A stretch of 64,000 nucleotides of DNA from an uncultured bacterium (GTDB lineage Bacteria > Patescibacteriota > Minisyncoccia > UBA6257 > 2-01-FULL-56-20). The stretch is taken from assembly GCA_963844965.1 (NCBI GenBank), contig CAWJQC010000004.1, positions 1 through 64,000 of the forward strand, given 5' to 3'. A program made the position numbers and the translations under genes. The notes under the pieces were generated by a model. That model did no database searches. It was not told the DNA's origin and saw nothing but the letters and a program-made list of their open reading frames with translations. This document shows, piece after piece, positions 1 to 64,000 of the stretch (the stretch's first letter is position 1; every line of letters begins with the position of its first letter).

Positions 1-3000
1 TATAGGCGGCGGCAGCAAAAGCTGCCAGTCCGCTCGGCAGTGAATTCGGATTTGTCGTCCACGCGCCGGTGCTGGAGGTGTTGATTTGGGCATAGAGAAC
101 CGTATGGTGCCTCCGTTACCGTTGCCTGTATTTGCGGTGCCGCCGAGATTGTAGATATAGCCATTCCAGACGACAGCCGAGTTGTACTCCAGCGCCGTAG
201 GCAGGAATTGGGATTTTTATACCACGTGCCGGTGCTTGAAGCGTTTATCTGAGCATAAAACACTGGAGGTGTTAACGCCGACTCCATTATCCTCGCCTCC
301 GATTGAATATATGTATCCGTTATAGGCAACGGCAGCCGTGTTATAAATAAGTGAAGCGGGCATATTGTTCGGATTCGTTTTCCACACGCCTATGGTGCCA
401 TTGGAGTTTATCGGAGCATAGTAAACATTATTGGTGTCCCCACCTAACGTATAAATATATCCGTTGTAAACGACGGCGGAGTAATGATTAAGCGCAACGG
501 GCAGCGAATTTGGTCGTCTGCCACGCCTGCACGATTGGCGACGCGTTGATGTGCGACGGAATCGTATTGAAACCGCTCACGGTCGCCGAGGAATCACTCA
601 ACTGCTGTTCCGCTCCGCCGAATGTGAAGGAAGAAGTCGCGTAATGCTGGGAACTCGTTGCCAGGAAATGTCCCAAACCGTCACTGAAGGCGGTACCGGA
701 TATGGCGAGGGTTGTTGAGGAATTGCCGGCGTTGCTCACATAGTGGATTTGGTTCGTGGAGCTGGTGTTCTGGCCGACGAGGAGCGTGCCGTAGGTTGAG
801 GACGCGGGCGAAACGTTAAAGCCCGTGAGGACGACAACGTCCACGTTGGAGGAAGTTGAGTTAGTGACACTGGATGTCGCACCCTCCTTGTCCACCGCCA
901 CGGCGTAAGCCACCCAATCCTGCGTGGGATAACTTGAGGTCGGCGATTGGCTGCCCGTGGAATCGGCGAAGTAGTAAAGTGCAACGGTATCGGTTTCGTT
1001 GTAATTCGTGCCGCTCACACAGGAACCAGTGGAAGAGACGACTCCGAGGTAGCACCAGCGGTTGTCGGTCGTGGGATTGGCTGTTTCACAAGTGGAAGAA
1101 GCGCCGGTGCGGAAAGCGGTGGAAGTAACGTGATAAATGTCCGTGTAGCCGTTCAGGTCCTGCACTGTGTAGTTTATCGTGAAGGTCGTCGTGGCGTTCA
1201 CGGTCAAGTTCAGATTGCTGTTGTTGTTAAGTTTCACAGCGGAGATAGTCGGTGTGTAATTGTGGTAAACATTCAACGCGATGCATGAAGTATATAGTCC
1301 GATGTCCTCTACGGTTGAAGTAGCGTGCCTCCGGTGCTCTTGCCGCCGACCATGTAGAGATAACCGTTCGCGATAGCAACCCTGCTGGTAGAGAGGAAGA
1401 GGCGTTGACGAGGCGGTGAGCCAGCTTGAGAGAGTGCCCGTGCCCTGATACCAGTACGTGCCCGTGGGAGTAGTTAATTGTTGGGCATAAAGAACGGTCG
1501 TGGTCACCCCTCCGTAGGCGGCGGTTGACGAACCGCCGGTAACGTAAATGAAGTTGTTGTAGCCCTCAACGTCCGGCTGGATGATGGGGGCGGGAAGTGC
1601 CGTGGCGGTCGTCCAGGAAGCGACCGAGCCGTCGGAGTTGAGATAGGCCATGTTCACGGTGGTCGTAATCGAGGAAAGCGAAGTGCCGGTGCTGCCTCCT
1701 ATGTTATAGATGACGTTATTGAGGATGGTTCCGTTCTGTTTTGTCATGGCAGCCGGAAGGCCTGGGTTGAGCTCCAGTTGGCTATGGTTCCCGTGGAACT
1801 TATGAGACCGTAGAGAACGGAAGTTGTGGCATTGCTCGTGTCATCGCCGCCTACGACATAGACATAGCCGGTATTAGGGTTAACTCCCGCGAAAGCGTTG
1901 TTGCGGTTTGCGGGAAGCTGGGCGGAGACGCTCGTGCTCCAGGAGCGAGAGTGCCGTTTGAGGCGATGGTTGACTGCGCGACCTGCGTGCTCGCCGCGCT
2001 TACCGTAGTTCCGCCGCCCACGACGTACATTATGGTAGTGCCGCCGGAGTTCGTGTAAGCGAAGGCCTGGTGCTGGACGCTGGCGGAGGGAAGCGCGGTC
2101 GTATTCCCTGAGCCGGTAGTTGTCCCGTTTGAGCCGACCGAGAAGTAACTCACTGTCGTCGTGCCGTTCGTACCGTCCGATGTTCCGCCTATGGAATAAA
2201 GATAGTTGTTGGAGAAGACGGCCTGGTTCAGGGAAATGGAGGTTGAAACCGCTCCCTGGGTCACCCAGCCCTCGGCGGCGGTCATACCCTGCTGGTTTAT
2301 CTGGGAGTAGAAAACTGTGGTCGTGGCGACGCTTATAGTACTCGTTCCTCCGGTCGTGTATATATAACCATTGGAGACAACCGCGGAGAGTTCGTCAAGT
2401 GGGCTCGGAAGAGCGGTGGCGGCGGTGCTCCAGGAGCCGACCGTGCCACTCGCCTGAAGCGGGGCATAGAAAATTGTGGTAGTAGCGCTGGAAATTGTGC
2501 TGCTTCCTCCCACCGTGTAGATGTATCCGTTATAGGCGACCGCGGAGTGCAGCATAAGCGGGCTCGGCAAGGAATTGGAGTTCAAGCTCCATGTTCCCAC
2601 CGTGCCGCTCTGATTTATCTTGGCGAAGAAAACGGAAGTGGTGGGGACGCCGGAAGTGGTCGTGGCTCGCCAGTCGTATAGATGTATCCGTTATAGGCGA
2701 CGGCGGAATGGAACATAAGCGGGCTCGGCAAGGAATTGGAATTCAGTGTCCACGTTCCTACGGTGCCACTGGAGTTTATCTGGGCGTAGAAAACAGAGGT
2801 GGTGGCGGGAGCGCCGGCGGCCGTGTTCGTGGCACCGCCGATCGCATAAAGATAACCGTTATAGGCGACAGCGGAAAGTTCGTTAAGAGGGCTAGACAAG
2901 GAACTGGAATTCAGGGTCCACGTTCCCACGGTGCCGTCCTGATTTATCTTGGCGAAGAAAACGGAAGTGGTGGCAGGAACGTTGGCGGCCGTGGTCGTGG

Positions 3001-6000
3001 CGCCGCCAATCGTATAGATGTATCCGTTATAGGCGACCGCGGAATGGTTGGCGATACCGCTCAGAAGTTTATTGGAGTTCGTAGACCACGCTCCCACCGC
3101 GCCGTTGGAACTTATCTGTGCATAGAAAACGGAGGAAGTAGCCGGAGTTGTGGCGGGAGCGCCGGTGGTTGATGTGGCTCCTCCCGTCGTGTAGATGTAG
3201 CCGTTGTAGACGACGGCGGAATGCCCGTAAAGAGCCGCAGTTGCGGGCAGGGAGGCCGCGTTCGTCGCCCACGTGTTGTCCACGCGCGTGAGGGTGCTTG
3301 AGCCATATAGGCCCGAGTTGTCGGGGTCATAGGCCTGCGCGCCCCACCAGTATGTGCCGGCTGTCAAGGTGTACTGAAAAATGCCGCTTGTTCCCGTCGC
3401 CGAAGTGGCGGAATAGGCCGTGCTGTTACTGGAACCGGAGGAAGCGTTCTGCCCGCTCCAGTTGGTCTGGCTTGAGGGCTCGGTGCTTGAAGTTACAACA
3501 TCCGTACACGCCTCGTTCTGGTAGAGAACCCACTTGTACTGCACGTACTGGTTAGAGGTTGATGTCAAAGTCGCCGTCATTTTGAATGTCGTGGAAGCGG
3601 TGTCAACTGTCGTCGTCGCGGCCACCGGAAAATTCAGTATCGGCCGCCGCGGCTGCGGCAGGGAAAGCGAAAGCGCGGGGTAGACGTTGTAAGAGTCAAA
3701 CGCAACAAAGCTCGCGCTCGTTGCCTCCTGAAGCCGGAAGTAGTAGGTTCCGTTGTTACCGTAGACATCCTGCGGACCAGCGCGGATGGCGTATTCCACT
3801 TCCGTCCAGGTAGAGGTCGGACTGCTGTAGGAAAAACCTATATTGACGAGTCCCGTCGTGCTTGAGGACTGCTTTATTTGGCCGGAAGTGGAAGCATTGG
3901 CGTCCGCGGTAAGCTGGGCGGTCGTGGAAGCGCCATCCGTAAAATTCGTTGAGGAGGCGATAAGGAAAAGTTGGCTGGAAAAAGTGGAGGTTGTGGGGAC
4001 CAGTGTCCAGGAACCGGAAGTCGCGTTGTATTGGTACTGAAGCTGGAGTTTGGGCTGGGTCGTTGTGGCGCGGGTGTTCGTAACCTCAATGCGCAGACGG
4101 TAAACGTTGGCCGTTGAGGTTGCGCTGCCCGTAGCGTTCTCCGCCGCCGTCTGCCAGACGGAGCTGGTTTCCGAGCCGGTATCGTTCCGCCAGCGGTAGC
4201 GCGTCTGCGTAAGATTGGGGGCGGCAGTGTAGGTAATGACGATGATACCCTTTGTGCCGTTGCCGCCGGCATTGGCTCTTCCTCCTCCTCCTCCGGCGGC
4301 GCCGGTAGGCGCCGCCGTTACTACCTGCCACGTTGCTGTTCGCTCCTCCTCCTCCTCCTCCGGCGCCGCCCGTCTCGTTGTTATTGGGAGAGGTTGCCGT
4401 CCAGTCCGTGTGCGTGCCGCCGACGCTTCCCGCCGCTCCTCCGAGCGCGCCGCAACCGCCGTTTCCGCCACGGCTGCTGGGGGTTGAACTCCCGACGCCG
4501 CAGTAGCTGGCAGCGCCTCCGCCCCCGCCGCCGACTGAAGTGGCGTTTGATCCGGCGCCACCGCCGTATAATATACTTCCGATGGAGCTTATTGTCGCTC
4601 CTCCCGCGCCTCCGGCTCTTTTGCTGTCGGTAGTGCTTGCCGCGCCGAATCCTCCCGCAGCGCACATCGAGGCACCGGTGCCTCCGCATGTCGTAGTGCT
4701 TACAGAAGCGCCGAACATCGTAGCGGTGCCGGTAGTCGCTGGCGTGGTGGAAGCGCCCAAGCCAACGTCGCCTACCTTAATACTTACGGAGGAACCGGCG
4801 ACGAGAGAGGTGCTGCCGTTTGCTATTTCAGCGTAGGCGGCGCCGCCTCCTCCTGCGCCGTAGCGGCCGCTACTAGCGCTTGTTGCTTTGGAGGCGCCGC
4901 CGCCGCCGCCGATGCCCTCAATCGTGTTTGAAGCAAGGTTCCAGTCGGCGGGCACTATCCAGCTCGTAACGGCGGTAGAGGTCACAAAAACGACCGTGTT
5001 CGCCGTGCCGGCGTCCGCCGCTATCTGCCACTGCCTCGTTTCTATAGGACTTATAAGACCTATAGGACTTATAGGAGCCGCGGTGAGCGGGCCCAGGAGA
5101 TAGAACTCCGGGCTCACGTTCGGCGCCTGGAATTCGTACCAAAGCGTGTGACTCTCGCCGGCCCGCCAGTTGACCTGCCAGGAAATATTTTGCGTGTCCG
5201 AACCGCAATTCACGAGACAAGTACTGCCGGACACGAGTACCCGTGACCTGCGACAGAAAACCGTTATCCTGCGATGCGTTGCCCGTTCCTTGCGTAGTGC
5301 CATCCATTCCCTGTTCCGCAACCTGGAAACCTTTCGGGACGGTTTCCGTGACCGTTCCGGAGAAATCCGACTGCGCGGCCGCCTTGATCTCCATCCTGTA
5401 GAACGCGGGCGGGTAAATTCTCGTGCGACCGATACGCTCCACGTTCCACAGCGGCGAATCCTCAACCGTGAAGCTGTCGCTCGTCGTTCGTTCGCCGTTC
5501 GCCGTCGTCGCCGTGAGCGTTACATTATAAGTGCCGGTCGCGTCCGGCTTGAAGGTCGCGTAGTAGTCGGGGGCGTTGGTGACGGTGGACGCGCCGCACT
5601 CGGAACTGCGCGTGATGGTGCCGTCTTCGGTGCTCATGACCGCGACGCCTCCGCTTGGCAGACCTGCCTGCGCAGGCAGGCTTATCGTGATATCGGCCTC
5701 GGCGTCGCAAATCGTGTGCCCCATGTCGTCCAAAACCGAAAATCCGATTCCCGCCTCGTCGCCGTCGCTCAAACTGTAAACCGTTTTATTGAAATTCAGA
5801 GCGATGACGCCCCAACTGAAGTCGCTCTGCGAGACATATACAGTGCCGTCCTTGACTATGAAAACCTTCACGGTGTAGCGGCCGGGGCGGAAGGAACTCC
5901 TTTTCGGGAAAGTGAACGTCAAACTGCTTCCGTTTTCCGTTGCCGAAGGCGAAATGTCCGGCATGAAATTCCCGTCCGGGCCGAAAACCTGAATGGCGTA

Positions 6001-6213
6001 GGGCGGAGCGGCACGGGCATGGGACACACCACACGCAACATGTAGCATGCAACATGTAACACCAGATAAAAAGAGGAAGGCAAAAAAGGCAGCAGCAAAA
6101 AATAACAAGAAATATGGGTGATACCGCCGGCTATTTTGAAGTTGAGAGGGAGTCATTTTGCCATATACCGCAAAACCAGCGGGACGAACAACCGCTTGTT
6201 CTAATTTTAACAC
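1..6213 (-). CDS. Giant secreted or cell-surface protein (about 2000 aa if contiguous) with N-terminal signal/TM, Ig/fibronectin-like beta domains, a Gly-rich segment and many Kelch-like beta-propeller repeats (motif AVAYNGYIYTxGG); broken into five or more frames (ORFs 4918..6213, 4086..5465, 2615..4561, 1851..2600, 488..1747, unlisted repeats in 1..487); runs off the left edge
   Basis: Consecutive minus-strand ORFs whose real parts abut; frame switches near 5230, 4330, 2670, 1800, 1350 and 480; repeats YNGYIYTIGG/SAVAYNGY in every piece; at 2670 one repeat unit is 1 nt shorter than its neighbours. Confidence 0.6.
2450..3250 (-). repeat. About 160-bp tandem coding repeats (5 units) encoding Kelch-like blades inside the giant surface-protein gene
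   Basis: Near-identical DNA units ...gtatagatgtatccgttataggcgac... recurring every ~160 bp. Confidence 0.8.
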
Positions 6214-6285
6214 ATATAAAACTGACCGACTTATTAACAGAGGCCGTTCGCGAGTTAACGAGTTGCGAGTTAACGAGTTGGCCGG

Positions 6286-6675
6286 CTACTTTTTTAAAAA
6301 TTGCCTGCTTATTCTTTTCCCCTCCAGATAAACTATAAAACTGCCTGTTTGATTGGCTAAATCCTCAAGTTTGCCGTTAATCCGGCTGAATTGCGCGCCG
6401 GAAATATAACCGACGGCTAACGCAACGTGAAGTTGGTTCCTTGTTTCGCCCACAGAACCCTTGGCGATTTTTAGGTAACGGATAAATTCATTGTTGTTGT
6501 TCTTTTCAAAACCCTCGGCAATATTGGAACTGATGGAGATAACGGCTCTTCTTATCTGATCGCGCAGACAAAAATCCCTGGAAAATTCTTTCTGGCTGGT
6601 CAAATCGTAAATTTCCTTCGTTATTTCCAAACTCAACTTCCAAATATTCAAATCCTCAAATTTAGTTATTCTCAT
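6286..6675 (-). CDS. Four-helix bundle protein (PF05635/TIGR02436, the 23S rRNA intervening-sequence protein family)
   Basis: 129 aa; typical ...ISISSNIAEGF..., ...KGSVGETRNQL... motifs; flanked by inverted CGAGTTAACGAG repeats (6251-6278 and 6688-6711). Confidence 0.8.
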   Translation of the reverse strand: MRITKFEDLNIWKLSLEITKEIYDLTSQKEFSRDFCLRDQIRRAVISISSNIAEGFEKNNNNEFIRYLKIAKGSVGETRNQLHVALAVGYISGAQFSRINGKLEDLANQTGSFIVYLEGKRISRQFLKK

Positions 6676-6725
6676 GAGTTGAATTAAACTCGTTAACCCG
6701 TTAACTCGTTAATTTATTAATGCAC

Positions 6726-6980
6726 CTATGGTAACTTATTCAAATCAATCTTAATGACCGGCTCCTCGTTTGACCTGTAGTCGGTTTTCGTTGGCGCCAT
6801 CGCACCGCTTGATGAAGAAACCTGGACCTGCGGCAGGTTGGGGAAGGGGTTGGGAGCGGAATACGGTGCCGTGGTCCCACCCGCCCCGCCGGATCTCTGC
6901 TCACTCACCATCGCCAAGTGGATGAGCACAAGCAGGATTATCACGGCGGCGAAAATCAAAATTATTTCTTTTGTCCGCAT
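6726..6980 (-). CDS. Small membrane-anchored protein (85 aa); its C-terminus is paralogous to a segment of the upstream 664-aa surface protein
   Basis: Internal Met of ORF 6726..7169; TM IILIFAAVIILLVLI; APNPFPNLPQ...EEPVIKIDLNKLP resembles NAPNPFPGLPQ...EEPTINIDIGDLP in ORF 7039..9033. Confidence 0.4.
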   Translation of the reverse strand: MRTKEIILIFAAVIILLVLIHLAMVSEQRSGGAGGTTAPYSAPNPFPNLPQVQVSSSSGAMAPTKTDYRSNEEPVIKIDLNKLP

Positions 6981-7038
6981 TGCTAAATTAGATCGATGAA
7001 CGAGAGGCAAAAAATGCCAATTGCCGATTCCCAATAAT

Positions 7039-9033
7039 CTATGGCGACGTTGACGATGCGCCGGCCGCTGAAGATGTATCTGTTGTTGAGGGTACGTCTG
7101 TCGTTGATGATACGTCTGTTGTTGGAGATGCGTCCCCCGTTGAAGACGCAGGTGTCGCAGAAGATACATCTGAAGAACTCGCCGACTCCCCAGTTGAAGA
7201 CACGACGGAAGAACTTGCCGGTTCCTCCGTCGAAGACGCGACGGAGGAACTTGCCGGTTCGGCGGCTTGGGCTTCGTCGTTCACGAAGACGGCCGGTTCG
7301 TTTGACGTTGACGATCCCGACCCGCTCGGCGTTGACGACTCGTTTGATGTTTGCTGCGCCGCGGAAATGCCGGCTGTTGACGTTTGCGTTTCGTAATCCG
7401 TAGACGACTGCTGCCCGGCGTAGGGTCCGGTCCCGCTTCCGCTAACGTTACCCAAGATGCTGCTCGCGACGGATATCGCGGACGGCAACAACGAGTCCCA
7501 AGTCGTTGACGGCAGATCGCCTATGTCTATGTTAATCGTCGGCTCTTCCCCGCCGCCCCAGTACTTTTTCTGGACATTGAGGCCGCTGCCCTCGGGCAAA
7601 GCCGACTGGGGCAGACCGGGAAAAGGATTGGGAGCGTTATTAAAGGACGGCTCGGCTGACCCGGCGGCGGGCGTGGAACTCCCGTTACTTATGGGATACA
7701 GAAATTGCAAATCCGGAGATGCCGTCGCCTCATAGTGGACCTCCATAAGTATTCCGTCCAGATACACGCGCGGCGGCTGTATGGTCGTCGGGATTGACTC
7801 TACCCTTACCTGAATTTTTTCAAGATCGTCCCAGTCCCCCACGGGCAACGAAACGGTAAGATTTCTCCAGTTATCTTCGTTCACCATCGCGAGTTCCGCC
7901 CATGTTTGGCCGTCGGTGCTGTAACTTATTTTCAGAAAATTTTCGTCCGGTGGTGCCGGCTCCACCACGGGCAAGGTGCTTGTAACCAAGGTACCGCTCG
8001 CGATCTCGGGCGTGCCGCTCGCCTCCTCGGTCCCCGTCGCAACCGGTCCGAGTTCAGCACTGAGCGGCGGGCCGATAATCACGGTCTCCGAGGCCTCTGT
8101 TGTTGAAGTCGTCTCTTGCGCCGCTTCCGTGCTTGAAGGATTCGCTCCCGAAACGGAGTTTACGGGTGATTCCGTTCCGCTTCCGGCTGTGCTGCTTGAG
8201 ATATCTTCCGACGAGGCGGGCGCCGCTTGCGATCCGGAATCTCCGTTAGAGCCAGCGGACGCTGAATCCGGCGCTGCTTCCGAGGCAGAAGAATTATCCG
8301 AAGATGCGTCGGAAGATTCTTGGGCGAAAGCGGGACTGATAAAAACGTAGCGCAGGTTCCCGAACCAAAAGGATTGCGTCGTTGATTGTCCCTCTGTGCC
8401 GCTCGGGGCAGGCATGACCGGCACGGTTTGTTCGGTTGACGACGCACCTCCGCCGGCAGGCGAAACAGGTTCTGGCGTGGTTGAAGATGGTACTATCGGA
8501 TTCACGGTCGGAGCCGCAGCGGGCACTTGTCCCTCGGCGCCGCTCGGGGCAGGCGCCACTTCCGCAGCGCTAAACTCCATCTGCCAGACAAAAGTTAGTC
8601 CGACGCCATTTATTTCCCCGCCGGCTTTATAATCCGGCGGGACAAAACCGCCGCAATATATCTGACCGCTCACGGACGGCGCGAGGATCGCGGAGTTGCT
8701 AGCATCAAAAACCGCCGGAGCGCCGACCGAAACCAGATTCTCCGGTTCATCCTGGGCATTTGACGGATTTTGCCATATGCCAAGACAGGTTGAAGGATAA
8801 AAATCGGCTACCTCGGCGCGCGTGGAAATATTCCGCACAAAGAAAAGTAAAGCAACGGCAAATATCACAAGGACAGCCGCCCAAAAAGGGTATCGTTTAT
8901 AAAAGGCCGGCTTCAGATTCACCGTCTGACCGTGATTTCCCAACCATCCGAGCGGCTTCAATCCTTCGCCGTGCGGCGTTGATTTAACATCCAAAAACCG
9001 CCTCTCGTGTTTTTTCCCGTTTGAGGCATTCAT
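7039..9033 (-). CDS. Ser/Thr/Ala/Pro-rich low-complexity surface protein with N-terminal TM anchor
   Basis: 664-aa ORF; TM FWAAVLVIFAVALLFFV near the N-terminus; long S/T/P/A-rich tracts. Confidence 0.55.
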   Translation of the reverse strand: MNASNGKKHERRFLDVKSTPHGEGLKPLGWLGNHGQTVNLKPAFYKRYPFWAAVLVIFAVALLFFVRNISTRAEVADFYPSTCLGIWQNPSNAQDEPENLVSVGAPAVFDASNSAILAPSVSGQIYCGGFVPPDYKAGGEINGVGLTFVWQMEFSAAEVAPAPSGAEGQVPAAAPTVNPIVPSSTTPEPVSPAGGGASSTEQTVPVMPAPSGTEGQSTTQSFWFGNLRYVFISPAFAQESSDASSDNSSASEAAPDSASAGSNGDSGSQAAPASSEDISSSTAGSGTESPVNSVSGANPSSTEAAQETTSTTEASETVIIGPPLSAELGPVATGTEEASGTPEIASGTLVTSTLPVVEPAPPDENFLKISYSTDGQTWAELAMVNEDNWRNLTVSLPVGDWDDLEKIQVRVESIPTTIQPPRVYLDGILMEVHYEATASPDLQFLYPISNGSSTPAAGSAEPSFNNAPNPFPGLPQSALPEGSGLNVQKKYWGGGEEPTINIDIGDLPSTTWDSLLPSAISVASSILGNVSGSGTGPYAGQQSSTDYETQTSTAGISAAQQTSNESSTPSGSGSSTSNEPAVFVNDEAQAAEPASSSVASSTEEPASSSVVSSTGESASSSDVSSATPASSTGDASPTTDVSSTTDVPSTTDTSSAAGASSTSP

Positions 9034-9146
9034 CCCGTTAGAAGCAGGTCGCTGTCAACGCCTGCATCATTATATTTATATTTAAAGTTAATTTTTCTGT
9101 CCCGTCATGTGCCGTACCGTAACGCGACCGCGGCTTCTAACGGGAT
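9032..9146. repeat. Inverted-repeat element of the ATCCCGTTAGA(A/G)(G/A)C family (copy A); about 115 bp, no ORF; right arm abuts the ATG of gene 7039..9033
   Basis: atcccgttagaagc at 9032-9045 and gcttctaacgggat at 9133-9146, with an extended imperfect stem (aggtcgc/gcgacc). Confidence 0.7.
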
Positions 9147-9312
9147 TCATCACCCTTATTTTAACATTATTGCCGCAAAAAATTGTCCCCTCCTCTGGGG
9201 ATTAACGAAAACGGCCGGTTAGCGAATTGGTGTATTAACGAATTAACGTATTAACGAATTGTTTTTAATGCGTTAATTCGTTAATCCGTTAATTAACAAT
9301 AATCCGATAAAA

Positions 9313-9881
9313 CTAGAGTTTTTTGTACTCAATAATTATCTCCTGTTTATCTTTCAGGACCAGATTCTCATATTCGGTGCTAGGTTTGCCGTCAACGGTC
9401 ATCGTGAGTTCATGATCGGCGTCGCGATAATAATCCATTATCCAGTCCTTGGAAAATCTCTCGCCCCAGACGGCGAAGAAATCCCCCAACGTGAACGGCG
9501 TATTATCATAGGGCTCTACGTCAATCGTTCCGCTCGCGTCGTCCGTGTGGATTATCCGCTCGCAATCCGCGGTGAGGCCAATGCCGGCCGGTATCGTGAC
9601 GCTCTTGCCGTTAACGATGATCGCGAGATGCGGATAGATGCGGTATTGCTGCGGAGGCGGATTCAAGAAACTCGCGCATGGCACTTCGTGGATGGCAGAG
9701 ACAGCCGTATTAGAGCTTGAAGCGGCGTTCGGCGTGCTGCTTTCTTCGGTCTCTACGGAAGGAGCCGTGCCGAAACTGGCATGCGCGAAAGTCCGCCCAA
9801 CCCCATGACCACGGTGAGACCCATGATGACCACGAGAACTATTGTGAGCGTTCTTTTGCCGCTGCCGCTTTTCTTTTTCAT
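9313..9881 (-). CDS. Hypothetical protein with N-terminal TM segment (MKKKSGSGKRTLTIVLVVIMGLTVV...); frame-shifted about 80 codons in
   Basis: ATG at 9881 overlaps the GIY-YIG stop as ATGA; downstream ORF 9313..9684 is in another frame. Confidence 0.4.
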
Positions 9882-10135
9882 CCCGTTAGAGACAGGAAAC
9901 GCTTTAACCTATTCTTGAGGTAGCGCTTACCCATGCCAGACTTTAAATATTTTTCTCTCGACTTTGCATCTTCCTCATTAAGACATGCTTCGTAATATAT
10001 CAGACGATACGGTCCATTATAGCTGGTATATTTCGATTTCCTTGCATTGTGGTCATTAAAGCGTTTCCGTAAATCCGAGGTATATCCTGTGTACCAACGT
10101 CTATTCTTATTTTCTAATACGTATACGTAGTACAT
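9878..10135 (-). CDS. GIY-YIG nuclease family protein (85 aa)
   Basis: N-terminal YYVYVLEN...RWYTGYTSDLRKRFNDHN is a GIY-YIG motif; gene lies between inverted repeats atcccgttagagac (9880-9893) and gtctctaacgggat (10146-10159). Confidence 0.8.
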   Translation of the reverse strand: MYYVYVLENKNRRWYTGYTSDLRKRFNDHNARKSKYTSYNGPYRLIYYEACLNEEDAKSREKYLKSGMGKRYLKNRLKRFLSLTG

Positions 10136-10199
10136 GAAATGGGTGGTCTCTAACGGGATTCATTGCAAATAAAAAAACTGACCATTATAATTATTTCGT

Positions 10200-10640
10200 A
10201 TTCTATAACATAATCGCAAGCGGGTCTAATAACACCTTGCCAGGTCGCCTGCCTGCCGGTTTACCCGCCGAAGGAGGACAGGCAGGTCTAACGGCCCACG
10301 CACCAAAACAAAGTTTGGTACGGGGTAAATAGGACATCGGCCGGCGCGAAGTCCCGCATAAAGCTGCGGGGTCGTCTAACTTGCCCCGCCGCACTTTAAA
10401 AAATCAAAAATAAATTTCTTGCCAGTGCTGCCGGGTCGTCTAATGGTAGGACATCGGCCTTTGGAGCCGAGTATCTTGGTCCGACTCCAAGCCCGGCAGC
10501 ACTGGCCGGAAAAGTGCGGCGGGGTGAAGTAGGACACGGGCCTTTGGAGCCCGGTATGAAGGTTCGATTCCTTCCCCCTCAGCACGAGCCACCGCAGTAT
10601 AATCCGACCCTACTCGCCATAGGTCGAGGAAGGCCGGATA
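10200..10640 (+). repeat. Cluster of tRNA-like repeats and pseudo-tRNAs; GTAGGACA(T/C)(C/G)GGCC occurs three times, gtcgtctaa twice, plus a P1/P2 palindrome
   Basis: Recurrent tRNA D-arm and anticodon-arm-like segments; only one unit folds into a complete cloverleaf. Confidence 0.5.
10429..10499 (+). tRNA. tRNA-Gln (anticodon TTG), no encoded CCA
   Basis: Acceptor tgccggg/cccggca, 3-bp D stem gtc/gac, anticodon stem tcggc/gccga with loop ctttgga, T arm cttgg-tccgact-ccaag; unusual C55 in the T loop. Confidence 0.5.
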
Positions 10641-10648
10641 GAAAAATT

Positions 10649-11176
10649 TCAAAATTCTAACGTGAACTTCGCCCGTTCCCCTTTCTTGAACGGGTGTTTT
10701 ATTTCTTTCATTTCGGTCACCAAATCGGCCGCGCCAATAAATTCACGCGGCGCGTTGCGGCCGGTCAAAATCAAAATTTTACCTTCCGGAAAACTTTTTA
10801 TGGCGCGCAATACCCGCTCCGCGGAAAGCAACCCCAATTTCACCGCAACATTTATTTCGTCCAGGACCATCAAATGCCACTTGCCGCTTTTCAATTCCTT
10901 CGCAAAATATTTGAGCGCTTTCTCCGCGGCTTCAGCGTGTTTCTTCTTCGGCAGTTTATCGCCAAGTATTCCCACGAACCCCAAACCCATTTTCTTGATT
11001 GAAAATTGAAAATTGAAAATTGAAAATTTTTCCGCGAATTCATCTTCGCCCGACCGCCACGGCCCCTTGATGAATTGGATCATGAGCGCCGATTTTCCGC
11101 GCCCCAAAACCCGCACCATCTGCCCCAAAGCCGCGGTCGTTTTCCCTTTTCCGTTTCCCGTGAAAACTATTATCAT
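10649..11176 (-). CDS. btuR: Cob(I)yrinic acid a,c-diamide / cob(I)alamin adenosyltransferase (CobO/BtuR family)
   Basis: MIIVFTGNGKGKTTAALG...IQFIKG P-loop typical of CobA/BtuR; the CDS contains a gaaaatt x4 microsatellite (FSIFNFQFS). Confidence 0.7.
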   Translation of the reverse strand: MIIVFTGNGKGKTTAALGQMVRVLGRGKSALMIQFIKGPWRSGEDEFAEKFSIFNFQFSIKKMGLGFVGILGDKLPKKKHAEAAEKALKYFAKELKSGKWHLMVLDEINVAVKLGLLSAERVLRAIKSFPEGKILILTGRNAPREFIGAADLVTEMKEIKHPFKKGERAKFTLEF

Positions 11177-11185
11177 TTCTGTCGG

Positions 11186-11258
11186 GCCGCTGGGAATCGA
11201 ACCCAGTCTTTATCCGCCAAAGGCGGACAGGCGCACCCTCACCCCCACACCGATTGTA
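11186..11258 (-). ncRNA. tRNA-like 3' portion (anticodon arm with TTT, T arm ctggg-ttcgatt-cccag, acceptor 3' strand cggcccg) directly downstream of tRNA-Pro
   Basis: Lacks its own 5' acceptor; the complementary cgggccg lies at 11399-11405 on the far side of tRNA-Pro. Confidence 0.5.
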
Positions 11259-11263
11259 ATTTG

Positions 11264-11334
11264 TCGGGGAGCCGGGAATCGAACCCGGTCTTCACGCACC
11301 CGAAGCGCGCGTACTGCCGGTATACTACTCCCCG
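11264..11334 (-). tRNA. tRNA-Pro (anticodon CGG)
   Basis: Acceptor cggggag/ctccccg, D arm gtat-accggca-gtac, anticodon stem cgcgc/gcgtg with loop ttcgggt, T arm ccggg-ttcgatt-cccgg. Confidence 0.75.
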
Positions 11335-11405
11335 GTAAATTGGTGTGGGGGCGTGGCGCACGCCTGTCCGCCTCCGGCGGATACTACCGGTATACTACGG
11401 CCCGT
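11335..11405 (-). ncRNA. tRNA-like 5' fragment (acceptor cgggccg plus D arm tagtataccggtagta, nearly identical to the tRNA-Pro 5' half), followed by a tccgcc-ggag-ggcgga hairpin and an inverted-repeat arm caggcg...cccccacacc
   Basis: No T arm; its 3' tail is complementary to the head of the 11186-11258 fragment (ggtgtggggg...cgcctg). Confidence 0.5.
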
Positions 11406-11457
11406 TGTGTCTTTAGCTTACAGTAAACGACTTATCTGGTAAAGAATGCGGAAGGGA

Positions 11458-11889
11458 CTATGCCGTCCCCGTACTGCCGAACCCCCCGCGGGTTTTCTTG
11501 CCCATTTTTTCCACTTCTTTCCAGTCGGCTCTCGCGAATTGCACGAACATCCCCTGCGTTACGCGTTCGCCTTTTTCTATTACCACCGGCTTGTCCGTGA
11601 AATTGTAGTATGCCGACCTGAACTCATCCTCGTCGCCGCAAAAGTCGGGGTCAACGATGCCTACGCCATTCGCGAGCATCAGTCCCTTTTTATAAGTTGA
11701 GCTCCGTGCAGCCAAAAGTATAAAATGTCCGGCGGGCGCCTCTATCGCGACGTTCAGCGGCACAAAACGGATTTCCTTCGGCGGAATTTCCACGGCCTCG
11801 CGCGCGCACAGATCAAAGCAAGCCGCGCCATCCGTCTTATGCGCCGGCAGAGGCAAATCTTTATTAAACCGCCTTATTTTGACCAGCAT
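11458..11889 (-). CDS. dut: dUTP diphosphatase
   Basis: 143 aa; C-terminal GGFGSTG; dUTPase motifs. Confidence 0.85.
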   Translation of the reverse strand: MLVKIRRFNKDLPLPAHKTDGAACFDLCAREAVEIPPKEIRFVPLNVAIEAPAGHFILLAARSSTYKKGLMLANGVGIVDPDFCGDEDEFRSAYYNFTDKPVVIEKGERVTQGMFVQFARADWKEVEKMGKKTRGGFGSTGTA

Positions 11890-11892
11890 TTT

Positions 11893-12294
11893 TTAGCCGA
11901 TTTTTCTCTTCGTTTTTTCCCGATGCAAACGCTTTGACTTTTGCGTCAAAGCGAAAACGGACAAAACCATAATGTAATCGGCTACGACTTCCGAAGAAAC
12001 CTTGTAAGCCGAACCCAGAAAAAATGAGGCGATGATGAGCGCGAAGATGACGACGGTCCAAAGAAGCACAAAAACTTCGCCGGGATGGCGGCTTTCGTGA
12101 ATATCGTACCACCTGTCAAATTCCTTTGTTCCGGCGTAGAGGCCCAAGACGCCCACATAAACCACGCTAAAAGGCGCGATGAGATACCCATAGGCATCAG
12201 CCGCGAAAAAATTTATCACTACGAAAACAATAAAAACCATCGTCCAAAAATTCACGATGTTGCGCAAAATTTTTTCGTTATGAAACAGGTCCAT
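11893..12294 (-). CDS. Hypothetical integral membrane protein (3-4 TM)
   Basis: 133-aa ORF with hydrophobic helices. Confidence 0.45.
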   Translation of the reverse strand: MDLFHNEKILRNIVNFWTMVFIVFVVINFFAADAYGYLIAPFSVVYVGVLGLYAGTKEFDRWYDIHESRHPGEVFVLLWTVVIFALIIASFFLGSAYKVSSEVVADYIMVLSVFALTQKSKRLHREKTKRKIG

Positions 12295-12486
12295 TACTTT
12301 ATATGATACTTTTCTTTCATCTCCTCTTCAACAACCACGCCCTCCCGCTCGGCAAATGCCGAGCGAGGCTCGCCCACTATCGTGGGCGGCAAACTCCATT
12401 ACTGAACATGATACTTATCTTTTATTTCTTGCTCAATCCCTGTTTCAAACTCCTCTTTGGCTCCCTTGGCTTTTTCGGAAAGTTTT

Positions 12487-14040
12487 TTAAGCTCCGCGTC
12501 CGGCATTTTCCCTAACTCCTTGATCCTTTTCTTCCAGCTTCTCTTTTATGTTTCGCTTCGGGTCGTCCAGAACTTCTTCAAGTAAAACCGACAAGATGAA
12601 CCCCACTCGCGGGCCGGGCGGAATGTCCAAAATCTTCATCACGTCGTCGCCTTTAACTTTGAGCATCTTCGGCGAGATCGGGTCGTGCTTCACTTTTTCT
12701 ATCATGAACAAAAGATGGCGCAGCTTATATGGGAAAGCTTTCGGGACGCCGGAACCGATGCGGTCGGCCTCGCGCACTTTGAGCAAGTCGGGAACGTTCT
12801 CCGGGCCGACGCGCGCCAAAAACCTCCGTACGCCTGCTTCCGTCACTTCTCCCACGTTGTAGTAGAAAAGATGGTAGCGCACGAGGTGCACGACTTTTTC
12901 CGCGAAATCCTTTGAGAAACGCAGGCGGTCCAGAGCTTTCGCCGCCATTTTCGCGCCGATATATTCATGCTGATAAAAAGTTGAGTCGGGCCCCTCGCCT
13001 CTTTTTGACTTGGGCTTGCCGAGGTCGTGCAAAAGCGAAGCCAGCCGCACTTCAAGCGAATAATTTTGCTTTACGGCGTAATCAAGCGCGCGGATGTTGT
13101 GCTCAAAAACCGAATAGATGTGATGCTTGTTCTGGCCGACGCCGAGCCCCTCCCGCAGTTCCGGCAGGACATACTGGAGCAAATTCAATTCTTCCAAAAG
13201 CAGAATTCCCTGCGCGGCGCGCGGCGCCATTATTATCTTCTCAAACTCGTCGCGGATCCGCTCTTTGGCGACGGCGTCCAGCAGCGGGCTCAGTTTTTCT
13301 ATCGCGCGGCGCGTTCCCAAATCGATCTGCCAGCCAGAGGCTGGTCCGCCTCCGGCGGAAAAATCAACCCCTCGACTTTGCTCGGGGTTGGCTCGTTCAT
13401 CGAACGAGCCAAGTTCCACGGCGAACCGCACGGCGCGCATGAGACGGAGCGCGTCTTCGTTGAATCGCTCTTCCGGCAGGCCCACGGTGCGGATAATTTT
13501 ATCTTTCAAATCTTTCCGGCCGTCGTACGGATCAATGATTCCCCCAGCTGTCCACCTGACAAGACCCATTGCGATCGCGTTTATCGTAAAATCGCGCCGC
13601 GACAGGTCTTCGTCAATCGTTTTCGCGAAGGTGATGTAATCGGGATGCCGCTTGTCGGTATATTTCCCCTCTTCCCGGAAGGTCGTCACCTCTACCACTC
13701 TTGTGGTCGCAGATACTCGCGGACTTAACGCCGAATCACGCTGAAAACTTTCTGCGTTATTCTGCGTACTGTCTGCGTCCTTCCGCGGTGCGAGTTTAAC
13801 GAGCACAGTGCCGAAATCGTTCTCGTAAACCGTTGACGGATTTTCCGGCGTGCCGCCGTGGAAATTCAGAAACAATTCCTGCACTTTATCGGGCGTCGCG
13901 TTAGTCGCCACATCCCAATCTTTCGGTTCCCGCCCGAGCAAAAGGTCACGCACGCAGCCGCCGACAAGATAGGCCTCGTAACCCTTTTCGCCAAGCAACG
14001 CGCCGATTCTCTTTTACTTCTCCGGGAATGTCGTGTTTCG
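12487..14040 (-). CDS. cca: CCA-adding tRNA nucleotidyltransferase with C-terminal HD domain; N-terminus disrupted by a 1-nt indel in an AAAA run near 13995
   Basis: GYEAYLVGGCVRDLLLGREPKDWDVAT; upstream frame MERKTKHDIPGEVK continues the canonical N-terminus; carries an in-frame palindromic insertion (FSAGGGPASGWQ) at 13331-13368. Confidence 0.85.
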
Positions 14041-14158
14041 TTTTCCTTTCCATTACCCATACTTTACCGGAAAATTTTAAATTGGACAAACTCCCCCCAA
14101 TATACTATATTGTGGCTAGCAACATCTGCGTAGTTTAACGCCAACAAAAGGAGGACGT

Positions 14159-14485
14159 ATGGCAGTAACTTATATGAAAGTAGACGACGGCTTTTATGTA
14201 AGGGTGGATGGCCAGCTTTTTACCCACCTGCGAAAAGGCGATGGATTCGTAGATGACCCCAACGTCAAGTTCAGAGAAACGGTCCTTGTAGTTTCTGCCG
14301 CGGATCTCATTGAAATCGCCATAAAGGCGGACGAAGTGAAGCAATATGGCGCGGAAATACCGACATGCCAATCCTGCAAGGGAACGCCGAATTTTCCAGG
14401 GGAAGTCTGTAATCCAAATGAGGGCATGCAGCAATGCTGTAGTCCTTTCCATCCATTCAATATCAGGAACTTCGGCCGGCCGTAG
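14159..14485 (+). CDS. Hypothetical protein with Cys-rich C-terminus (CQSCKG...CNPNEGMQQCC)
   Basis: 108-aa ORF with strong RBS aaaaggaggacgtATG. Confidence 0.5.
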   Translation: MAVTYMKVDDGFYVRVDGQLFTHLRKGDGFVDDPNVKFRETVLVVSAADLIEIAIKADEVKQYGAEIPTCQSCKGTPNFPGEVCNPNEGMQQCCSPFHPFNIRNFGRP

Positions 14486-14580
14486 ACCATAAACGACAAG
14501 TTCAATCCCCCGCCACCGGCAGCGCGCCACGCTCGCCGGCTTTTGTTTTTTTGCTTGATCTGCAAACCAAACCTCAACTC

Positions 14581-15267
14581 TCAGCGGGATTCCGTGTGAT
14601 CGCGGACCTTGTTAATGAGATGCGCCGCGTATTCACGCCCGCCCAAACCGAAGGCCAGTCCGCCGGCAATCGCCACCATGGCAATGAAGCCGGTGATAAC
14701 GGTATTAATGACGCTCGCGGCGATATTCAACTGCACGAGAGCCGTCAAAAATCCGAACACAACCACAGACCACCACGTAAGCGTCCCCAAGAGATGCGCG
14801 GCGTGCAGGCGGGCGCTCATCACGGATGCCATCACGAGCTTCCTCAAGAAACCGGCTACGACGAGCGACGCAAGTATAACGATGACCGCCACTATCACGT
14901 TGGGTATGTACGCCAGCACGCTTTCTCTCAGAAACGTGGAGAGAGCGGTGAGCTGCAGAATATCTGACGCGGCAAGAAGAAAAGCCACAACGATAAACCA
15001 GTAAACCAGCTTGCCGAGGAAGTGAGCGCCGCGCAAGCGAAGGCCGGCTCTCTCAAAATAAGGAGCAAGTCCCAGCTTCGCCAAAGCGGCGTCCAGCTTT
15101 ATCGCGTCAAACAATTTCTCAACGAGCGTGCCCAAACCGGCGGCGACCACCAAGCCGATTATAAGAACGATCAGAGCTCCGATAAGATTGGGAACAAAAC
15201 CTATAAAACCATACCAGAGGTTCTGCAAAGAAGTTGCAACCACGTCCGTCCAACTTTGAACAACCAT
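14581..15267 (-). CDS. Membrane protein with repeated TM-helix modules (PF05552-like, as in MscS-associated proteins)
   Basis: 228 aa; four similar hydrophobic segments (LIGALIVLIIGLVVA..., FIVVAFLLAAS..., IVAVIVILASLVVAG..., VVVFGFLTALVQL...). Confidence 0.5.
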   Translation of the reverse strand: MVVQSWTDVVATSLQNLWYGFIGFVPNLIGALIVLIIGLVVAAGLGTLVEKLFDAIKLDAALAKLGLAPYFERAGLRLRGAHFLGKLVYWFIVVAFLLAASDILQLTALSTFLRESVLAYIPNVIVAVIVILASLVVAGFLRKLVMASVMSARLHAAHLLGTLTWWSVVVFGFLTALVQLNIAASVINTVITGFIAMVAIAGGLAFGLGGREYAAHLINKVRDHTESR

Positions 15268-15279
15268 GTGTTAAGGGAA

Positions 15280-15545
15280 AATTTATGGAACGTACTTCGA
15301 CCTTTGCCCGGTAGTAGAACTTCGAACAGGACAGTTCTGCCGCCAATGTGTAGTTATAAAACAAAGCGTCACCAGTGCAATTGCCAGCAAAACAACCGCA
15401 CAACCCCCATTCGAAGTCTTCACTACCGGGTTTGCTGTCGTGTCTCGCTCTTGCGAGCCACGATTCGTACCTCACAAAAGTGAGGCACGAGGAACTTTTA
15501 TTAATTATAGCAAGGCTTATTAACTTTTGCACAACCCCCCCTCCA
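15280..15545 (-). promoter_or_regulatory. Structured 250-nt leader upstream of the TM-helix protein gene with a candidate sigma70 promoter (TTGTGC-17-TATAAT, read on the minus strand at about 15510-15540); possible riboswitch or ncRNA
   Basis: Several hairpins (cctcac-tttt-gtgagg, ctcgc-aaga-gcgag); no credible ORF. Confidence 0.3.
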
Positions 15546-15600
15546 TCACGCTCCAGGGCTGGTTAAAACCGCATCTGCACAATATCCTCATTTTTTACTG

Positions 15601-15680
15601 TGGACCCGCCGGGAATTGAACCGGGACCACTGCCTACCGGCAGGCAGGTCAGCAACTCCGCACATAAACTTGTCATAACC
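15601..15680 (-). ncRNA. Non-canonical tRNA-like element: encoded CCA and a T-arm-like segment joined to a P1 palindrome (ctgcctaccggcaggcag) in place of a normal D/anticodon region
   Basis: tggacccgccgggaattgaaccggg is the reverse complement of a tRNA 3' end; no full cloverleaf can be drawn. Confidence 0.35.
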
Positions 15681-15694
15681 CGGTCGCTTAAAAA

Positions 15695-16123
15695 TCACTT
15701 AATTAAAGCGAGGGAGAGCAATACTGCCGCTAAGGAAAGAATGATTAACCCGGAAAAAAATATATAATCAGCAACGTTCTCATAAAGATTAGATCTGCGT
15801 TCAGAAGCCGCGCGCATTGACATGAAGGAGAACAGGCTGCTTACGCAGAATAAAAGAATCTCCGCAGTTGCAATTTTGTCAATTATAGTTATGTTCGGCA
15901 GACCAAGAACCCTGACGGTGGTAAGTACTATGAACGAAAAACCTACCAGGTTTGATGAGGCATTCAATATGTGGGGTGAATTATTATTGTTGTCGTTGTT
16001 GGTAGACATGAGTAGATATAAATAGTTTATAGTGGATTTTGGTGGACCTAGGCGGAATCTCCCGATATTTCTCCCGACTTTAGTCGCGGATGAAATATCG
16101 CGGATACTCGATTTTGTAATCAA
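15695..16123 (-). CDS. Hypothetical small membrane protein (likely start at the internal Met, MSTNNDNNNN)
   Basis: ORF with two or three TM helices. Confidence 0.4.
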   Translation of the reverse strand: MITKSSIRDISSATKVGRNIGRFRLGPPKSTINYLYLLMSTNNDNNNNSPHILNASSNLVGFSFIVLTTVRVLGLPNITIIDKIATAEILLFCVSSLFSFMSMRAASERRSNLYENVADYIFFSGLIILSLAAVLLSLALIK

Positions 16124-16180
16124 ATCGGAGATTTGAACAAAATCGGGAGAACCGCCGCCTCGTCAATGTCCCGATAGCTG

Positions 16181-16254
16181 TGGTGGACCCACCGGGAATT
16201 GAACCCGGACCTCGGCAATGCGAATGCCGCGTAATGCCGTTTTACTATGGGCCC
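16181..16254 (-). tRNA. tRNA-Ala (anticodon CGC), CCA encoded
   Basis: Acceptor gggccca/tgggtcc (one G-U pair), D arm gtaa-aacggca-ttac, anticodon cggca-ttcgcat-tgccg, T arm ccggg-ttcaatt-cccgg. Confidence 0.8.
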
Positions 16255-16299
16255 GTCTCGTGAAAAATTGTAGAACGTTTGAGAATAAACCGCAAACAA

Positions 16300-17115
16300 C
16301 TACTTCTTCAAGATATCCCAGATAAAGATCACGATTTCAATAACAATCAATATGATAACAACCCACTCAAGGAAGTGCGCTTTTTGCGCGGTGATAAAGT
16401 TCAAAAGTGTGGTATTGTTCTCCGACAAGAAATCTATTTTCTCGTTCAGGATGTCAAAGCGGTCGCGGAGCTCGTACTCGTCACGCAATCTGTCGTAAAG
16501 TTTTTCTATCTCTTCGCGCTCCCACGTTTCGTTGGGCTTATCAAATAAGGACAGGCTGGACACCGCGTTCTGCTTAACCGACAGAACATTTCCAACTTGT
16601 TTGAGAAGGTTTGATTGCGTAGTGCGCGTGCGGCCGGAACTTTTCAGATTTTCCACGATCTTGCCAAGCTCATCAAGCCGCTCGTCTATCTCGTTTTCAT
16701 ATCTGTCCAACGCCACTGACTGCGCCGAGACATAAGAAATGATCTTTATCTTTTCCAGATCCAGACCTCTGATGTAAAGTTCTTCAAACGTGGCTTTCTC
16801 ATTGTAGGAAGTTCCGACATGGACAACAAGCGTGTCCGCGTAATCGTACCTTTCCCGCCGGCTTTTCACGAACGGCATTATTTCCCTCGCGAACTCGCTC
16901 GCCAAATTTTTCTTTACGTTCCAAAAAGTAACCGTGCCGAATTTCGTGAGCACGGCGTACTCGCCCTCCAGAAGCTGGACCACAAGCGGGTGGTCGCGGT
17001 TCATAAAATGGTACTTCTTCACGCCCTCCTGCAGATGCTTCAGATCCAACTGCTCGCCAAGGTAGCGGGTCTCAACAAAATACTTTGAAGTTTTTTCTTT
17101 GCGTCTGCTGGGCAT
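16300..17115 (-). CDS. DUF155 / RMD1-family protein with C-terminal TM helix
   Basis: 271 aa; family-like architecture with terminal TM VVIILIVIEIVIFIW. Confidence 0.55.
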   Translation of the reverse strand: MPSRRKEKTSKYFVETRYLGEQLDLKHLQEGVKKYHFMNRDHPLVVQLLEGEYAVLTKFGTVTFWNVKKNLASEFAREIMPFVKSRRERYDYADTLVVHVGTSYNEKATFEELYIRGLDLEKIKIISYVSAQSVALDRYENEIDERLDELGKIVENLKSSGRTRTTQSNLLKQVGNVLSVKQNAVSSLSLFDKPNETWEREEIEKLYDRLRDEYELRDRFDILNEKIDFLSENNTTLLNFITAQKAHFLEWVVIILIVIEIVIFIWDILKK

Positions 17116-17181
17116 TTTACCGGTTACTTACTTTCCCACCCTAACATAAAATTGCCTTGCCGGCAAAGTCAGAATCAGCAA

Positions 17182-19416
17182 CTACTTCTCCAATTTCAGC
17201 GATAAAATTTTGGACGTCCCGTCCTCATTCAATGTCACACCATAGAGTATGTCCGCGACTTCCATCGTGGCGCGGTTGTGCGTCACGATGACGAACTGCG
17301 TGCGTTTGGCAAACTCCTTGAGCATTTCGGCGAACCGCCTCGCGTTCCGTTCGTCAAGCGCGGCGTCAATCTCATCCAAAACCAGGAACGGCGGCGGGCT
17401 CACGGAGATCAAGGCAAAGAGCGCGGCGATTCCCACCAAACTTCTCTCGCCGCCGGAGAGCATCTCCAGGGAATTCACCTTCTTTCTCGGCAGGCGCAAT
17501 TCAATCTCCACGCCGCCTTCTTCCTCCGGCTCTTCTTCCGCTCCTCCTGCGGTTTTGTTCTCGTCGGGAACTTCCTGCGCCTCTTCATCCGTCCCCTCTT
17601 GACTCGTGACGCTTGACGCCTGACGCTTCTCTATCTTCAACTTCGCGTGCCCGCCGCCGAACATCACTTCAAAAAACTTGCCGAACTCCTCGTTTATACG
17701 GACGAGCGCTCCGCCAAATTCTTCCTTTATCTTTTCGCTTAGGTCCTTGATTAATTTCCTCAAATCAACGACCGCTTCCTCCAAATCCGCGGATTCTTTT
17801 TTCAGGAATTCGTACCGGGTTTCCGTATCGTGGGCTTCCCTCATCAGCGCTTCGTCTATTTCACCGATGCTCGCCAGGTCGCCACGTAATTTGAAAATTC
17901 TGCGCTCAATCTCTGGTAAATCTGTCTGAGCAACTATTTCTCCGCCAGAGGCGGATCCGCCTTCGGCGGAAAATTCGCGCGAATTACGCCCGGCTTGCGT
18001 TATCTGCCTCTCCAACTCCTCGCGCCTCAGCTCCAGACGTTCCTTTTCAAACAGAATTTCGCGATTTCGCGCCTCCCACTTCTCTATCTTATCCTTTACG
18101 GCCTCCACTCCCGAAACCGCCGTTTTAAAGGCGTGATAAAATTCCTCCTGATTTTTCTCCAACGCTTTCTCCTTATTTTTGAGATCAATCAATTCTTTCT
18201 CAAGCGCTTCCAGGTCGCGGTTAACTTTTTCAAATTGCGATTCTAAAGCGGGATTCGGCTCGGGCTTCGCCTTTGCCGCGCCGCTTTCTTTTATCTTTCC
18301 GCCTAAAATCTCTTCAATTTCCTCTATTGCGCTCCGTATCGCTTCCTGCATCTCAATCATGTCGCCGCGGAGGCCGTTCTCAAGCGTGCTCTTTATCCTT
18401 TTCACGAGTTCAAGTAATTTCGCGGAACTTGCGGCCTGCCCCGAATCGCCGCGGGGAGCGGCCGCCTGCGACATTTCTATCTGCGCCTCGATCCGTCCGA
18501 GTTCCTTCTGCAGCTGGCCCTTTTTGCCGAGCAGCTCCTGCGTCTGCTCTTTTATCTTTTCAATATCCCTTCTTCCTTCGGGCTGGCTCGCTTCCACTTT
18601 CGCCTGTTCCGCCTCCGCGGCTTTTTTCTCTCTTTCAAGAACCGCGAGCTCGCCGCGGTTCGCACCCGACTTTTTCTCCACATCGGCAAGACCCGTTCTG
18701 ATATCTTTAAGCTGGCTGCCGAAAAATTGATTCTCCAGATTTAGCAATTCTTCCGCGTACTCGCCTCGTTTTTCCCAGCGCGAGGTCTGGCGTTTCAACG
18801 ACCGGAGATGCGGCAGAATTTCCTCAACCAACGCTTTAACTTTATCCAAATTTATCTGGCTGTTTTTGAGCCGCCGCTCGGCGTCCGTTTTTTTAAGCTG
18901 ATATTCCCGAAGCCCGAGCACCTCTTCTATCATTTCCCGCCTCTCTTTCGGCGAAACGCGGATAAAAACGTCGCTGTTGCCTTGCGTCACGACAACAAGC
19001 CCGCGCGAGCCGAGCCGCGCTTTGGCGAAGAAATCAACGAGGTCGCGGAGTAGAATTTCCGACTTGTTCAAAAAGTAGCGGCTCGTGCCGTCGCGCCGGA
19101 TTTCGCGCATGACGGAAACCTCGGCAAAATCCACCGGGAAAAAATTATTGGCATTCTCAAAGTGCAAACTCGCCTGCGCCTGTCCCAGGCGCGGGCGCTT
19201 CGCCGTGCCCGCGAAAATCAAGTCGTCAATTCTGCCGCCGCGCAAACTTTTTGCGTCGCGCTCGCCGAGTAACCAGCGAATGGCGTCAACGACATTGGAC
19301 TTGCCGGAACCATTCGGCCCGACTATCGCCGTAATCCCTCCCGGAAACTCCAAAACCGTCTTCCCGGCGAAGGACTTGAAACCGTTTAATTCTAAGCGTT
19401 TGAGAAAGTGGGGCAT
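17182..19416 (-). CDS. smc: Chromosome segregation protein SMC (short form, 744 aa)
   Basis: Walker A GPNGSGKSN, coiled coils, signature LSGGERSLVGIAALFAL, Walker B VLDEIDAALDE; in-frame palindromic insertion FSAEGGSASGGE at 17942-17973. Confidence 0.85.
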   Translation of the reverse strand: MPHFLKRLELNGFKSFAGKTVLEFPGGITAIVGPNGSGKSNVVDAIRWLLGERDAKSLRGGRIDDLIFAGTAKRPRLGQAQASLHFENANNFFPVDFAEVSVMREIRRDGTSRYFLNKSEILLRDLVDFFAKARLGSRGLVVVTQGNSDVFIRVSPKERREMIEEVLGLREYQLKKTDAERRLKNSQINLDKVKALVEEILPHLRSLKRQTSRWEKRGEYAEELLNLENQFFGSQLKDIRTGLADVEKKSGANRGELAVLEREKKAAEAEQAKVEASQPEGRRDIEKIKEQTQELLGKKGQLQKELGRIEAQIEMSQAAAPRGDSGQAASSAKLLELVKRIKSTLENGLRGDMIEMQEAIRSAIEEIEEILGGKIKESGAAKAKPEPNPALESQFEKVNRDLEALEKELIDLKNKEKALEKNQEEFYHAFKTAVSGVEAVKDKIEKWEARNREILFEKERLELRREELERQITQAGRNSREFSAEGGSASGGEIVAQTDLPEIERRIFKLRGDLASIGEIDEALMREAHDTETRYEFLKKESADLEEAVVDLRKLIKDLSEKIKEEFGGALVRINEEFGKFFEVMFGGGHAKLKIEKRQASSVTSQEGTDEEAQEVPDENKTAGGAEEEPEEEGGVEIELRLPRKKVNSLEMLSGGERSLVGIAALFALISVSPPPFLVLDEIDAALDERNARRFAEMLKEFAKRTQFVIVTHNRATMEVADILYGVTLNEDGTSKILSLKLEK

Positions 19417-19418
19417 TC

Positions 19419-20108
19419 TTATTTATATCTTTTCAGCGCTTCTTTCGCCGCCTCCAACTCCCCTTCCTGTTTTGAGGCGCCGACGCCTTCGGCGATGAAT
19501 TCATCGCCGAAAAAGACGCCGATTCTGAAAATCCGCTTGTGCGCCGGGCCGGACTCGTCCAGAACCTTATATGTCGGCGTCACCTTGAGTTTTTCCTGCA
19601 CAATTTCCTGAAGTTCGCTCTTTGAATCCTTATAGCTCTTCGTTTTCATAATCGTGCCGAGGTTTGTCATCACGAATTTGCCGACGAAATTGCGGACGAC
19701 CTCCGTTCCTTGGTCAAGATAAATCGCGCCGATCACGGCCTCAATGGCGTTCGCGAGAATTACCTCGCGCGCCTTGCCCGTATCTTTTTTCTCGCCCCGA
19801 GAAAGCAAAATGAAATCGTCCAAGTCGATTCCCTCGGCGACTTTTGCCAGCGTCTGGTAATTCACGAGCGCCGCGCGCAAAACTGTCATCTGACCCTCCG
19901 GATAATTTGGGAACCTACTAAAAAGCTCCTCGGAAACTATAAGTTCCAGAACAGCGTCGCCCAAAAACTCCAGCCGCTCGTTGTGCGGCAGGCGCCAGTT
20001 CGGAAATTCGTTCAGATAGGAACGATGCGTCAGCGCCTCCGTTGGTAAATCCTTGTTTTTAAATTGTATTCCGATCTTTTGCTCAAATTTATCTAATTTC
20101 GGCGGCAT
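19419..20108 (-). CDS. rnc: Ribonuclease III
   Basis: ERLEFLGDAVLELIVSEELF RNase III signature plus C-terminal dsRBD. Confidence 0.9.
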   Translation of the reverse strand: MPPKLDKFEQKIGIQFKNKDLPTEALTHRSYLNEFPNWRLPHNERLEFLGDAVLELIVSEELFSRFPNYPEGQMTVLRAALVNYQTLAKVAEGIDLDDFILLSRGEKKDTGKAREVILANAIEAVIGAIYLDQGTEVVRNFVGKFVMTNLGTIMKTKSYKDSKSELQEIVQEKLKVTPTYKVLDESGPAHKRIFRIGVFFGDEFIAEGVGASKQEGELEAAKEALKRYK

Positions 20109-20203
20109 TCACATGCGCAAATTTCTAATTTCTAATATCTAATTTCTAAACCGCGAACGGTATCCGAAATTGGAAATTAGGAATCAGGAATTTACAAGAT
20201 TTT

Positions 20204-20692
20204 TTATTGCTGTTTATTTTTGTCCACCGCCACTTTTTCGTCCTTCTCCTCCGGCGGTTTCGCATTATTATTTTTTTCGCCCAGCTCACGGTAAATCGTG
20301 CCTAGGACACCGTTTATAAACCGCGCGGCGTTCGGCCCGCCGTAATTTTTAGCGATCTCAATCGCTTCGTTGATAGCCACCTTCGGCGGAACCTCATTCG
20401 GATCGGCGTACAAAAGTTCGTAAATGCCGATGCGCAAAATATTGCGGTCAATGATGGCTATCTTTGAAAGCGGCCATTCTGGTGCGGCTTTCGTGATGAC
20501 GTTGTCAATTTCTTTAATGTGTTCGGCAATGCCTTTCATTATCTTCCAGGCGAACTCCGGCTCGTCTATTCCAGGCGCGAATTCGGTGAGGTTTCTGTCC
20601 AGGATCGCCACCAAGTCCTTTTTCTGGTTATAAAAATCCCACTCGTAGAGGGATTGCAGTATTACCGTTCTTACAAGGTGCCGCGTGGCCAT
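20204..20692 (-). CDS. nusB: Transcription antitermination factor NusB
   Basis: 162 aa; NusB-like helical fold with [12 protein letters not shown]. Confidence 0.8.
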
Positions 20693-20743
20693 AATGAAAG
20701 TTTAAAGTTCAAAAATCAAAGTGCAGAATCGTAAAACCAAAGA

Positions 20744-20998
20744 TTACGAAACGTTTTCTTCATCTTCGTCTTTGTTGGATTCTCCGCCGTCCATTTCCTC
20801 CGCGGACAGCTCAATCTCCTCCTGCGGTTCAACGTCGTAACCGCTGCTTCCCCTTTTCGCCAGCGCCTCCTTTCCCGCAGCGGTGTCCATCCAAGCCCGC
20901 GCGTCTTCCTCCGAGGCAAATCCGCCTTTCACAACCTCACCGTCTGAATCCACAACCGCCCAAAGGCTTTCCTCTTGCGCCAGTATATCATCGTCCAT
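20744..20998 (-). CDS. Hypothetical acidic protein
   Basis: 84-aa ORF rich in D/E. Confidence 0.35.
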   Translation of the reverse strand: MDDDILAQEESLWAVVDSDGEVVKGGFASEEDARAWMDTAAGKEALAKRGSSGYDVEPQEEIELSAEEMDGGESNKDEDEENVS

Positions 20999-21050
20999 GG
21001 TAGTTGCTACTTATAAAGGTTCTACGTTGCTGTTTTCTGCTTTTTAATTC

Positions 21051-21203
21051 CTATTTTTTCCCGCACTGCCGGCAAACGCGGTGCGCCTCTTTGGGTCCGC
21101 CGCAACCCACGCAAACCAAAAGCCGCGTCCGCTTCAAAGCCAGATGCGACCGCCTGCGGCCGACCTTCCCGTGACTATGATGTTTTACCGGTACGCCGCC
21201 CAT
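21051..21203 (-). CDS. rpmF: 50S ribosomal protein L32 (not in the supplied ORF track)
   Basis: Translates to MGGVPVKHHSHGKVGRRRSHLALKRTRLLVCVGCGGPKEAHRVCRQCGKK: RRSHxAL motif plus a Cys4 zinc ribbon. Confidence 0.7.
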   Translation of the reverse strand: MGGVPVKHHSHGKVGRRRSHLALKRTRLLVCVGCGGPKEAHRVCRQCGKK

Positions 21204-21317
21204 TTGTTTCCATTTTATTGCACTATCCAAGAAACGTCAACCTGCGAAGGCAACTCCAATTATATCGTTGTATAAAACAAAAAAGCGGCGGAATTCGTGT
21301 CCTCGCCGCATGAACCC

Positions 21318-21345
21318 CCACACCTATGCATAGGTGTGGGGGTGA
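21318..21345. repeat. Perfect 28-bp palindrome cccccacacctatgcataggtgtggggg after gene 21348..21758
   Basis: Self-complementary; the cccccacacc motif recurs in the tRNA-Pro locus inverted repeats. Confidence 0.7.
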
Positions 21346-21347
21346 AA

Positions 21348-21758
21348 TTATCGCTTCCGCTTCTTCGGAAACCGCTGATTCTTTAACAGTTTTTCAGTAG
21401 GAAATACCACCAAATCGTCACCAATCATTCTCTCGCGAAGGTATTCTCCGCGCAGAAGCTCATCTATGTAATTAATATGCCCACCGGCTTGTGCCAGCTC
21501 GGATTTTTTGACACCCACGAAACAATCACAGTCGGTAACCTTCCCCAAAGCAAGAAGCAGAGCCGCAACAACTTCCAGTTCCGCTTTGCCCAAGCTACGA
21601 AGCCTCTGCTTACCATTGCACCGGCGAACATCATATACCACACCCAGTTTCTCCAACTCCTCATCGGAATAATACCCGCTGAAAAGCGTCTTGATTTCAA
21701 CCTTCCTGCCGCGCGCGTCGGTAAAGTTCGTAACATTACTCTTTCTTCTCGTCTCCAC
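21348..21758 (-). CDS. Hypothetical protein
   Basis: 136-aa ORF. Confidence 0.4.
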   Translation of the reverse strand: METRRKSNVTNFTDARGRKVEIKTLFSGYYSDEELEKLGVVYDVRRCNGKQRLRSLGKAELEVVAALLLALGKVTDCDCFVGVKKSELAQAGGHINYIDELLRGEYLRERMIGDDLVVFPTEKLLKNQRFPKKRKR

Positions 21759-21892
21759 AAGCTCCTCCTGTAACAGTTAGTATAATTGCTGCCCCCAGTA
21801 TAAAGGAATATTGCGGCAGATGTCAACCTACGACCTCCGTTTCATATGTATAACAACAAAAAGGCGGGCGCGAAGCACCCGCAGGAAAACCG

Positions 21893-22090
21893 CTAGAACT
21901 TTGGGAGGTTAATGGGCTTGGCGTCGCGCATGCACGACGCCTTGACCATTACGCCGGGGCCGTTGTCATCGAAAAGTTCGCGCTCCGCGGGACAGCTTAT
22001 AGTCCCCGCGTTCGCGGCTTTGGTTTCAGAATCAAATTCCTTAATGAACAGATGGCCATTGGAACATCTGTACACACGCTCTGTCTTCAT
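21893..22090 (-). CDS. Small zinc-ribbon protein
   Basis: 65 aa; CxxGH...C...CP cysteine pairs. Confidence 0.4.
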   Translation of the reverse strand: MKTERVYRCSNGHLFIKEFDSETKAANAGTISCPAERELFDDNGPGVMVKASCMRDAKPINLPKF

Positions 22091-22139
22091 GTGGCCTCCT
22101 CGGGCTGTGAATTGCCGAATTAAAGATATGGCCTATCTG

Positions 22140-22943
22140 CTACAAAGTCAAGTGCTCGCAGAATGTCCGCCTGTGAACCGGGGAAATCCCCAATCGTCTT
22201 ATCGCTCTCCGGTGAGCACTCGTTCCGTACCCCTTGTGGACCTCAAAACCATACCGCGGATATTTTTTCGCCAGGCGGACCATCGCGCGGTCGCGCGAGA
22301 CCTTGGCAACTATGGAAGCCGCGGCGACCGCCTTTATTTTTTCGTCGCCCCGCACGACCGTGCGCGCTGATAAACGCAGATTTCTACGCGGATGTACGCG
22401 GATGTTCACGAAGCCATCGTTGTCGTTTTTCATATTACCCAGGTAAAGTCCGCCGTCCAAACAAACGCGACAAGCGACAAGCGACAAGTGACAAGTTACT
22501 ATGAGCCGACGGAATGCTCGCAATGCCGCCAAATTAGCGGCGCGCGAGATGTTCATCTTTTCTATTTGCCGTGGATAAACCCACGCGACCTCATAGGCAA
22601 CTGCCGGATGCTTTCTGAAATATTCAAACCACCTCTCCCGCTGTCTCGGGGTTAACCTCTTAGAATCCCGAATTTTTGTTTGAAAATTAGAAATTGCTTG
22701 CCCCGTACCGACCTGCCTGGCAGGCAGGGCTTTGCTCTGGTACGGGGAAAATTGAAAATTCCGTGGCGCCGCCACGGCCGCGACAACTACCGGTCCAGCC
22801 AAAGAACCCCGCCCCACCTCGTCAATACCAATTACAAATCGAGTGGGCGAGGCTCCCGGCCTCGTCCTCGACTGGATGAGTCGAGGCAGGCGCCTCTTGG
22901 CGGCGCGACCGACTTCGTCTATGCCGATGATATAATGCATCAA
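22140..22943 (-). CDS. rnhB: Ribonuclease HII with an in-frame N-terminal insertion/duplication
   Basis: IIGIDEVGRA...(30 aa)...VIGIDEVGRGSLAGPVVVAAV duplicated catalytic motif; a P1 palindrome lies in frame at 22712-22728. Confidence 0.8.
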   Translation of the reverse strand: MMHYIIGIDEVGRAAKRRLPRLIQSRTRPGASPTRFVIGIDEVGRGSLAGPVVVAAVAAPRNFQFSPYQSKALPARQVGTGQAISNFQTKIRDSKRLTPRQRERWFEYFRKHPAVAYEVAWVYPRQIEKMNISRAANLAALRAFRRLIVTCHLSLVACRVCLDGGLYLGNMKNDNDGFVNIRVHPRRNLRLSARTVVRGDEKIKAVAAASIVAKVSRDRAMVRLAKKYPRYGFEVHKGYGTSAHRRAIRRLGISPVHRRTFCEHLTL

Positions 22944-23004
22944 TTAATTTTAGCCACACCTTGCGGAAAAACAAAATGGGCTGCTCGAACAGCCCACTAA
23001 AGTT

Positions 23005-23403
23005 TCAGTCAAAAAATCCCAGTTCTAACGCTTGAACGAGTTTTTCAAGTTCCGCCGGCTGCGCTTTGTGGTCGTCGTGAAGAATTTCGCGACACAGATC
23101 AAGGGCTGGTTCGGAAAGATCCAGCGGCTCCTCTGTCGCAAGCCCAAAAAGAATGAAGTGGCCGATAAAACTTTCTATGTCGTCGGACGTATATCCGCCG
23201 ATTCCCCAATCAATGGAGAAATCTTTTGTATCAAGGTCGATCTTCCCTTTGAGTTCAATGACTTTATCGGTCATCGCGTAAATCTCGCGATCCGACTCCG
23301 GGCAACTCTCGCGAAATTTTATGCTGTCCTGATTTTTCACGAACCAGAGAACAACCGCAGCACAAATGGAACGTTTCGGCACCGTAAGTTTTTCCATACC
23401 CAC
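23005..23403 (-). CDS. Hypothetical protein
   Basis: 132-aa ORF. Confidence 0.4.
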   Translation of the reverse strand: MGMEKLTVPKRSICAAVVLWFVKNQDSIKFRESCPESDREIYAMTDKVIELKGKIDLDTKDFSIDWGIGGYTSDDIESFIGHFILFGLATEEPLDLSEPALDLCREILHDDHKAQPAELEKLVQALELGFFD

Positions 23404-23460
23404 TCCTTTTCGTAAATGAAAATACCGATTTCAGAATAAGCCCACTCAAACGCAAAGTCA

Positions 23461-24622
23461 ATGTTTGTATGCTTGCGGAATTTTCCGGTACCTGCTATAA
23501 GATTCTTAATGAAAAAATCATTGTTTGGGATTATACTTGGGTGTTTACTTGTTTTCGCGCCGGAGTATTTGGTGAGCGCGACTTATCACTTTTCAAATTA
23601 CCAGGGCAAGCCGCCGCTGCACATTTACCGCTACGCAGAGAAAGCGCCTTCGGGCGTCACGCCGAGCGAAATAAAAGCAGTTTACAATCTGCCGAGCCGG
23701 GGCGGGCATGGAACAATCGCGCTAATCGGCGCCTACGACGACCCGACAATAGAGAAAGATTCTGAATACTTTCAGTAGCGCCTTCGGCCTGCCAACGTGT
23801 ACGACAAAGAATGGCTGTTTTGAAAAACATAAGATGGTGTCGTCGGTCGCGGCTAATTCCGGCTGGTCCCTAGAAACATCGCTTGATGTGGAATGGACTC
23901 ACGCCATCGCGCCGGACGCGAAAATTCTTTTAGTGGAAGCGAAAACTCCGAGCGGCGCGAATTTATTGAAAGCGGTTGATTATGCCGCGTCGCGTGCCAA
24001 TGTCGTTTCCATCTCCATGAGCTGGGGCGGCGCGGAATTCCCGGAAGAAACAGGCATGGACAGCCACTTTACGAGCAAAGCCAGCGCGGTTTTCTTCGCG
24101 TCTTCCGGCGACGACGGCTGGGGCGCGAGCTGGCCCGCTTCCTCGCCCAATGTTGTTGGCGTCGGCGGCACAACTCTCAATCTTTCCGCTACTGGGAAAT
24201 TGGTTTCCGAGACCGCGTGGTCGGGAAGCGGCGGCGGAGTGAGTTCCTACGAATCCCAGCCCAATTACCAGAAATCCTACGATATTCCCAAAGCGAACGG
24301 AAAGCGCGCGATACCGGATGTTTCTTACGACGCCGACCCGCAATCGGGATTTCCAGTTTACCGCACGACGGGCTCCTCAAAGAACGGCTGGTTCACTTTG
24401 GGCGGCACGAGCGCCGGCTCCCCGCAGTGGGCGGCAATCCACTCGCTCGGCCTTTCCGTTTCGCTCCAGAAACTTTACGACGACAAATCGTCCGCCGACA
24501 ACGCGAAATATCTCCGCGACATCGTAAGCGGCGCGAACGGCACGTGCAAATATTATTGCGAAGCGAGAAAGAGATACGACTATGTCACCGGCCTCGGCAG
24601 TCCGCAGACGACTAAGTTCTAA
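23461..24622 (+). CDS. Secreted S8/S53 (sedolisin/kumamolisin-like) serine peptidase; +1 frame shift near 23750
   Basis: Signal peptide; ...IEKD|NTFSSAFGLPTCTT continues in the next frame (extra t in gattctg); C-terminal GTSAGSPQWAA catalytic Ser motif. Confidence 0.7.
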
Positions 24623-24660
24623 CTTAACAGGAGTGGACGATCTTCGAACGATGCTATCCC

Positions 24661-24993
24661 GTGAATCAATCTTGGGATAACAAGGCCTTGACTCAAGCTG
24701 GTCCCAGCGATAAGGTGTATGCAGATACTGTTAATATTTTTTTGAAGAAGGAGCGCACAATGGCGGGAACGAAGGATGATTCACCGGTAATGGTCCGCAC
24801 AGATGAAGGCTATAAACCAGTGACGGTCGAAATGGTTCGCAGGGCCGTTGAGGAATACGACAAGCACGAGAACGACCCTTATGCATATTACCAAGAAGAA
24901 ATTGACGCCGTCCGAAACCTGCGTCTCAATGCCCGAGAGTTTATCGGCTTCTTACTGAAACAGCTGGACGAAGGCGTGACTCCCCAAAAGTAA
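24661..24993 (+). CDS. Hypothetical protein
   Basis: 110-aa ORF followed by intrinsic terminator ggccctgtgtatgcgggcc-T run (25008-25045). Confidence 0.4.
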   Translation: MNQSWDNKALTQAGPSDKVYADTVNIFLKKERTMAGTKDDSPVMVRTDEGYKPVTVEMVRRAVEEYDKHENDPYAYYQEEIDAVRNLRLNAREFIGFLLKQLDEGVTPQK

Positions 24994-25099
24994 CTAACCG
25001 AAGCAAGCAAGGCCCTGTGTATGCGGGCCTCTTTTATTTCGTTTTTGTGCGGGGTATTGGACCAGGTTCGAACCTATTTTAAGTCCATAGTTTGACAGG

Positions 25100-25273
25100 G
25101 TCGGTCATTATTTCAACTTCTTTGCGTAATACCAGTTGTGCACACGCGCGGCGACATATCCAATCCAGATACCGCAGATAACTGAGAAAATATCGTGGAA
25201 TGTGGCGGCGGAGGCAAGGAAGTAACCGACAGCCAATATAACAAGGGTTACGGCGATAGTCCCAATATAATAT
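25100..25273 (-). CDS. Small hydrophobic protein (57 aa, one or two TM)
   Basis: MKKYYIGTIAVTLVILAVGYFLASAATFHDIFSVICGIWIGYVAARVHNWYYAKKLK; not in the ORF track. Confidence 0.3.
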
Positions 25274-25369
25274 TTTTTCATATTTTGTATTTAGGTCTTT
25301 ATGGCCCTTAGAATCAAATCAAATTTGAAACTATTTCGTGCGGAAAATACGTTTTATAGATGCCCTAGG

Positions 25370-25522
25370 AATCTCGAGTAGAATGCTATAAATATTAGGA
25401 CAATTCCCACATTCACAGCTAGCCGTTCCCAAAAGAGGTTCCTGAAGAATAGGATATCCACGCCGATTATGATGGCTACCATCAGCACAACGAAGACCGC
25501 TGCGACATATGAGGAGTTCATG
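25370..25522 (-). CDS. Small hydrophobic protein (about 50 aa)
   Basis: MNSSYVAAVFVVLMVAIIIGVDILFFRNLFWERLAVNVGIVLIFIAFYSRFLGHL; not in the ORF track. Confidence 0.3.
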
Positions 25523-25607
25523 ACTTAATTATACTCCTATTTAAATAGATTCGCTCTAAGGTTCGAACCTATTTTACCCAATTAAAATCTATACTTTTTG
25601 TCTTTGT

Positions 25608-25688
25608 GCGCGGGAGAGGAGTCGAACCTCCATGCCTTGCGGCGCTACCACCTCAAGGTAGTGCGTCTGCCAATTTCGCCACCCGCGC
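25608..25688 (-). tRNA. tRNA-Leu (anticodon GAG), long variable arm
   Basis: Acceptor gcgcggg/cccgcgc, D arm gcg-aaattggcaga-cgc, anticodon ctacc-ttgaggt-ggtag, T arm ggagg-ttcgact-cctct. Confidence 0.75.
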
Positions 25689-25829
25689 AGATACTAACAA
25701 TTATCCTAAATTTATAAAAAAATGCAACAAACAAATCTGTAATCCGTCGCATGCGTTTTTGACTTTATAGGCCGATATTTATAAAATTACATCAGCCATC
25801 CACCATGGACGTTTGAAGGATGCCAAAAC

Positions 25830-26468
25830 ATGAACAAGAAAAATGAAATCCGGGGAATCGTGTTTGATCTTGGCGGTGTTTTGGTCCGGAGCTTCGAGTT
25901 TAATTTCTATAAAGTCGCCGGACGAAAAATTGGGCTGTCTCCTTCTACAATTGCAAAGATAGCGGAAAGCGAATGGGCAACGCTTGAGGTGGGAAAAGAA
26001 ACAAACAGCGAGCTGTGGCATCGGATCGCAAAAAAGCTTGGGAATCCAGGCCTCGGCAACGTACTGGCCTCGTTGTGGCTCAGACACTATAAACGCGATG
26101 CGAAGATCAAAAAAGCAGTCCTCGAAATAGTGAAGCGTCTACACCATAAGTACAAAATGGGCGTGATCTCAAACACACAAAGAGAGCACAGTATTGTCGA
26201 CAGGAAAAGGGGGCTTTTTAAACATTTCGATGTCGTACTCCTCTCGAACGAAATCGGCTTAAGAAAACCGCAGCATGAAATTTTCGCGCTCGCATCTGAG
26301 AAGTTGCGGGTTCCGCCTCAAAATCTGCTTTTTATCGATGACGATAGCCGATGGACGACGACCGCAAAACGATACGGGTGGAAGGCTTTGCGATTCATTT
26401 CCGCCCGCCAACTCAAAAAATCGCTCAAACGACTGGGAATCCGAACGAATCGTCGGTCGAAATCCTAA
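25830..26468 (+). CDS. HAD-superfamily hydrolase (subfamily IA-like)
   Basis: IRGIVFDLGGVLV motif I with downstream HAD motifs. Confidence 0.8.
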   Translation: MNKKNEIRGIVFDLGGVLVRSFEFNFYKVAGRKIGLSPSTIAKIAESEWATLEVGKETNSELWHRIAKKLGNPGLGNVLASLWLRHYKRDAKIKKAVLEIVKRLHHKYKMGVISNTQREHSIVDRKRGLFKHFDVVLLSNEIGLRKPQHEIFALASEKLRVPPQNLLFIDDDSRWTTTAKRYGWKALRFISARQLKKSLKRLGIRTNRRSKS

Positions 26469-26576
26469 TCCTGAAAACTAATGGCGCTTCCAACAGAGCG
26501 CCGTTTTTATTTGCAATTTAAAAATTATAATTATAAGTGAGCTTTTCACTGGCTTTGCGCCTGCCTACCGACAGGC

Positions 26577-26601
26577 AGGTCTGCCAATTTCGCCACCCGC
26601 G
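26577..26601 (-). repeat. Duplicated 5' end of tRNA-Leu (gcgcgggtggcgaaattggcagac) fused to a P1 palindrome (cctgcctaccgacaggcagg, 26560-26579); no T arm, so a tRNA fragment
   Basis: 25/25-nt identity with 25664-25688. Confidence 0.75.
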
Positions 26602-26701
26602 CGGGCACAGATAGAATTATAAACAAATTTCTCGTCATTTTCAAACCACCGAAGCTCATCGGGACTTTATTTGCTTACGCAAAGTATGCTAACATGTAGT
26701 C

Positions 26702-28145
26702 ATGTCCCCGAAGAAATTCTCCAGAACTAAAATAATAATCATTGTAGTTGTCGTCGCGCTCGCGGCCTGGCTCATTTATAAAATCGCAAATCCTAAACCG
26801 CCGGCAGTGAACGAGGTCACGGCAACGCGCGGAAACATAACGCAGAATCGTAAGCGTCACGGGAAACGTGGAACCGGCCGAAAACGTTGATCTCGCTTTT
26901 GAAAAATCCGGCACGGTAACCGGCGTCTACACGGATGTCGGCGAAATCGTGTCCGCCAGCCAGAAATTGGCCGAACTTGACACGTCGGAGCTCGCGGCGA
27001 GTCTGGCCAAAGCGCAAGCGGATGTGGCAACGCAACAGTCGGACCTGAACAAAACCGAGGTCATCCTCGCCAATTATTATGCTAGCGCTCCCGACATCCT
27101 GAACGATGCCTACACAAAAAGCAACGATGCGGTTAAAACACAGATTGACCCGATGTTCACAGACACGGACATAAATAATCCGCAGCTGACTTTTTCGGTT
27201 CTCAATTCGCAGGAAGTGACCGACGCCCAATCCCAGCGCCTGCAAATGAACAATATCCTGAGCGATCTCTTGACCGAAATAAATCAGCTGATTCCGAGCT
27301 CGTCAAGCATGGTTGAAGCGACGCTCGCCGACACCCAGTCAAAACTTACGACAACTCGCACTTTCCTTGACTTGCTCGCGAAGGTAGTTGACGACTCAAA
27401 CAATCTTACCGCTTCCACCGCGAGCACCTACAAGACGTCGCTTACCACGGCGCGAAACGAAGTAAACACGGCGCTCACCAACATCAATGACGAGGAACAG
27501 AACGTCGCCGTGGAGAAAGCGACCGCCTCCTCGGACCAGGCCGCGATAGAAAGTTCGCAAGCGGACATACAAAACATACAGGCGCAGATAAGCAAGGCCA
27601 CCCTCTACTCCCCGATTGACGGCACGGTAACGCGCGAAGACGCCAAAGTCGGCGAGATCGCGCCCGCCAACACGACGTTAATTTCGGTGATTACCGCTTC
27701 CAACCTAGAGGTTGACGCGGACATTCCCGAAGCCGACATCGCAAAAGTCAAAATCGGCAATCCCGCGGCGATAACGCTTGACGCCTACGGCAGCGATGTC
27801 GTCTTTGACGCCAAAGTCATCTCCATTGACCCGGCAGAAACGATGATTGAGGGCGTCGCAACATACAAAACCAAATTTCAGTTCGTTAAAAATGACAGTC
27901 GTCCCAAATCCGGCATGACCGCGAACATTGACGTCATGACTGACAAGCACGAGAACGTGGTCCTAATTCCCCAGCGGGCTGTGACAGCTCAAACCGACGG
28001 CAAATACGTGCTCGTGGATAATGGCAATCCGCAAAAACCGGAAGAACGTCTGGTGCAGACCGGACTCCGCGGCACCGACGGGAATGTGGAAATCACGGAC
28101 GGGCTCAGAGAAGGAGAAAAGGTGATAATTCCGACGCTGGAATAG
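26702..28145 (+). CDS. Efflux-pump periplasmic adaptor (HlyD/MacA family), frame-shifted near 26850
   Basis: N-terminal TM then ...VTATRGNITQN|(frame change)...GNVEPAENVDLAFEKSGTVTGV, a typical MacA lead-in; coiled-coil and beta-barrel regions. Confidence 0.7.
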
Positions 28146-28222
28146 GAGTATAACTTAGCAAAAGCGCAAAGCGCGTAGCGCAAATCGATCAGCGCTCCGC
28201 GATTAGCGATTCGCGACGCATT

Positions 28223-28939
28223 GTGCCTCTAATCGAAGTCCAAAATCTTGAAAAGACCTACGATAGCGACGGCGTCCAGACGCCCGCCTTGCGCGGCGTT
28301 TCTTTTTCCATGGAAAGCGGCGAATTTCTCGCCATCATGGGCCCGTCCGGTTCCGGCAAGTCCACGCTTCTCCACGTCCTTGGATTTTTGGACAGAAACA
28401 GCGGCGGCGCGTATCGCTTTGACGGCAAAGCGATGGACGACTACACCGACGACGAACTCGCGCACGTACGCAATAAAAAAATGGGATTTGTTTTTCAGTC
28501 CTTCAATCTCCTGCCGCGGGCATCGGTCCTGGAAAACGTGAAGCTTCCTCTGTATTATTCCGGCATAAAAGAATCGTTCTGGGACGAAATGGCCAGGAAA
28601 GCGGTTGATGAGGTCGGGCTCTCGCACCGCGCAAACTACGAAACCGCGCGGCTCTCGGGCGGCGAGAAACAACGCGTGGCAATAGCGCGGGCGCTCGTGA
28701 ACCACCCTCAGGTGATTTTCGCCGATGAACCGACGGGAAATCTGGACTCAAAATCCGGTGGCGTCATCATGGAAATCCTGCAAAAACTCAACGACGAGGA
28801 TGGCCATACGATAGTGCTCATCACGCACGAAACCTACACAGCCGAACACGCTAAACGAATAATTCATCTCTTGGACGGCAAAATAGACAGCGATAAAACT
28901 GTCGCGCACCGCCTCTCCAGCGACAGCTTTATCAAATAA
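28223..28939 (+). CDS. ABC transporter ATP-binding protein (MacB/LolD type)
   Basis: Walker A GPSGSGKST, signature LSGGEKQRVAIARA, Walker B IFADEPTGNLD. Confidence 0.9.
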   Translation: MPLIEVQNLEKTYDSDGVQTPALRGVSFSMESGEFLAIMGPSGSGKSTLLHVLGFLDRNSGGAYRFDGKAMDDYTDDELAHVRNKKMGFVFQSFNLLPRASVLENVKLPLYYSGIKESFWDEMARKAVDEVGLSHRANYETARLSGGEKQRVAIARALVNHPQVIFADEPTGNLDSKSGGVIMEILQKLNDEDGHTIVLITHETYTAEHAKRIIHLLDGKIDSDKTVAHRLSSDSFIK

Positions 28940-28941
28940 TC

Positions 28942-30180
28942 ATGACACTAAAATACAGTTTCAAAACTGCGGCCACGGGACTCAAAACCCACATGTCCCG
29001 CTCGCTTCTCACAATATTGGGAATTGTCATCGGCATCGCCGCCATAATTCTCGTCGTCTCGCTCGGACAAGGCGCGCAAAATTTGATTTTGAGCCAGGTG
29101 CAAAGCATCGGCTCAAAGACAATCGCCGTCGTACCCGGCAGACAACCGAAGGGACCGACGGACATAGCGGCGTCGCTCACCAGCTCCCTGAAAGAACAGG
29201 ATGTAACCGCGCTCCTGAACAAAAACAATGTGCCGCACCTTGCGAAACTTATGCCGGTTATTTTCGGAAGCACTGTTGCGATTTACGGTTCAAATTCTTA
29301 CAGACCGACGATTTTCGGAGTGACGGATTATTTCGCGGAGATTTATAATTCGTATCCAGCCGAAGGACGCATCTTTGACGAAGACGACATCAAAAGCTAC
29401 GCAAGCGTGGTGGTCATAGGCTCGAAGGTCAAAGACGAACTTTTCGGCAACGACGAAGCCCTGAACCAGAAAATAAAGCTGAACGGCAGAAATTTTACGG
29501 TCATCGGAATTCTGTCGAGCAAGGGCCAGTCGTCGTTCGTTGACTTCGACGAGGCCGCCATTGTCCCCTACACCACCGCGCAGGAATATATTTTCGGCAT
29601 CAAATACTACAACCGCCTCGTTGTTGAAGCAGACAGCGAAGCCAACGTGGCGCAAACCGTTCAGGACATAACAACGACTCTCCGCAATTTACACAATATA
29701 ACCGACCCGTCAAAAGACGATTTCTACATAGAAACGCAGGCGAGCGCCATGCAAATGGTGAGCACCATCACGAATGTTCTCACGCTCTTCCTTGCCGCCA
29801 TTGCCGCGATATCTCTCATTGTCGGCGGCATCGGCATCATGAACATCATGCTCGTTTCTGTAACGGAACGAACCCGCGAGATCGGCCTCCGTAAAGCCGT
29901 CGGCGCGACCGAAAGAGATATACTTTCCCAATTCCTTCTTGAAGCCACGATTTTAACGGCAACGGGCGGCGTAGTGGGCATCACCATCGGCGCCGGATTT
30001 TCTTTTCTCATCGCTCTCCTCTTGAGTAAATTTTACGCGCTCGCGTGGATATTCAGCTTCCCGGTAAATGCCGCTCTTCTGGGATTGGGCGTAGCCGCCG
30101 CCGTCGGTCTTGTTTTCGGAATTTATCCGGCGTGGAGAGCTTCGCGCTTGAGTCCGACGGAAGCGCTACGTTACGAATAA
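28942..30180 (+). CDS. ABC transporter permease (FtsX/MacB family)
   Basis: 412 aa; N-terminal TM, periplasmic domain, then three C-terminal TM helices. Confidence 0.85.
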   Translation: MTLKYSFKTAATGLKTHMSRSLLTILGIVIGIAAIILVVSLGQGAQNLILSQVQSIGSKTIAVVPGRQPKGPTDIAASLTSSLKEQDVTALLNKNNVPHLAKLMPVIFGSTVAIYGSNSYRPTIFGVTDYFAEIYNSYPAEGRIFDEDDIKSYASVVVIGSKVKDELFGNDEALNQKIKLNGRNFTVIGILSSKGQSSFVDFDEAAIVPYTTAQEYIFGIKYYNRLVVEADSEANVAQTVQDITTTLRNLHNITDPSKDDFYIETQASAMQMVSTITNVLTLFLAAIAAISLIVGGIGIMNIMLVSVTERTREIGLRKAVGATERDILSQFLLEATILTATGGVVGITIGAGFSFLIALLLSKFYALAWIFSFPVNAALLGLGVAAAVGLVFGIYPAWRASRLSPTEALRYE

Positions 30181-30216
30181 AAAGCGATTGATTTGCCCGG
30201 ATTTTTGGAGCTTGAC

Positions 30217-30245
30217 AAATCTTACCAATTTGCTATAATATACAC
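30217..30245 (+). promoter_or_regulatory. Near-consensus sigma70 promoter TTGACA-16-TATAAT
   Basis: cttgacaaatcttaccaatttgctataat. Confidence 0.5.
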
Positions 30246-30283
30246 AGTAAAAGTGGGGCACATCCGGGCGGAGGTTGAAGGTT

Positions 30284-30439
30284 ATATGAGTTTAATATCC
30301 AGAGTTTACAGTTCCACTTTCGGCTATTCCGAAAAGAAGCGGCGACGGTTAAAAGAAAAAAACCGCCAGAGGAAGCGTCGGGGACAGAAACCACTCAAAG
30401 AGCCGAAGCCTCAAATAGTAAAAATCGGCCGTTTTCTTT
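30284..30439 (+). CDS. Small highly basic protein (51 aa; MSLISRVYSSTFGYSEKKRRRLKEKNRQRKRRGQKPLKEPKPQIVKIGRFLS), followed by terminator at 30470-30500
   Basis: RBS ggaggttgaaggttatATG; hairpin cggctcggctattagccgagc plus T run downstream; ORF 30193..30444 in the track spans the promoter and is probably spurious. Confidence 0.35.
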
Positions 30440-30570
30440 CCTGACTTTCACGCAAGCAGAACACTACCGGCTCGGCTATTAGCCGAGCTTTCTTTTTCTC
30501 CAAAAACCTGCCTACCGGCCCGCTTCGCCATAGCTTTAACGAGGCGAGCAGGCAGGTTTGGGCGGGTAAC

Positions 30571-30600
30571 TTGCAAATATTTACTATCCGCGCTATAATG
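30571..30600 (+). promoter_or_regulatory. Near-consensus sigma70 promoter TTGCAA-17-TATAAT
   Basis: cttgcaaatatttactatccgcgctataat. Confidence 0.5.
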
Positions 30601-30649
30601 ATGCCAGCGTTTCAGTGGTTCAATTACTTCCGGAGCGTTGGAGGGTGAG

Positions 30650-30847
30650 ATGAGCAGAAGTATGTACGATTTTGACTTTCGACACTGTGAGGGCAAACCG
30701 TGCGGCAAAGAACCGCTCGGGATAGAACCGGAACCTAAAAAGAAATGTGTCGGCGCTGAATGCCACTTATATAGCTTGTGCGGCCTCGATAAGAAAACGC
30801 CCTGGGCCGAGCCGCTCGCGACAGGACCAGTCAGGTTGGCCGCATAA
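30650..30847 (+). CDS. Small Cys-rich protein (about 65 aa), followed by terminator at 30880-30905
   Basis: RBS ggagggtgagATG; CEGKPCG...CVGAECHLYSLCG; terminator gaccgccctcccggcggc plus T run. Confidence 0.4.
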   Translation: MSRSMYDFDFRHCEGKPCGKEPLGIEPEPKKKCVGAECHLYSLCGLDKKTPWAEPLATGPVRLAA

Positions 30848-30984
30848 ACACGAATGAATGGATAAAAAATAAAAAAGACCGCCCTCCCGGCGGCTTTGTT
30901 TTTTTGCTACACGTTACATGTTTCGTGTTACATGCCTACACCGATACACCGAGTTCACACCTCATCGGCGGGCAAGTCCGCCAA

Positions 30985-31284
30985 CTAAACCGATACACCT
31001 AATTTTTGGCGAATGCGCGCGCCGGATTCCTTGCGCACCCAATATAATTTAGCCCGGTGAACTTTTTTCGGTGAACTAACGACTGTAACCTTGTTAATAG
31101 CCGGTGAGTGTATAGGATAAACTTTCTCCACGCCGACGCCCGCGACAATCGCGCGCACCGTAAAGGTCGCGCCGGCCTCCGTTCCGTGCTTGCGCGCGAT
31201 GACCAATCCCCCGAACGGGACTTTACCTTCGTAAACCTTCACCCGCGCGCCGGGCTTTATTTTCTTCAGAAGTCTCCAGGTCAA
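30985..31284 (-). CDS. rplS: 50S ribosomal protein L19
   Basis: 99 aa; FTVRAIVAGVGVEKVYPIHSPAI...RRAKLYWVR. Confidence 0.85.
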   Translation of the reverse strand: MTWRLLKKIKPGARVKVYEGKVPFGGLVIARKHGTEAGATFTVRAIVAGVGVEKVYPIHSPAINKVTVVSSPKKVHRAKLYWVRKESGARIRQKLGVSV

Positions 31285-31369
31285 TCATAGTAAAAGGGTT
31301 TAGCCAATAGGATACAGCCAATGGAACTTTAATTCAAGTAGCTTAACTCTATGCCCTAGACCCTGTTGG

Positions 31370-31762
31370 CTACTTAAGGACGCTCTTGATTTTATTCACC
31401 AACTGATCAATGGAAACTTTTACCTTGACGAAGTATTCCGTCGCGCCGAATTGTTTGGCCTTGAGGACATCGCTTTCCTGCGCCAGGTTACTCAAAACTA
31501 TGACCGGGATCCGATTCATTAACGGATTCATGGAAATCGTCTCCAGCACCTCAAATCCCGACGCCTTCGGCAAGATCAAATCCAAAACAATAAGGTCGGG
31601 CTTCGCCTGTTTTAAAACATTCAACGCATCTGCCCCATCAAAGACCTGAACAACCGCAAAACCGTCTTTCTCAAGACGCGCTTTCAGGAGCGAAGAAAGA
31701 AATCGGTCGTCTTCAATGACGAAAACTGTCTTCTTGGTTGCCATGACATTATTATACCACAA
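31370..31762 (-). CDS. Response regulator, receiver domain only (CheY-like)
   Basis: VFVIEDDRFL...DLIVLDLILP...; conserved D/D/K positions. Confidence 0.8.
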   Translation of the reverse strand: MWYNNVMATKKTVFVIEDDRFLSSLLKARLEKDGFAVVQVFDGADALNVLKQAKPDLIVLDLILPKASGFEVLETISMNPLMNRIPVIVLSNLAQESDVLKAKQFGATEYFVKVKVSIDQLVNKIKSVLK

Positions 31763-32340
31763 TTGCGTGGGCAGTCGTGAATTTTACGCGGAAATGAACT
31801 TCCGCGCCGATCTGCGTTATGTCTGCGCTTGTCTGCGGTTGAACTTCGCCCGATATCTGAAAAAGAGCTTTTTAGTTGTCCCAACCTATCATGAAACACG
31901 CAACCTGAAACATGGAACATTACAAAATGTTTCATGCTTCATGTTTTATACTTCGTGCTTCACGTCGACTAACTATTTGTTAATAGTTTAATTGATCCAC
32001 GGGCAGCTTCCGCTACTCGTGCCTTGTTACGACTTATCCCATGTCACCGAGCTTAAGCTAAATCGCCTGAGGCGATCTTCACCTACTCCCGGCTCCCTTG
32101 GATTGACGGGCAGTGAGTACAGGACTCGAGAACGTATTCACCGCAACATAGCTGATTTGCGATTACTAGCGATTCCAGCTTCATGAGGGCAGGTTGCAGC
32201 CCTCAATCCGAACTGAGACCGGGTTTGATGGGATTAGCTCCGCCTTGCGACTTCGCAACCCATTGTCCCGGCCATTGTAGCACGAGTGTAGCCCAGGGCA
32301 TCAGAGGGCCATGCTGATTTGACGTCATCCCCTCCTTCCT

Positions 32341-32439
32341 CCCCGCTCAGAAACCACGAGACATGAGACACACGTCACGACTCACAAATTTATTGTGCAT
32401 CGTGCTACGTGTATCGTGCATCATGAACTCTGAGCGGGG
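32341..32439 (-). other. 16S intervening sequence 1: about 100-nt hairpin insertion closed by an 11-bp stem (ccccgctcaga/tctgagcgggg) in the helix 39/40 region
   Basis: Sequence between the conserved 1100 and 1190 blocks replaced by a self-complementary insert. Confidence 0.7.
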
Positions 32440-32511
32440 CAGTTTCGCGTGACACTTGTAACACACGATAGGGGTTGCGCTCGTTACCCCACTTAAGGGA
32501 ACACTTCAAAG

Positions 32512-32542
<31 letters not shown>

Positions 32543-32669
32543 ACGTGACGTCCTTGAGAGAGGGCCCGCCTTTCGGCAAGCTTTCGTCACGAATTTCAAG
32601 CCCTGGTAAGGTTCCTCGCTTACTGTCGAATTAAACCTCATGCTCCACCGCTTGTGCGAGTCCCCGTCT

Positions 32670-32701
<32 letters not shown>

Positions 32702-33161
32702 TCCCAGGCGGCCGACTTAACGCGTTAGCTCCGCCACTCCGAGGGTCGATACTCGAAACAGCAAGTCGGCATCGTTTAGGGCGTGGACTACAAGGGTATC
32801 TAATCCTTTTTGCTCCCCACGCTTTCGCGTCTCAGAGTCAGGAAGGTCCCAGTGCCATGCCTTCGCCTTTGGTGTTCCGCACGATATCAACGGATTTCAC
32901 CCCTACACCGTGCGTTCCAGGCACCTCTAACCTCCTCTAGTTTCGCCGTATCTCCTGCACTTCCACCGTTAGGCGGTGGGATTTAACAGAAGACGCACGA
33001 AACCTCCTACACGCTCTTTACGCCCAATAAATCCGGATAACGCTCGAGGTCTACGTATTACCGCGGGTGCTGGCACGTAGTTACCAACCTCTTTCCGTAT
33101 GGTACGGTCACCCAGCACTTTTGGAACGAACTTTTCTAATTTGCTCAAATTTTTGGAGGTA

Positions 33162-33190
33162 TTGACAACAGCAATCACTTCTGCTATAAT
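33162..33190 (+). promoter_or_regulatory. Perfect consensus sigma70 promoter (TTGACA-17-TATAAT) inside IVS-2, oriented antisense to the rRNA
   Basis: ttgacaacagcaatcacttctgctataat. Confidence 0.6.
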
Positions 33191-33269
33191 GCCCATAGCA
33201 CATTGGGAGACCAACGTGCCGCACGTCGGGCCTCAGCCCTTGTGCAATTCCCAAAAGGAGAATTGATTT

Positions 33270-33461
33270 ATGCGTGCCAAATTCCCGTCACAAGTCACGG
33301 ATCGAATACTGGAAGCAGCCAAGAAAGAGTACTCCTTCCAGATCAATCATGCGGAATTAGGGCGGCGGCTGTTTACGCGCAAGCACTGTGGCACGAGAAT
33401 GGTTCAGGTAAAAGTCTTTCTGCAAGGAAGACAACAACCTGCCATACTCGGAAAACAATAA
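33270..33461 (+). CDS. 63-aa ORF inside 16S IVS-2, antisense to the rRNA (MRAKFPSQVTDRILEAAKKEYSFQINHAELGRRLFTRKHCGTRMVQVKVFLQGRQQPAILGKQ); has its own promoter, SD and terminator
   Basis: SD aaaaggagaa 6 nt before ATG; intrinsic terminator ctgccaccagaagctttccggtggcag plus TTTTTT at 33543-33575. Confidence 0.45.
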   Translation: MRAKFPSQVTDRILEAAKKEYSFQINHAELGRRLFTRKHCGTRMVQVKVFLQGRQQPAILGKQ

Positions 33462-33542
33462 CCACAGATGCACGGACGCCGCAGTATGCCCCGTTTGTTT
33501 GCTGGCATATGTCATGACTAACGACTAGCTGCCACCTTTCTA

Positions 33543-33575
33543 CTGCCACCAGAAGCTTTCCGGTGGCAGTTTTTT
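33543..33575 (+). terminator. Rho-independent terminator of the IVS-2 mini-gene
   Basis: 11-bp GC-rich stem followed by a T6 run. Confidence 0.6.
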
Positions 33576-34434
33576 AAATCCAAAAATTTGAGCAAATTAG
33601 TTTTCCCGCCAAAAGTGCTGGGTTCTTCCCATACTACCGCAGTTTACAACCCGAAGGCCTTCTTCCTGCACGCGGCGTCGCTCGATCAGGCTTTCGCCCA
33701 TTGTCGAATATTCTCGGCTACTGCCACCCGTAGGTGTACGAACCGTTTCTCAGTTTCGTCGTTGGGGGTCAGGCTCTCACCTCCCCTACCGGTCATAGCC
33801 TTGGTAGGCCGTTACCCTGCCAACTAGCTGATCGGACCTAGGCCGCTCTTGGAGCGTCTTGCGACTTTGGATGCGAATGGCTTTCGCCCCCGCATCATCA
33901 TCAGGAATTACCCCGCCTTTCGGCGAGCTGTGCCCGTCTCCAAGGTACGTTACCAAGGTGTTACTAACTCGTTCGCCGCTCACTATTTTCCTTGCGGAAA
34001 ATAGTTCGCTCAACTTGCATGCCTTATCCACGCCGCCAGCGTTCATCCTGGACCAGGATCAAATCCTCAGTAAAAATCGCGCATTTATTCAATACGCGAG
34101 ATTGTGCGCCATGCATGACGCCCAAACTCGCGCATCTCACTCGTGCGTGAGTTCATACCGCGATTGATTTATTGATCTCGGTTTATTTCAATTCCAAACC
34201 GAAAAATGAATCTTATTGGGACAACTAAAAAACTCTTTTTTATTTACTTTTCTCATATTAATTTTTCAATCTGCAGTCGGCGCAGTCCTTTACCCCGCAC
34301 ATTACCTTCGGTAATAACGGGGCGAGCAACAAAACATCCCCCCTACACATTCTAAACCTCAGAAGAATGTGTAGGGCGGATGTCTTTAGACACACCATAA
34401 TATTGAGATATCAAACCTATCCGTTTTCCATATT

Positions 34435-34467
34435 GATAATTATATTCTACCCACAACCCTTGTCAAG
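34435..34467 (-). promoter_or_regulatory. Candidate rRNA promoter (TTGACA-16-TATAAT on the minus strand), about 370 nt upstream of the 16S 5' end
   Basis: Reverse complement reads cttgacaagggttgtgggtagaatataat. Confidence 0.4.
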
Positions 34468-34497
34468 CACCTATGATTGTGTATAATCTATAGCATT

Positions 34498-34770
34498 ATG
34501 GCCAAGAAAGACCTGCATCCCCAATATTATCCCGCCGCCAAGGTGCACTGCGCCTGCGGAAACACTTTCACAGTTGGCTCAACCAAACCCGAGATTCAGG
34601 TTGAAATCTGCCACAAGTGCCACCCGTTCTATACCGGCGAAGAAAAACTGATAGATACCGCTGGACGCGTGGAGAAGTTTAAGATACGACGGGCCAAAGC
34701 AGTCACGGCTCCCAAGAAAAAGCCCCGACGCGCCCGAGCAACGGAGGACAAGAAGGAACATCGGAAATAA
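34498..34770 (+). CDS. rpmE: 50S ribosomal protein L31
   Basis: [24 protein letters not shown]...[13 protein letters not shown]. Confidence 0.85.
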
Positions 34771-34955
34771 TCCCCCTACACATTGTTTGAATTTTGACAA
34801 TGTGTAGGGAAAACCAAGGAAACAAGGAAGCGGCCTCTACGTGAGGCCGCTTCGCGTTCTTGCTCGGATAAAAATCGGTCGTATTGCAAACTGTCCGATA
34901 TTTGTAAATCGGCTGCCCGCCACAATCGGCTGACCTCAAAAACGCGAAACTATTT

Positions 34956-35717
34956 CTAACCGACCTTCGGCAACGAGAAACGGAATGTTGAACCTTTACC
35001 TTCCCCCTCGCTTTCGGCCGAAATCTTCCCGCCATGCGCCTCAATAATGCTCTTAGTTATATGGGGCCCGATGCCCGAACCCATGATTTCGTTCCTCACG
35101 CGCTTATCGCGGACATATTCTCTGAAGTTCAGCGGATTCACGCCCGGATCAAAGCCAATGCCGGAATCTTTAACCATGAAGACCGCCTCGCCGTCCTTTT
35201 CTTCCACTCTCACGCCTACGAATCCCTCGGGGGTGTATTTGATAGCGTTGTCAATGAGATTTCTGATGGCGTGCTTCAGCTCCCGCGGGTCAGCGTTCAC
35301 GAAAATATCCCTCGCCGACGCGCTGAACGTCAGATCAATTTCTTGAACGTCGGCGAGCGGTCGCAAACCTTCAACCACGTCTTTTGCCAAACCCACCAGA
35401 TCGGTTTTTGAAAATTCGTACTCCATTTTTCCCTCTTCAACTTTTCTCAAATCAACCATGTTGGTTACGGTTTCAACGAGGTCGTCGGTCGTGGTTTCAA
35501 TTTTCCCGAGAGTTTCTTTCGCTTTCTCGTCTATAACTCCGCACAAGCCCTCACGCAGCAAGGTTGCATAACCTTTTATGACCGCGAGGGGAGTTTTCAT
35601 TTCGTGGGAAGCAATCGCAATAAGCCGGGTGCCGAAGCGATTGGCCTCTTCAAGTTTGCGCCGCATTTGTTCAAGTTCATCCGCAAGTTCCTGCAAGCGG
35701 GTATTAATGTCAGCCAT
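34956..35717 (-). CDS. Cytoplasmic sensor histidine kinase (HisKA plus HATPase_c)
   Basis: H-box IASHEMKTPL; N, G1 and G2 boxes (NLIDNAIKYT, VKDSGIGF, GSGIG). Confidence 0.8.
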   Translation of the reverse strand: MADINTRLQELADELEQMRRKLEEANRFGTRLIAIASHEMKTPLAVIKGYATLLREGLCGVIDEKAKETLGKIETTTDDLVETVTNMVDLRKVEEGKMEYEFSKTDLVGLAKDVVEGLRPLADVQEIDLTFSASARDIFVNADPRELKHAIRNLIDNAIKYTPEGFVGVRVEEKDGEAVFMVKDSGIGFDPGVNPLNFREYVRDKRVRNEIMGSGIGPHITKSIIEAHGGKISAESEGEGKGSTFRFSLPKVG

Positions 35718-35822
35718 ATTAAAATTCTAACATTGCGCCCAGAAATTTTGTAGATGCACTTGAAAAGCATGCCGCTTCCGTGTTATATTCGGATAAGCTA
35801 ATTTACATCTCTGTGAGGCGCG

Positions 35823-36665
35823 ATGAATTTTATGTATCGGATGGGGTTTTCGGCAATTCTGAAAGTGCGGAATGTCTACCTTGCCTTCCCAAGATGCTAT
35901 AAAGCGGCTGCCGAATGCTACGAAAAAATCGTTTGGTGGCACCTGCTCGTGGCGCCTATCATTCTCATAATCGGCGGCTTCGTGTGGGGCATCGTGACCG
36001 GCGGCCTTTTGTGGGGTCTGAAATGCGGCTCCGGCGTTTTCTTCCTGTTCTTCGAAGCCGAGGGCGTAATCGGATTCTGGGCAAAAGTCATCGGCATCTC
36101 GTTACGTGGGGCGGTGGTCCTCTCCATATTGTGCAGTTCTTACGATATCTTCTGTTTGTTCATACTATCAAACAAAGCGGTGGCTGGCCTAAGGCGTTCG
36201 GTAAAAGCCAACCCGGAAAAGGCCGGCGACTCCTGGACTGACAAATTTTTCTTTCTTGTGCGGGCATTTGAATCCCGCGCTCACGTGGCGGCCGCTGAGG
36301 TTGAAGACAAGGTAAAAAATCTGGAAACTGAATCGGACAACTCGCGGTTCGCCAGAGCATACCGTTGGTTCAAAAGACGCAAGTTACTTTACGCGACGCT
36401 TCCGATCTTCGGATTCGTAGTCGGCGCCCTTTTCATCGGCGTCCCCCTGTCCGTTGTCTGTGGGCTGAATCAGTTGCTTTCCTTTGTCCTAATCGTATCC
36501 GGCAATGCACTGAAGATGATCGCGGCCGGCTATACCGTCTTAAAGATAGGAATGTTCGGCGTCATTCTTTCAGTTGTAGCTGTGGCGTTCGCCGAAAAGG
36601 CAATCAAGTTCTGCATTAGAAAATGGCGGCATCGCCATCTGCAACATAAGAAGGGCCTCGCTTAG
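35823..36665 (+). CDS. Hypothetical polytopic membrane protein
   Basis: 280 aa with more than six hydrophobic helices. Confidence 0.45.
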   Translation: MNFMYRMGFSAILKVRNVYLAFPRCYKAAAECYEKIVWWHLLVAPIILIIGGFVWGIVTGGLLWGLKCGSGVFFLFFEAEGVIGFWAKVIGISLRGAVVLSILCSSYDIFCLFILSNKAVAGLRRSVKANPEKAGDSWTDKFFFLVRAFESRAHVAAAEVEDKVKNLETESDNSRFARAYRWFKRRKLLYATLPIFGFVVGALFIGVPLSVVCGLNQLLSFVLIVSGNALKMIAAGYTVLKIGMFGVILSVVAVAFAEKAIKFCIRKWRHRHLQHKKGLA

Positions 36666-36724
36666 CGGGGCCTTATTTAATCAATGGCAAAATCCGAGTA
36701 GGCGACAATTTCCCCCGACCATAA

Positions 36725-37126
36725 TCAGGGCGCAACATTCAACAATGTCTTGATTTGATCGACCGTCTTGTTCAGATCGTCGGATTTTTTGATGTACCCA
36801 TCGGCGCCCAATTCCCCGGCAAAGCGACGGTCAATTTCCTGTATTTCCCGCCGCGGATCGCCCAAACTTGATAGAAAAACCACTTTTATATTTTTGGTTT
36901 CGGGGTCACTCTTCAACCGCAATACTGCGTCGGCGCCGCTTACTCCCGGCATCTTCACGTCCATTAAAATTAAATCCGGCTTCAATTCTTTAGCCATTTT
37001 TATCCCGCTCTCACCGTCCCCAGCCGTTTCCACTCTAAATCCAGCACTGGTCAACTTCATGCCAAAAATCTCCAGAAAGTCCGGCTCATCGTCAACAATC
37101 AATATCAAGGGTTGTTTATCTGTCAT
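36725..37126 (-). CDS. Response regulator, receiver domain only
   Basis: LILIVDDEPDFLEIF...DLILMDVKMPGVSG. Confidence 0.8.
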   Translation of the reverse strand: MTDKQPLILIVDDEPDFLEIFGMKLTSAGFRVETAGDGESGIKMAKELKPDLILMDVKMPGVSGADAVLRLKSDPETKNIKVVFLSSLGDPRREIQEIDRRFAGELGADGYIKKSDDLNKTVDQIKTLLNVAP

Positions 37127-37337
37127 ATTACCTGCTTTAATTATACAATATCATTATATCATAATTGGCACTAAACACGGGAAGCGTGCCGAAACGCGTA
37201 GAGCGACAGCCGCGCCGGCACAATCCCCATTTACGAAACCATGAACAAAATAATCCTAGAAATCCGGGCTGGAACGGGCTTGCCCGCCATAGCCAAATTT
37301 TATAAATAATTCAAGTACGAAGTGGTGCAACAAAAGC

Positions 37338-38057
37338 ATGACAAATAAAGTTATTTTGGAAATAAGGGCGGGGGCGGGAGGTGACGAAGCCGCTATCTTT
37401 GCGGGCGATCTCGCGCGAATGTACCAACGCTACGCCGCAAGGCGCGGCTGGGGATTCGCGACGCTTGACTCAAACGAAACATCGCTCGGCGGCTATAAAA
37501 CATTTATCGCCGAGATAAAAGGAGAAAATGTTTATGACGCGCTGAAAAACGAATCTGGCGTCCATCGCGTCCAGCGCGTGCCGAAAACCGAGAAATCGGG
37601 ACGTGTACACACCTCAACCGCTTCAGTGGCTGTGATTCCCGAAGTGGAAGCAAAACTGGTTGATGTCAACCCGAACGACTTGGAAGTGACATTTTCTCGC
37701 GCCGGCGGCCCCGGCGGCCAGAACGTCAACAAGGTTGAAACGGCCGTAAGGATCTTGCACAAACCGACCGGCATCGTCGTTTCCTGCCGTGAAGAACGCT
37801 CACAGAACGCCAACCGCGAAAAAGCTCTGGAAATTCTGCGCGCGAAATTATTCGAACTTCAGCGCGAACAAGCAGCCGGCAAAGTAAGCGAAATCCGCCG
37901 CGAACAAATCGGCTCCGCCGAACGCGCGGAAAAGATACGCACATATAATTTCCCAGAAGACAGAATCACCGACCACCGCCTCGGAAAGAAGTTTCACAAC
38001 ATAGAGAAAATTCTTGACGGGGATTTGGAACCGATAGTCAAGGCTTTCCAAAAATAA
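37338..38057 (+). CDS. prfA: Class I peptide chain release factor, RF1-like, lacking the N-terminal domain; PKT in place of PAT
   Basis: GGQ motif ([10 protein letters not shown]), [14 protein letters not shown]; only 239 aa and only 207 nt of upstream space; a pseudo-start duplicate MNKIILEIRAGTG lies at 37241. Confidence 0.7.
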
Positions 38058-38067
38058 AACGAGGCGG

Positions 38068-38406
38068 TTATTTCCGCCTCTTGACCTTCTTGGTTTTGGA
38101 ATCCCGCCTTCCCGCGGGCTCCGGCTCCGTCCTACCGCCAAAATACATCCGGCTGTCAATTTCAATCCTGGTGCCGCATCCCGGGCAGGGAACATAATGA
38201 ACAATAAAATCCTGTGTGCCGACAGCGCCTCCGTCAACTGTCTGGATTTGCGCGACCACCTTTTTTCCATCATTTTTCTCAAGTTGGAATTGGCATGCGC
38301 AAATACTGTTGTTGCATACCCAAACTTTTTCCAGCCAATCAGGCCAAACGCTCTTAGATTTCCATTCTCTTACTACGTGCACGCGCCGACTAACCAGTAT
38401 TTTCAT
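38068..38406 (-). CDS. Hypothetical zinc-ribbon protein
   Basis: CPGCGTRIEID plus CNNSICAC cysteine pairs. Confidence 0.4.
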   Translation of the reverse strand: MKILVSRRVHVVREWKSKSVWPDWLEKVWVCNNSICACQFQLEKNDGKKVVAQIQTVDGGAVGTQDFIVHYVPCPGCGTRIEIDSRMYFGGRTEPEPAGRRDSKTKKVKRRK

Positions 38407-38500
38407 TGCTAACCTCCTTCCTTCTTGTGAAATATCACTCAACCACATGACAAGGCAACTGAGAATACAATATTGCACAATTATTAAAAAGTCAAATGAG

Positions 38501-38998
38501 CTACCGCGCCTTGCTGATTAATCCGTCCACATCTTTCAATTCTTCCCAAATGCCGTCAATCAAATCATATTTCTTAGCCTCTTCAAGCGTTACCCAGACG
38601 TGATCGGTCAGGTCCTTGCACAATTTTACTTCACCGCTTTTGTAAAACGTCCAGTATGACAGCGTGACCACGGGGAAACCATCAGGGCGGATGAAAACCA
38701 AATCCGTCAAATATTGCGGCTTCTCTATTTCCAGACCGACCTCCTCGCGCACCTCCTTGCGCACGAGCCAATCCATAATGCCGTAGTATTGAAAATATTC
38801 CGTCTCGTGCGGCAGTTTCTCGTATTCATGAACCACAAGTTTCCCGCCCGGCACGGTCCATTTATTCGGGAACGCTTTCTCGTGCGGCGCGCGCTTGGCG
38901 ATCAAAAACCGCGCAACGTCCTGAGCCGAAGGCGAAGGATCTCTTTTGACGATAATCGCTGTCGCGGTTACGAAATGCAGGCGAGGGTCAGTGTCCAT
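38501..38998 (-). CDS. NUDIX hydrolase
   Basis: Nudix box G.....E.....REVREEVGLEI. Confidence 0.8.
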   Translation of the reverse strand: MDTDPRLHFVTATAIIVKRDPSPSAQDVARFLIAKRAPHEKAFPNKWTVPGGKLVVHEYEKLPHETEYFQYYGIMDWLVRKEVREEVGLEIEKPQYLTDLVFIRPDGFPVVTLSYWTFYKSGEVKLCKDLTDHVWVTLEEAKKYDLIDGIWEELKDVDGLISKAR

Positions 38999-39115
38999 TT
39001 CAATTTAATTCCCGACATTTACGAAAGCTCAAAGGGGTAAATTATTCTTCTTCCCTGTGTTCTAAAACTTTCTCGCGCGCCGCTGCAAGTCTACTCGCCT
39101 CTTCGGTTTGGCGAA

Positions 39116-39514
39116 TCACATCTTTCCGACGATCTCTTCGATTTTCACTAAACCCTTCCCAACCATTTCCAGTCTATTCGCCAAAGCACCGACATTCTTC
39201 ATCTCTGCCTCGATTCTCTCAGTTTCTTCTCCTTTTTCCGCATTTTTATATTTCCCCTTAAGCCCCTCTTCCAACTTACGAAGTCCTTCACAAATCGTAT
39301 GCATGTCATGCTCAGTAAAATATTTACCAAGATCTTTTGACATCGAATCTGTTTTTATCATCTCTCTCTTAGCCTCTGCTTTCTGGTCGCCCGTTGCAAT
39401 AAGTCGTCCTTCTCTGTCAACCTCGGCTCCTCCTTTTACCATCTCGGCCTCTTGTATTCTGGCGCTTGCTATTTCCTCCGGCGTCATTCTTGGGAATTCT
39501 TCTGATTTTGGCAT
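39116..39514 (-). CDS. Hypothetical protein (charged, helical)
   Basis: 132-aa ORF. Confidence 0.4.
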   Translation of the reverse strand: MPKSEEFPRMTPEEIASARIQEAEMVKGGAEVDREGRLIATGDQKAEAKREMIKTDSMSKDLGKYFTEHDMHTICEGLRKLEEGLKGKYKNAEKGEETERIEAEMKNVGALANRLEMVGKGLVKIEEIVGKM

Positions 39515-39666
39515 TGTTTTAACTGTTTAATAATTTTACGGATACGACCTTTTTAGTAAGATACCAATATACAAATGCATGCAAATGATACAAATAATAC
39601 GAATTAATTATTAGTATCCATTCGTATCATTAGTACCATTTGTATATTTGTATCATAGTTTCAAAT

Positions 39667-40749
39667 TTATTCCAGTATTTCTGCAATTTGTTTGATCATC
39701 GCGAGCGCTACCGGTGCCGGCAATAAACTATAGGAATCAACGCCTTCGTCATCTTTCACGACCCACGGACTTTCAACGACTTTTATTTTCCCCGAAGAGT
39801 CGCGCTCGTAACTGTAAGCCGGCGTTATTTCGTAATCATCCACAAACTCCGCGGCCTTCGCGACCGGCACAGAGTTGCGGAGATAAACCTTGGGCACGCC
39901 GTGAAGTTCAAGAAGTTTGTTGAAAACCTTCTCGTCGGTTTCCAAGCGCTCTCTGATGGGCTCAATGCCGAGTTCGTCACCCTCTTTGGGCACCATCCGC
40001 GCGCCGTTGCACGAAGGGTTATCGCATATCAAATAAAATTCTTTTTTATCCCTGTCGTATCCCACCTCCTTCGTGGCAAGGAGTTTCGTGTTGCGCGGCG
40101 TCTTGCAAATCGGGCAGACGACGCGCGTTTTTATCCTTGCGTCAATGATGGAAGTCGGCAAACTTATGAACACAAAAAAGTCCGGGTCATCGCGGTAGCC
40201 CAGAAGCTCGCGCAAAAATATTGAATAATTTATCTGGTCCAAGCCGCGCGGAAAGCCGTCTATGAAAATCGCTTGCCTCGGCCGCTTGGAAATCTCATAT
40301 TTCAAAAGGGCCAAAATAAGTTCGGTGGAAACGAGCGAGGACTGACTCCGCCCCTCTATCAATCCGTCTATTTCTTCCAAACTGTGAAAGCCGCGGTAGT
40401 TCTTTTTGAAAAATTCGCTCAATTCTTTTTTCTTCGCCGAATCGGAAAGCCCGGCATGCACGTCACGGACGATGTCCCCCACCGCCACGTGGCCGACATG
40501 GCCTGCCTCGCCGGCAGGCAAACCGCCGCCGATGGTCTCCATGAAAAGCTTGGAGTAAGTGCCCTTGCCAGAATTCTTTTTGCCCAAAAGGTAGCCGACG
40601 AACGTTTTGCCGCTCGCTAAATATTTCCTTATTTTTTCAATTTCCTTGCCGGCCTTCAATTTAAAATACTCCCGGCGCTCGTCCGGGTCGTTCAGGTTGA
40701 ACTTTCGGTCAACTCCCTTTACTTTTGTTTTGAATATAGGGAAATCCAC
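39667..40749 (-). CDS. Atypical long adenylate/nucleoside-monophosphate kinase family protein with a zinc-ribbon LID
   Basis: P-loop GKKNSGKGTYSKLF, FIDGFPRGLDQ, CPICK...CDNPSCNG; in-frame P1 palindrome encodes GGGLPAGEAGHVGH at 40502-40520. Confidence 0.55.
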   Translation of the reverse strand: MDFPIFKTKVKGVDRKFNLNDPDERREYFKLKAGKEIEKIRKYLASGKTFVGYLLGKKNSGKGTYSKLFMETIGGGLPAGEAGHVGHVAVGDIVRDVHAGLSDSAKKKELSEFFKKNYRGFHSLEEIDGLIEGRSQSSLVSTELILALLKYEISKRPRQAIFIDGFPRGLDQINYSIFLRELLGYRDDPDFFVFISLPTSIIDARIKTRVVCPICKTPRNTKLLATKEVGYDRDKKEFYLICDNPSCNGARMVPKEGDELGIEPIRERLETDEKVFNKLLELHGVPKVYLRNSVPVAKAAEFVDDYEITPAYSYERDSSGKIKVVESPWVVKDDEGVDSYSLLPAPVALAMIKQIAEILE

Positions 40750-40794
40750 GCGTTTTTTTGTTTTTTTCCCCGACGCTACGGTCGGGGTCTTCGG

Positions 40795-42252
40795 CTATGC
40801 CTTTGACTTTTTAATTCCCAATCCTAACTCATTCAATTGTTTTTTGTCCACATCGCTCGGCGAACCCATCATCGGGTCATAGCCCTCGCCAGTTTTCGGG
40901 AATGCAATAACTTCGCGGATGTTCGGCTCGTTTTGCAAAACAGTAACCAGGCGGTCAAGTCCCCAGGCGATGCCGCCATGCGGCGGCGCGCCGAAACTCA
41001 GCGCCTCAAGCATGTGCCCGAACTTCGCCTGTATCTCCGTGTCACTGTAGCCCATAATACTAAACACTGCCTTGAGTGCTTCGGGCCTGTGATTGCGCAT
41101 ACTGCCGCCGCCGATCTCCAGTCCGTTCAAAACAACATCGTATTGGCTTGTCAAAATTCCGGCAATATTTTTCTGCGCCAGCAAATCATCCATAAACTCC
41201 GGCTTCGGCGCGGAAAATGGGTTGTGCGTAAAAGTCCATTTGGTTTTCTCTCCGCCAGAGGCGGATCCCTGCCCGCCGGCAGGCGCGGCGCCTTCGGCGG
41301 AAAAAAACGGAAAATCAATTATCCAGCAAAAAGCCAAAAGGTTCGGGTCGTTCTTATCCTTCCGTAAATCCGGCCGGTCGGTTTTATATTTTTCAGCAAC
41401 ATCTTTATAGCTCAGACGCGGGAAAGGAATTTCCTGAATTTTTTTGTCCGGATAGAGGGTCTCCACTATCTTTATCAGAAGTTCTTCGTTTATCGCCATC
41501 ACATCCTCGCGTTCCACGAAGCTCATCTCCAGATCAAGTTGCGTGAATTCCGGCTGCCTGTCTCCTCTTGTGTCCTCGTCGCGGAAACAACGGGCAATCT
41601 GGAAATATTTTTCCAATCCGCCGACCATCAAAAGCTGTTTATACTGCTGCGGCGACTGCGGCAAAGCGTAAAACTGTCCTTTGAAAATGCGTGACGGCAC
41701 AAGATAATCGCGTGCGCCTTCCGGCGTGGATTTTGACAGCACCGGCGTTTCTATTTCCAAAAATCCTTTCCCATCCAGAAAATCTCGTATTAACTTGATT
41801 ATTCTGTGCCGCGAAATCAAGTTTTTCTGCAAGCGCGCGCGCCGCAAATCCAAATATCTGTATTTCAGGCGGGTTTCCTCGTTGATCTCGTAACCGTCGG
41901 CGTCAACGGAAATCGGCGTGGCTTCCGAGCGATTCAGGATTTCCAGTTCGGTCGCGCTGACTTCATAGTGACCGGTCGGCAACTTGTCGTTCACCATCGC
42001 CGGCGGCCGCTTCTTGACCTCGCCTTTCACTCGCACGACATATTCCAGCCGCAGGTCGCCGGCGCCTGATAATGATGGCCCTCCGCCAGAGGCGGATCCG
42101 CCTTCGGCGGAAAAAACGACCTGCGCTAAACCGCTCCGGTCGCGGAGGTCAATAAAAACCAATTTCCCGTGGTCGCGCCGCGCGTGAACCCAACCGCAAA
42201 GCTCAACTTCTTTGCCTTCGTTTTTTATGATTTCTGATACAGATACCCGCAT
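40795..42252 (-). CDS. aspS: Aspartate--tRNA ligase, archaeal/eukaryal-type short form (no GAD domain)
   Basis: Class II aaRS motifs, N-terminal OB fold; 485 aa; two in-frame palindromic insertions (42083-42114 and 41262-41304). Confidence 0.85.
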   Translation of the reverse strand: MRVSVSEIIKNEGKEVELCGWVHARRDHGKLVFIDLRDRSGLAQVVFSAEGGSASGGGPSLSGAGDLRLEYVVRVKGEVKKRPPAMVNDKLPTGHYEVSATELEILNRSEATPISVDADGYEINEETRLKYRYLDLRRARLQKNLISRHRIIKLIRDFLDGKGFLEIETPVLSKSTPEGARDYLVPSRIFKGQFYALPQSPQQYKQLLMVGGLEKYFQIARCFRDEDTRGDRQPEFTQLDLEMSFVEREDVMAINEELLIKIVETLYPDKKIQEIPFPRLSYKDVAEKYKTDRPDLRKDKNDPNLLAFCWIIDFPFFSAEGAAPAGGQGSASGGEKTKWTFTHNPFSAPKPEFMDDLLAQKNIAGILTSQYDVVLNGLEIGGGSMRNHRPEALKAVFSIMGYSDTEIQAKFGHMLEALSFGAPPHGGIAWGLDRLVTVLQNEPNIREVIAFPKTGEGYDPMMGSPSDVDKKQLNELGLGIKKSKA

Positions 42253-42264
42253 GGATTGGCGTCC

Positions 42265-42576
42265 TTATTTAGCTCTTGCCTTATCAACCCTATCTATGGC
42301 GCTCTGATACTGATCGCGTATCTTTTCAAGCTCCTTGCGCTGATCGATCAGTGCATTTGCTGTCGCCTGACCATGCCTGACGCCATATTTTACTTGTTCT
42401 TGAATCTGCTTCTGAAGCTCCGCAATCTCTGCTAACTTCTTCGCAAGTTCTTCCTTGTAAATTTCGTACATTTCCTCGTCTTCTTGCGAAGCTTCGCCGC
42501 TATTTTGAATTATTTCTTTCCCGTCCATATGAGTATGATATAATTTCACTATACACCAATGCTGACTTTTGAACAA
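42265..42576 (-). CDS. Hypothetical coiled-coil protein
   Basis: 103-aa ORF. Confidence 0.4.
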   Translation of the reverse strand: MFKSQHWCIVKLYHTHMDGKEIIQNSGEASQEDEEMYEIYKEELAKKLAEIAELQKQIQEQVKYGVRHGQATANALIDQRKELEKIRDQYQSAIDRVDKARAK

Positions 42577-43047
42577 ATGATCTTGCGACTCATCGTCGCC
42601 CTCGCCCTCGGAGCGCTCATTGGCCTTGAGCGCGAACTCATCGGCAAAGAAGCCGGAATACGCACGACGATGCTTGTTTCAAGCGGAGCGACAATCTTCT
42701 CAATCATCGCGATGACTCTCCCCTACCTTGTCGCGACGGACGCGTCGCAGTTGCCCGACATCCTCGCGCACAACGGCGGCTTCCTCACAATAATAGGAAA
42801 CATCATCGTCGGCATCGGCTTTATCGGCGCAGGCATAATACTCAAGGAAGAAGGGCGCGTGCGCAGCCTGACCACCGCGGCGGATGTCTGGTTCGCCGCC
42901 GCCGTCGGCATTCTTGTCGGTATTGGCCTGCTCAGCTTCGCTGTCGCTTCCGCAATACTCGTTGCCGGCCTTCTCTACTTACTGCGAAAAGTTAGGCTCT
43001 CCGAATACGTGCGGCCGGAAGATAAGGCCGAAAACGTGTCGGACTAA
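42559..43047 (+). CDS. mgtC: MgtC/SapB family membrane protein
   Basis: LIGLERELIGKEAGIRT motif; four TM helices. Confidence 0.75.
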   Translation: MLTFEQMILRLIVALALGALIGLERELIGKEAGIRTTMLVSSGATIFSIIAMTLPYLVATDASQLPDILAHNGGFLTIIGNIIVGIGFIGAGIILKEEGRVRSLTTAADVWFAAAVGILVGIGLLSFAVASAILVAGLLYLLRKVRLSEYVRPEDKAENVSD

Positions 43048-43065
43048 AAAACTTGTACCTTCTAC

Positions 43066-43096
43066 GCAAACAAAAACGCCCCGTTCATCGGGGTAT
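43066..43096 (+). terminator. Intrinsic terminator after mgtC
   Basis: cgccccgttcatcggggta followed by a T run. Confidence 0.6.
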
Positions 43097-43604
43097 TTTT
43101 GTTGCTGGCAATCCGTAAGCCGGATTCTGTCGCGCCTGCCTGTCGGCAGACGATGCGATCATTTATCTGGGCCCTTGATTGCTCGCGGGCTCAAGCGGCA
43201 CTTCCACCTCATCGGCGGACACGGCCTTGCACCCAGTAAGGATTTAGCCGTTTCATCTCCACTTTTTTATCCCTATGGCGGAGCTGGACCGACTAGCTTG
43301 GGATTGGGTCCGTCCGACTTTTTCAAATCGGACCGTTTCTGCTCGCACCTCTATTCTTACGAACGACGGCTGTTAGCCGCTACTATTTTATCCCTCCCCA
43401 GTTTTGCCAGTAATGTCACTGGCAAAACTGGGGAGGGATGGTGTCCGGACTTTCCTCCCTACATTTTCTAGAATTTTAAGAAAATGTAGGGCGATCGCCT
43501 AGATTGCCAGCTAACTACAGTGTAACATTCTATCAAAAAAAATCAAGTCCGGAAGCAGTGTTCGCGACTAGCCGGTGATATTTTAATTCACGGCGGACAT
43601 ACCT

Positions 43605-44699
43605 TCAACTTATATTGAAAAGCAACTTGAATATGATAAAACACAACGCCGCGAGAACCCCACTCGCGATAATATTAACAAAGCAGACAAATCCCGAATC
43701 TTTTACCAGCCGCCAGCAAACCGCTTTAAAGCGGGATGCCACATCCGCTTCAGCTGTTGAGGATGAGATAACCTGCGCCGTGGAAAGCGGGTAACCGAAA
43801 ATTGTAAAAGTATAAATCACGAACGCCGATGCCATTTGCGGCGCGAAGGCGCGCGTCGGTTTAACTTTGCGTGAACGCACCCCCACTGCCTTAATCGCCC
43901 TCCAACCGCCGGCCATCACGCCCGCGGCGATGCCAAGCGAACACAACGCTATCACCCACCACGGAATAACCACCGAATCTCCCGCTCGTAAGACATTAAT
44001 GCCGACTATCACAAGTGTGAAAGCAATGACGCCCATCGCCTTTTGTGCTTCATTCGCGCCACAAGAGAACGTCTGTGCCGCCAAAGACACAGCTTGCATA
44101 TTTTTAAACGATCTATCGGCGCGGTGTCCAAATAGTCCCGAAAAACGGACCGCCACTTTAGCAAAAATACGCGCGACAGCAAACCCGACGAGAGGAGCGA
44201 TAAGCATTATAACTACGATCAAGAGCACTTTCAGCCAATGAATCGGCTGAAATCCCCAAGCGATTAAAAACGCACCGACAAGCCCGCCGATGAGCGCGTA
44301 AGATAAGGAAGACGGGACCCTAAGGCGCCTGGCCAAGAAGTTCCACACTATCGCCCCAAGCAGCGCGGCTATAATTACGAACGCGCCTACGCTCCTTTCT
44401 CCCAAAAAGCTCGGGTCAATAATTCTCTGGCTAATGGTTCTCGCTACCGCCGTTCCCAAAAGAAACGCGCCGGCAAAATTTCCCGCCGCCGCGAGCAAAA
44501 ACGCCCGGGTCGGTGAAACAGAACCAGACATAATCACCGCAGCTGTTCGGTCAGACGAATCGCCAAAACCATTCATGAAGTCAAAAAACAAGCCGAGCGC
44601 TATAGCGATCGCCGCGAGCAAGATTGCCAATCCGGTCACCGGTTCTATGACTTGCATCAATGTAAAAGTTAAATCGTTCGCGAATCGGCGCCCTAACAA
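43605..44699 (-). CDS. pit: Inorganic phosphate transporter, PiT (PHO4) family
   Basis: FDFMNGFGDSSD and GANEAQKAMGVIA signature repeats; about 10 TM helices. Confidence 0.8.
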   Translation of the reverse strand: MLGRRFANDLTFTLMQVIEPVTGLAILLAAIAIALGLFFDFMNGFGDSSDRTAAVIMSGSVSPTRAFLLAAAGNFAGAFLLGTAVARTISQRIIDPSFLGERSVGAFVIIAALLGAIVWNFLARRLRVPSSLSYALIGGLVGAFLIAWGFQPIHWLKVLLIVVIMLIAPLVGFAVARIFAKVAVRFSGLFGHRADRSFKNMQAVSLAAQTFSCGANEAQKAMGVIAFTLVIVGINVLRAGDSVVIPWWVIALCSLGIAAGVMAGGWRAIKAVGVRSRKVKPTRAFAPQMASAFVIYTFTIFGYPLSTAQVISSSTAEADVASRFKAVCWRLVKDSGFVCFVNIIASGVLAALCFIIFKLLFNIS

Positions 44700-44770
44700 G
44701 TTAGTGGGCTCTAGAGTGCTTTGTTTATATTCAGTTAGCCCGCGAACTCGTCAACTGAACAATTTTTCAA

Positions 44771-45205
44771 CTATAACCCATTCTTGTTCAAAACCTCATT
44801 CACGACTCTATCCGCTTTTCTGTTCTCCTCGCGCGGCACGTGGCGGAATTCCACCATTTTAAAGTCAAATTTCAAATTCCATACACCGACGAACAGTGGC
44901 TGCAGGTTTTCTTCCATGATCTTATACTTGCCGTTCAGTTGTTTCACCACGAGTTCGGAATCCATCCTTATTTCAACATCCGACTCCTTCGCTTTCGCTT
45001 TGCCAATGAGCTGTTTTATTTTTTTAAGCGCGAAAATGACCGCTTCGTATTCGGCCTGATTGTTGGTCTTCTCGCCTAGATATTCGCCATATTCTTTATT
45101 ATCAATCACAACCCCGATAGCGGCCGGACCTGGATTTCCCCTGGAACCGCCGTCGGTATAAACGACGTATCTTTGATTCTTTGAATAATTGACCCTTCTT
45201 CATTT
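44771..45205 (-). CDS. rnhA: Ribonuclease HI; N-terminus out of frame (indel in an AAA run near 45120)
   Basis: ...VVYTDGGSRGNPGPAAIGVV (alternate frame) then TNNQAEYEAVIFAL. Confidence 0.7.
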
Positions 45206-46153
45206 TAGCCTTTCAACAACTTCCATAGCGACCCTTCCAGCGTCTTCCTTACTTTTGAAGAAAGCACCCGCGGCGCCCTTGTGGCCGCCGCCGCCGTATT
45301 TTGCCATAAGTTCACCAGCATGAATTTTTGCCTCGCGCATTCGCCAGGGATTCGCTGAAAGCCCTACCTCAAAAAGGTTGTCGCTCCTTTGCAGGCGGAC
45401 GGCATAGATGGTCTTCGGATAAAGATAGTATGGCGCGAACCGCAGCTTGCCGCTACCTGCCAATGTCAGGTCTATAAATGTCGCCTTGCCGCGAACTTTT
45501 ATGTTCTTCCGGTAAAATCTCAATCCCAATCTTATCTTTTTGCGCGCACCGGCTGCGCATTCCTGAACGCGCGGGTCTTTAGCTATTTCCCTGAGCGACT
45601 TCCGGGAAAGAAGGTCTATGAGCGGCCGGCGCGTGCTGTTATCATTGGCGTTCTTTTCAATGAAGGCGTCAATGCGGAGTGCCGGCTCCTTTACTTCAAG
45701 CGTCTGCTTGGCGGATCCATAACCCGCTCCGTCAATAATGTCCAGCCATTTCGTCAACTCCTTGAAGTGCTTGGGTGGTTTCCAGTCGAAACCGACGCGC
45801 AGTGACGCCTCGGTAAAATGGCACGCCGACTTATACGACGGATCGTAACGGCGGAACTTGGATGGTCTGAACTTTTTCCGCCAGCTTTCTTTCTGAAAAG
45901 CGGTCGGATGGTGGTCAAACCAAAAAAAAGCCCCTGGGTGGTATTGGAAATCCAAAACGATGGCCGGATTGCGCCTGCCGCGGAAGAGTTTGTGCTTCAA
46001 AAAGAATTTTTCGTCCCGCCACTGCGGTAAAATATCAAAACCGAGAGGAACATAACGCTCAATATCGTCGCCGCGGTCGCGCAAAAATGCAAGCATCACC
46101 GCCGCTGACGCCCATCCGTCAAAATCGTTGTGAAAATAGACGTCGTAAGTCAT
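45200..46153 (-). CDS. DHH-family phosphoesterase (NrnA-like, DHH plus DHHA1)
   Basis: FHNDFDGWASAAV (DHH motif I) and C-terminal GGGGHKGAAGA (DHHA1). Confidence 0.7.
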   Translation of the reverse strand: MTYDVYFHNDFDGWASAAVMLAFLRDRGDDIERYVPLGFDILPQWRDEKFFLKHKLFRGRRNPAIVLDFQYHPGAFFWFDHHPTAFQKESWRKKFRPSKFRRYDPSYKSACHFTEASLRVGFDWKPPKHFKELTKWLDIIDGAGYGSAKQTLEVKEPALRIDAFIEKNANDNSTRRPLIDLLSRKSLREIAKDPRVQECAAGARKKIRLGLRFYRKNIKVRGKATFIDLTLAGSGKLRFAPYYLYPKTIYAVRLQRSDNLFEVGLSANPWRMREAKIHAGELMAKYGGGGHKGAAGAFFKSKEDAGRVAMEVVERLK

Positions 46154-46340
46154 TCTCTATTATGATAACGCCTGCCGCCCCTCCTCGCCAACTATCTGAA
46201 GTCATCGGCGAAAAATTCATAACCGCAGATTAGCACGGGCGTGGAAAGAAAATACCAGAATACCACGTCGTCTATGGGAAAAATATGGCCGAAAACAAGA
46301 ATTGGAAAGATATATTTTCCGGGTGACCAGGACCCCGTAA

Positions 46341-47460
46341 TTTAGACACAAAGGTCGAAACAAACTACCATTGTGTCATGAGCAACAAAAAAGGGCATCG
46401 GATTGCAAAGGAAGTGAAGGCGGACATCCTCCGCCGCGTGAAGGAAGAAGGCGTTTCGGTGGCCCAAGCCGCGAAGGACCACGGCTTGCACGAGTCCACC
46501 ATCTATAACTGGCTCGGAGCCGGAGCGGCAGGCGCTCCCTCGTGGAGCGAGTTCTCCCGCCTGCAGAAGCAGAACCGCGAGCTCTTTGAGGTGGTGGGCG
46601 AGCTCACCGTGAAGCTCTCTCAGGCCCAAAAAAAGAGTTGACGGAGAAACGGGACAAGTCGGCCCTGGCCAGGGCCATGGGCGTCTCACGGGCATCGCTC
46701 TACTACGTTCCGAAACAGTACGCGAAGGATTGGGCATTCAAGATCCTGATCGAGGAAGAGCTGCGGCGCCATTCCTCGTACGGCTCGCGGCGCCTGGCGC
46801 AAGCCCTCCACGCGAACCGCAAACGGACCAGGCGTGTGATGAAGCTCTTTGGCATCAAGCCATACCGGAGGCGGGGCAAGAAATATCGTAAATCAAAGGC
46901 ATCGCGGGCCTTTCCGAACCTCTTACTTGCCATCATGCCCTCGTACGCGAACCACGTCTGGGCAACCGATTTCACGGAGTTCCTGTATCGCGGCAAGAAA
47001 GTGTACGTGTCCACGATACTCGATCTTTTCACGAGACGATTGATGGGCGTCCATGTGGCGTTGCGGAAAGGATCGCCCCTCACGATACAGACCCTGGCCA
47101 ACGCGCTTTTCCACCATCCGCATCCGGTCATCTTCCATTCGGACAACGGCAGCGAGTACAAGGCACGAGCGTTCACCGATACACTGGGGGACTGTGGCAT
47201 CACGATCTCGCGGTCGCGGCCCGGTGCCCCATGGGAAAACGGCTACCAGGAATCGTTCTATGACAAGTTCAAGATTGACCTCGGTGATCCCAACCGGTTC
47301 GGGACCTTCGGCGAGCTCGTGGCGGAGATCTACAGCACCTTGTGGCAGTACAACCACACGCGGATCCACTCCGCCCTCAAGATGCCGCCGTCCGTGTTTG
47401 CCGAGAAGATTGCGGCTTAACGAAAAAAAACGGCAAAAAGCCGTCGAATCACTGTCTAAA
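46341..47460 (+). mobile_element. IS3-family insertion sequence (about 1.1 kb); orfA 46378..46641 (HTH) and orfB 46638..47420 (rve integrase/DDE) joined by a programmed -1 frameshift at A AAA AAG (46626-46632); terminal inverted repeats tttagacacaaaggtcgaaac / ccgtcgaatcactgtctaaa
   Basis: OrfB DFTEFLY...HSDNGSEYKARAF...ENGYQESF; slippery heptamer at the orfA end; GC content clearly above the flanks; exact ends uncertain by about 20 bp. Confidence 0.8.
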
Positions 47461-47472
47461 GAAACCTATCCT

Positions 47473-47736
47473 TTACAGGTGTTTATAGCTGCCATCTTCT
47501 GGTGCCCAAGACTCAAACAATTTCTTTAAGTCCTCTATGATTCCCACCTCCCACTCCATAATAACAAGCGCTGCAGTCGTTCCAAAAACGAATATGTGCG
47601 CGATTCCGTCCGAGAGGCCGGATTGCTTGACCACCGCAGCAACCCGATCGGTGATGTTTATAAAATCGTAGTGACCTTTTGTTTTGACGGAAAGGATCAT
47701 CGCCATATTATCTCGAAAGTTGCGGGTGGGGTGCAA
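47473..47736 (-). pseudogene. YjbQ/UPF0047 family gene lacking its C-terminal half, ending 13 nt from the IS3 right end
   Basis: HIFVFGTTAALVIMEWE...EDGSYKHL stops mid-family at the conserved Y.H; the expected remainder is absent on the other side of the IS. Confidence 0.55.
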
Positions 47737-48050
47737 ACGATTCTACCGCAAACTGGTTTTTTTTGCGGTTTTGACATGTCCATGTTTCCCAACTCTATCA
47801 CTTTAATTCTATCAGAACAGAGAAAATTATATGCATCTCGGTCTGTCCGATACTAAAACTAGGTGCGGGGAGTAGTGGACGACGTTAGAACCTGTTTGAT
47901 GGAAAATGCCAGCAAATTCAGTATCCCGAGTCTTGTGAGTTAGGTTCCCCCACCCTATCACCCACCATATCTACTCCGGTGGTTGGACGACATAAGGGCC
48001 TGTAAAAAAACCGAACATTCTTATCGCGATCAGCTTTGAGAAATTAACTT

Positions 48051-49106
48051 CTAGTTCCCCATCTTCGGCCCGCTTACGTCGCCATTGTTATTATATCCAG
48101 ACTTTTCCCACGTGCCTTTGTAATTAATATCATCGGACAACTCAATTTTGGTTATCCATTTTATCCATTTGTATCCCCATTTTTGTTCCGCAACAAGCTG
48201 AAACGGGAAGCCTTTTTCTGCCGGAATGACAACGTTATTCATTTTATAGGCCAAGAGAATATTATTATTTTCAATATAATCCAGGGGCAGTGAGGTGGTA
48301 TAACCATCGCTCGCATAAAATATGACAACTTTTGCTTGTGCTTTAATACCGGCCGATTCCAAAAGGTCTTTGACCAAGACCCCTTCCCATAAAATTTTTG
48401 CAGTCCAGCCCTCGACACAATCAAGCTCCACAACCTTAGAATATTTCTGAAAATTTAGAACTTGATCGTAGGTATAACTTTTTGGAGTCTGGACCAAGCC
48501 AGAGATTTCCAATGAGTAATTATCAATGTCTATATATTGAGTTCCTTTAATCGCGTTATCCTGAATATCGGCAATTGATGATAATTTTTCTCCCTGGTAC
48601 TCCTTAACCTGACTATCTGTTAATTGTTTTGTTGCGTAATCAGACGATAATTTAATTCTGATAAAAGAAATGCTTGCGATTCCGGCCAGCACCAAAAAAA
48701 TTATTAAAAACCAAATTTTGGTTCTCAAACCTAAAAATTTATTTTCAGGAGTTGCGTTGAGTGTTTTTTCGGAAACTTTAATTCGGCCCAAGACGATATT
48801 CATCAATGCCAAAACTACTATAATAATACCCGACCAATCATGTGCAAAATTTATCCAAAATAACGGCAAAGGCGCATAGCCAATTACATGATACAATTCC
48901 AAAAACTTAAAAACGCCCGTAATAACCAGTATTGGAACAAAAAATATCAAAACCAGTCGAACAATTTTTCTTAATGCAATCACGCTTTTATTATATCGTT
49001 TCCATCCGAAGTCAACAAAAGCGAAGAGCGTCAAAAAACCACCCCGTGTGCGGAGCGGCGGAAATTTACTCCAACGGGTGGACGGTGTTAGAATATAAAT
49101 CGCCAA
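48051..49106 (-). CDS. Membrane-anchored molybdopterin-dependent oxidoreductase (sulfite-oxidase fold, MsrP/YedY-like) with N-terminal 4-TM domain; AT-rich relative to neighbours
   Basis: C-terminal SUOX-like domain (...YASDGYTTSLPLDYI..., WGYKWIKW); strong compositional contrast with the flanks. Confidence 0.55.
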   Translation of the reverse strand: MAIYILTPSTRWSKFPPLRTRGGFLTLFAFVDFGWKRYNKSVIALRKIVRLVLIFFVPILVITGVFKFLELYHVIGYAPLPLFWINFAHDWSGIIIVVLALMNIVLGRIKVSEKTLNATPENKFLGLRTKIWFLIIFLVLAGIASISFIRIKLSSDYATKQLTDSQVKEYQGEKLSSIADIQDNAIKGTQYIDIDNYSLEISGLVQTPKSYTYDQVLNFQKYSKVVELDCVEGWTAKILWEGVLVKDLLESAGIKAQAKVVIFYASDGYTTSLPLDYIENNNILLAYKMNNVVIPAEKGFPFQLVAEQKWGYKWIKWITKIELSDDINYKGTWEKSGYNNNGDVSGPKMGN

Positions 49107-49163
49107 AAGTTAGAACCTCAAATTGCTTACCGGATAAGCGTTAACCGAGAAAAATTATCGTAG

Positions 49164-49234
49164 CGGGGGCAGTAGGAATCGAACCCACGTTAGCGGTTTT
49201 GGAGACCGCTGTCCTGCCACTGAACGATGCCCCC
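49164..49234 (-). tRNA. tRNA-Trp (anticodon CCA)
   Basis: Acceptor gggggca/tgccccc, anticodon gcggt-ctccaaa-accgc, T loop ttcgatt. Confidence 0.75.
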
Positions 49235-49332
49235 TTGCGCTCCGACCATGGTCGGAGCGCAATTTTCAAATCACAATTTCCAATTTTCAAACCATTACTG
49301 AATTACCACTAATTACAACTGAATTACATCTA

Positions 49333-49515
49333 TTACTTCCCTCCTATCTTAACCTCCTTGTGTGCCGTATGTTTTCGGCACCACTTGCAGAATTTTTTAT
49401 ATTCCAGTTTCCGCTCAACTTTCTTCTTGTTCTTGGTCGTATAATAATTCCGCCGTTTGCAGACGGAACAACGCAGGGCTATTAAATTCTCGGAATGCTT
49501 GGATTTAGCTGCCAT
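49333..49515 (-). CDS. rpmG: 50S ribosomal protein L33
   Basis: MAAKSKHSENLIALRCSVCKRRNYYTTKNKKKVERKLEYKKFCKWCRKHTAHKE. Confidence 0.8.
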   Translation of the reverse strand: MAAKSKHSENLIALRCSVCKRRNYYTTKNKKKVERKLEYKKFCKWCRKHTAHKEVKIGGK

Positions 49516-49635
49516 GGAATCAGAAAGTAGAAGGTAGAAAATAGAATTTAGAACATAGAACTGAGGGCGCGGAGAGAACAATCCTCAAAATTCCACACAG
49601 GAAATCTTAGCAGAAAACCGGTTTTCGCGCAAATC

Positions 49636-51424
49636 TTAAACGGTCCCTCGGGGTGACGCGCGGAACGCAGCCTCAACATCCAGGTCCTCCCAGCCGGCTT
49701 TCTTCAATTCGCCGCGAATCACGTCGTCCACAAACGCGGCGGCGCGGGCGGCCCTGATATATTCCACGAGCTCCGGATTCTGGGAACCGGCTTGGGTTGA
49801 TTTCACTTCCGCGGCCGGAGAAGCGGCGGTTGCGGCGTCCGCGCTAACTTGCCGCGCGGCTTCAGGGTTCGCCGCTGAAGCCGCTGAATTGTTTTTCTCC
49901 GCTTCTTCCCGCGTCGCCTCATGTTTTATAAGTTCTTTCTCTTCCGTCTCCAGCTTCACTATTTCCTCCTCCTCTTTTTTCATCCGCTTGCGAAGCATGA
50001 CTACGACAAACGCCGCTATTATCAGAACCAACACTCCGCCGCCCGCGATAAGCCACGCGGTGAGTCCGACTCCGCTCAGCCGCTCCTTTATGACATCCCA
50101 TGGCGTATCAAGCGACCCGCCCGCGGCGATAAGCGCCGCGCACTGCTCTATATACGGGTCAGCGTATTTGTTTACGGAGAATTTCGCGTCGGAATTCTCG
50201 GCTATCTTGAATTGCTCCGTCGCTTTCTTGCACTGCTTGGCGTGCAGAAGCGCGAGACCCTGTTCCATTGAATCGGTGAAGCCGCTTGTATCGTTTTTCA
50301 GCGACTGTGCGTCAAGCGCGGCTTTCGCCAGTTCAACCGGAACGGCGGATGCGAAATTATCCCCTAAAATGTCGCTGAGCCCCGATTCAAATGTCACCAA
50401 ACCAATGACCTCTCCGTCAGCTCCGAAGAGCGGCCCTCCGCTTGAACCTTCGGAGATCTTCGCGTCCGATTGCAATATTTTGAAATCCTTATTTTGGGAA
50501 TCTTTGATGGCGGTTATCACTCCCTGTGTGAACGTCGGCTCAAGATAATCTTGCGACCCGATACTGGGCCGTACCCGGAAAGCCAAACACGTAAATTTTC
50601 TGGCCGACAGCGGCCAACGCCGAAGCGCCGAGCTTCATGGCCGCGAGGTTACTTTCGCCAATCTTAAGAATAGCGACGTCCTTGTCGTCAAGGTTGTAGT
50701 TATCATTCACGCTCAAAACCGTTGCCGGAAACGAATCTTTGATAAGTTCGGTGAGTTTTTGTTTCGTTGATGTCGGATTCAGCACGACGACCTCCCGCAA
50801 GATGTCAAAGCGGCTGTTGGCTTCCAGGGCGGATAAAATTTTCTTTCCATATTCTTCTCCCATGCTTTCCGCATCCAGCGAGTCAATCCCTTTATCTTTA
50901 TAATACTTTTCCAAGTCCTGTATTTCATTCGGTTTCAAGGAGAACATTTCTTTGAATATCACCGACGTCATAGCCGCGCCGAGTATCGCCTGCCGCATGG
51001 TCTCTTCCGAAACAACATGGGAGTTTGTGAGGACCAGGCCGGATGGATTCACGACGAAACCGCTGCCCGCGAGATACTGCTCCGTGGAAGTGCCGTTAAC
51101 GGCGCCTGATTTCGGAAACGACACGGCAAACGTTCGGAGGTCAATGCTAAAATCGGGCACCGTTGAGGTTACCAGGAAATGCGTGAGCACCCGAACAATG
51201 GACGGCTTCGTTATGTCCGCCAATTCCTCTTCGCTCATCGCGAGCGGCTGCGGCGTGGGCATGCTCCAAAGATCGGAGAGCGACGCCGTCCCCGATCTCC
51301 CACCGCCGGGCAAACTGCGGAGAGCAACGGCGCCCAAAAACGCCGTGCTCACAAAAAGCGCGACCAAAAACAAAAAGAGCGGTAGCCATATCCGTCCACC
51401 TTCCCTACCGTTGCCGATAAATGG
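49636..51424 (-). CDS. Trypsin-like (S1) serine protease with N-terminal TM anchor, C-terminal TM plus coiled-coil/charged tail; frame-shifted near 50560
   Basis: GSGFVVNPSGLVLTNSHVV (His region) in ORF 50540..51514; GSSGGPLFGADGEVIGLV (Ser region) in ORF 49636..50586. Confidence 0.7.
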
Positions 51425-51562
51425 CATGTATAAATTATAACAAACCCGGAATGAGCCTGGCACTTCACGACAACTTAAACGTGGGTCTGAATTAACTCGT
51501 TCAAATCCAGCCAAAACTTAACCCGTTGCCCTAAACACTTCGTGTCGGGCAGCTAAAACAAA

Positions 51563-51596
51563 AAAGCAGGCGATTCACCTGCTTTTTTGTTTTAGG
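51563..51596. terminator. Bidirectional intrinsic terminator (aaaaaagcaggcgattcacctgcttttttgtttt) just 3' of tRNA-Thr(GGT)
   Basis: GC-rich hairpin flanked by an A run and a T run. Confidence 0.6.
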
Positions 51597-51599
51597 CTG

Positions 51600-51672
51600 A
51601 GCCGATGGCCGGATTTGAACCGGCGACCTACTCCTTACCATGGAGTTGCTCTACCAGCTGAGCTACATCGGC
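51600..51672 (-). tRNA. tRNA-Thr (anticodon GGT)
   Basis: Acceptor gccgatg/catcggc, D arm tagctcagctggtagagca, anticodon actcc-atggtaa-ggagt, T arm gccgg-ttcaaat-ccggc. Confidence 0.8.
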
Positions 51673-51808
51673 GAACTTAGTCCCGACGCGCTTCGGGCAT
51701 CGGTTTAAGTTTACTATTACGAAAACGCACAGTCAAAACACCGTGTTTTTATCCCGTCACACGGTCCTCATTTCTGGCGTGCCGGTGATTCTTCAAAAAT
51801 AGCCCGGA

Positions 51809-52060
51809 CTAGGCGGCACCGGCCGTGTCGGATTTGTCCTTGCTTATGCCGAGCTTGTTCATTAAACCCTTTCTCGTTTTCTCCAGCTCGGGCAACAGCA
51901 CTCGGTCCTCTACCGTAGAATTACCGGCTCCCATCCACATGTTCAATTCTGCAATCCGCTTCTCAAGATTCTTAAGCTCGGCTATATCGGCCTCGCGCCT
52001 TGCCATTTTTGCCTCATCCTCTAACCTTTTTTCTTTTCGTTCAAACCATCCCATAAACAA
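51809..52060 (-). CDS. Hypothetical coiled-coil protein
   Basis: 83-aa ORF. Confidence 0.4.
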   Translation of the reverse strand: MFMGWFERKEKRLEDEAKMARREADIAELKNLEKRIAELNMWMGAGNSTVEDRVLLPELEKTRKGLMNKLGISKDKSDTAGAA

Positions 52061-52142
52061 ATGTTAGCAAGCAAACGCCACAATATCAATATTTATGCCT
52101 ACGCGTCTTATTTAAACCGAACTGTTTTACCCCACACTTTCC

Positions 52143-52180
52143 GCCGAATGAGCCGAGGAGAGGAGTCGAACCTCCAACCT
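52143..52180 (-). ncRNA. tRNA 3' fragment (T arm ggagg-ttcgact-cctct, identical to that of tRNA-Leu, plus acceptor 3' strand cctcggc) directly downstream of tRNA-Thr(TGT)
   Basis: No room for a 5' half before the adjacent tRNA; a complementary acceptor strand gtcgagg lies at about 52402-52408. Confidence 0.5.
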
Positions 52181-52212
52181 ACGGTTTATCCCGATTTTGC
52201 AAAATTTGCCTT

Positions 52213-52284
52213 GAGCCGGCGGTCGGATTTGAACCGACGACCTGCTGTTTACAAAACAGCTGCTCTGCCGCTGAGCTACGCCGG
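52213..52284 (-). tRNA. tRNA-Thr (anticodon TGT)
   Basis: Acceptor gccggcg/cgccggc, D arm tagctcagcggcagagca, anticodon gctgt-tttgtaa-acagc, T arm gtcgg-ttcaaat-ccgac; flanked by direct repeats ttttgcaaaat (52187-52199 and 52289-52300). Confidence 0.8.
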
Positions 52285-52329
52285 CAATTTTTTTGCAAAA
52301 TCGCGGACTCGCGATATTGTAAGCAAATC

Positions 52330-52408
52330 GTAGATTTGCACAATATCGGAGCAAAACCGTTGCTCCCTGCCCCGCACCGAGCTTTGCTCTGGTGCGCGGG
52401 TGCCATTG
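52330..52408 (-). ncRNA. tRNA-like 5' fragment (acceptor gtcgagg plus D-loop-like tagttcaatggca) followed by two hairpins
   Basis: Hairpins ccgcgcacc...ggtgcggg and ggagcaa-cggtt-ttgctcc; acceptor complementary to the 52143-52180 3' fragment, with one G-U pair. Confidence 0.4.
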
Positions 52409-52520
52409 AACTACCTCGACAAATATGCCTGAACCCAAAAATTATTCTAACAGAAAATTGAAAAATCGGCAATTTTCATCAAAAAAGCCCCGCGCTCGAA
52501 GCACGGGGCTACTCAAAATA

Positions 52521-52784
52521 TCATTGCGCCAATACCTTGTTAGGTTGAGCAACTTGCCGTCTCCCGGTGTATCCCCTGATCTCACTCAGCCCGGCATAAA
52601 TGACGTGACCAACCATCAATTCCGGACGATCTTCGTCCATACCCCCTACAAACTCACAGGGAAAACCGGCTCCCATAACAAGCTGGCAAGCATCCCTTGA
52701 TTCGTTTGACACTCCAAAGATCAGAAGGGCTTCATCTCTGATGGGGATTTCTGTTGCCATTACAAGTCTCCTTTCGTAATTCAT
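52521..52784 (-). CDS. Hypothetical protein
   Basis: 87-aa ORF. Confidence 0.35.
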   Translation of the reverse strand: MNYERRLVMATEIPIRDEALLIFGVSNESRDACQLVMGAGFPCEFVGGMDEDRPELMVGHVIYAGLSEIRGYTGRRQVAQPNKVLAQ

Positions 52785-52919
52785 AATAAACTACTTTCAT
52801 AATAAGTCGCGGCGCAAATTTTGTCAAATTTTCACGCATATGTGCATAAATCCTCTTTCGCGGACGCGAGAATTTCTCTATGATTAAGGAAACAACAACC
52901 GAGACCGTCAAAATTTTTT

Positions 52920-55900
52920 ATGTCCAAGTTCACGCATCTCCATATCCACTCCCACTATTCTCTGCTTGACGGCCTCACAAAAATTGACGACCTTGTCGCG
53001 CGGGTAAAGGAACTCGGAATGGATTCGGTAGCGCTCACCGACCACGGCGTTCTCTACGGCGCCGTTGAATTTTACAAAAAGGCGCGGGCCGCCGGCATAA
53101 AACCGATCCTCGGCCTCGAAACCTACGTCGCGCCGAGGGACAGGTTCAGTAAAGAAACGAGTGAGCGGTATTATCACCTCATACTCCTCGCGGAAAGCAA
53201 CACCGGCTGGAAAAATCTCATAAAACTTTCCACCAAAGCGCACCTGGAAGGGTTTTATTACAAACCCCGCGTTGACAAAGACCTTCTGCGGGAATGCCAC
53301 GAGGGACTCATCGCGCTCTCGGCATGCCTAGGCAGCGAGATCGGCCAGGCGCTCCTTGAAGGCAACACGGAAAAAGCTGAGCGCATCGCTCGGGAGTATG
53401 AAGAAATATTCGGCAAAGGAAATTATTTTCTGGAGATCCAAAAACATCCGCGCATTGCCGATTCAGAAAAGATAGAGACGGGACTCATAGACCTGTCGCG
53501 CGCTACCGGCATCCCTCTCGTCGCCACGCAGGACAGCCACTACCTCCGCTCAGAGGATGCGGAATACCACGACGTGCTTCTCGCTGTGCAGACCGGCAAT
53601 CAACTCGCCGACCAGGACCGCCTGACGATGAAAGACGATGACTTCTCCCTCCTTTCTCCGGAAGCAATGGCGGAAAAATTCGTGCGCGTTCCCGAAGCCA
53701 TCGCCCAGACTTCCGTTATCGCCGAGCGCTGCAATGTTGAACTGCAACTCGGAAAAGTTATCCTGCCGAATTTTCCCAAGCCGGAGGATAAAACCGCGAA
53801 CGAATACCTGAGCGACTTGATAAACGAAAAGATCGGTAATCGCTTCACAAAAGAAAAACAAACTCCTGAACTTTTGAAGCGATTGGAATACGAGCTCACT
53901 ACGATCGAGAAGACCGGATTCGCCGATTACTTTTTGATAGTCGCGGACATGATCAACTGGGCCAAAACCCACGGCATAGCCGTAGGCCCTGGCCGCGGTT
54001 CCGCCGCCGGAAGCCTGGCTTCGTATATCCTCGGCATAACGGACATCAATCCGCTTGAATACAACCTCCTTTTTGAGAGATTCCTGAACCCCGACAGGGT
54101 TCAAATGCCGGACGTTGACATGGATTTCGCCGACACGCGGCGCGATGAGGTCCTGGCATATCTGCGCGAAAAGTACGGCACCGACCATGTGGCGCAGATA
54201 ATAACTTTCGGAACGATGATGGCGAGAGCGGCGTTGCGGGACGCGGGCCGCGCGATGGGATTTAGCTATAATTTCTGCGACCAAATCGCCAAGCTGATCC
54301 CGTTCAATCCGACACAAGGAATGAAAGAAGGATGGCTGGACAGGTGTCTCGCCATGGTGCCGGAACTTAAATCCACCTACGAAGGCAATGTGGACGCCAA
54401 GCGCCTCATTGACACCGCACGGCATCTTGAAGGAGTGGCGCGCCACGCGTCGGTCCACGCCTGCGGTACGGTGATCTCCAAAGAGCCGCTCGTGAATTAC
54501 CTGCCGTTGCAGCTCGCGCCACAGGACAAAAACAATGTCATCACACAATTTGAGATGCACAGCGTGGAAGACCTGGGACTCCTCAAAATGGATCTCTTGG
54601 GACTCAGGAACCTCACCGTAATAGAGGAAACCGTACGCCTCGTGAAAGACACGCGCGGCGAGGAGTTGAAAATTTCCGAACTGCCGCTCAACGACAAAAA
54701 AACATTTGAACTTCTGCGGGCGGCGAACACCACGGGCGTCTTCCAGTTCGAAAGTTCCGGCATGAAACGCTATATGAAGGAAATTGAACCGACAAGCATT
54801 GAAGACCTAATCGCCCTCGTCGCTCTTTTCCGCCCCGGCCCGATGGAACTTATTCCGTCCTTTATCAATCGCAAGCATGGGCGGGAAAAAATCACATATC
54901 TTCATCCCCTGCTTGAACCAATCCTAAAAAACACCTACGGCATCGGCGTTTATCAGGAACAAATGATGCAAATCGCCCGCGACCTCGGCGGCTACACGCT
55001 CGCGGAAGCCGACACCCTGCGGAAAGCGATCGGCAAGAAAATAAAAAAACTTCTGGACGAACAGAAAGAAAAACTCATAAGCGGCATGCGCAAAAAAGGC
55101 ATACCGCAAAAGACGGCGCAAGCTATCTGGGAACTCTTCCCACCTTTTGCGCGCTACGGTTTCAACAAATCGCACGCCGCCTGCTACGCCCTGATCGGCT
55201 ACCGGACTGCATATCTCAAAGCGCACTATCCGGAGGAATTCATGGCGGGACTCCTCAATTCCGAGCTGAGCGATATTGACCGCATCTCGGTTCTCATAGA
55301 AGAAGCGAAGCAGTCCAACATCGGGATACTGCCGCCGGACATTAATAAAAGTTTCGTAAATTTCACACCAGAGGGAGAAAAAATCAGGTTCGGTCTGGTA
55401 GCTGTGAAAAATGTCGGCGAAGAGATAGCGAAGAACATCATAGAAGAACGGATCCGCGGCGGCCCGTTCAAGAATTTTGAGGATTTCCTCTCGCGGGTTC
55501 AGCACAAAGACCTGAACAAAAAATCCCTGGAGTCGCTCATAAAAGGCGGCGCGTTTGACTCGCTTGGCGTGGAGCGCAATCAGGCCCTCCAAGGAATGGA
55601 GGATGTGCTCAGGTTCGCGAACGTTTTCCGCAAAGGCGCAGCATCCATGAATGGCAGAAGTACTTCCCTCTTCGGTGTGAGCACGCCCAAAGCTTCGTTA
55701 AAATTGAAAATTGTTCCGCCGGCGACAAACGAGGAAAAGCTTGCCTGGGAAAAGGAACTCCTCGGATTCTACCTGTCCGAGCATCCTCTGAAGGCCTACG
55801 AGAAAAAAATAAACGGCTACAACGCGAAGCCGATATCCGAAGTGCGGAAGATAACGAACGGCCAGCTTACGGTGCGGACCGCGGGCCTTGTCTCACAAAT

Positions 55901-56117
55901 CAAAAAAATTCTCACGAAGAACGGCCAGCCGATGCTCTTCGCGAAAATTGAGGACCTCTCCTCGCAGCCTATTGAGGTTGTCGTATTCAACAGCACTTTA
56001 GAAAAAACGGCGAAGGCCTGGGTTCTAAACAACGTCGTCCTGCTTGAAGGCCGCGTCAACTGGCGCGACAACGAACCCAAAATCATCTGCGAGCGAGCGG
56101 CGAAGCTGGAAGCGTAA
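52920..56117 (+). CDS. dnaE: DNA polymerase III alpha subunit (short 1065-aa form)
   Basis: N-terminal PHP domain HLHIHSHYSLLDG, polymerase core, OB fold. Confidence 0.9.
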   Translation: MSKFTHLHIHSHYSLLDGLTKIDDLVARVKELGMDSVALTDHGVLYGAVEFYKKARAAGIKPILGLETYVAPRDRFSKETSERYYHLILLAESNTGWKNLIKLSTKAHLEGFYYKPRVDKDLLRECHEGLIALSACLGSEIGQALLEGNTEKAERIAREYEEIFGKGNYFLEIQKHPRIADSEKIETGLIDLSRATGIPLVATQDSHYLRSEDAEYHDVLLAVQTGNQLADQDRLTMKDDDFSLLSPEAMAEKFVRVPEAIAQTSVIAERCNVELQLGKVILPNFPKPEDKTANEYLSDLINEKIGNRFTKEKQTPELLKRLEYELTTIEKTGFADYFLIVADMINWAKTHGIAVGPGRGSAAGSLASYILGITDINPLEYNLLFERFLNPDRVQMPDVDMDFADTRRDEVLAYLREKYGTDHVAQIITFGTMMARAALRDAGRAMGFSYNFCDQIAKLIPFNPTQGMKEGWLDRCLAMVPELKSTYEGNVDAKRLIDTARHLEGVARHASVHACGTVISKEPLVNYLPLQLAPQDKNNVITQFEMHSVEDLGLLKMDLLGLRNLTVIEETVRLVKDTRGEELKISELPLNDKKTFELLRAANTTGVFQFESSGMKRYMKEIEPTSIEDLIALVALFRPGPMELIPSFINRKHGREKITYLHPLLEPILKNTYGIGVYQEQMMQIARDLGGYTLAEADTLRKAIGKKIKKLLDEQKEKLISGMRKKGIPQKTAQAIWELFPPFARYGFNKSHAACYALIGYRTAYLKAHYPEEFMAGLLNSELSDIDRISVLIEEAKQSNIGILPPDINKSFVNFTPEGEKIRFGLVAVKNVGEEIAKNIIEERIRGGPFKNFEDFLSRVQHKDLNKKSLESLIKGGAFDSLGVERNQALQGMEDVLRFANVFRKGAASMNGRSTSLFGVSTPKASLKLKIVPPATNEEKLAWEKELLGFYLSEHPLKAYEKKINGYNAKPISEVRKITNGQLTVRTAGLVSQIKKILTKNGQPMLFAKIEDLSSQPIEVVVFNSTLEKTAKAWVLNNVVLLEGRVNWRDNEPKIICERAAKLEA

Positions 56118-56206
56118 TTTTAGAAAATAGTAAGTAGAAATTAGAAAATAGAATTTTGTCGGGATTTTCGGCGAAGTTCCGATTTCTATTTTCTATTTAC
56201 TATTTT
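56118..56206. terminator. AT-rich long inverted repeat (tagaaaatagtaagtagaaattagaaaatagaattt / tttctattttctatttactattttctactttcta) between convergent dnaE and the nucleotidyltransferase gene; likely bidirectional terminator
   Basis: Member of a TAGAAA(A)TAGAA family also at 20110-20190, 49500-49560 and 59750-59840. Confidence 0.5.
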
Positions 56207-56614
56207 CTACTTTCTATCTACGATATTGCTTTTATATCTATGCGGCTCGTGCGCCCTCAAAACAACCATCTTCGGCCGCCAACGAAATTCCTTGCGGTGA
56301 TTTTTCAGGTCCTCTTTGAGCGCCACCTGGTCGTAACCCAAAGCGATAACGTCGGGCTTGTGCTTTTTCACGACCTCGTAAACGCCGAGTTCAGCGTCGC
56401 CGAGCGCGACCTCGTCAACAAGAGGTTCTTTTCGCAGGTCGTCAATTCTCCGCGCGAGATTTCTCTGCGGCAGACGGCCCTTCAAGTACTCAGCCGTATG
56501 GTCCTGCGCGACTGCGACGAGCAAATAATGGCCGTATTCCCTGGCTTGTTTAAAAAATTGACGGTGACCTTCATGGATGCCGTCAAAAACGCCGAAGACC
56601 AGAACTTTTTTCAT
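56207..56614 (-). CDS. Cytidylyltransferase-family nucleotidyltransferase (HxGH; RibL/TagD-like)
   Basis: VLVFGVFDGIHEGH motif; 135 aa. Confidence 0.65.
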   Translation of the reverse strand: MKKVLVFGVFDGIHEGHRQFFKQAREYGHYLLVAVAQDHTAEYLKGRLPQRNLARRIDDLRKEPLVDEVALGDAELGVYEVVKKHKPDVIALGYDQVALKEDLKNHRKEFRWRPKMVVLRAHEPHRYKSNIVDRK

Positions 56615-56676
56615 GTATCACGCAACATGAAACATGTAGCAGTTAAAACGGTGCTACATGTTTCGTGTTATATGTT

Positions 56677-58125
56677 TCATTTTTTCGGACGCATCAGCGG
56701 GAAAATCACGGTCTCGCGCACGGGCTTGTCCATCAAAATCGCGAATAGGCGCTCTGACATGCCGAAACCGGCGGCGGGCGGCATACCGTACTCCATAGCT
56801 TCCAAGTAATCCTCGTCCAGCCGCTGGGCTTCATTGTCCCCTTCCGCACGCAACTTCATCTGCTCCTCAAACCGCGCGCGCTGGTCAAGGGGGTCATTCA
56901 GTTCCGAAAAACCATTTCCCACTTCCGTGCCACAGGCCACTACCTGAAACCGTTCCGCGACTTTCGGATTTTTCCGACTGCGTTTGGCCAAGGGTACTAA
57001 TTCAACCGGTGGGTCAACCAAAAAGCACGGCTCAATCAGTTTGGGTCGGATGGCTTTCTTATATATCAGATCAATAAGGCGTCCTCTGCCGAGATTTTCC
57101 TCCGGCTGCAGGCCGAAAGAACGTGCCGTGATAAAAAGCTCTTTGCGCGTGGCAACCGTCGGGTCAAGCCCGGCAGCTTTCTTAAATTCCTCCACGTAAT
57201 TCACTTTCGGCCACCTCTTCCCCCAGTTTATTTTTTTGCCGCCGAAGGTCACGGTAAAACCGCCGCAGGTTTTTTTGACAACGGCTTTGTACATTTTTTC
57301 CACGGACGCCATCATGTCGTTGTAATCGGCGTAAGCCCAGTAGTATTCCATGTGCGTGTAGTCCTGCAGATGTTCCTTGTCTATGCCTTCGTTGCGGAAC
57401 ACGCGGCCAATCTCAAAGACCCTTTCAAAACCGGCGACGAGAAGTTTTTTCAAAGACAGTTCCATGGATATGCGCAGGTAGAAGTCAACATCCAGCGCAT
57501 TGTGATGCGTTTTGAACGGCTCGGCGTCCGCGCCTCCGGGAACGCTCTCCAGAACGGGCGTTTCCACTTCCAAAAATCCTTCGCCCTTAAGATAATTGCG
57601 GATAGTTTCCCAAAAAACGGCTTTCTTCTCAAAAAGCACCTTTGCTTCCGGATTCATAAGCAAATCCAGGTATCGTTTCCGCAGGCGCGTTTCAATGTCT
57701 TCCAGCCCGTACCACTCGCTCGGCAACGGACGCAGGGATTTCGCCAGTATTTTAAGCTCTTTAACTTCCAGACTTTCCTCTCCTTTTTTCGTCTTGAACA
57801 ACGAGCCACCCGCGTAAATAAAATCGCCGATGTCCAAAACGGATTTCCAAAATTCAAAATCCGGCAAATTGTCTTTCTTCAAAACCAGCTGCAGCTTGCC
57901 CGTGGCGTCTGCCAGATCAAGAAACACGATATTCCCCTGGTCGCGCGAGCCCAAAATGCGCCCGACCAAAGAAATCTTCTTCCGGGATTTCGCCAGCGCG
58001 TTGAATCTTTTCCGCGCCTCGGCAATCGCAAGCGTCCGCTTCGCCTCCGGCGGATACGGGTCGAGCTTCACTTTCTTTATTTCTTCCAGCTTCTTCAACC
58101 GCTCTTTGATAAGATCGTCAAGCAT
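56677..58125 (-). CDS. lysS: Lysine--tRNA ligase (class II)
   Basis: 482 aa; N-terminal OB fold and class II motifs 1-3. Confidence 0.9.
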   Translation of the reverse strand: MLDDLIKERLKKLEEIKKVKLDPYPPEAKRTLAIAEARKRFNALAKSRKKISLVGRILGSRDQGNIVFLDLADATGKLQLVLKKDNLPDFEFWKSVLDIGDFIYAGGSLFKTKKGEESLEVKELKILAKSLRPLPSEWYGLEDIETRLRKRYLDLLMNPEAKVLFEKKAVFWETIRNYLKGEGFLEVETPVLESVPGGADAEPFKTHHNALDVDFYLRISMELSLKKLLVAGFERVFEIGRVFRNEGIDKEHLQDYTHMEYYWAYADYNDMMASVEKMYKAVVKKTCGGFTVTFGGKKINWGKRWPKVNYVEEFKKAAGLDPTVATRKELFITARSFGLQPEENLGRGRLIDLIYKKAIRPKLIEPCFLVDPPVELVPLAKRSRKNPKVAERFQVVACGTEVGNGFSELNDPLDQRARFEEQMKLRAEGDNEAQRLDEDYLEAMEYGMPPAAGFGMSERLFAILMDKPVRETVIFPLMRPKK

Positions 58126-58356
58126 TAGATTAATTATGCCCCATTATCAATCAAAATTCAAAATCGGGATAACATAAAAAGCTGTTTTTGCCGACAGGCT
58201 AAAACACCTTATATCCAAAAGAATTGAGTGGCGTTTCTTGGGAAACCCGCAGCCGATTTAGCTAGGTCTTTGCCGAAAGGCAAAGTAAATCGGCGAGGAC
58301 AAGTCGAATTTGCCGCCGGAGCAAATTCGACGGGTTCCCAAGAAATCTCGCCGCTC
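58126..58356 (-). promoter_or_regulatory. Structured greA-lysS intergenic leader: about 125-nt multi-stem element (20-bp outer stem ggcgagatttcttgggaacccg/cgggtttcccaagaaacgcc enclosing two hairpins, one with a GAAA tetraloop), then a terminator-like hairpin plus U run about 60 nt before the lysS ATG
   Basis: Begins right after the greA stop; no T-box consensus found; candidate attenuator/riboswitch, or a palindromic repeat element. Confidence 0.4.
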
Positions 58357-58823
58357 GATTCCCTCACTCTATCTTAGTAATCTGGTATACAATCTGTCCC
58401 GCCGGCGCGTTAACGGTCACGCTGTCGCCGACTTTCCTGCCGATGAACGCTCTGCCGAGCGGCGATTCGTCGGAAATCTTTCCTTCCTCCGGCTTCGCTT
58501 CATAAGAACCGACTATCGTGTAACGCGCAATCTGATTCTCCTTTCTTGGCGAAAACCGTGGAGCAGACGCCAACTTTCTCCGCTCCTTCTGTCTTCTTTA
58601 TAATCACCGCTTTTTTCAGAAGTTCCTCCAGATCAAAAATCCGCGTCTCAACGAGCGCCTGCTCTTCCCTCGCCTCCGCGTACTCGGAATTTTCCGAAAG
58701 GTCGCCGTATTCCTTCGCGTGACGCAAACGCTCCGCGATTTCCGCGCGTTTCGTATTTTTCAGAACGTCAAGTTCCTGCTTCAATTCCTCAAGACGTTCT
58801 TTTGTTAAGTAATATCTGTCCAC
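58357..58823 (-). CDS. greA: Transcription elongation factor GreA; frame-shifted near 58540
   Basis: N-terminal coiled coil ...GDLSENSEYAEAREEQ... (ORF 58500..58823); C-terminal FKBP-like ...SPLGRAFIGRKVGDSVTVNAPAG (ORF 58364..58573). Confidence 0.8.
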
Positions 58824-58885
58824 GATAGAAAATTAAAAAATTTAAAAATCAAAATGCAAAATTTGGGTGTCCTACGGACCAGATT

Positions 58886-59749
58886 TTATAATTTGTCAAT
58901 TTTAAATTTTTCATTGTTATTTTGAACTTTGATTTTTACATTTTCAACTTGATACTTGCCGGTCCACAGCCACCAACGAATTTTACACGTTTCCCATAAA
59001 GTTTTCAAGTAGGCGGAAGCCGGAAGCCTTGAGCGGGCATCGTTCACCCAATGAACCGGAATTTCCTTAATTTTGTAGCCGAATTTCTTGGCCAATGCCA
59101 GGATCTCCACGTCAAATCCCCAACCGCTGATTTTTGATAAATTGAAAATTTTTTCCGCTGCCTCATCCGTAAACGCCTTGAAGCCACACTGCGTGTCCCA
59201 AATCTTCGGCAACAGCAGTGCTTGAATGATCAAATTCCCGACCTTTCCCGGGATCTGGCGGTAGAAGGGCTGCGGCGGGTCAAGTTTGCTTCCTTTGAGC
59301 ACGCGGTCACAGATCACGACATCATATCTCTCGCGCGCCGCCACGGTCGGCGCAGAAAGCGTTCCCAGTTTCATATCATCCGAATCCGACTCAACTGGTA
59401 CGCCTCCCGGAGCAAAATACGGCATCATGGCATTGAAGTGATCTATGGACGTAGAATTGTCGGCATCGGTGAAGAGCCGAATCTTCCCCCTTGCGAGAAG
59501 CATTCCCTGCCGGACAACTCCGCCCTTGCCCTTGTTCTCGGAATTATCTATCAGCTTGAGGTTTTTGATAAGCTTCGCCATATTGCTGACGATTTGGGCG
59601 GTGTTGTCCTTTGAGCCGTCGTTCACGACCAAAATTTCGTAGGAATATTCCGCGTCTGCCAGGCGCTTGTCAATATCAACGAGCGTCAAGGGCAGCCGCT
59701 CGGCCTCGTTGTAGGCGGGAATGATGATAGAAAGATAGGGCTGGGCCAT
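58886..59749 (-). CDS. Family 2 glycosyltransferase (polyprenyl-phosphate sugar synthase-like)
   Basis: LSIIIPAYNEAERL...VVNDGSKDNT... Confidence 0.85.
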   Translation of the reverse strand: MAQPYLSIIIPAYNEAERLPLTLVDIDKRLADAEYSYEILVVNDGSKDNTAQIVSNMAKLIKNLKLIDNSENKGKGGVVRQGMLLARGKIRLFTDADNSTSIDHFNAMMPYFAPGGVPVESDSDDMKLGTLSAPTVAARERYDVVICDRVLKGSKLDPPQPFYRQIPGKVGNLIIQALLLPKIWDTQCGFKAFTDEAAEKIFNLSKISGWGFDVEILALAKKFGYKIKEIPVHWVNDARSRLPASAYLKTLWETCKIRWWLWTGKYQVENVKIKVQNNNEKFKIDKL

Positions 59750-59884
59750 TGAAATAGAAAATAGAATTTAGAAAGTAGAAAGTAGTAGGTAGTAGGAAGA
59801 AAAAACTGAAAATTTCTAAATTCTAATTTCTGATTTCTAAACAATTAAAATTATAACACAAAAGAAACAGCTGAAATTCCACGC

Positions 59885-60646
59885 TCAAATCTTGGTTAGT
59901 ATTCTTGTTCCCTGTTCTGTTATAGCAACCGTATGTTCCCAATGAGCGGATGGTGAGCCGTCGGCGGTGATAAAACTATCGTCGGCGAGCTGCTTTGTCG
60001 CCCCGGAGCCCATCGCTACCATCGGCTCAATCGCGAGCACCATTCCTGGCACAAGTTCTTCGCCTTCGCCTTTGCGGCCAAAATTCAGAACTTGCGGCTC
60101 TTCGTGAAGGTCGCGGCCGATACCGTGACCCGTGAGCGAACGAACGACCGAGAAACCATTTTTTGTCACGAACTTTTCAATAGCACAACCGATGTCCCCC
60201 ACCATTTTTCCAGGCCTCGCTTCCGCAATACCAATATTAAGTGCTTCTCTCGTGACGTGAATTAATTTCTGTGCTTCACGGCCGATAGCGCCAACGGGAA
60301 CGGTAATCGCCGAATCGGAATAAAATCCCTTGTATTTTAGTCCCAAATCCAATTTAAGAAGATCGCCGCTCTTCAGCGCGTAATCCGACGGCAACCCGTG
60401 CACGACAACGTCGTTCAGGGATGCGCAAATCGTAAATGGATATGGCTTTTCGGAGCCCGCTGGTCGGTAACCCAAAAACGCCGGCTCGGCTCCAGATTCT
60501 TTTATCAGCTTCTTCGCCAATTTGTCCAAAAAAATTGTGGTGACGCCCGCGCGGACCTCTTTCCTAAGCGCCTCAACAACCGAAGCGAGCCGCTGCCCAG
60601 CCTCGGCCATGATTTCAACCTCAGCGGGAGTTTTTATGGTGGTCAT
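59885..60646 (-). CDS. map: Methionine aminopeptidase, type I
   Basis: 253 aa; pita-bread fold metal ligands. Confidence 0.9.
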   Translation of the reverse strand: MTTIKTPAEVEIMAEAGQRLASVVEALRKEVRAGVTTIFLDKLAKKLIKESGAEPAFLGYRPAGSEKPYPFTICASLNDVVVHGLPSDYALKSGDLLKLDLGLKYKGFYSDSAITVPVGAIGREAQKLIHVTREALNIGIAEARPGKMVGDIGCAIEKFVTKNGFSVVRSLTGHGIGRDLHEEPQVLNFGRKGEGEELVPGMVLAIEPMVAMGSGATKQLADDSFITADGSPSAHWEHTVAITEQGTRILTKI

Positions 60647-61401
60647 TACGAAAACAAAACCCGATAAAAGTCCACTGAGCCGGCGGAGGCCTTCCTCACG
60701 GTGGTTTTTCTGCCGATGCCGCGCGTTCGCAGCATAATCGTACCAATTATCTTGTTGAGCACTTTATATGGCGCGGCTCTGGCGTTAATAACTTCCAGGT
60801 TGTAACCCAATTTATCCAAAATATTGAAAACCGGCTCGGTGCGATTCTTATACTCCTTAAGACGTACCTTGATCACCTCCGGTTTATCCAATGAACGTCT
60901 GTAAAAATTTCCGCCGCACACGGGGCAATACCTCGGCTTAACCTTGGGGTAATATTTCGCAAGCAGCGTGTAGCCGCAGGATTTACACACCATGCGGGCG
61001 CCGTTTCTCTTGATTGAATATTCTGCCGGCAGCCGCAACTCAAAAATAAATATATTCTCCCGGCCATAAAGCCGATCCAAAATCGGCATAAGCCGCTCGC
61101 CTTCGTAAACGGTGCGCGGCGAGCCGCTGAAAGCGACGCCGAATCCCGCCTGCGCGATCTTCGTGACCGCGTTCGCCACCTCGCGCGAAACAAAGCTCGG
61201 TGTCATCAAAATCCCGCCATCAAAAAGTTTCCGCTCGCGCTTTACAATTTTTTCTTTCTGCCGCGCCTGGTCGTGCACAACCGATTCCAAAAATTTTCCC
61301 GTGTCAAAATGAATCAGGTTCAGTTTTTGCGCCAATAAATTCGCCTGTGTTCCCTTACCCGAACCCGGCGGCCCGTAAATTATAATGGCGATTTTTTTCA
61401 T
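60646..61401 (-). CDS. adk: Adenylate kinase (long form with zinc-ribbon LID)
   Basis: IIIYGPPGSGKGTQ P-loop, CKSCG...CPVCGG LID; the adk-map gene order is typical of the end of the ribosomal protein operon. Confidence 0.9.
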   Translation of the reverse strand: MKKIAIIIYGPPGSGKGTQANLLAQKLNLIHFDTGKFLESVVHDQARQKEKIVKRERKLFDGGILMTPSFVSREVANAVTKIAQAGFGVAFSGSPRTVYEGERLMPILDRLYGRENIFIFELRLPAEYSIKRNGARMVCKSCGYTLLAKYYPKVKPRYCPVCGGNFYRRSLDKPEVIKVRLKEYKNRTEPVFNILDKLGYNLEVINARAAPYKVLNKIIGTIMLRTRGIGRKTTVRKASAGSVDFYRVLFS

Positions 61402-61526
61402 CCCGTTAGAGACAGGGAACGCTTCGCCAGTTAGACGAACCGCTATCTGTCATTATTATTTTTGATAAATGAAGTTGGTTTGTGTAAATTAAGCGTCCCC
61501 GTAGCGAAGCGGTCTCTAACGGGATT
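61400..61526. repeat. Inverted-repeat element of the ATCCCGTTAGAGAC family (copy C), about 127 bp, abutting the adk ATG
   Basis: atcccgttagagac at 61400-61413 and gtctctaacgggat at 61513-61526, with extended stem gcttcgc/gcgaagc. Confidence 0.7.
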
Positions 61527-61648
61527 CATGCACTTGAAACAATTCTAACACAAGATGCCCCTGCAATTTAAGGGGGATTTATGCACAGCAAATCGGCACA
61601 CGCCATGTCGCGACAAACAAAAACCCCGATTCTCATCGGGGATGCAAA

Positions 61649-62314
61649 CTATTCCGGCTCAATACCAAGAACATCGCAAACGGCGCAGAAAAGGCGCTCT
61701 TTCTTCTTTTTGAAACCTGTAGAATTATCAATTACCGTCAAATTTCTGTGTGGTCGCCAACCGGCGAGAATGCGCCGATCCAAAGCGCGGGCTTTTTTAG
61801 GGGTCTCGTATCTCACTTCGTTGCTTTTATTCCCATAATGCTTCTCTGCGCCCAACGCGGCCGTCACAAGGTGTATCACGGCGTCGTATCTCGTATAGAT
61901 GTCGTGAAGCAACATTTCCTTGTCTTTCAAAATCTTTTCCAATGAAACTAGACCGTCGTATCCAACCCGATCGACGATTCCACGATCGCACAAGATTACT
62001 ATATTTTCACGGGGCAAGGTTTTTGCCAAAACCTCAGTCCCGTCTTCAAGGGCTAGTTGCAAATCAACAATATATCTCCCCATAAGGAAAGAGGTGTGTG
62101 AATCTTCCGCAACAATTCTCTTTATGTCGTATGCGCCCGTGCCTATACCGAAAAGGATGGTTGCAGCTTCCGGAACGAGCAATGGTTGCCAACCAGCCGC
62201 CTTCAACTTTCTAACGACGTACTTTATTCCCAGCGTTTTTCCCGAACAAGGCCCACCGGTAATGGCAATCTTTATAATCCTTCCCATTTGCGACCTCCCG
62301 GAAGATAATTTCAA
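61649..62314 (-). CDS. P-loop NTPase (AAA_28 / NadR-kinase-like)
   Basis: IAITGGPCSGKTL Walker A. Confidence 0.5.
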   Translation of the reverse strand: MKLSSGRSQMGRIIKIAITGGPCSGKTLGIKYVVRKLKAAGWQPLLVPEAATILFGIGTGAYDIKRIVAEDSHTSFLMGRYIVDLQLALEDGTEVLAKTLPRENIVILCDRGIVDRVGYDGLVSLEKILKDKEMLLHDIYTRYDAVIHLVTAALGAEKHYGNKSNEVRYETPKKARALDRRILAGWRPHRNLTVIDNSTGFKKKKERLFCAVCDVLGIEPE

Positions 62315-62442
62315 TTTCGCTGCCTAAAATATATCAGAACCTTAAAATTTGTGCAACAAAAAGTTTTGTATGGTAGCGGTCAATGGACAACAACGTAGGA
62401 ATGATTTAGAATTTAGTCAGCATCACAAAATACGGGAGGTGG

Positions 62443-62801
62443 CAATGGCTACTAAGAAAAAATTCAGATTGACGAAGAAAGAGCGCACAAAACGGAATCC
62501 GAAAGGAAAAATTTCCCGCCGAATTGCCGAATTGCGCCGGAAATTTAAAAAATTTTCAAAGACGCCTACAGACAACGTGTCTATTCGTTCCTTGGTTCGC
62601 TCTAATATTAAGCGCAAGATTAAGATGCTGAACGACCACCTGAAGGGCAAGATTGATATTTTTGCCGAGATTGCGAACGAAAAACCCAAGACCGAAGTTC
62701 TGCGTTCGGCAGAGCAGCAATTATCTTTAGCTCAAATCAGGGTAGACACGCTCAAGAAAGAATTGCAGAGAATTGTCTGGCTCAAAGATTTGGTCGGTTA
62801 G
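62443..62801 (+). CDS. Hypothetical basic helical protein
   Basis: RBS gggaggtggcaATG; K/R-rich, about 119 aa. Confidence 0.4.
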
Positions 62802-62987
62802 ATGTGGAATTTACCAGACAAAATAACGGCGCCCCCTCGGCGCCGGATTTTTTTCGGCAGTTGCACATGCTTAGTTATCTAAATTTTCCCAATGCGGAGG
62901 CCATTGCCTCTCAAAAAAGAAAGGGCCGGATTATCCATCCGGACCCTGCGGCCTGCCGTGGCCGCTTCAAACCGGTCTCGCCCCGCC

Positions 62988-63422
62988 TCATTTGCCAACT
63001 TTCGGAGTGACGTCAGCCGCCGGAACGGCAAACTTGATCTCTTCTATGTCGCTGCCAAAGTCAGTACCAAGGTTATAGACAAACCTACCAACACATACCT
63101 GCTCTCCGACTACCATCTTCAACCCTGGTTTAACAGGAACAGAACGGATCCTGTCACGCTGACTCTTGATTGCGACCCTGTCGAGGCCGAGGACCCCATC
63201 AGGTATCACCTTCACGACGGTATAACGATAATCGTCAATGCCCTTGACATAGATGCGCAGGGACTCCCGACTGACGAGATCAATGTCTTTTTGTTCGCGC
63301 AACGCTTCTTGCTTGACGACATCGCGGGCGTGATCGTAGGCGGGTTGAGTTGCCCTCCAAACGATTCCCGCCAGAAGCAATACCGCAGAAATTAATAAAG
63401 CGACCGTAAAGTTCTTCCCCAT
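62988..63422 (-). CDS. Hypothetical membrane-anchored protein (N-terminal TM, beta-rich periplasmic domain)
   Basis: 144-aa ORF, TM ALLISAVLLLAGIV. Confidence 0.4.
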   Translation of the reverse strand: MGKNFTVALLISAVLLLAGIVWRATQPAYDHARDVVKQEALREQKDIDLVSRESLRIYVKGIDDYRYTVVKVIPDGVLGLDRVAIKSQRDRIRSVPVKPGLKMVVGEQVCVGRFVYNLGTDFGSDIEEIKFAVPAADVTPKVGK

Positions 63423-64000
63423 GTTTCTTCCCTCCGATTTGAGATACCCAACCAGAAAAAGCTGGGCTATAAGACCGAAAACTAGATTGTGCAGAACTAC
63501 TTATATGTTAGCATATAGTCAATAATAAGTCAAGTGCTTAAAAACGCTTGATTTTGTTGGCTAAAACGTACTTCGCCCTGCTATCAAGAAAGCGCACGGA
63601 GATTCTTCGCATGGCTCAGAATGACACCGGCTCTTTATAAAAAATCCGTTTTGCGCCAGCAAAACTCCTTATTTCCTACAGCATTGAGGGATGTTTCTTT
63701 GGAACCAGAAGCGGAGGCCGCGCAAAAATGAATGAGTGCGGCGAAGATTTTTAAAAGCCGATTTTGCCGTGAGGCAAAATCACCTTAAGCACTCGCAGAA
63801 GTTTTTGTTTCGCGAGGGTGTATCGCAGGAGCGAAGGCGACGAGATGCAGCGCGTTTTCAGCAGAAAACGACGCGACCATCGCGAAATAAAAACTGGAGC
63901 TACTCGATGCCCTCGTATTCGCGAACCGTCAGCTGCGAATCCACCTGCCTCATTGTCTCCAAGCGCTACCGCGACAACGATCAGAAGCGCCGTGCCCGAA

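Follow-up and report, generated by a model that had tools for sequence, protein, structure and literature searches.

A tRNA-Thr(UGU) gene nested inside another in a bacterial genome: probable invasion by a nuclease-associated element that carries a replacement tRNA

Self-splicing group I introns, some of which contain homing endonuclease genes, occur in the anticodon loops of bacterial tRNA genes, and in the Patescibacteria both tRNA-Asn and tRNA-Asp carry group I introns between positions 35 and 36 (PMC13011429). The same source mentions the split, permuted and multi-intron tRNA genes of archaea, with their bulge-helix-bulge (BHB) introns (PMC13011429). The rRNA genes of Patescibacteria (CPR) harbor inserts that encode GIY-YIG proteins along with short inserts without an ORF, and these belong neither to group I nor to group II (PMC11270868). 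Phage T4 encodes SegB, a free-standing GIY-YIG homing endonuclease located in a tRNA gene cluster (PMC2330249). In the literature on nested tRNA genes, on GIY-YIG proteins associated with tRNA genes, and on UPF0213/YhbQ proteins, we found no description of the arrangement presented here, i.e., a complete tRNA gene carried by a short hairpin cassette within a second tRNA gene.

The locus is part of a 64-kb stretch of DNA, hereafter the window, which carries a bacterial SSU rRNA and a bacterial class A RNase P RNA and whose relatives are Patescibacteria. An earlier note had described a tRNA 5' fragment, hairpins, a complete tRNA-Thr(TGT) between repeats of TTTTGCAAAAT, a T arm, and an acceptor strand. 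All of these parts are present, on the minus strand (Table 1), but the term fragments does not hold, the central pieces of the outer gene having been overlooked among the hairpins. With D-stem and anticodon pieces amid these hairpins, and the remainder of the anticodon arm beyond the cassette, nothing of the outer gene is missing; its two breaks fall at 21/22 and 35/36. The minus strand from 52420 to 52151 is thus a complete tRNA-Thr(UGU) gene that is interrupted twice, by a 35-nt hairpin in the D-loop (21/22) and by a 163-nt cassette exactly at position 35/36 of the anticodon loop. The first piece extends beyond 52408, the end coordinate in the earlier description. On the 3' side of the cassette the gene resumes with TAA-ACCGT (52188..52181). 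As had been noted, its acceptor 3' strand CCTCGGC (52158..52152) is complementary to GTCGAGG, a single G-U pair included, and its T arm, GGAGGTTCGACTCCTCT, is identical to that of a tRNA-Leu, tRNA-Leu(GAG). Removal of both inserts yields a 73-nt tRNA that ARAGORN identifies as tRNA-Thr(tgt), with an acceptor stem of 7 bp (one G-U), a D-stem of 4 bp, and anticodon and T-stems of 5 bp each. The joined sequence has 86% identity with the uninterrupted syntenic tRNA located upstream of dnaE in a relative (L012), and hence combines a full cloverleaf and anticodon with orthology to a resident gene.

A 7-nt complementarity could by itself be accidental. The proposal that the outer fragments are tRNA-like by chance is nevertheless refuted by the recovered cloverleaf, its similarity to the syntenic orthologue, and the recurrence of the layout in ten loci (see below). 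The locus also folds far more strongly than shuffled sequence (z = -6.7), and the earlier judgement that chance is unlikely has been borne out. A tmRNA or Y-RNA-like outer structure was considered and rejected, as neither a G3-U70 pair nor a reading frame for a tag is present, and the Rfam matches were at noise level. The sigma-70-like site just upstream of the outer gene is the sole promoter-like site on the minus strand ahead of either tRNA; L115 and L136 have comparable sites, TTGAAA-17-TATAAT, ahead of their outer genes.

Table 1. Features of the interrupted tRNA-Thr(UGU) locus and two further features of the window
Feature	Coordinates	Strand	Sequence, parts or evidence
Promoter, sigma-70-like, just upstream of the outer gene	52444..52472	-	TTGCCG-17-TAGAAT, extended -10 TG
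Outer tRNA-Thr(UGU), piece 1 (positions 1-21)	52401..52420	-	GTCGAGG-TA-GTTCAATGGCA; acceptor 5' strand GTCGAGG, TA, D-stem 5' strand GTTC, D-loop AATGGCA
D-loop insert (21/22), 35-nt G+C-rich hairpin	52366..52400	-	CCCGCGCACCAGAGCAAAGCTCGGTGCGGG + GCAGG
Outer tRNA-Thr, piece 2	52352..52365	-	GAGC-A-ACGGT-TTTG; D-stem 3' strand GAGC, A26, anticodon-stem 5' strand ACGGT, loop TTTG (32-35)
Cassette hairpin 1, no ORF	52308..52351	-	CTCC-GATATTGTGCAAATC-TAC-GATTTGCTTACAATATC-GCGAG
Cassette hairpin 2	52189..52307	-	Base TCC-G-CGAT...ATCG-GGA; 13-bp stem CGATTTTGCAAAA/TTTTGCAAAATCG; inner tRNA at tip
Inner (cargo) tRNA-Thr(UGU), complete, canonical, no encoded CCA	52213..52285	-	ARAGORN; Rfam
Outer tRNA-Thr, piece 3	52151..52188	-	Loop TAA (36-38), anticodon-stem 3' strand ACCGT, variable AGGTT, T arm GGAGG-TTCGACT-CCTCT, acceptor 3' strand CCTCGGC, discriminator T
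Second copy of the repeat family, no ORF, no cargo	16060..16148	-	Model R1, 83.3 bits, E 1e-19
GIY-YIG nuclease ORF, 85 aa	9878..10135	-	Enclosed by hairpin stem ATCCCGTTAGAG/CTCTAACGGGAT; adjoins tRNA-Gln debris

The cassette consists of two tandem hairpins, the bases of which read TCC(N)CGAT...ATCG(N)GGA, and its 3' end is ...ATCGGGA at 52189. Hairpin 1 is the conserved module of a repeat family and is aligned perfectly by the model of that family, R1 (56 bits, E value 1.8e-12, for the Thr cassette). Hairpin 2 holds the inner tRNA on a stem whose arms form a perfect 13-nt inverted repeat. The inner gene is recognized as a tRNA by Rfam (RF00005; 72.7 bits against a cut-off of 29) and as Thr(tgt) by ARAGORN. 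A single nucleotide separates it from the cargo tRNA of L135; it has 84% identity to that of L011, and shares 73–77% identity with the joined outer tRNA and the L012 tRNA (73% with the outer tRNA). The copies of TTTTGCAAAAT at 52195-52205 and 52291-52301 had been put forward as target-site duplications. This cannot be maintained, as they are the two strands of the hairpin 2 stem, the stem in other copies has arms of another sequence (for instance GATTTCTCATCCAAAGTCC/GGACTTTGGGAGAAATC in L083) which are non-palindromic yet complementary, and the window junctions TTTG/CTCC and CGGGA/TAA contain no duplicated bases.

The tRNA-Thr gene just upstream of dnaE was recovered from 21 loci of relatives. 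It is uninterrupted (72–76 nt) in 19, nested as in the window in L011, and reduced to a 5' remnant in L023. The 19 uninterrupted genes represent empty sites, that is, the unoccupied alleles of a fixed site that are characteristic of a homing element; an exact-sequence look-up with the window proteins L33 and DnaE, directed at an empty site in the same strain, returned no record. The cassette (163–169 nt) was found at 35/36 of different tRNA-Thr genes in ten distinct loci, and its junction, TTTG/CTCC...CGGGA/TAA, is the same to the base in all ten, which comprise three outer tRNA-Thr types. The eight full cassettes (163–169 nt, all at 35/36) are 76–91% identical, while their outer 3' exons are only 47–80% identical. 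Similarly, the cassettes of the window and L135 share 89% identity, yet the outer gene of L135 is of another tRNA-Thr type, GCCACCT. These occupied and empty sites support the earlier suggestion of a tRNA-targeting insertion of tRNA-carrying elements.

Passive debris could in principle generate nested genes, if tRNA-Thr paralogues duplicated locally and recombined with one another, and unrelated hairpin repeats were added, with no element that targets tRNA genes. Hairpin repeats and tRNA remnants do abound in these genomes (the window alone has four such loci), and deletions between outer and inner copies clearly occur (the window Ala locus, L023, and L124). In L100, moreover, what remains of the outer gene matches the cargo without a difference (53/53 nt, by reading), which hints that this cargo may have been copied locally rather than imported. 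However, a base-exact junction in ten loci with three outer types, a constant cassette length, a cassette better conserved than its surroundings, and a layout of remnant, nuclease and replacement that recurs for Ala, Asp, Lys, Glu, and Ser (see below) make an origin from debris decidedly unlikely.

The outer gene is broken in six of the ten loci (L086, L092, L115, L124, L135, and L136). It still forms a perfect cloverleaf in the window, L011, L083, and L113, as does the outer gene of L110, a tRNA-Ala. Inserts in the D-loop are present in seven of the ten outer genes, but in none of the 19 plain syntenic genes and in none of the intact cargo tRNAs; those at or near this site in L011, L086, L092, L115, L124, and L135 have sequences other than that of the window. 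Extra inserts accumulate in the outer copies only, and L113 and L097 contain three nesting layers. The earlier alternative of unusual split tRNA genes is contradicted by the six degenerate outer genes and by this restriction of extra inserts to outer copies. Cargo and outer gene point the same way in all cases observed, and each insert-bearing tRNA gene seen is accompanied, within it or next to it, by an intact tRNA gene of its own identity. Where the exons meet the cassette, the window, L113, and L115 have the same bases despite differing acceptor and T arms, a pattern which, on sequence grounds, looks like co-conversion.

The repeat family to which hairpin 1 belongs has a unit of ~90–100 nt with the termini TCCCGAT...ATCGGGA. 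It was found at 62 metagenome loci, in a pattern scan that used a DNA pattern tightened after its first version, and in two copies within the window. Hainich groundwater and JGI sediment samples are the source of several of the hits. The first, looser pattern had matched in viral contigs only the coding sequence of HNH endonucleases (NLRFVT motif), and these matches were discarded as false positives. The second window copy (Table 1) interrupts a displaced 3' remnant of a tRNA-Ala within its T-loop (56/57). Among 26 copies, 98.1% of cells are paired in the tandem-hairpin structure, double changes at the hairpin base include CG (19), UA (4), and GC (2), and the observed covariation was reached by no shuffle. 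A four-way-junction model was rejected, as it leaves fewer cells paired (92.6%) and one of its proposed pairs is unpaired in 13 of the 26 copies. G-U pairs are nearly absent (4 of 754 cells) and the repeat can run in either direction with respect to the host tRNA (L100 and L142); the two features together fit a structure formed at the level of DNA, not RNA. None of six canonical copies matched an Rfam family. Being short, multi-copy and ORF-less, with conserved inverted termini and internal hairpins, the repeat has the attributes of a MITE or palindromic repeat. Its insertions show no target-site duplication, and the flanks TTTG/.../TAA, AGTG/.../G, and GTTC/.../GATT restore the tRNA exactly. 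Cargo-less copies at other sites are located in the D-loop, in the T-loop, at 26/27, at the 5' ends of protein-coding genes, and, preserving the frame, within miaA (L043); site choice therefore does not follow one simple target.

Perfect outer cloverleaves are expected of a recent event, but continued use of the outer gene would be compatible with them as well. The latter would apply if the two-hairpin inserts and the small G+C hairpins were new bacterial tRNA introns that are excised from RNA, with ligation of the exons to a functional outer tRNA-Thr and release of the inner tRNA, as an intron-encoded tRNA, from the same transcript. Aside from the four perfect Thr loci, the outer tRNA-Ala of L110 is perfect despite three inserts (D-loop, 35/36, and T-loop), and the T-stems flanking the T-loop insert are complementary, with differing sequences, in the window, L105, L110, and L122. 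All ten Thr loci are interrupted in the anticodon loop at 35/36, a location shared with group I introns and a proven self-splicing site in Patescibacteria (PMC13011429), and unexplained insertions are common in the rRNA genes of this group (PMC11270868). However, the results of covariance searches gave no group I or group II signal even at E values up to 10, including no match to RF00028 at E ≤ 10 in the region 51900-52600. The 90 nt of the insert that are not tRNA are too few for a known ribozyme core (P3-P9 in group I), and the 5' exon ends ...TTTTG, with G35 in place of the U that, in group I introns, makes a U-G pair with the internal guide sequence in P1, and with a local hairpin that puts the junction on a 3' strand. 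By inspection there is no BHB motif (3-nt bulges, 4-bp helix), the intron start CTCC being unpaired with the 3'-exon TAAA. The junctions in the window flank two hairpin bases instead, and the host is a bacterium rather than an archaeon or eukaryote with a splicing endonuclease, as would apply to BHB introns and split tRNAs. Furthermore, degeneration or a mismatch between the halves affects six of the ten outer genes, the intact copies that always accompany them would be needless if splicing worked, and the orientations and G-U scarcity of the repeat fit DNA-level structure. We therefore regard introns as an unlikely explanation of the locus.

Full-length relatives of the cassette are present in tRNA-Ala genes. 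They have the same two-hairpin architecture and carry, at the tip of hairpin 1, an ORF of 81–85 aa; those of L097, L110/L138, L093/L119, and L130 match the Pfam GIY-YIG domain (PF01541; E value 3e-15). In L085, L101, L129, and L134, a GIY-YIG ORF is found between a 5' remnant and a complete tRNA-Asp, tRNA-Lys, tRNA-Glu, and tRNA-Ser, respectively. Based on matches to PDB sequences, the closest solved relatives of these single-domain proteins are uncharacterised UPF0213 proteins and SLX1. The window copy of the Thr cassette has no ORF, and thus does not encode the endonuclease of a GIY-YIG homing element, and no Thr-type cassette with a nuclease ORF was found among the loci recovered. The only GIY-YIG gene of the window (9878..10135) is associated with a hairpin family that differs from that of the Thr cassette; its product is possibly a trans-acting nuclease of that related family. 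In L097 the cargo tRNA has itself been re-invaded, which suggests that any resistance of the cargo to cutting is not absolute.

Anticodon loops and T-loops of tRNA genes are also classic crossover sites of integrases, and the locus might thus be the scar of a classical integrative element, either phage or island, whose tyrosine integrase used a tRNA attachment site and left duplicated tRNA parts behind. The window Ala locus, where a complete tRNA is followed by a displaced 3' part starting at position 36, resembles such an attL/attR pattern. At the Thr locus, however, both outer halves are present and the inner gene is complete, which denotes an insertion, not a crossover product. The entire insert is 163 nt with no integrase, no island, and no ORF, and the duplicated parts, at 73% identity, are not identical direct repeats. 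A scar of this type is accordingly very improbable.

We propose as the probable explanation that a resident tRNA-Thr(UGU) gene was invaded by a nuclease-associated selfish element which supplies a replacement tRNA from the resident promoter. Insertion at 35/36 would destroy the resident tRNA. The cargo tRNA would be co-transcribed from the resident promoter, freed by the ordinary tRNA end-processing enzymes, and would take over decoding; at the window locus only the inner tRNA would then be functional. The outer gene, now dispensable, might gain further hairpin inserts, such as the one in the D-loop of the window copy, and then decay. As a MITE lacks its transposase, the window copy would have lost its GIY-YIG gene and would rely on a nuclease made elsewhere. 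We infer that the nuclease cuts tRNA genes and drives the spread of the family. A break in an uninterrupted tRNA gene would be repaired from an occupied copy, i.e., by homing, and this repair would also copy a few bases of the flanking exon.

The Pro locus of the window had been described as having the same layout. The resemblance is loose at best, since its insert is not a member of the repeat family according to model R1, and none of 3720 brute-force single-deletion constructs gave a tRNA-Pro of 70–78 nt with the anticodon UGG, CGG, or GGG.

If the proposed invasion by a tRNA-carrying element is correct, it would add a third strategy by which nuclease-associated selfish elements can inhabit an essential gene. 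Whereas introns and inteins remove themselves by splicing, the cassette brings a spare copy of the gene that it breaks. It would also mean that tRNA genes are repeatedly overwritten and moved between lineages of Patescibacteria, leaving Russian-doll remnants. Such remnants confuse tRNA annotation, for which a weak tRNA call at 10515-10582 provides an example, and missing or duplicated isoacceptors in metagenome-assembled genomes are a likely consequence. The old idea that mobile elements fragment tRNA genes would gain a concrete bacterial case, and the widespread uncharacterised single-domain GIY-YIG (UPF0213-like) proteins a testable role. If, on the other hand, the inserts were introns, the Patescibacteria would possess an undescribed excision-and-ligation pathway that acts at D-loop, anticodon-loop, and T-loop positions.

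Several known systems share part of these characteristics. Integrative elements that target tRNA genes restore the displaced part of the tRNA from their own attachment site. Like them, the cassette uses a tRNA gene as target, keeps a functional tRNA, and leaves a displaced remnant, but it measures 163 nt and not kilobases, it is inserted and not crossed over, and it carries a whole tRNA and no integrase. Rickettsia palindromic elements are MITE-like palindromic repeats that invade genes. They and the present family are short (~100 nt), multi-copy, hairpin-forming and ORF-less, and occur between genes as well as within genes for RNAs and, in frame, for proteins (miaA of L043). Unlike them, this family has full-length members with a nuclease, and one of its subfamilies carries a complete tRNA gene at an exact position of the cognate gene. 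Archaeal tRNA genes can be interrupted at several non-canonical positions, as are the genes described here (D-loop, anticodon loop, and T-loop); in the present case, however, the host is bacterial, the junctions have no BHB, and the interrupted copies decay beside an intact copy. In synthetic cleave-and-rescue gene drives a nuclease attacks an essential gene and the element carries a rescuing copy. The cassette would be a natural analogue of these engineered drives, in that a nuclease, whose action here is presumed, would be directed against an essential gene while a carried copy keeps the carrier viable, although it is prokaryotic and acts on a tRNA gene.

The inserts in CPR rRNA genes, compared by their description, come from the same phylum and include GIY-YIG genes within non-intron inserts of structural RNA genes, with tops and bases of stem-loops as sites and many short ORF-less members of <200 bp (PMC11270868). 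In contrast to the tRNA cassette, they have been described for rRNA, and no cargo gene or nesting was reported (PMC11270868). The group I tRNA introns share with the cassette the exact position 35/36 and the phylum (PMC13011429), as well as an endonuclease gene in a peripheral hairpin, which in our case is found in relatives, and a predominance of ORF-less copies. The cassette differs from them in that it has no ribozyme core (no Rfam match; 90 nt besides the cargo), its exon ends in G, it offsets the insertion by a replacement tRNA instead of splicing, and the outer genes decay. As with SegB, the GIY-YIG gene adjoins tRNA genes and is inherited with neighboring tRNA sequence, and co-conversion of flanks would be expected (PMC2330249). 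SegB possesses DNA-binding modules and sits between genes, whereas the nuclease of the cassette family is a bare catalytic domain of 81–85 aa, similar to UPF0213 and SLX1, and its gene occupies a hairpin within a tRNA gene, where it is linked with a replacement tRNA.

The resident tRNA-Thr(UGU) gene of the window is a complete gene that has been interrupted twice, and one of the interruptions, a 163-nt cassette, carries a second tRNA-Thr(UGU). The results from ARAGORN, Rfam and the sequence itself confirm an earlier note describing an inner tRNA-Thr flanked by outer pieces and an outer T arm identical to that of a tRNA-Leu; all of these features are on the minus strand, and the matching T arm is that of tRNA-Leu(GAG). 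The locus is real, but the end at 52408 of the proposed span 52143-52408 omits the first 12 bases of the 5' acceptor/D-arm piece. The outer sequences had also been taken for two fragments. Comparison with the locus of a relative (L011) revealed the middle part of the gene within the supposed hairpin region; because both GAGC-A-ACGGT-TTTG and TAA-ACCGT are present, the outer gene is whole, and without both inserts it yields a 73-nt tRNA-Thr(tgt) in ARAGORN. The region folds far more strongly than shuffled sequence (z = -6.7). Two TTTTGCAAAAT copies do lie where the direct repeats had been placed, but they are the two arms of the hairpin 2 stem, together a perfect 13-nt inverted repeat, and resemble direct repeats because the sequence is itself palindromic. 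In other cassette copies these arms are different and non-palindromic, yet complementary. Nor are they the target-site duplications that had been suggested; the actual junctions are TTTG/CTCC and CGGGA/TAA, with zero duplicated bases.

Coordinates of the nested tRNA-Thr locus and of related features in the window
Feature	Position	Strand	Remark
Outer 5' piece, GTCGAGG-TA-GTTC-AATGGCA	52420..52401	-	Upstream of inner tRNA
D-loop insert, 35-nt G+C hairpin	52400..52366	-	Between positions 21 and 22
Outer middle piece, GAGC-A-ACGGT-TTTG	52365..52352	-	D-stem 3' strand, position 26, anticodon-stem 5' strand, loop 32-35
Cassette, 163 nt	52351..52189	-	Exactly between positions 35 and 36
Cassette hairpin 1	52351..52308	-	Conserved module of repeat family
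Cassette hairpin 2, base TCC-G-CGAT...ATCG-GGA	52307..52189	-	Whole inner tRNA at stem tip
Inner tRNA-Thr(UGU), canonical	52285..52213	-	One canonical tRNA-Thr(UGU) found here by ARAGORN and Rfam, 72.7 bits
Outer piece, TAA-ACCGT	52188..52181	-	Directly after cassette
Outer T arm, GGAGG-TTCGACT-CCTCT, then CCTCGGC-T	ends 52151	-	Downstream of inner tRNA
GIY-YIG ORF, 85 aa, MYYVYVLENKNRRWYTGYTSDL...	9878..10135	-	In related-type hairpin, beside tRNA-Gln debris
Nested tRNA-Gln	10365..10585	+	Inner tRNA-Gln(UUG) at 10429-10500
Pro locus, tRNA-Pro(CGG) at tip of ~40 bp stem	11404..11182	-	Pro-like acceptor, D and T arms around
Ala locus	16254..16040	-	Complete tRNA-Ala(CGC) at 16254..16181, then 12-nt cassette stub CAGCTATCGGGA

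The cassette occupies the same 35/36 site in ten distinct loci, i.e., the window and L011, L083, L086, L092, L113, L115, L124, L135 and L136 from relatives or metagenome contigs, after merging of identical loci (L083 = L084 = L103; L086 = L087). The cargo of L092 is partly deleted and L124 lacks the 3' end; the eight full cassettes (163-169 nt) are 76-91% identical, against just 47-80% for the outer 3' exons. The cargo tRNAs of the window and L135 are one base apart in outer genes of different type (GTCGAGG and GCCACCT). The window, L113 and L115 share all 14 exon bases 5' of the cassette, and the window and L113 also the first 14 on its 3' side, although acceptor and T arms differ among the three. 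This is the pattern that co-conversion during repair-mediated copying would give, and apparent compensatory differences in the outer anticodon stem are thus poor evidence for selection on the outer gene. A base-exact junction in ten loci, with complete inner and outer genes, contradicts the views that the arrangement is passive debris or the scar of an integrase, and likewise chance resemblance of the outer pieces to tRNA, which the earlier note had considered unlikely. Its proposal of a tRNA-carrying element that targets tRNA genes is supported by the recurrence of one cassette at one site.

The window genome belongs to Patescibacteria of the Paceibacteria/Liptonbacteria kind, with a bacterial 16S gene containing inserts and a class A RNase P RNA; its closest dnaE relatives are 77% identical. 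The 16S gene (31985-34074) measures 2090 nt against a 1533-position model, so that about 550 nt are inserts, in which no ORF like a known endonuclease was seen by eye, and the RNase P RNA (43101-43510) is barely over the Rfam cut-off (100.2 vs 100 bits). In 21 species representatives dnaE is immediately preceded by a co-oriented tRNA-Thr gene. This tRNA gene is plain (72-76 nt) in 19 of these, nested in L011, and reduced to a 5' remnant and part of the insert in L023. The reconstructed outer gene has 86% identity with its plain counterpart in L012. The inner gene has only 73-77% identity with the reconstructed outer and plain dnaE-adjacent genes, and its closest matches are a tRNA-Thr(CGU) in L026 (85%) and the inner gene of L011 (84%). 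At this site, therefore, the resident orthologue is the outer gene and the inner one is foreign. U55 is near-universal in tRNA T-loops; the single-copy tRNA-Thr(UGU) genes upstream of dnaE in L009, L010, L016 and L037 have the T-loop TCCGAAT or TCCGAGT, with C at this position.

Only four of the ten outer genes (window, L011, L083 and L113) retain a perfect cloverleaf. L086 and L092 combine G35A with loss of the anticodon-stem 3' strand, the halves of L115 are unpaired, L124 lacks the 3' half, L135 has five inserts plus mismatches, and a G+C hairpin replaces the T arm of L136. D-loop inserts occur in seven of the ten, including the window, but are absent from all 19 plain syntenic genes and from every intact cargo tRNA. 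In L113 the first junction signature is followed by a second, older one with a 3' remnant, and in L097 three tRNA-Ala genes are nested in the manner of Russian dolls. This is the pattern of a gene freed from selection and repeatedly re-invaded; the decay also argues against the earlier reading as split tRNA genes. The main rival, which we consider unlikely, is removal of the inserts at the RNA level, i.e., a new class of intron. It would account for the perfect outer cloverleaves, above all that of the tRNA-Ala locus L110 with its three inserts. What counts against it is that other outer genes are degenerate, that an intact copy of the same identity is always present, and that neither a ribozyme nor a bulge-helix-bulge signal is seen. 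We consider it quite probable that the outer gene of the window is out of use.

The cassette belongs to a repeat family. Its conserved hairpin, with the core CAAATC-NNN-GATTTG, is found again in the window at 16148..16060, and a pattern scan extended the family to 62 metagenome contigs. The canonical element of about 90-100 nt reads TCCC-GATTTTGTNCAAATCTTTGATTTGNTTACAAAATC-GAGGA followed by TCC-N-CGA...(variable hairpin)...TCG-GGA. In 26 distinct copies the two-tandem-hairpin structure is 98.1% paired, with compensatory changes at the hairpin base (TCCC/GAGGA, TTCC/GAGAA, TGCC/GGGCA; CG 19, UA 4, GC 2) and a covariation score that none of 500 shuffles reached; a four-way junction model fitted less well. 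The family covariance model gives 83 bits for the Ala-locus copy and 56 bits (E value 1.8e-12) for the Thr insert, in which hairpin 1 aligns perfectly; a search of Rfam returned no matching family. G-U pairs are scarce (4 of 754 cells) and the model also scores on the opposite strand. Therefore, the selected structure appears to be Watson-Crick and formable by either strand, and looks a better fit to DNA than to RNA; the near absence of G-U pairs and the fact that the repeat is found in either orientation are further points against RNA-level removal. Copies without cargo are located in D-loops, T-loops, at 26/27, at 5' ends of protein genes and in miaA. The module at L043 9333-9409 lies in frame and stop-free within the miaA coding sequence, and we take it to be comparable to the palindromic elements of Rickettsia. 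In L090, L098, L133 and L143 a protein gene stands intact on one side of a cargo-less copy, with a decayed fragment of its 5' end (start codon and about ten codons, 64-77% identical by our own count) on the other; the gene is topA in L098 and encodes a CxxC protein in L090 and L143. Such fragments are the gene-start analogue of the tRNA remnants.

Full-length relatives of the cassette encode a nuclease. The two-hairpin inserts at 35/36 of tRNA-Ala in L097, L110/L138, L093/L119 and L130 have an ORF of 81-85 aa at the tip of hairpin 1 and a complete tRNA-Ala in hairpin 2. These ORFs match the Pfam GIY-YIG catalytic domain (E value 3e-15), with single-domain UPF0213 proteins and, weakly, the structure-specific nuclease SLX1 as closest solved relatives, while no NCBIfam family was matched above its cut-off. 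In L085, L101, L129 and L134 a further such ORF separates a 5' remnant from a complete copy of tRNA-Asp, tRNA-Lys, tRNA-Glu and tRNA-Ser, respectively. The ORF in the window sits within the hairpin stem ATCCCGTTAGAG/CTCTAACGGGAT, right before the next gene's start codon. Thus, the order of remnant, nuclease and same-identity replacement tRNA is general in these genomes.

The only promoter-like site on the minus strand, TTGCCG-17-TAGAAT at 52472..52444, comes immediately after the upstream gene's terminator and precedes the outer gene by 24 nt; none was found within the cassette. Cargo and outer tRNA are co-oriented in all cases, including those with an inverted conserved hairpin (L100 and L142). 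The cargo would then be transcribed from the resident promoter and freed by RNase P and 3' processing. We lean, with moderate confidence, towards a mechanism in which breakage of uninterrupted tRNA genes by the small GIY-YIG nuclease is repaired by copying in the element; ORF-less copies, including the Thr cassette, would need the nuclease in trans. We speculate that a structure-specific nuclease acting on extruded hairpins could link the cargo-less sites, the TCC.../...GGA bases and the capture of cognate tRNAs. L100 (4140-4520) and L142 (4800-5100) each have a tRNA-Glu(CUC) within a remnant of tRNA-Glu, and the conserved hairpin is inverted relative to these tRNAs. By our own reading, the retained outer part of L100 equals the cargo at 53 of 53 nt, which hints that cargo may be copied from the target itself.

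Four loci in the 64 kb (Thr, Pro, Gln and Ala) contain a tRNA within a tRNA or displaced tRNA parts. The Pro locus had been presented as sharing the Thr layout, which holds for a tRNA inside tRNA-like flanks; its insert, however, is not a member of the repeat family by covariance model, and none of 3720 single deletions yields a natural tRNA-Pro with UGG, CGG or GGG. Its two mini-hairpins (TCCGCC-GGA-GGCGGA and TCCGCC-TTT-GGCGGA) have same-stem counterparts with a 4-nt loop (TCCGCC-AACT-GGCGGA) in tRNA remnants of L101 and L126. The D-loop of the outer tRNA-Gln (TGCGGGGTCGTCTAACTTG ... TGAAGTAGGACACGGGCCTTTGGAGCCCGG...CCCCTCAGCA) is split by a hairpin cassette with stems CCCCGCCGCAC/GTGCGGCGGGG and GCCAGTGC/GCACTGGC which holds the inner tRNA; the 3' part of the outer gene is the weak Rfam tRNA at 10515-10582 (32.8 bits), and additional tRNA-Gln debris is present at about 10330-10394. 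At the Ala locus, the stub is followed by the displaced 3' part of an older tRNA-Ala, from position 36, whose T-loop (56/57) contains the full ORF-less repeat copy. This layout, also found in L105, L110/L138 and L122, probably results from deletion between the 5' halves of outer and inner genes.

Among known systems, the group I introns that interrupt Patescibacteria tRNA-Asn and tRNA-Asp at 35/36 have been proven to self-splice (PMC13011429); the Thr insert lies at that site but lacks every ribozyme feature that defines them. In tRNA-Thr(GGU) of L086 (4681-4965), and of L058 upstream of its GIY-YIG ORF, about 200 nt are inserted after GGT (36/37). This insert presumably corresponds to the tRNA-Thr "divergent group I intron" which that paper mentions, and is unrelated to the Thr cassette. 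In a body of literature with few subscription journals, neither nested tRNA genes nor a nuclease element carrying a replacement tRNA were found described, which is absence of evidence only. The nearest described relatives are probably the inserts in Patescibacteria (CPR) rRNA genes, where numerous short ORF-less inserts occupy the tops or bases of stem-loops and some inserts have GIY-YIG genes and are "not similar to either intron" (PMC11270868). Phage T4 encodes, in a tRNA cluster, the GIY-YIG homing enzyme SegB, which is of the free-standing kind (PMC2330249), and the ORFs of the present family are not of the long I-TevI type. In toto, the Thr element is kin to two known kinds of selfish element, the homing-nuclease elements and the palindromic miniature repeats, and stands out by its strategy of replacing what it breaks.

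Follow-up and report, generated by a model that had tools for sequence, protein, structure and literature searches.

Patescibacteria (the candidate phyla radiation) carry very compact genomes, and to our knowledge almost nothing is known on RNA regulation in these bacteria. The locus studied here raises the question of why a strongly folded spacer of 238–241 nt separates greA from lysS, and which of the two genes such a spacer would serve. An earlier note on the 64,000-nt stretch of DNA that we analyzed (hereafter the window) had proposed an attenuator or riboswitch for lysS, with a palindromic repeat as a fallback. The spacer is read here on the minus strand, which is that of the genes, and the fold, promoter and terminator calls given below are sequence predictions on this one 64-kb window.

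The greA-lysS spacer is predicted to fold with an energy of -96.4 kcal/mol, versus -63.5 ± 5.2 kcal/mol for shuffled sequences (z = -6.3), which confirms the claim of a structured element right after the greA stop codon; the opposite strand folds comparably (z = -8.75). The outer stem, P1, which had been described as 20 bp, is an interrupted helix of approximately 26–29 bp that begins within the greA stop codon, pairs 58365-58332 with 58248-58217 through three small interruptions and a continuous core of ~15 bp, and thus spans 58365-58217, enclosing two hairpins, H1 and H2. The GAAA tetraloop that had been assigned to one of these hairpins exists on the plus strand only, the loop on the gene strand being UUUC. 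A hairpin and a U run follow 3' of P1, as the earlier note had also seen, with the U run ending ~52 nt ahead of the lysS ATG. The whole element, which we call copy A (58365-58173, minus strand), lies among the following features, in which relatives are referred to by L numbers:

58823-58364, minus strand: greA
58364-58366, minus strand: greA stop codon UGA, whose last two bases are the start of the P1 5' arm of copy A
58332-58365, minus strand: P1 5' arm of copy A, GAGGGAAUCGAGCGGCGAGAUUUCUUGGGAACCC
58303-58331, minus strand: H1 of copy A, 12 bp, with the loop motif GCUCCGGCGGC common to L090 and L094
58252-58294, minus strand: H2 of copy A, composite, with a UUUC loop on the minus strand and the conserved 3' bulge GACCUAGCU
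58217-58248, minus strand: P1 3' arm of copy A, GGGUUUCCCAAGAAACGCCACUCAAUUCUUUU, which closely resembles the 3' arms of copy B (see below) and of the element after secY in L096
58216-58207, minus strand: tail of copy A, GGAUAUAAGG
58206-58183, minus strand: imperfect terminator-like hairpin of copy A, followed by the U run CUUUUUAUG within 58182-58173
58161-58133, minus strand: promoter-like TTGAAT-17-CATAAT, ending 7 nt before the lysS ATG (58125)
58125-56677, minus strand: lysS

Single-base bulges in the stems may be assembly errors, since both greA and secY show apparent frameshifts in the window. greA is split into two overlapping frames at 58536-58576 (minus strand): in a tblastn search with GreA of L082, residues 1-96 match frame -3 and residues 83-152 match frame -1, an apparent frameshift in a normally intact gene of 152 amino acids. 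The secY C-terminus changes frame at about 63959-63961 (minus strand), between ...VAL and ETMRQ...; the sequence there reads GCGCTTGGAGACAATG, with a GG run at the switch, and a single extra base would explain it. The occurrence of two frameshifts in essential genes within 6 kb suggests indel errors in the assembly.

A structured region and a terminator upstream of an aminoacyl-tRNA synthetase gene, with conserved nucleotides in the junction and loops, would fit a ligand- or tRNA-sensing leader of lysS, be it a riboswitch, a T-box or an L-box. Such a leader is extremely improbable here, and the idea is already largely refuted. The earlier note had seen no T-box consensus, which is upheld, and had proposed a search of Rfam for T-box, L-box or other families. 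cmscan of 57900-58600 on both strands at E ≤ 10 returned four chance-level hits only, with no match to T-box (RF00230), lysine riboswitch (L-box, RF00168) or any other family, and the fold is a three-way junction and not the five-helix junction of the lysine riboswitch. In a scan of the whole window at the Rfam gathering threshold, only rRNA, RNase P and tRNAs were recovered, and nothing at the elements.

The 16S rRNA match in the window (31985-34074, minus strand) spans 2090 nt versus 1533 positions in the model, and the gene thus carries insertion(s) of ~550 nt. Insertions in 16S rRNA are familiar in candidate phyla radiation bacteria.

The genomic context also argues against a lysS leader. 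By its LysS homologues, the window belongs to Patescibacteria/Parcubacteria and is close to Liptonbacteria and Paceibacterota. greA-lysS synteny is widespread, and the spacer is mostly tiny: in L082/L083, whose LysS is 81% identical to that of the window, it measures 0 nt, the TAA being directly followed by ATG, while it amounts to 7 nt in L090, 24 nt in L098 and about 10–20 nt in the best GTDB relatives. From this comparison of sequences, the long greA-lysS spacer is an insertion relative to close relatives. In L100 (71% LysS identity), the spacer is 70 nt long and consists of a simple terminator and TTGAAT-16-CATAAT, which is homologous to window positions 58161-58133, and we thus consider that the lysS promoter is older than the element. 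On these predictions copy A sits between the greA stop codon and the lysS promoter-like site, that is, in the greA 3' UTR, and transcription of lysS apparently starts anew at its own promoter, giving an mRNA with little or no leader. A promoter-like site downstream of the terminator, homologues that lie upstream of adk or of orphan ORFs instead of lysS, and a P1 of 26–29 bp, which is far too long and stable for a switching helix, all stand against a leader. The lesson is that a hairpin and a terminator upstream of a synthetase gene are not evidence for a T-box or riboswitch; here it is the empty sites in close relatives that decide.

Part of the element had been reported to recur at 63760-63800, and this recurrence is real and larger than noted. 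In nhmmer searches, the greA-lysS spacer aligns with 63640-63715 (E = 3e-5) and with 63751-63790, and the pattern ATTGAGNGNNGTTTCTTNGGAAMC occurs exactly twice in the window, as compared to 0.02 expected occurrences. The second element, copy B (63637-63911, minus strand), lies directly 3' of the secY stop codon, where the translation at the end of the window reads ...REYEGIE*. It is composed of several sub-elements, which correspond to two architectures, a three-way junction (type I) and a long rod with small internal loops (type II):

63900-63911, minus strand: last four codons of secY and stop, GAG GGC AUC GAG UAG, adjoining copy B
63800-63895, minus strand: complete type I sub-element (covariance model score of 32 bits, E of about 1e-5 to 8e-5), with P1 at 63895-63877 / 63818-63800, H1 at 63875-63850 and the junction UGCAUCUCG at 63849-63841
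63757-63784, minus strand: hairpin GGUGAUUUUGCCUCACGGCAAAAUCGGC, the recurring stretch seen in the earlier note, which resembles H2 of copy A
63667-63743, minus strand: solo type II 3' half (..GCCUCCGCUUCUGGUUCCAAAGAAAC..CUCAAUGC..) with the tail GGAAAUAAGG, the matching 5' arm being missing
63637-63665, minus strand: predicted intrinsic terminator GUUUUGC-UGGC-GCAAAAC followed by GGAUUUUUUAU
63505-63533, minus strand: promoter-like TTGACT-17-TAACAT with an upstream TG, located downstream of the copy B terminator and ahead of a 144-aa orphan ORF

Copies A and B have in common the outer-helix 3' arm, a tail (..AUAAGG.G) and a terminator hairpin; indeed, the tail, terminator-like hairpin and U run of copy A (58173-58216) are homologous to the tail and terminator of copy B. 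The two terminator hairpins differ by compensatory changes and a 3-nt deletion, and only that of copy B, with a predicted 7-bp stem and U6, passes the consensus terminator scan, the hairpin at 58206-58183 with CUUUUUAUG not being flagged. The end of the upstream ORF takes part in the base of P1, with one compensatory change, GCAUCGAG/CUCAAUGC in copy B versus GAAUCGAG/CUCAAUUC in copy A, the corresponding pairing in L096 being GAAUGAGUG/CACUCAUUC. In addition, the 12 nt at the head of copy A (GAGGGAAUCGAG), which overlap the greA stop codon, are identical at 11 of 12 positions to the last four secY codons (E-G-I-E). Copy A most likely derived from a secY-type element that was duplicated locally and came to rest at the greA-lysS junction, on the upstream side of a lysS promoter that was already there. 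A duplication of the whole secY-adk spacer, promoter included, was rejected for its 3' part, given that the lysS promoter region is orthologous to the greA-lysS spacer of L100.

Between secY and adk, the window also holds a 2.2-kb block of lineage-specific orphan ORFs. Three genes lie there, at 61649-63422: one for an AAA_28 ATPase of 221 aa, one lysine-rich ORF of 150 aa on the opposite strand, and the 144-aa ORF, whose N-terminus is hydrophobic. The secY-adk gap is only 40–500 nt in most of the relatives examined (about 760 nt in L096). Relatives' greA-lysS and secY-adk spacers also hold unrelated orphan ORFs, and both spacers therefore look like insertion hot spots. Directly upstream of adk (61398-61527, minus strand) we noted a long-range hairpin in which AUCCCGUUAGAGAC pairs with GUCUCUAACGGGAUG and whose 3' arm contains the adk start codon. 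It is also present in L092 (about 5890-6016), with compensatory changes (GAAGC/GCUUC), and is a candidate translational leader of adk.

Homologous elements were identified in five related metagenomic lineages by nhmmer and direct inspection, at the same two sites, in relatives examined over about 20 kb each. They follow secY in the window, L090/91, L092/93, L094 and L096/97, and greA in the window, L094/95 (289-nt spacer), L096/97 and L099. In all nine members, polarity agrees with that of the flanking genes, and the element starts 0–7 nt past the stop codon, some including the stop codon in the helix. In each of them, a nearly perfect outer helix of 16–29 bp surrounds one to three hairpins, and a short tail and terminator-like hairpins with U tracts usually follow 3' on the gene strand. 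The genes downstream are unrelated (adk, lysS or orphan ORFs). Type I comprises the elements after secY in L090 and L094, that after greA in L094, copy A and the copy B sub-element at 63895-63800, while type II comprises the elements after secY in L092 and L096, that after greA in L099 and the solo 3' half of copy B at 63743-63667. Partial or solo arms and tandem sub-units are found in L094, L096 and copy B, the extra tandem solo 3' arms being those of L094 and L096.

The stems are intact across lineages in which LysS is only 70–76% identical to that of the window. In an alignment of four type I members, 30 of the 48 predicted pairs change on both sides yet stay paired, and 94.9% of the cells can pair, versus 74.6% after shuffling (0 of 500 shuffles reached the observed value) and 37–51% in controls with slid partners; this covariation rests on only four to five sequences, from which the structure itself was derived. 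Unpaired motifs are also conserved, namely the H1 loop GCUCCNGCGG, the junctions UGCAUCUC and UCCGAUAGC, and the H2 bulge GRCCURGCU. A covariance model built from the four type I members scored them at 81–148 bits on the gene strand and 32–34 bits on the reverse strand, and when run over ~760 kb (the window and 89 loci) it yielded just one further match, the copy B sub-element.

Further copies were sought more widely. None were found beyond the two sites in ~0.8 Mb of window and related loci, and nhmmer searches with both copies gave no matches in 80 GTDB loci around lysS. Exact patterns gave no matches in genome contigs, none in viral contigs (two patterns) and four in metagenome contigs, all of them chance matches inside coding sequence, while a type I motif pattern gave five chance matches in viral contigs, none of which was confirmed by the covariance model; these scans of public collections used strict exact patterns that could miss divergent members. 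Exact look-ups with proteins of the window gave no record by which to follow the contig beyond 64000. The family is absent from Rfam 15 and previously undescribed, no description of such an element in Patescibacteria having been found in the literature. The fallback of the earlier note, a repeat family, was essentially right; to it can be added that, as judged from these alignments, the family is essentially a small, low-copy one, restricted to the sites after secY and after greA, whose structure is conserved with covariation across a Parcubacteria (Paceibacterota) clade. For genomes this compact, it is costly to keep an element of 125–200 nt intact directly 3' of the stop codons of two essential genes, as several lineages do. 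This speaks either for a real function in the 3' UTR (in message stability, in processing by RNase III, or in insulating the operon, with a leaderless restart) or for an unusual, site-restricted generation of palindromes.

Other repeats were observed in the window. A 34-nt double-hairpin repeat, CTCCGCCAGAGGCGGATCCGCCTTCGGCGGAAAA, is present at 13329-13362, 17940-17973, 41250-41304 and 42081-42114, inside long minus-strand ORFs; its copies at 17940 and 42081 are identical, and one open frame of it encodes ..FSAEGGSASGG... A/T-rich TAGAAA/TTTCTA-like repeats occur in at least four places (20119-20151, 49260-49569, 56121-56212 and 59755-59842), two of which, according to ORF coordinates, are the spacers between dnaE and a CTP-transferase gene and between a glycosyltransferase gene and Map, where the units read as mutually inverted in repeat listings; they may represent another intergenic element family, terminators or promoter-associated sequence. 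Finally, 2347-3141 holds five tandem copies of a ~160-nt unit, whose identity to the reference copy is 63–81%. Shorter repeats of a related kind occur between 140 and 3224, and the tandem copies may lie inside a large repetitive gene.

Fixed polarity, tight coupling to the stop codon, conserved asymmetric motifs and stems that are intact at 70–76% LysS identity lead us to favor a reading in which copy A belongs to a lineage-restricted family of cis-acting 3'-UTR modules of secY and greA messages, a proposal to which we give about an even chance. The transcript that the element would affect, in cis, is the upstream one, of greA or secY, rather than that of lysS. With the weak A/U-rich terminator, it would define and protect the 3' end of the message, either by blocking 3'-to-5' exonucleases or by offering RNase III a double-stranded site for processing. 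It would also insulate the downstream gene from read-through, transcription of the next gene presumably starting anew at a promoter of its own. As the stop codon is where the helix begins, the element may in addition slow terminating ribosomes, an effect reported for REPs. A 229-aa ORF (19419-20108, minus strand) carries the RNase III signature NERLEFLGDAV, and it is relevant in that the 16–29-bp helices of the elements would be candidate substrates. Points that weigh against a 3'-UTR module are the failure of the copy A terminator in the simple consensus scan, the patchy presence of the element among close relatives, solo arms that resemble a decaying repeat, similarity that crosses sites, strand-symmetric folding and a contradictory G.U asymmetry.

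Most of these same points favor a serious rival, if on balance an unlikely one, namely a DNA-level palindromic repeat devoid of RNA function. The quasi-palindrome would be made, kept perfect and copied between the two nearby sites by replication template switching or illegitimate recombination, or would be a non-autonomous mobile element, and it would be tolerated only for landing just outside coding sequence. The stems contain hardly any pairs other than Watson-Crick ones, and the two strands differ little in how well they fold. In the G.U strand test the two types contradict each other, with 13 G.U pairs on the gene strand versus 2 on the opposite strand in type I, and 3 versus 12 in type II. 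The element is patchily distributed, and the relative whose LysS is 81% identical lacks it after secY as well as after greA; some members consist of solo arms or of partial units in tandem; and similarity crosses sites between genomes, the element after greA in L099 being closest to that after secY in L096, and copy A being closest to copy B and to the element after secY in L096. The 12-nt relic of the secY end in copy A and the insertion of orphan genes into the same spacers point the same way. Template switching is documented to create and maintain perfect hairpins (PMC8794818). What stands against a DNA-level repeat is that only two copies exist in 64 kb and none elsewhere in ~0.8 Mb, always at the same two syntenic sites, that polarity is uniform in all nine members and non-palindromic loop and junction motifs are conserved, and that the stems are intact at a LysS identity at which neutral spacer DNA should no longer align. 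Furthermore, Pfam searches of ten orphan ORFs from the secY-adk and greA-lysS spacers revealed no transposase, recombinase or other mobile-element domain, and no target-site duplication is visible in comparison to the empty site of L082.

The coupling of P1 to the stop codon in all members also bears on a translation-coupled attenuator, in which P1 would be opened at its base by the ribosome that completes greA or secY, and the freed 3' arm GAAACGCC would pair with the terminator 5' half GGUGUUUU, so that read-through into lysS (or adk) would depend on translation of the upstream gene. The tail/terminator 5' half is indeed complementary to part of the 3' arm, as GAAACGCC:GGUGUUUU in copy A and GAAACAUCC:GGAGUUUU in copy B, with one U.G to A-U change, and in L090 the terminator U tract lies only ~28 nt ahead of the adk ATG. 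Such an attenuator is nonetheless very unlikely: the alternative pairing is short (8 bp versus the 26–29 bp of P1) and has no comparable counterpart in L090 or L094, a ribosome at the stop codon should cover only ~15 nt of the 34-nt arm and should be gone before the 3' arm, ~120–150 nt downstream, is transcribed, and the downstream genes have promoter-like sites of their own.

The defined size of the element, with a terminator at its 3' end, raises the possibility of a trans-acting sRNA of ~190 nt that would extend from the 5' end of P1 as far as the terminator and be either derived from the 3' UTR or transcribed as an independent gene, for instance a divergent 6S-like housekeeping RNA. The conserved loop motifs could bind a protein or a target, a weak promoter-like GGGACA-18-TAAGAT is present inside the 3' end of greA, and two paralogues per genome are reminiscent of the 6S-1 and 6S-2 RNAs that Bacillus carries. 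We attribute a very low probability to this proposal, since Rfam searches at E ≤ 5-10, including 6S RNA (RF00013 and relatives) among other families, gave no match in the window or in the elements of L092, L096 and L099, and the consensus folds are three-way junctions or rods with small internal loops, without the large central bubble of 6S RNA. The absence of the element from both sites in the relative with 81% LysS identity argues in the same direction, and GGGACA-18-TAAGAT does not reach the threshold of the promoter scan, while the codons that contain it are different in L082.

Other candidates were rejected. A plus-strand sRNA with the candidate promoter TTGCCG-16-TATATC was discarded because copy B has a spacing that is 3 nt different and because the shared hairpin with its U run reads as a minus-strand terminator. 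Hammerhead and other ribozymes, 6S RNA and retron ncRNA were ruled out by their anatomy and by the lack of Rfam matches, and a coding element by alignment indels that are not multiples of three and stems that change by compensation. An integron attC site was dismissed given that no GTTRRRY/RYYYAAC core motifs are found at the arm ends (both strands of 58170-58370 read directly) and that the upstream genes are housekeeping genes and not cassettes.

A stronger version of the preferred 3'-UTR reading, which we regard as quite unlikely, is that the three-way junction, with its fixed motifs in loops and junctions, represents a new conserved class of structured RNA in Parcubacteria. Its helix would sequester the stop codon of an essential upstream gene. 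By sensing translation termination or by binding a dedicated protein, the element would govern how stable the upstream mRNA is, or how much transcription reads through from secY to adk and from greA to lysS. If true, the element would be a 3'-UTR regulatory device and not a passive repeat.

When compared to known systems, the elements share with the riboswitch, T-box and attenuator leaders of aminoacyl-tRNA synthetase genes a structured region and a terminator upstream of lysS, and differ from them in the absence of a family match, in their lack of a conserved association with lysS, in having the promoter downstream of the terminator and in a closing helix that is too stable. The intercistronic RNase III signals of phage T7 are likewise stable irregular hairpins between cistrons, where the hairpin of the 3' product stabilizes the upstream message. 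Each T7 site, however, is a single hairpin of ~60 nt that contains an internal loop and has no terminator next to it, and RNase III cleavage of the elements described here is a candidate process only. Correia elements of Neisseria, ERIC/IRU, RUP and MITE-like repeats resemble them in measuring 100–200 bp and in carrying long terminal inverted repeats, which form a long stem upon co-transcription. RNase III cleaves Correia elements, some of which contain promoters or terminators, and an RNase III-like ORF is encoded in the present genome as well. In contrast to MITEs, which are multi-copy, inserted in either orientation, and carry conserved terminal-repeat sequences and target-site duplications, the elements have arms that differ by compensatory changes, fixed polarity, a low copy number and sites that are conserved across lineages.

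REP/BIME sequences of enterobacteria are single hairpins of ~35–40 nt, dispersed in hundreds of copies and tied to RAYT transposases, whereas the elements described here are 125–200 nt long, with a 16–29-bp outer helix and inner hairpins, and occur as two copies in 64 kb at fixed syntenic sites, with none elsewhere in ~760 kb of related loci. We thus do not class them with REP/BIME, Correia/ERIC or T7 sites, from which they depart in copy number and dispersal, in the size of the unit, and in lacking conserved terminal repeats and a target-site duplication. Like REPs, they are extragenic palindromes in the 3' UTRs and spacers of co-directional genes, often in partial or tandem clusters. Reportedly (Liang, Rudd and Deutscher 2015), REPs shield the upstream mRNA from 3' exonucleases, and those located within ~15 nt of a stop codon stall ribosomes and lower expression. 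The location of the present elements is REP-like in this respect, as all nine members begin 0–7 nt past the secY or greA stop codon.
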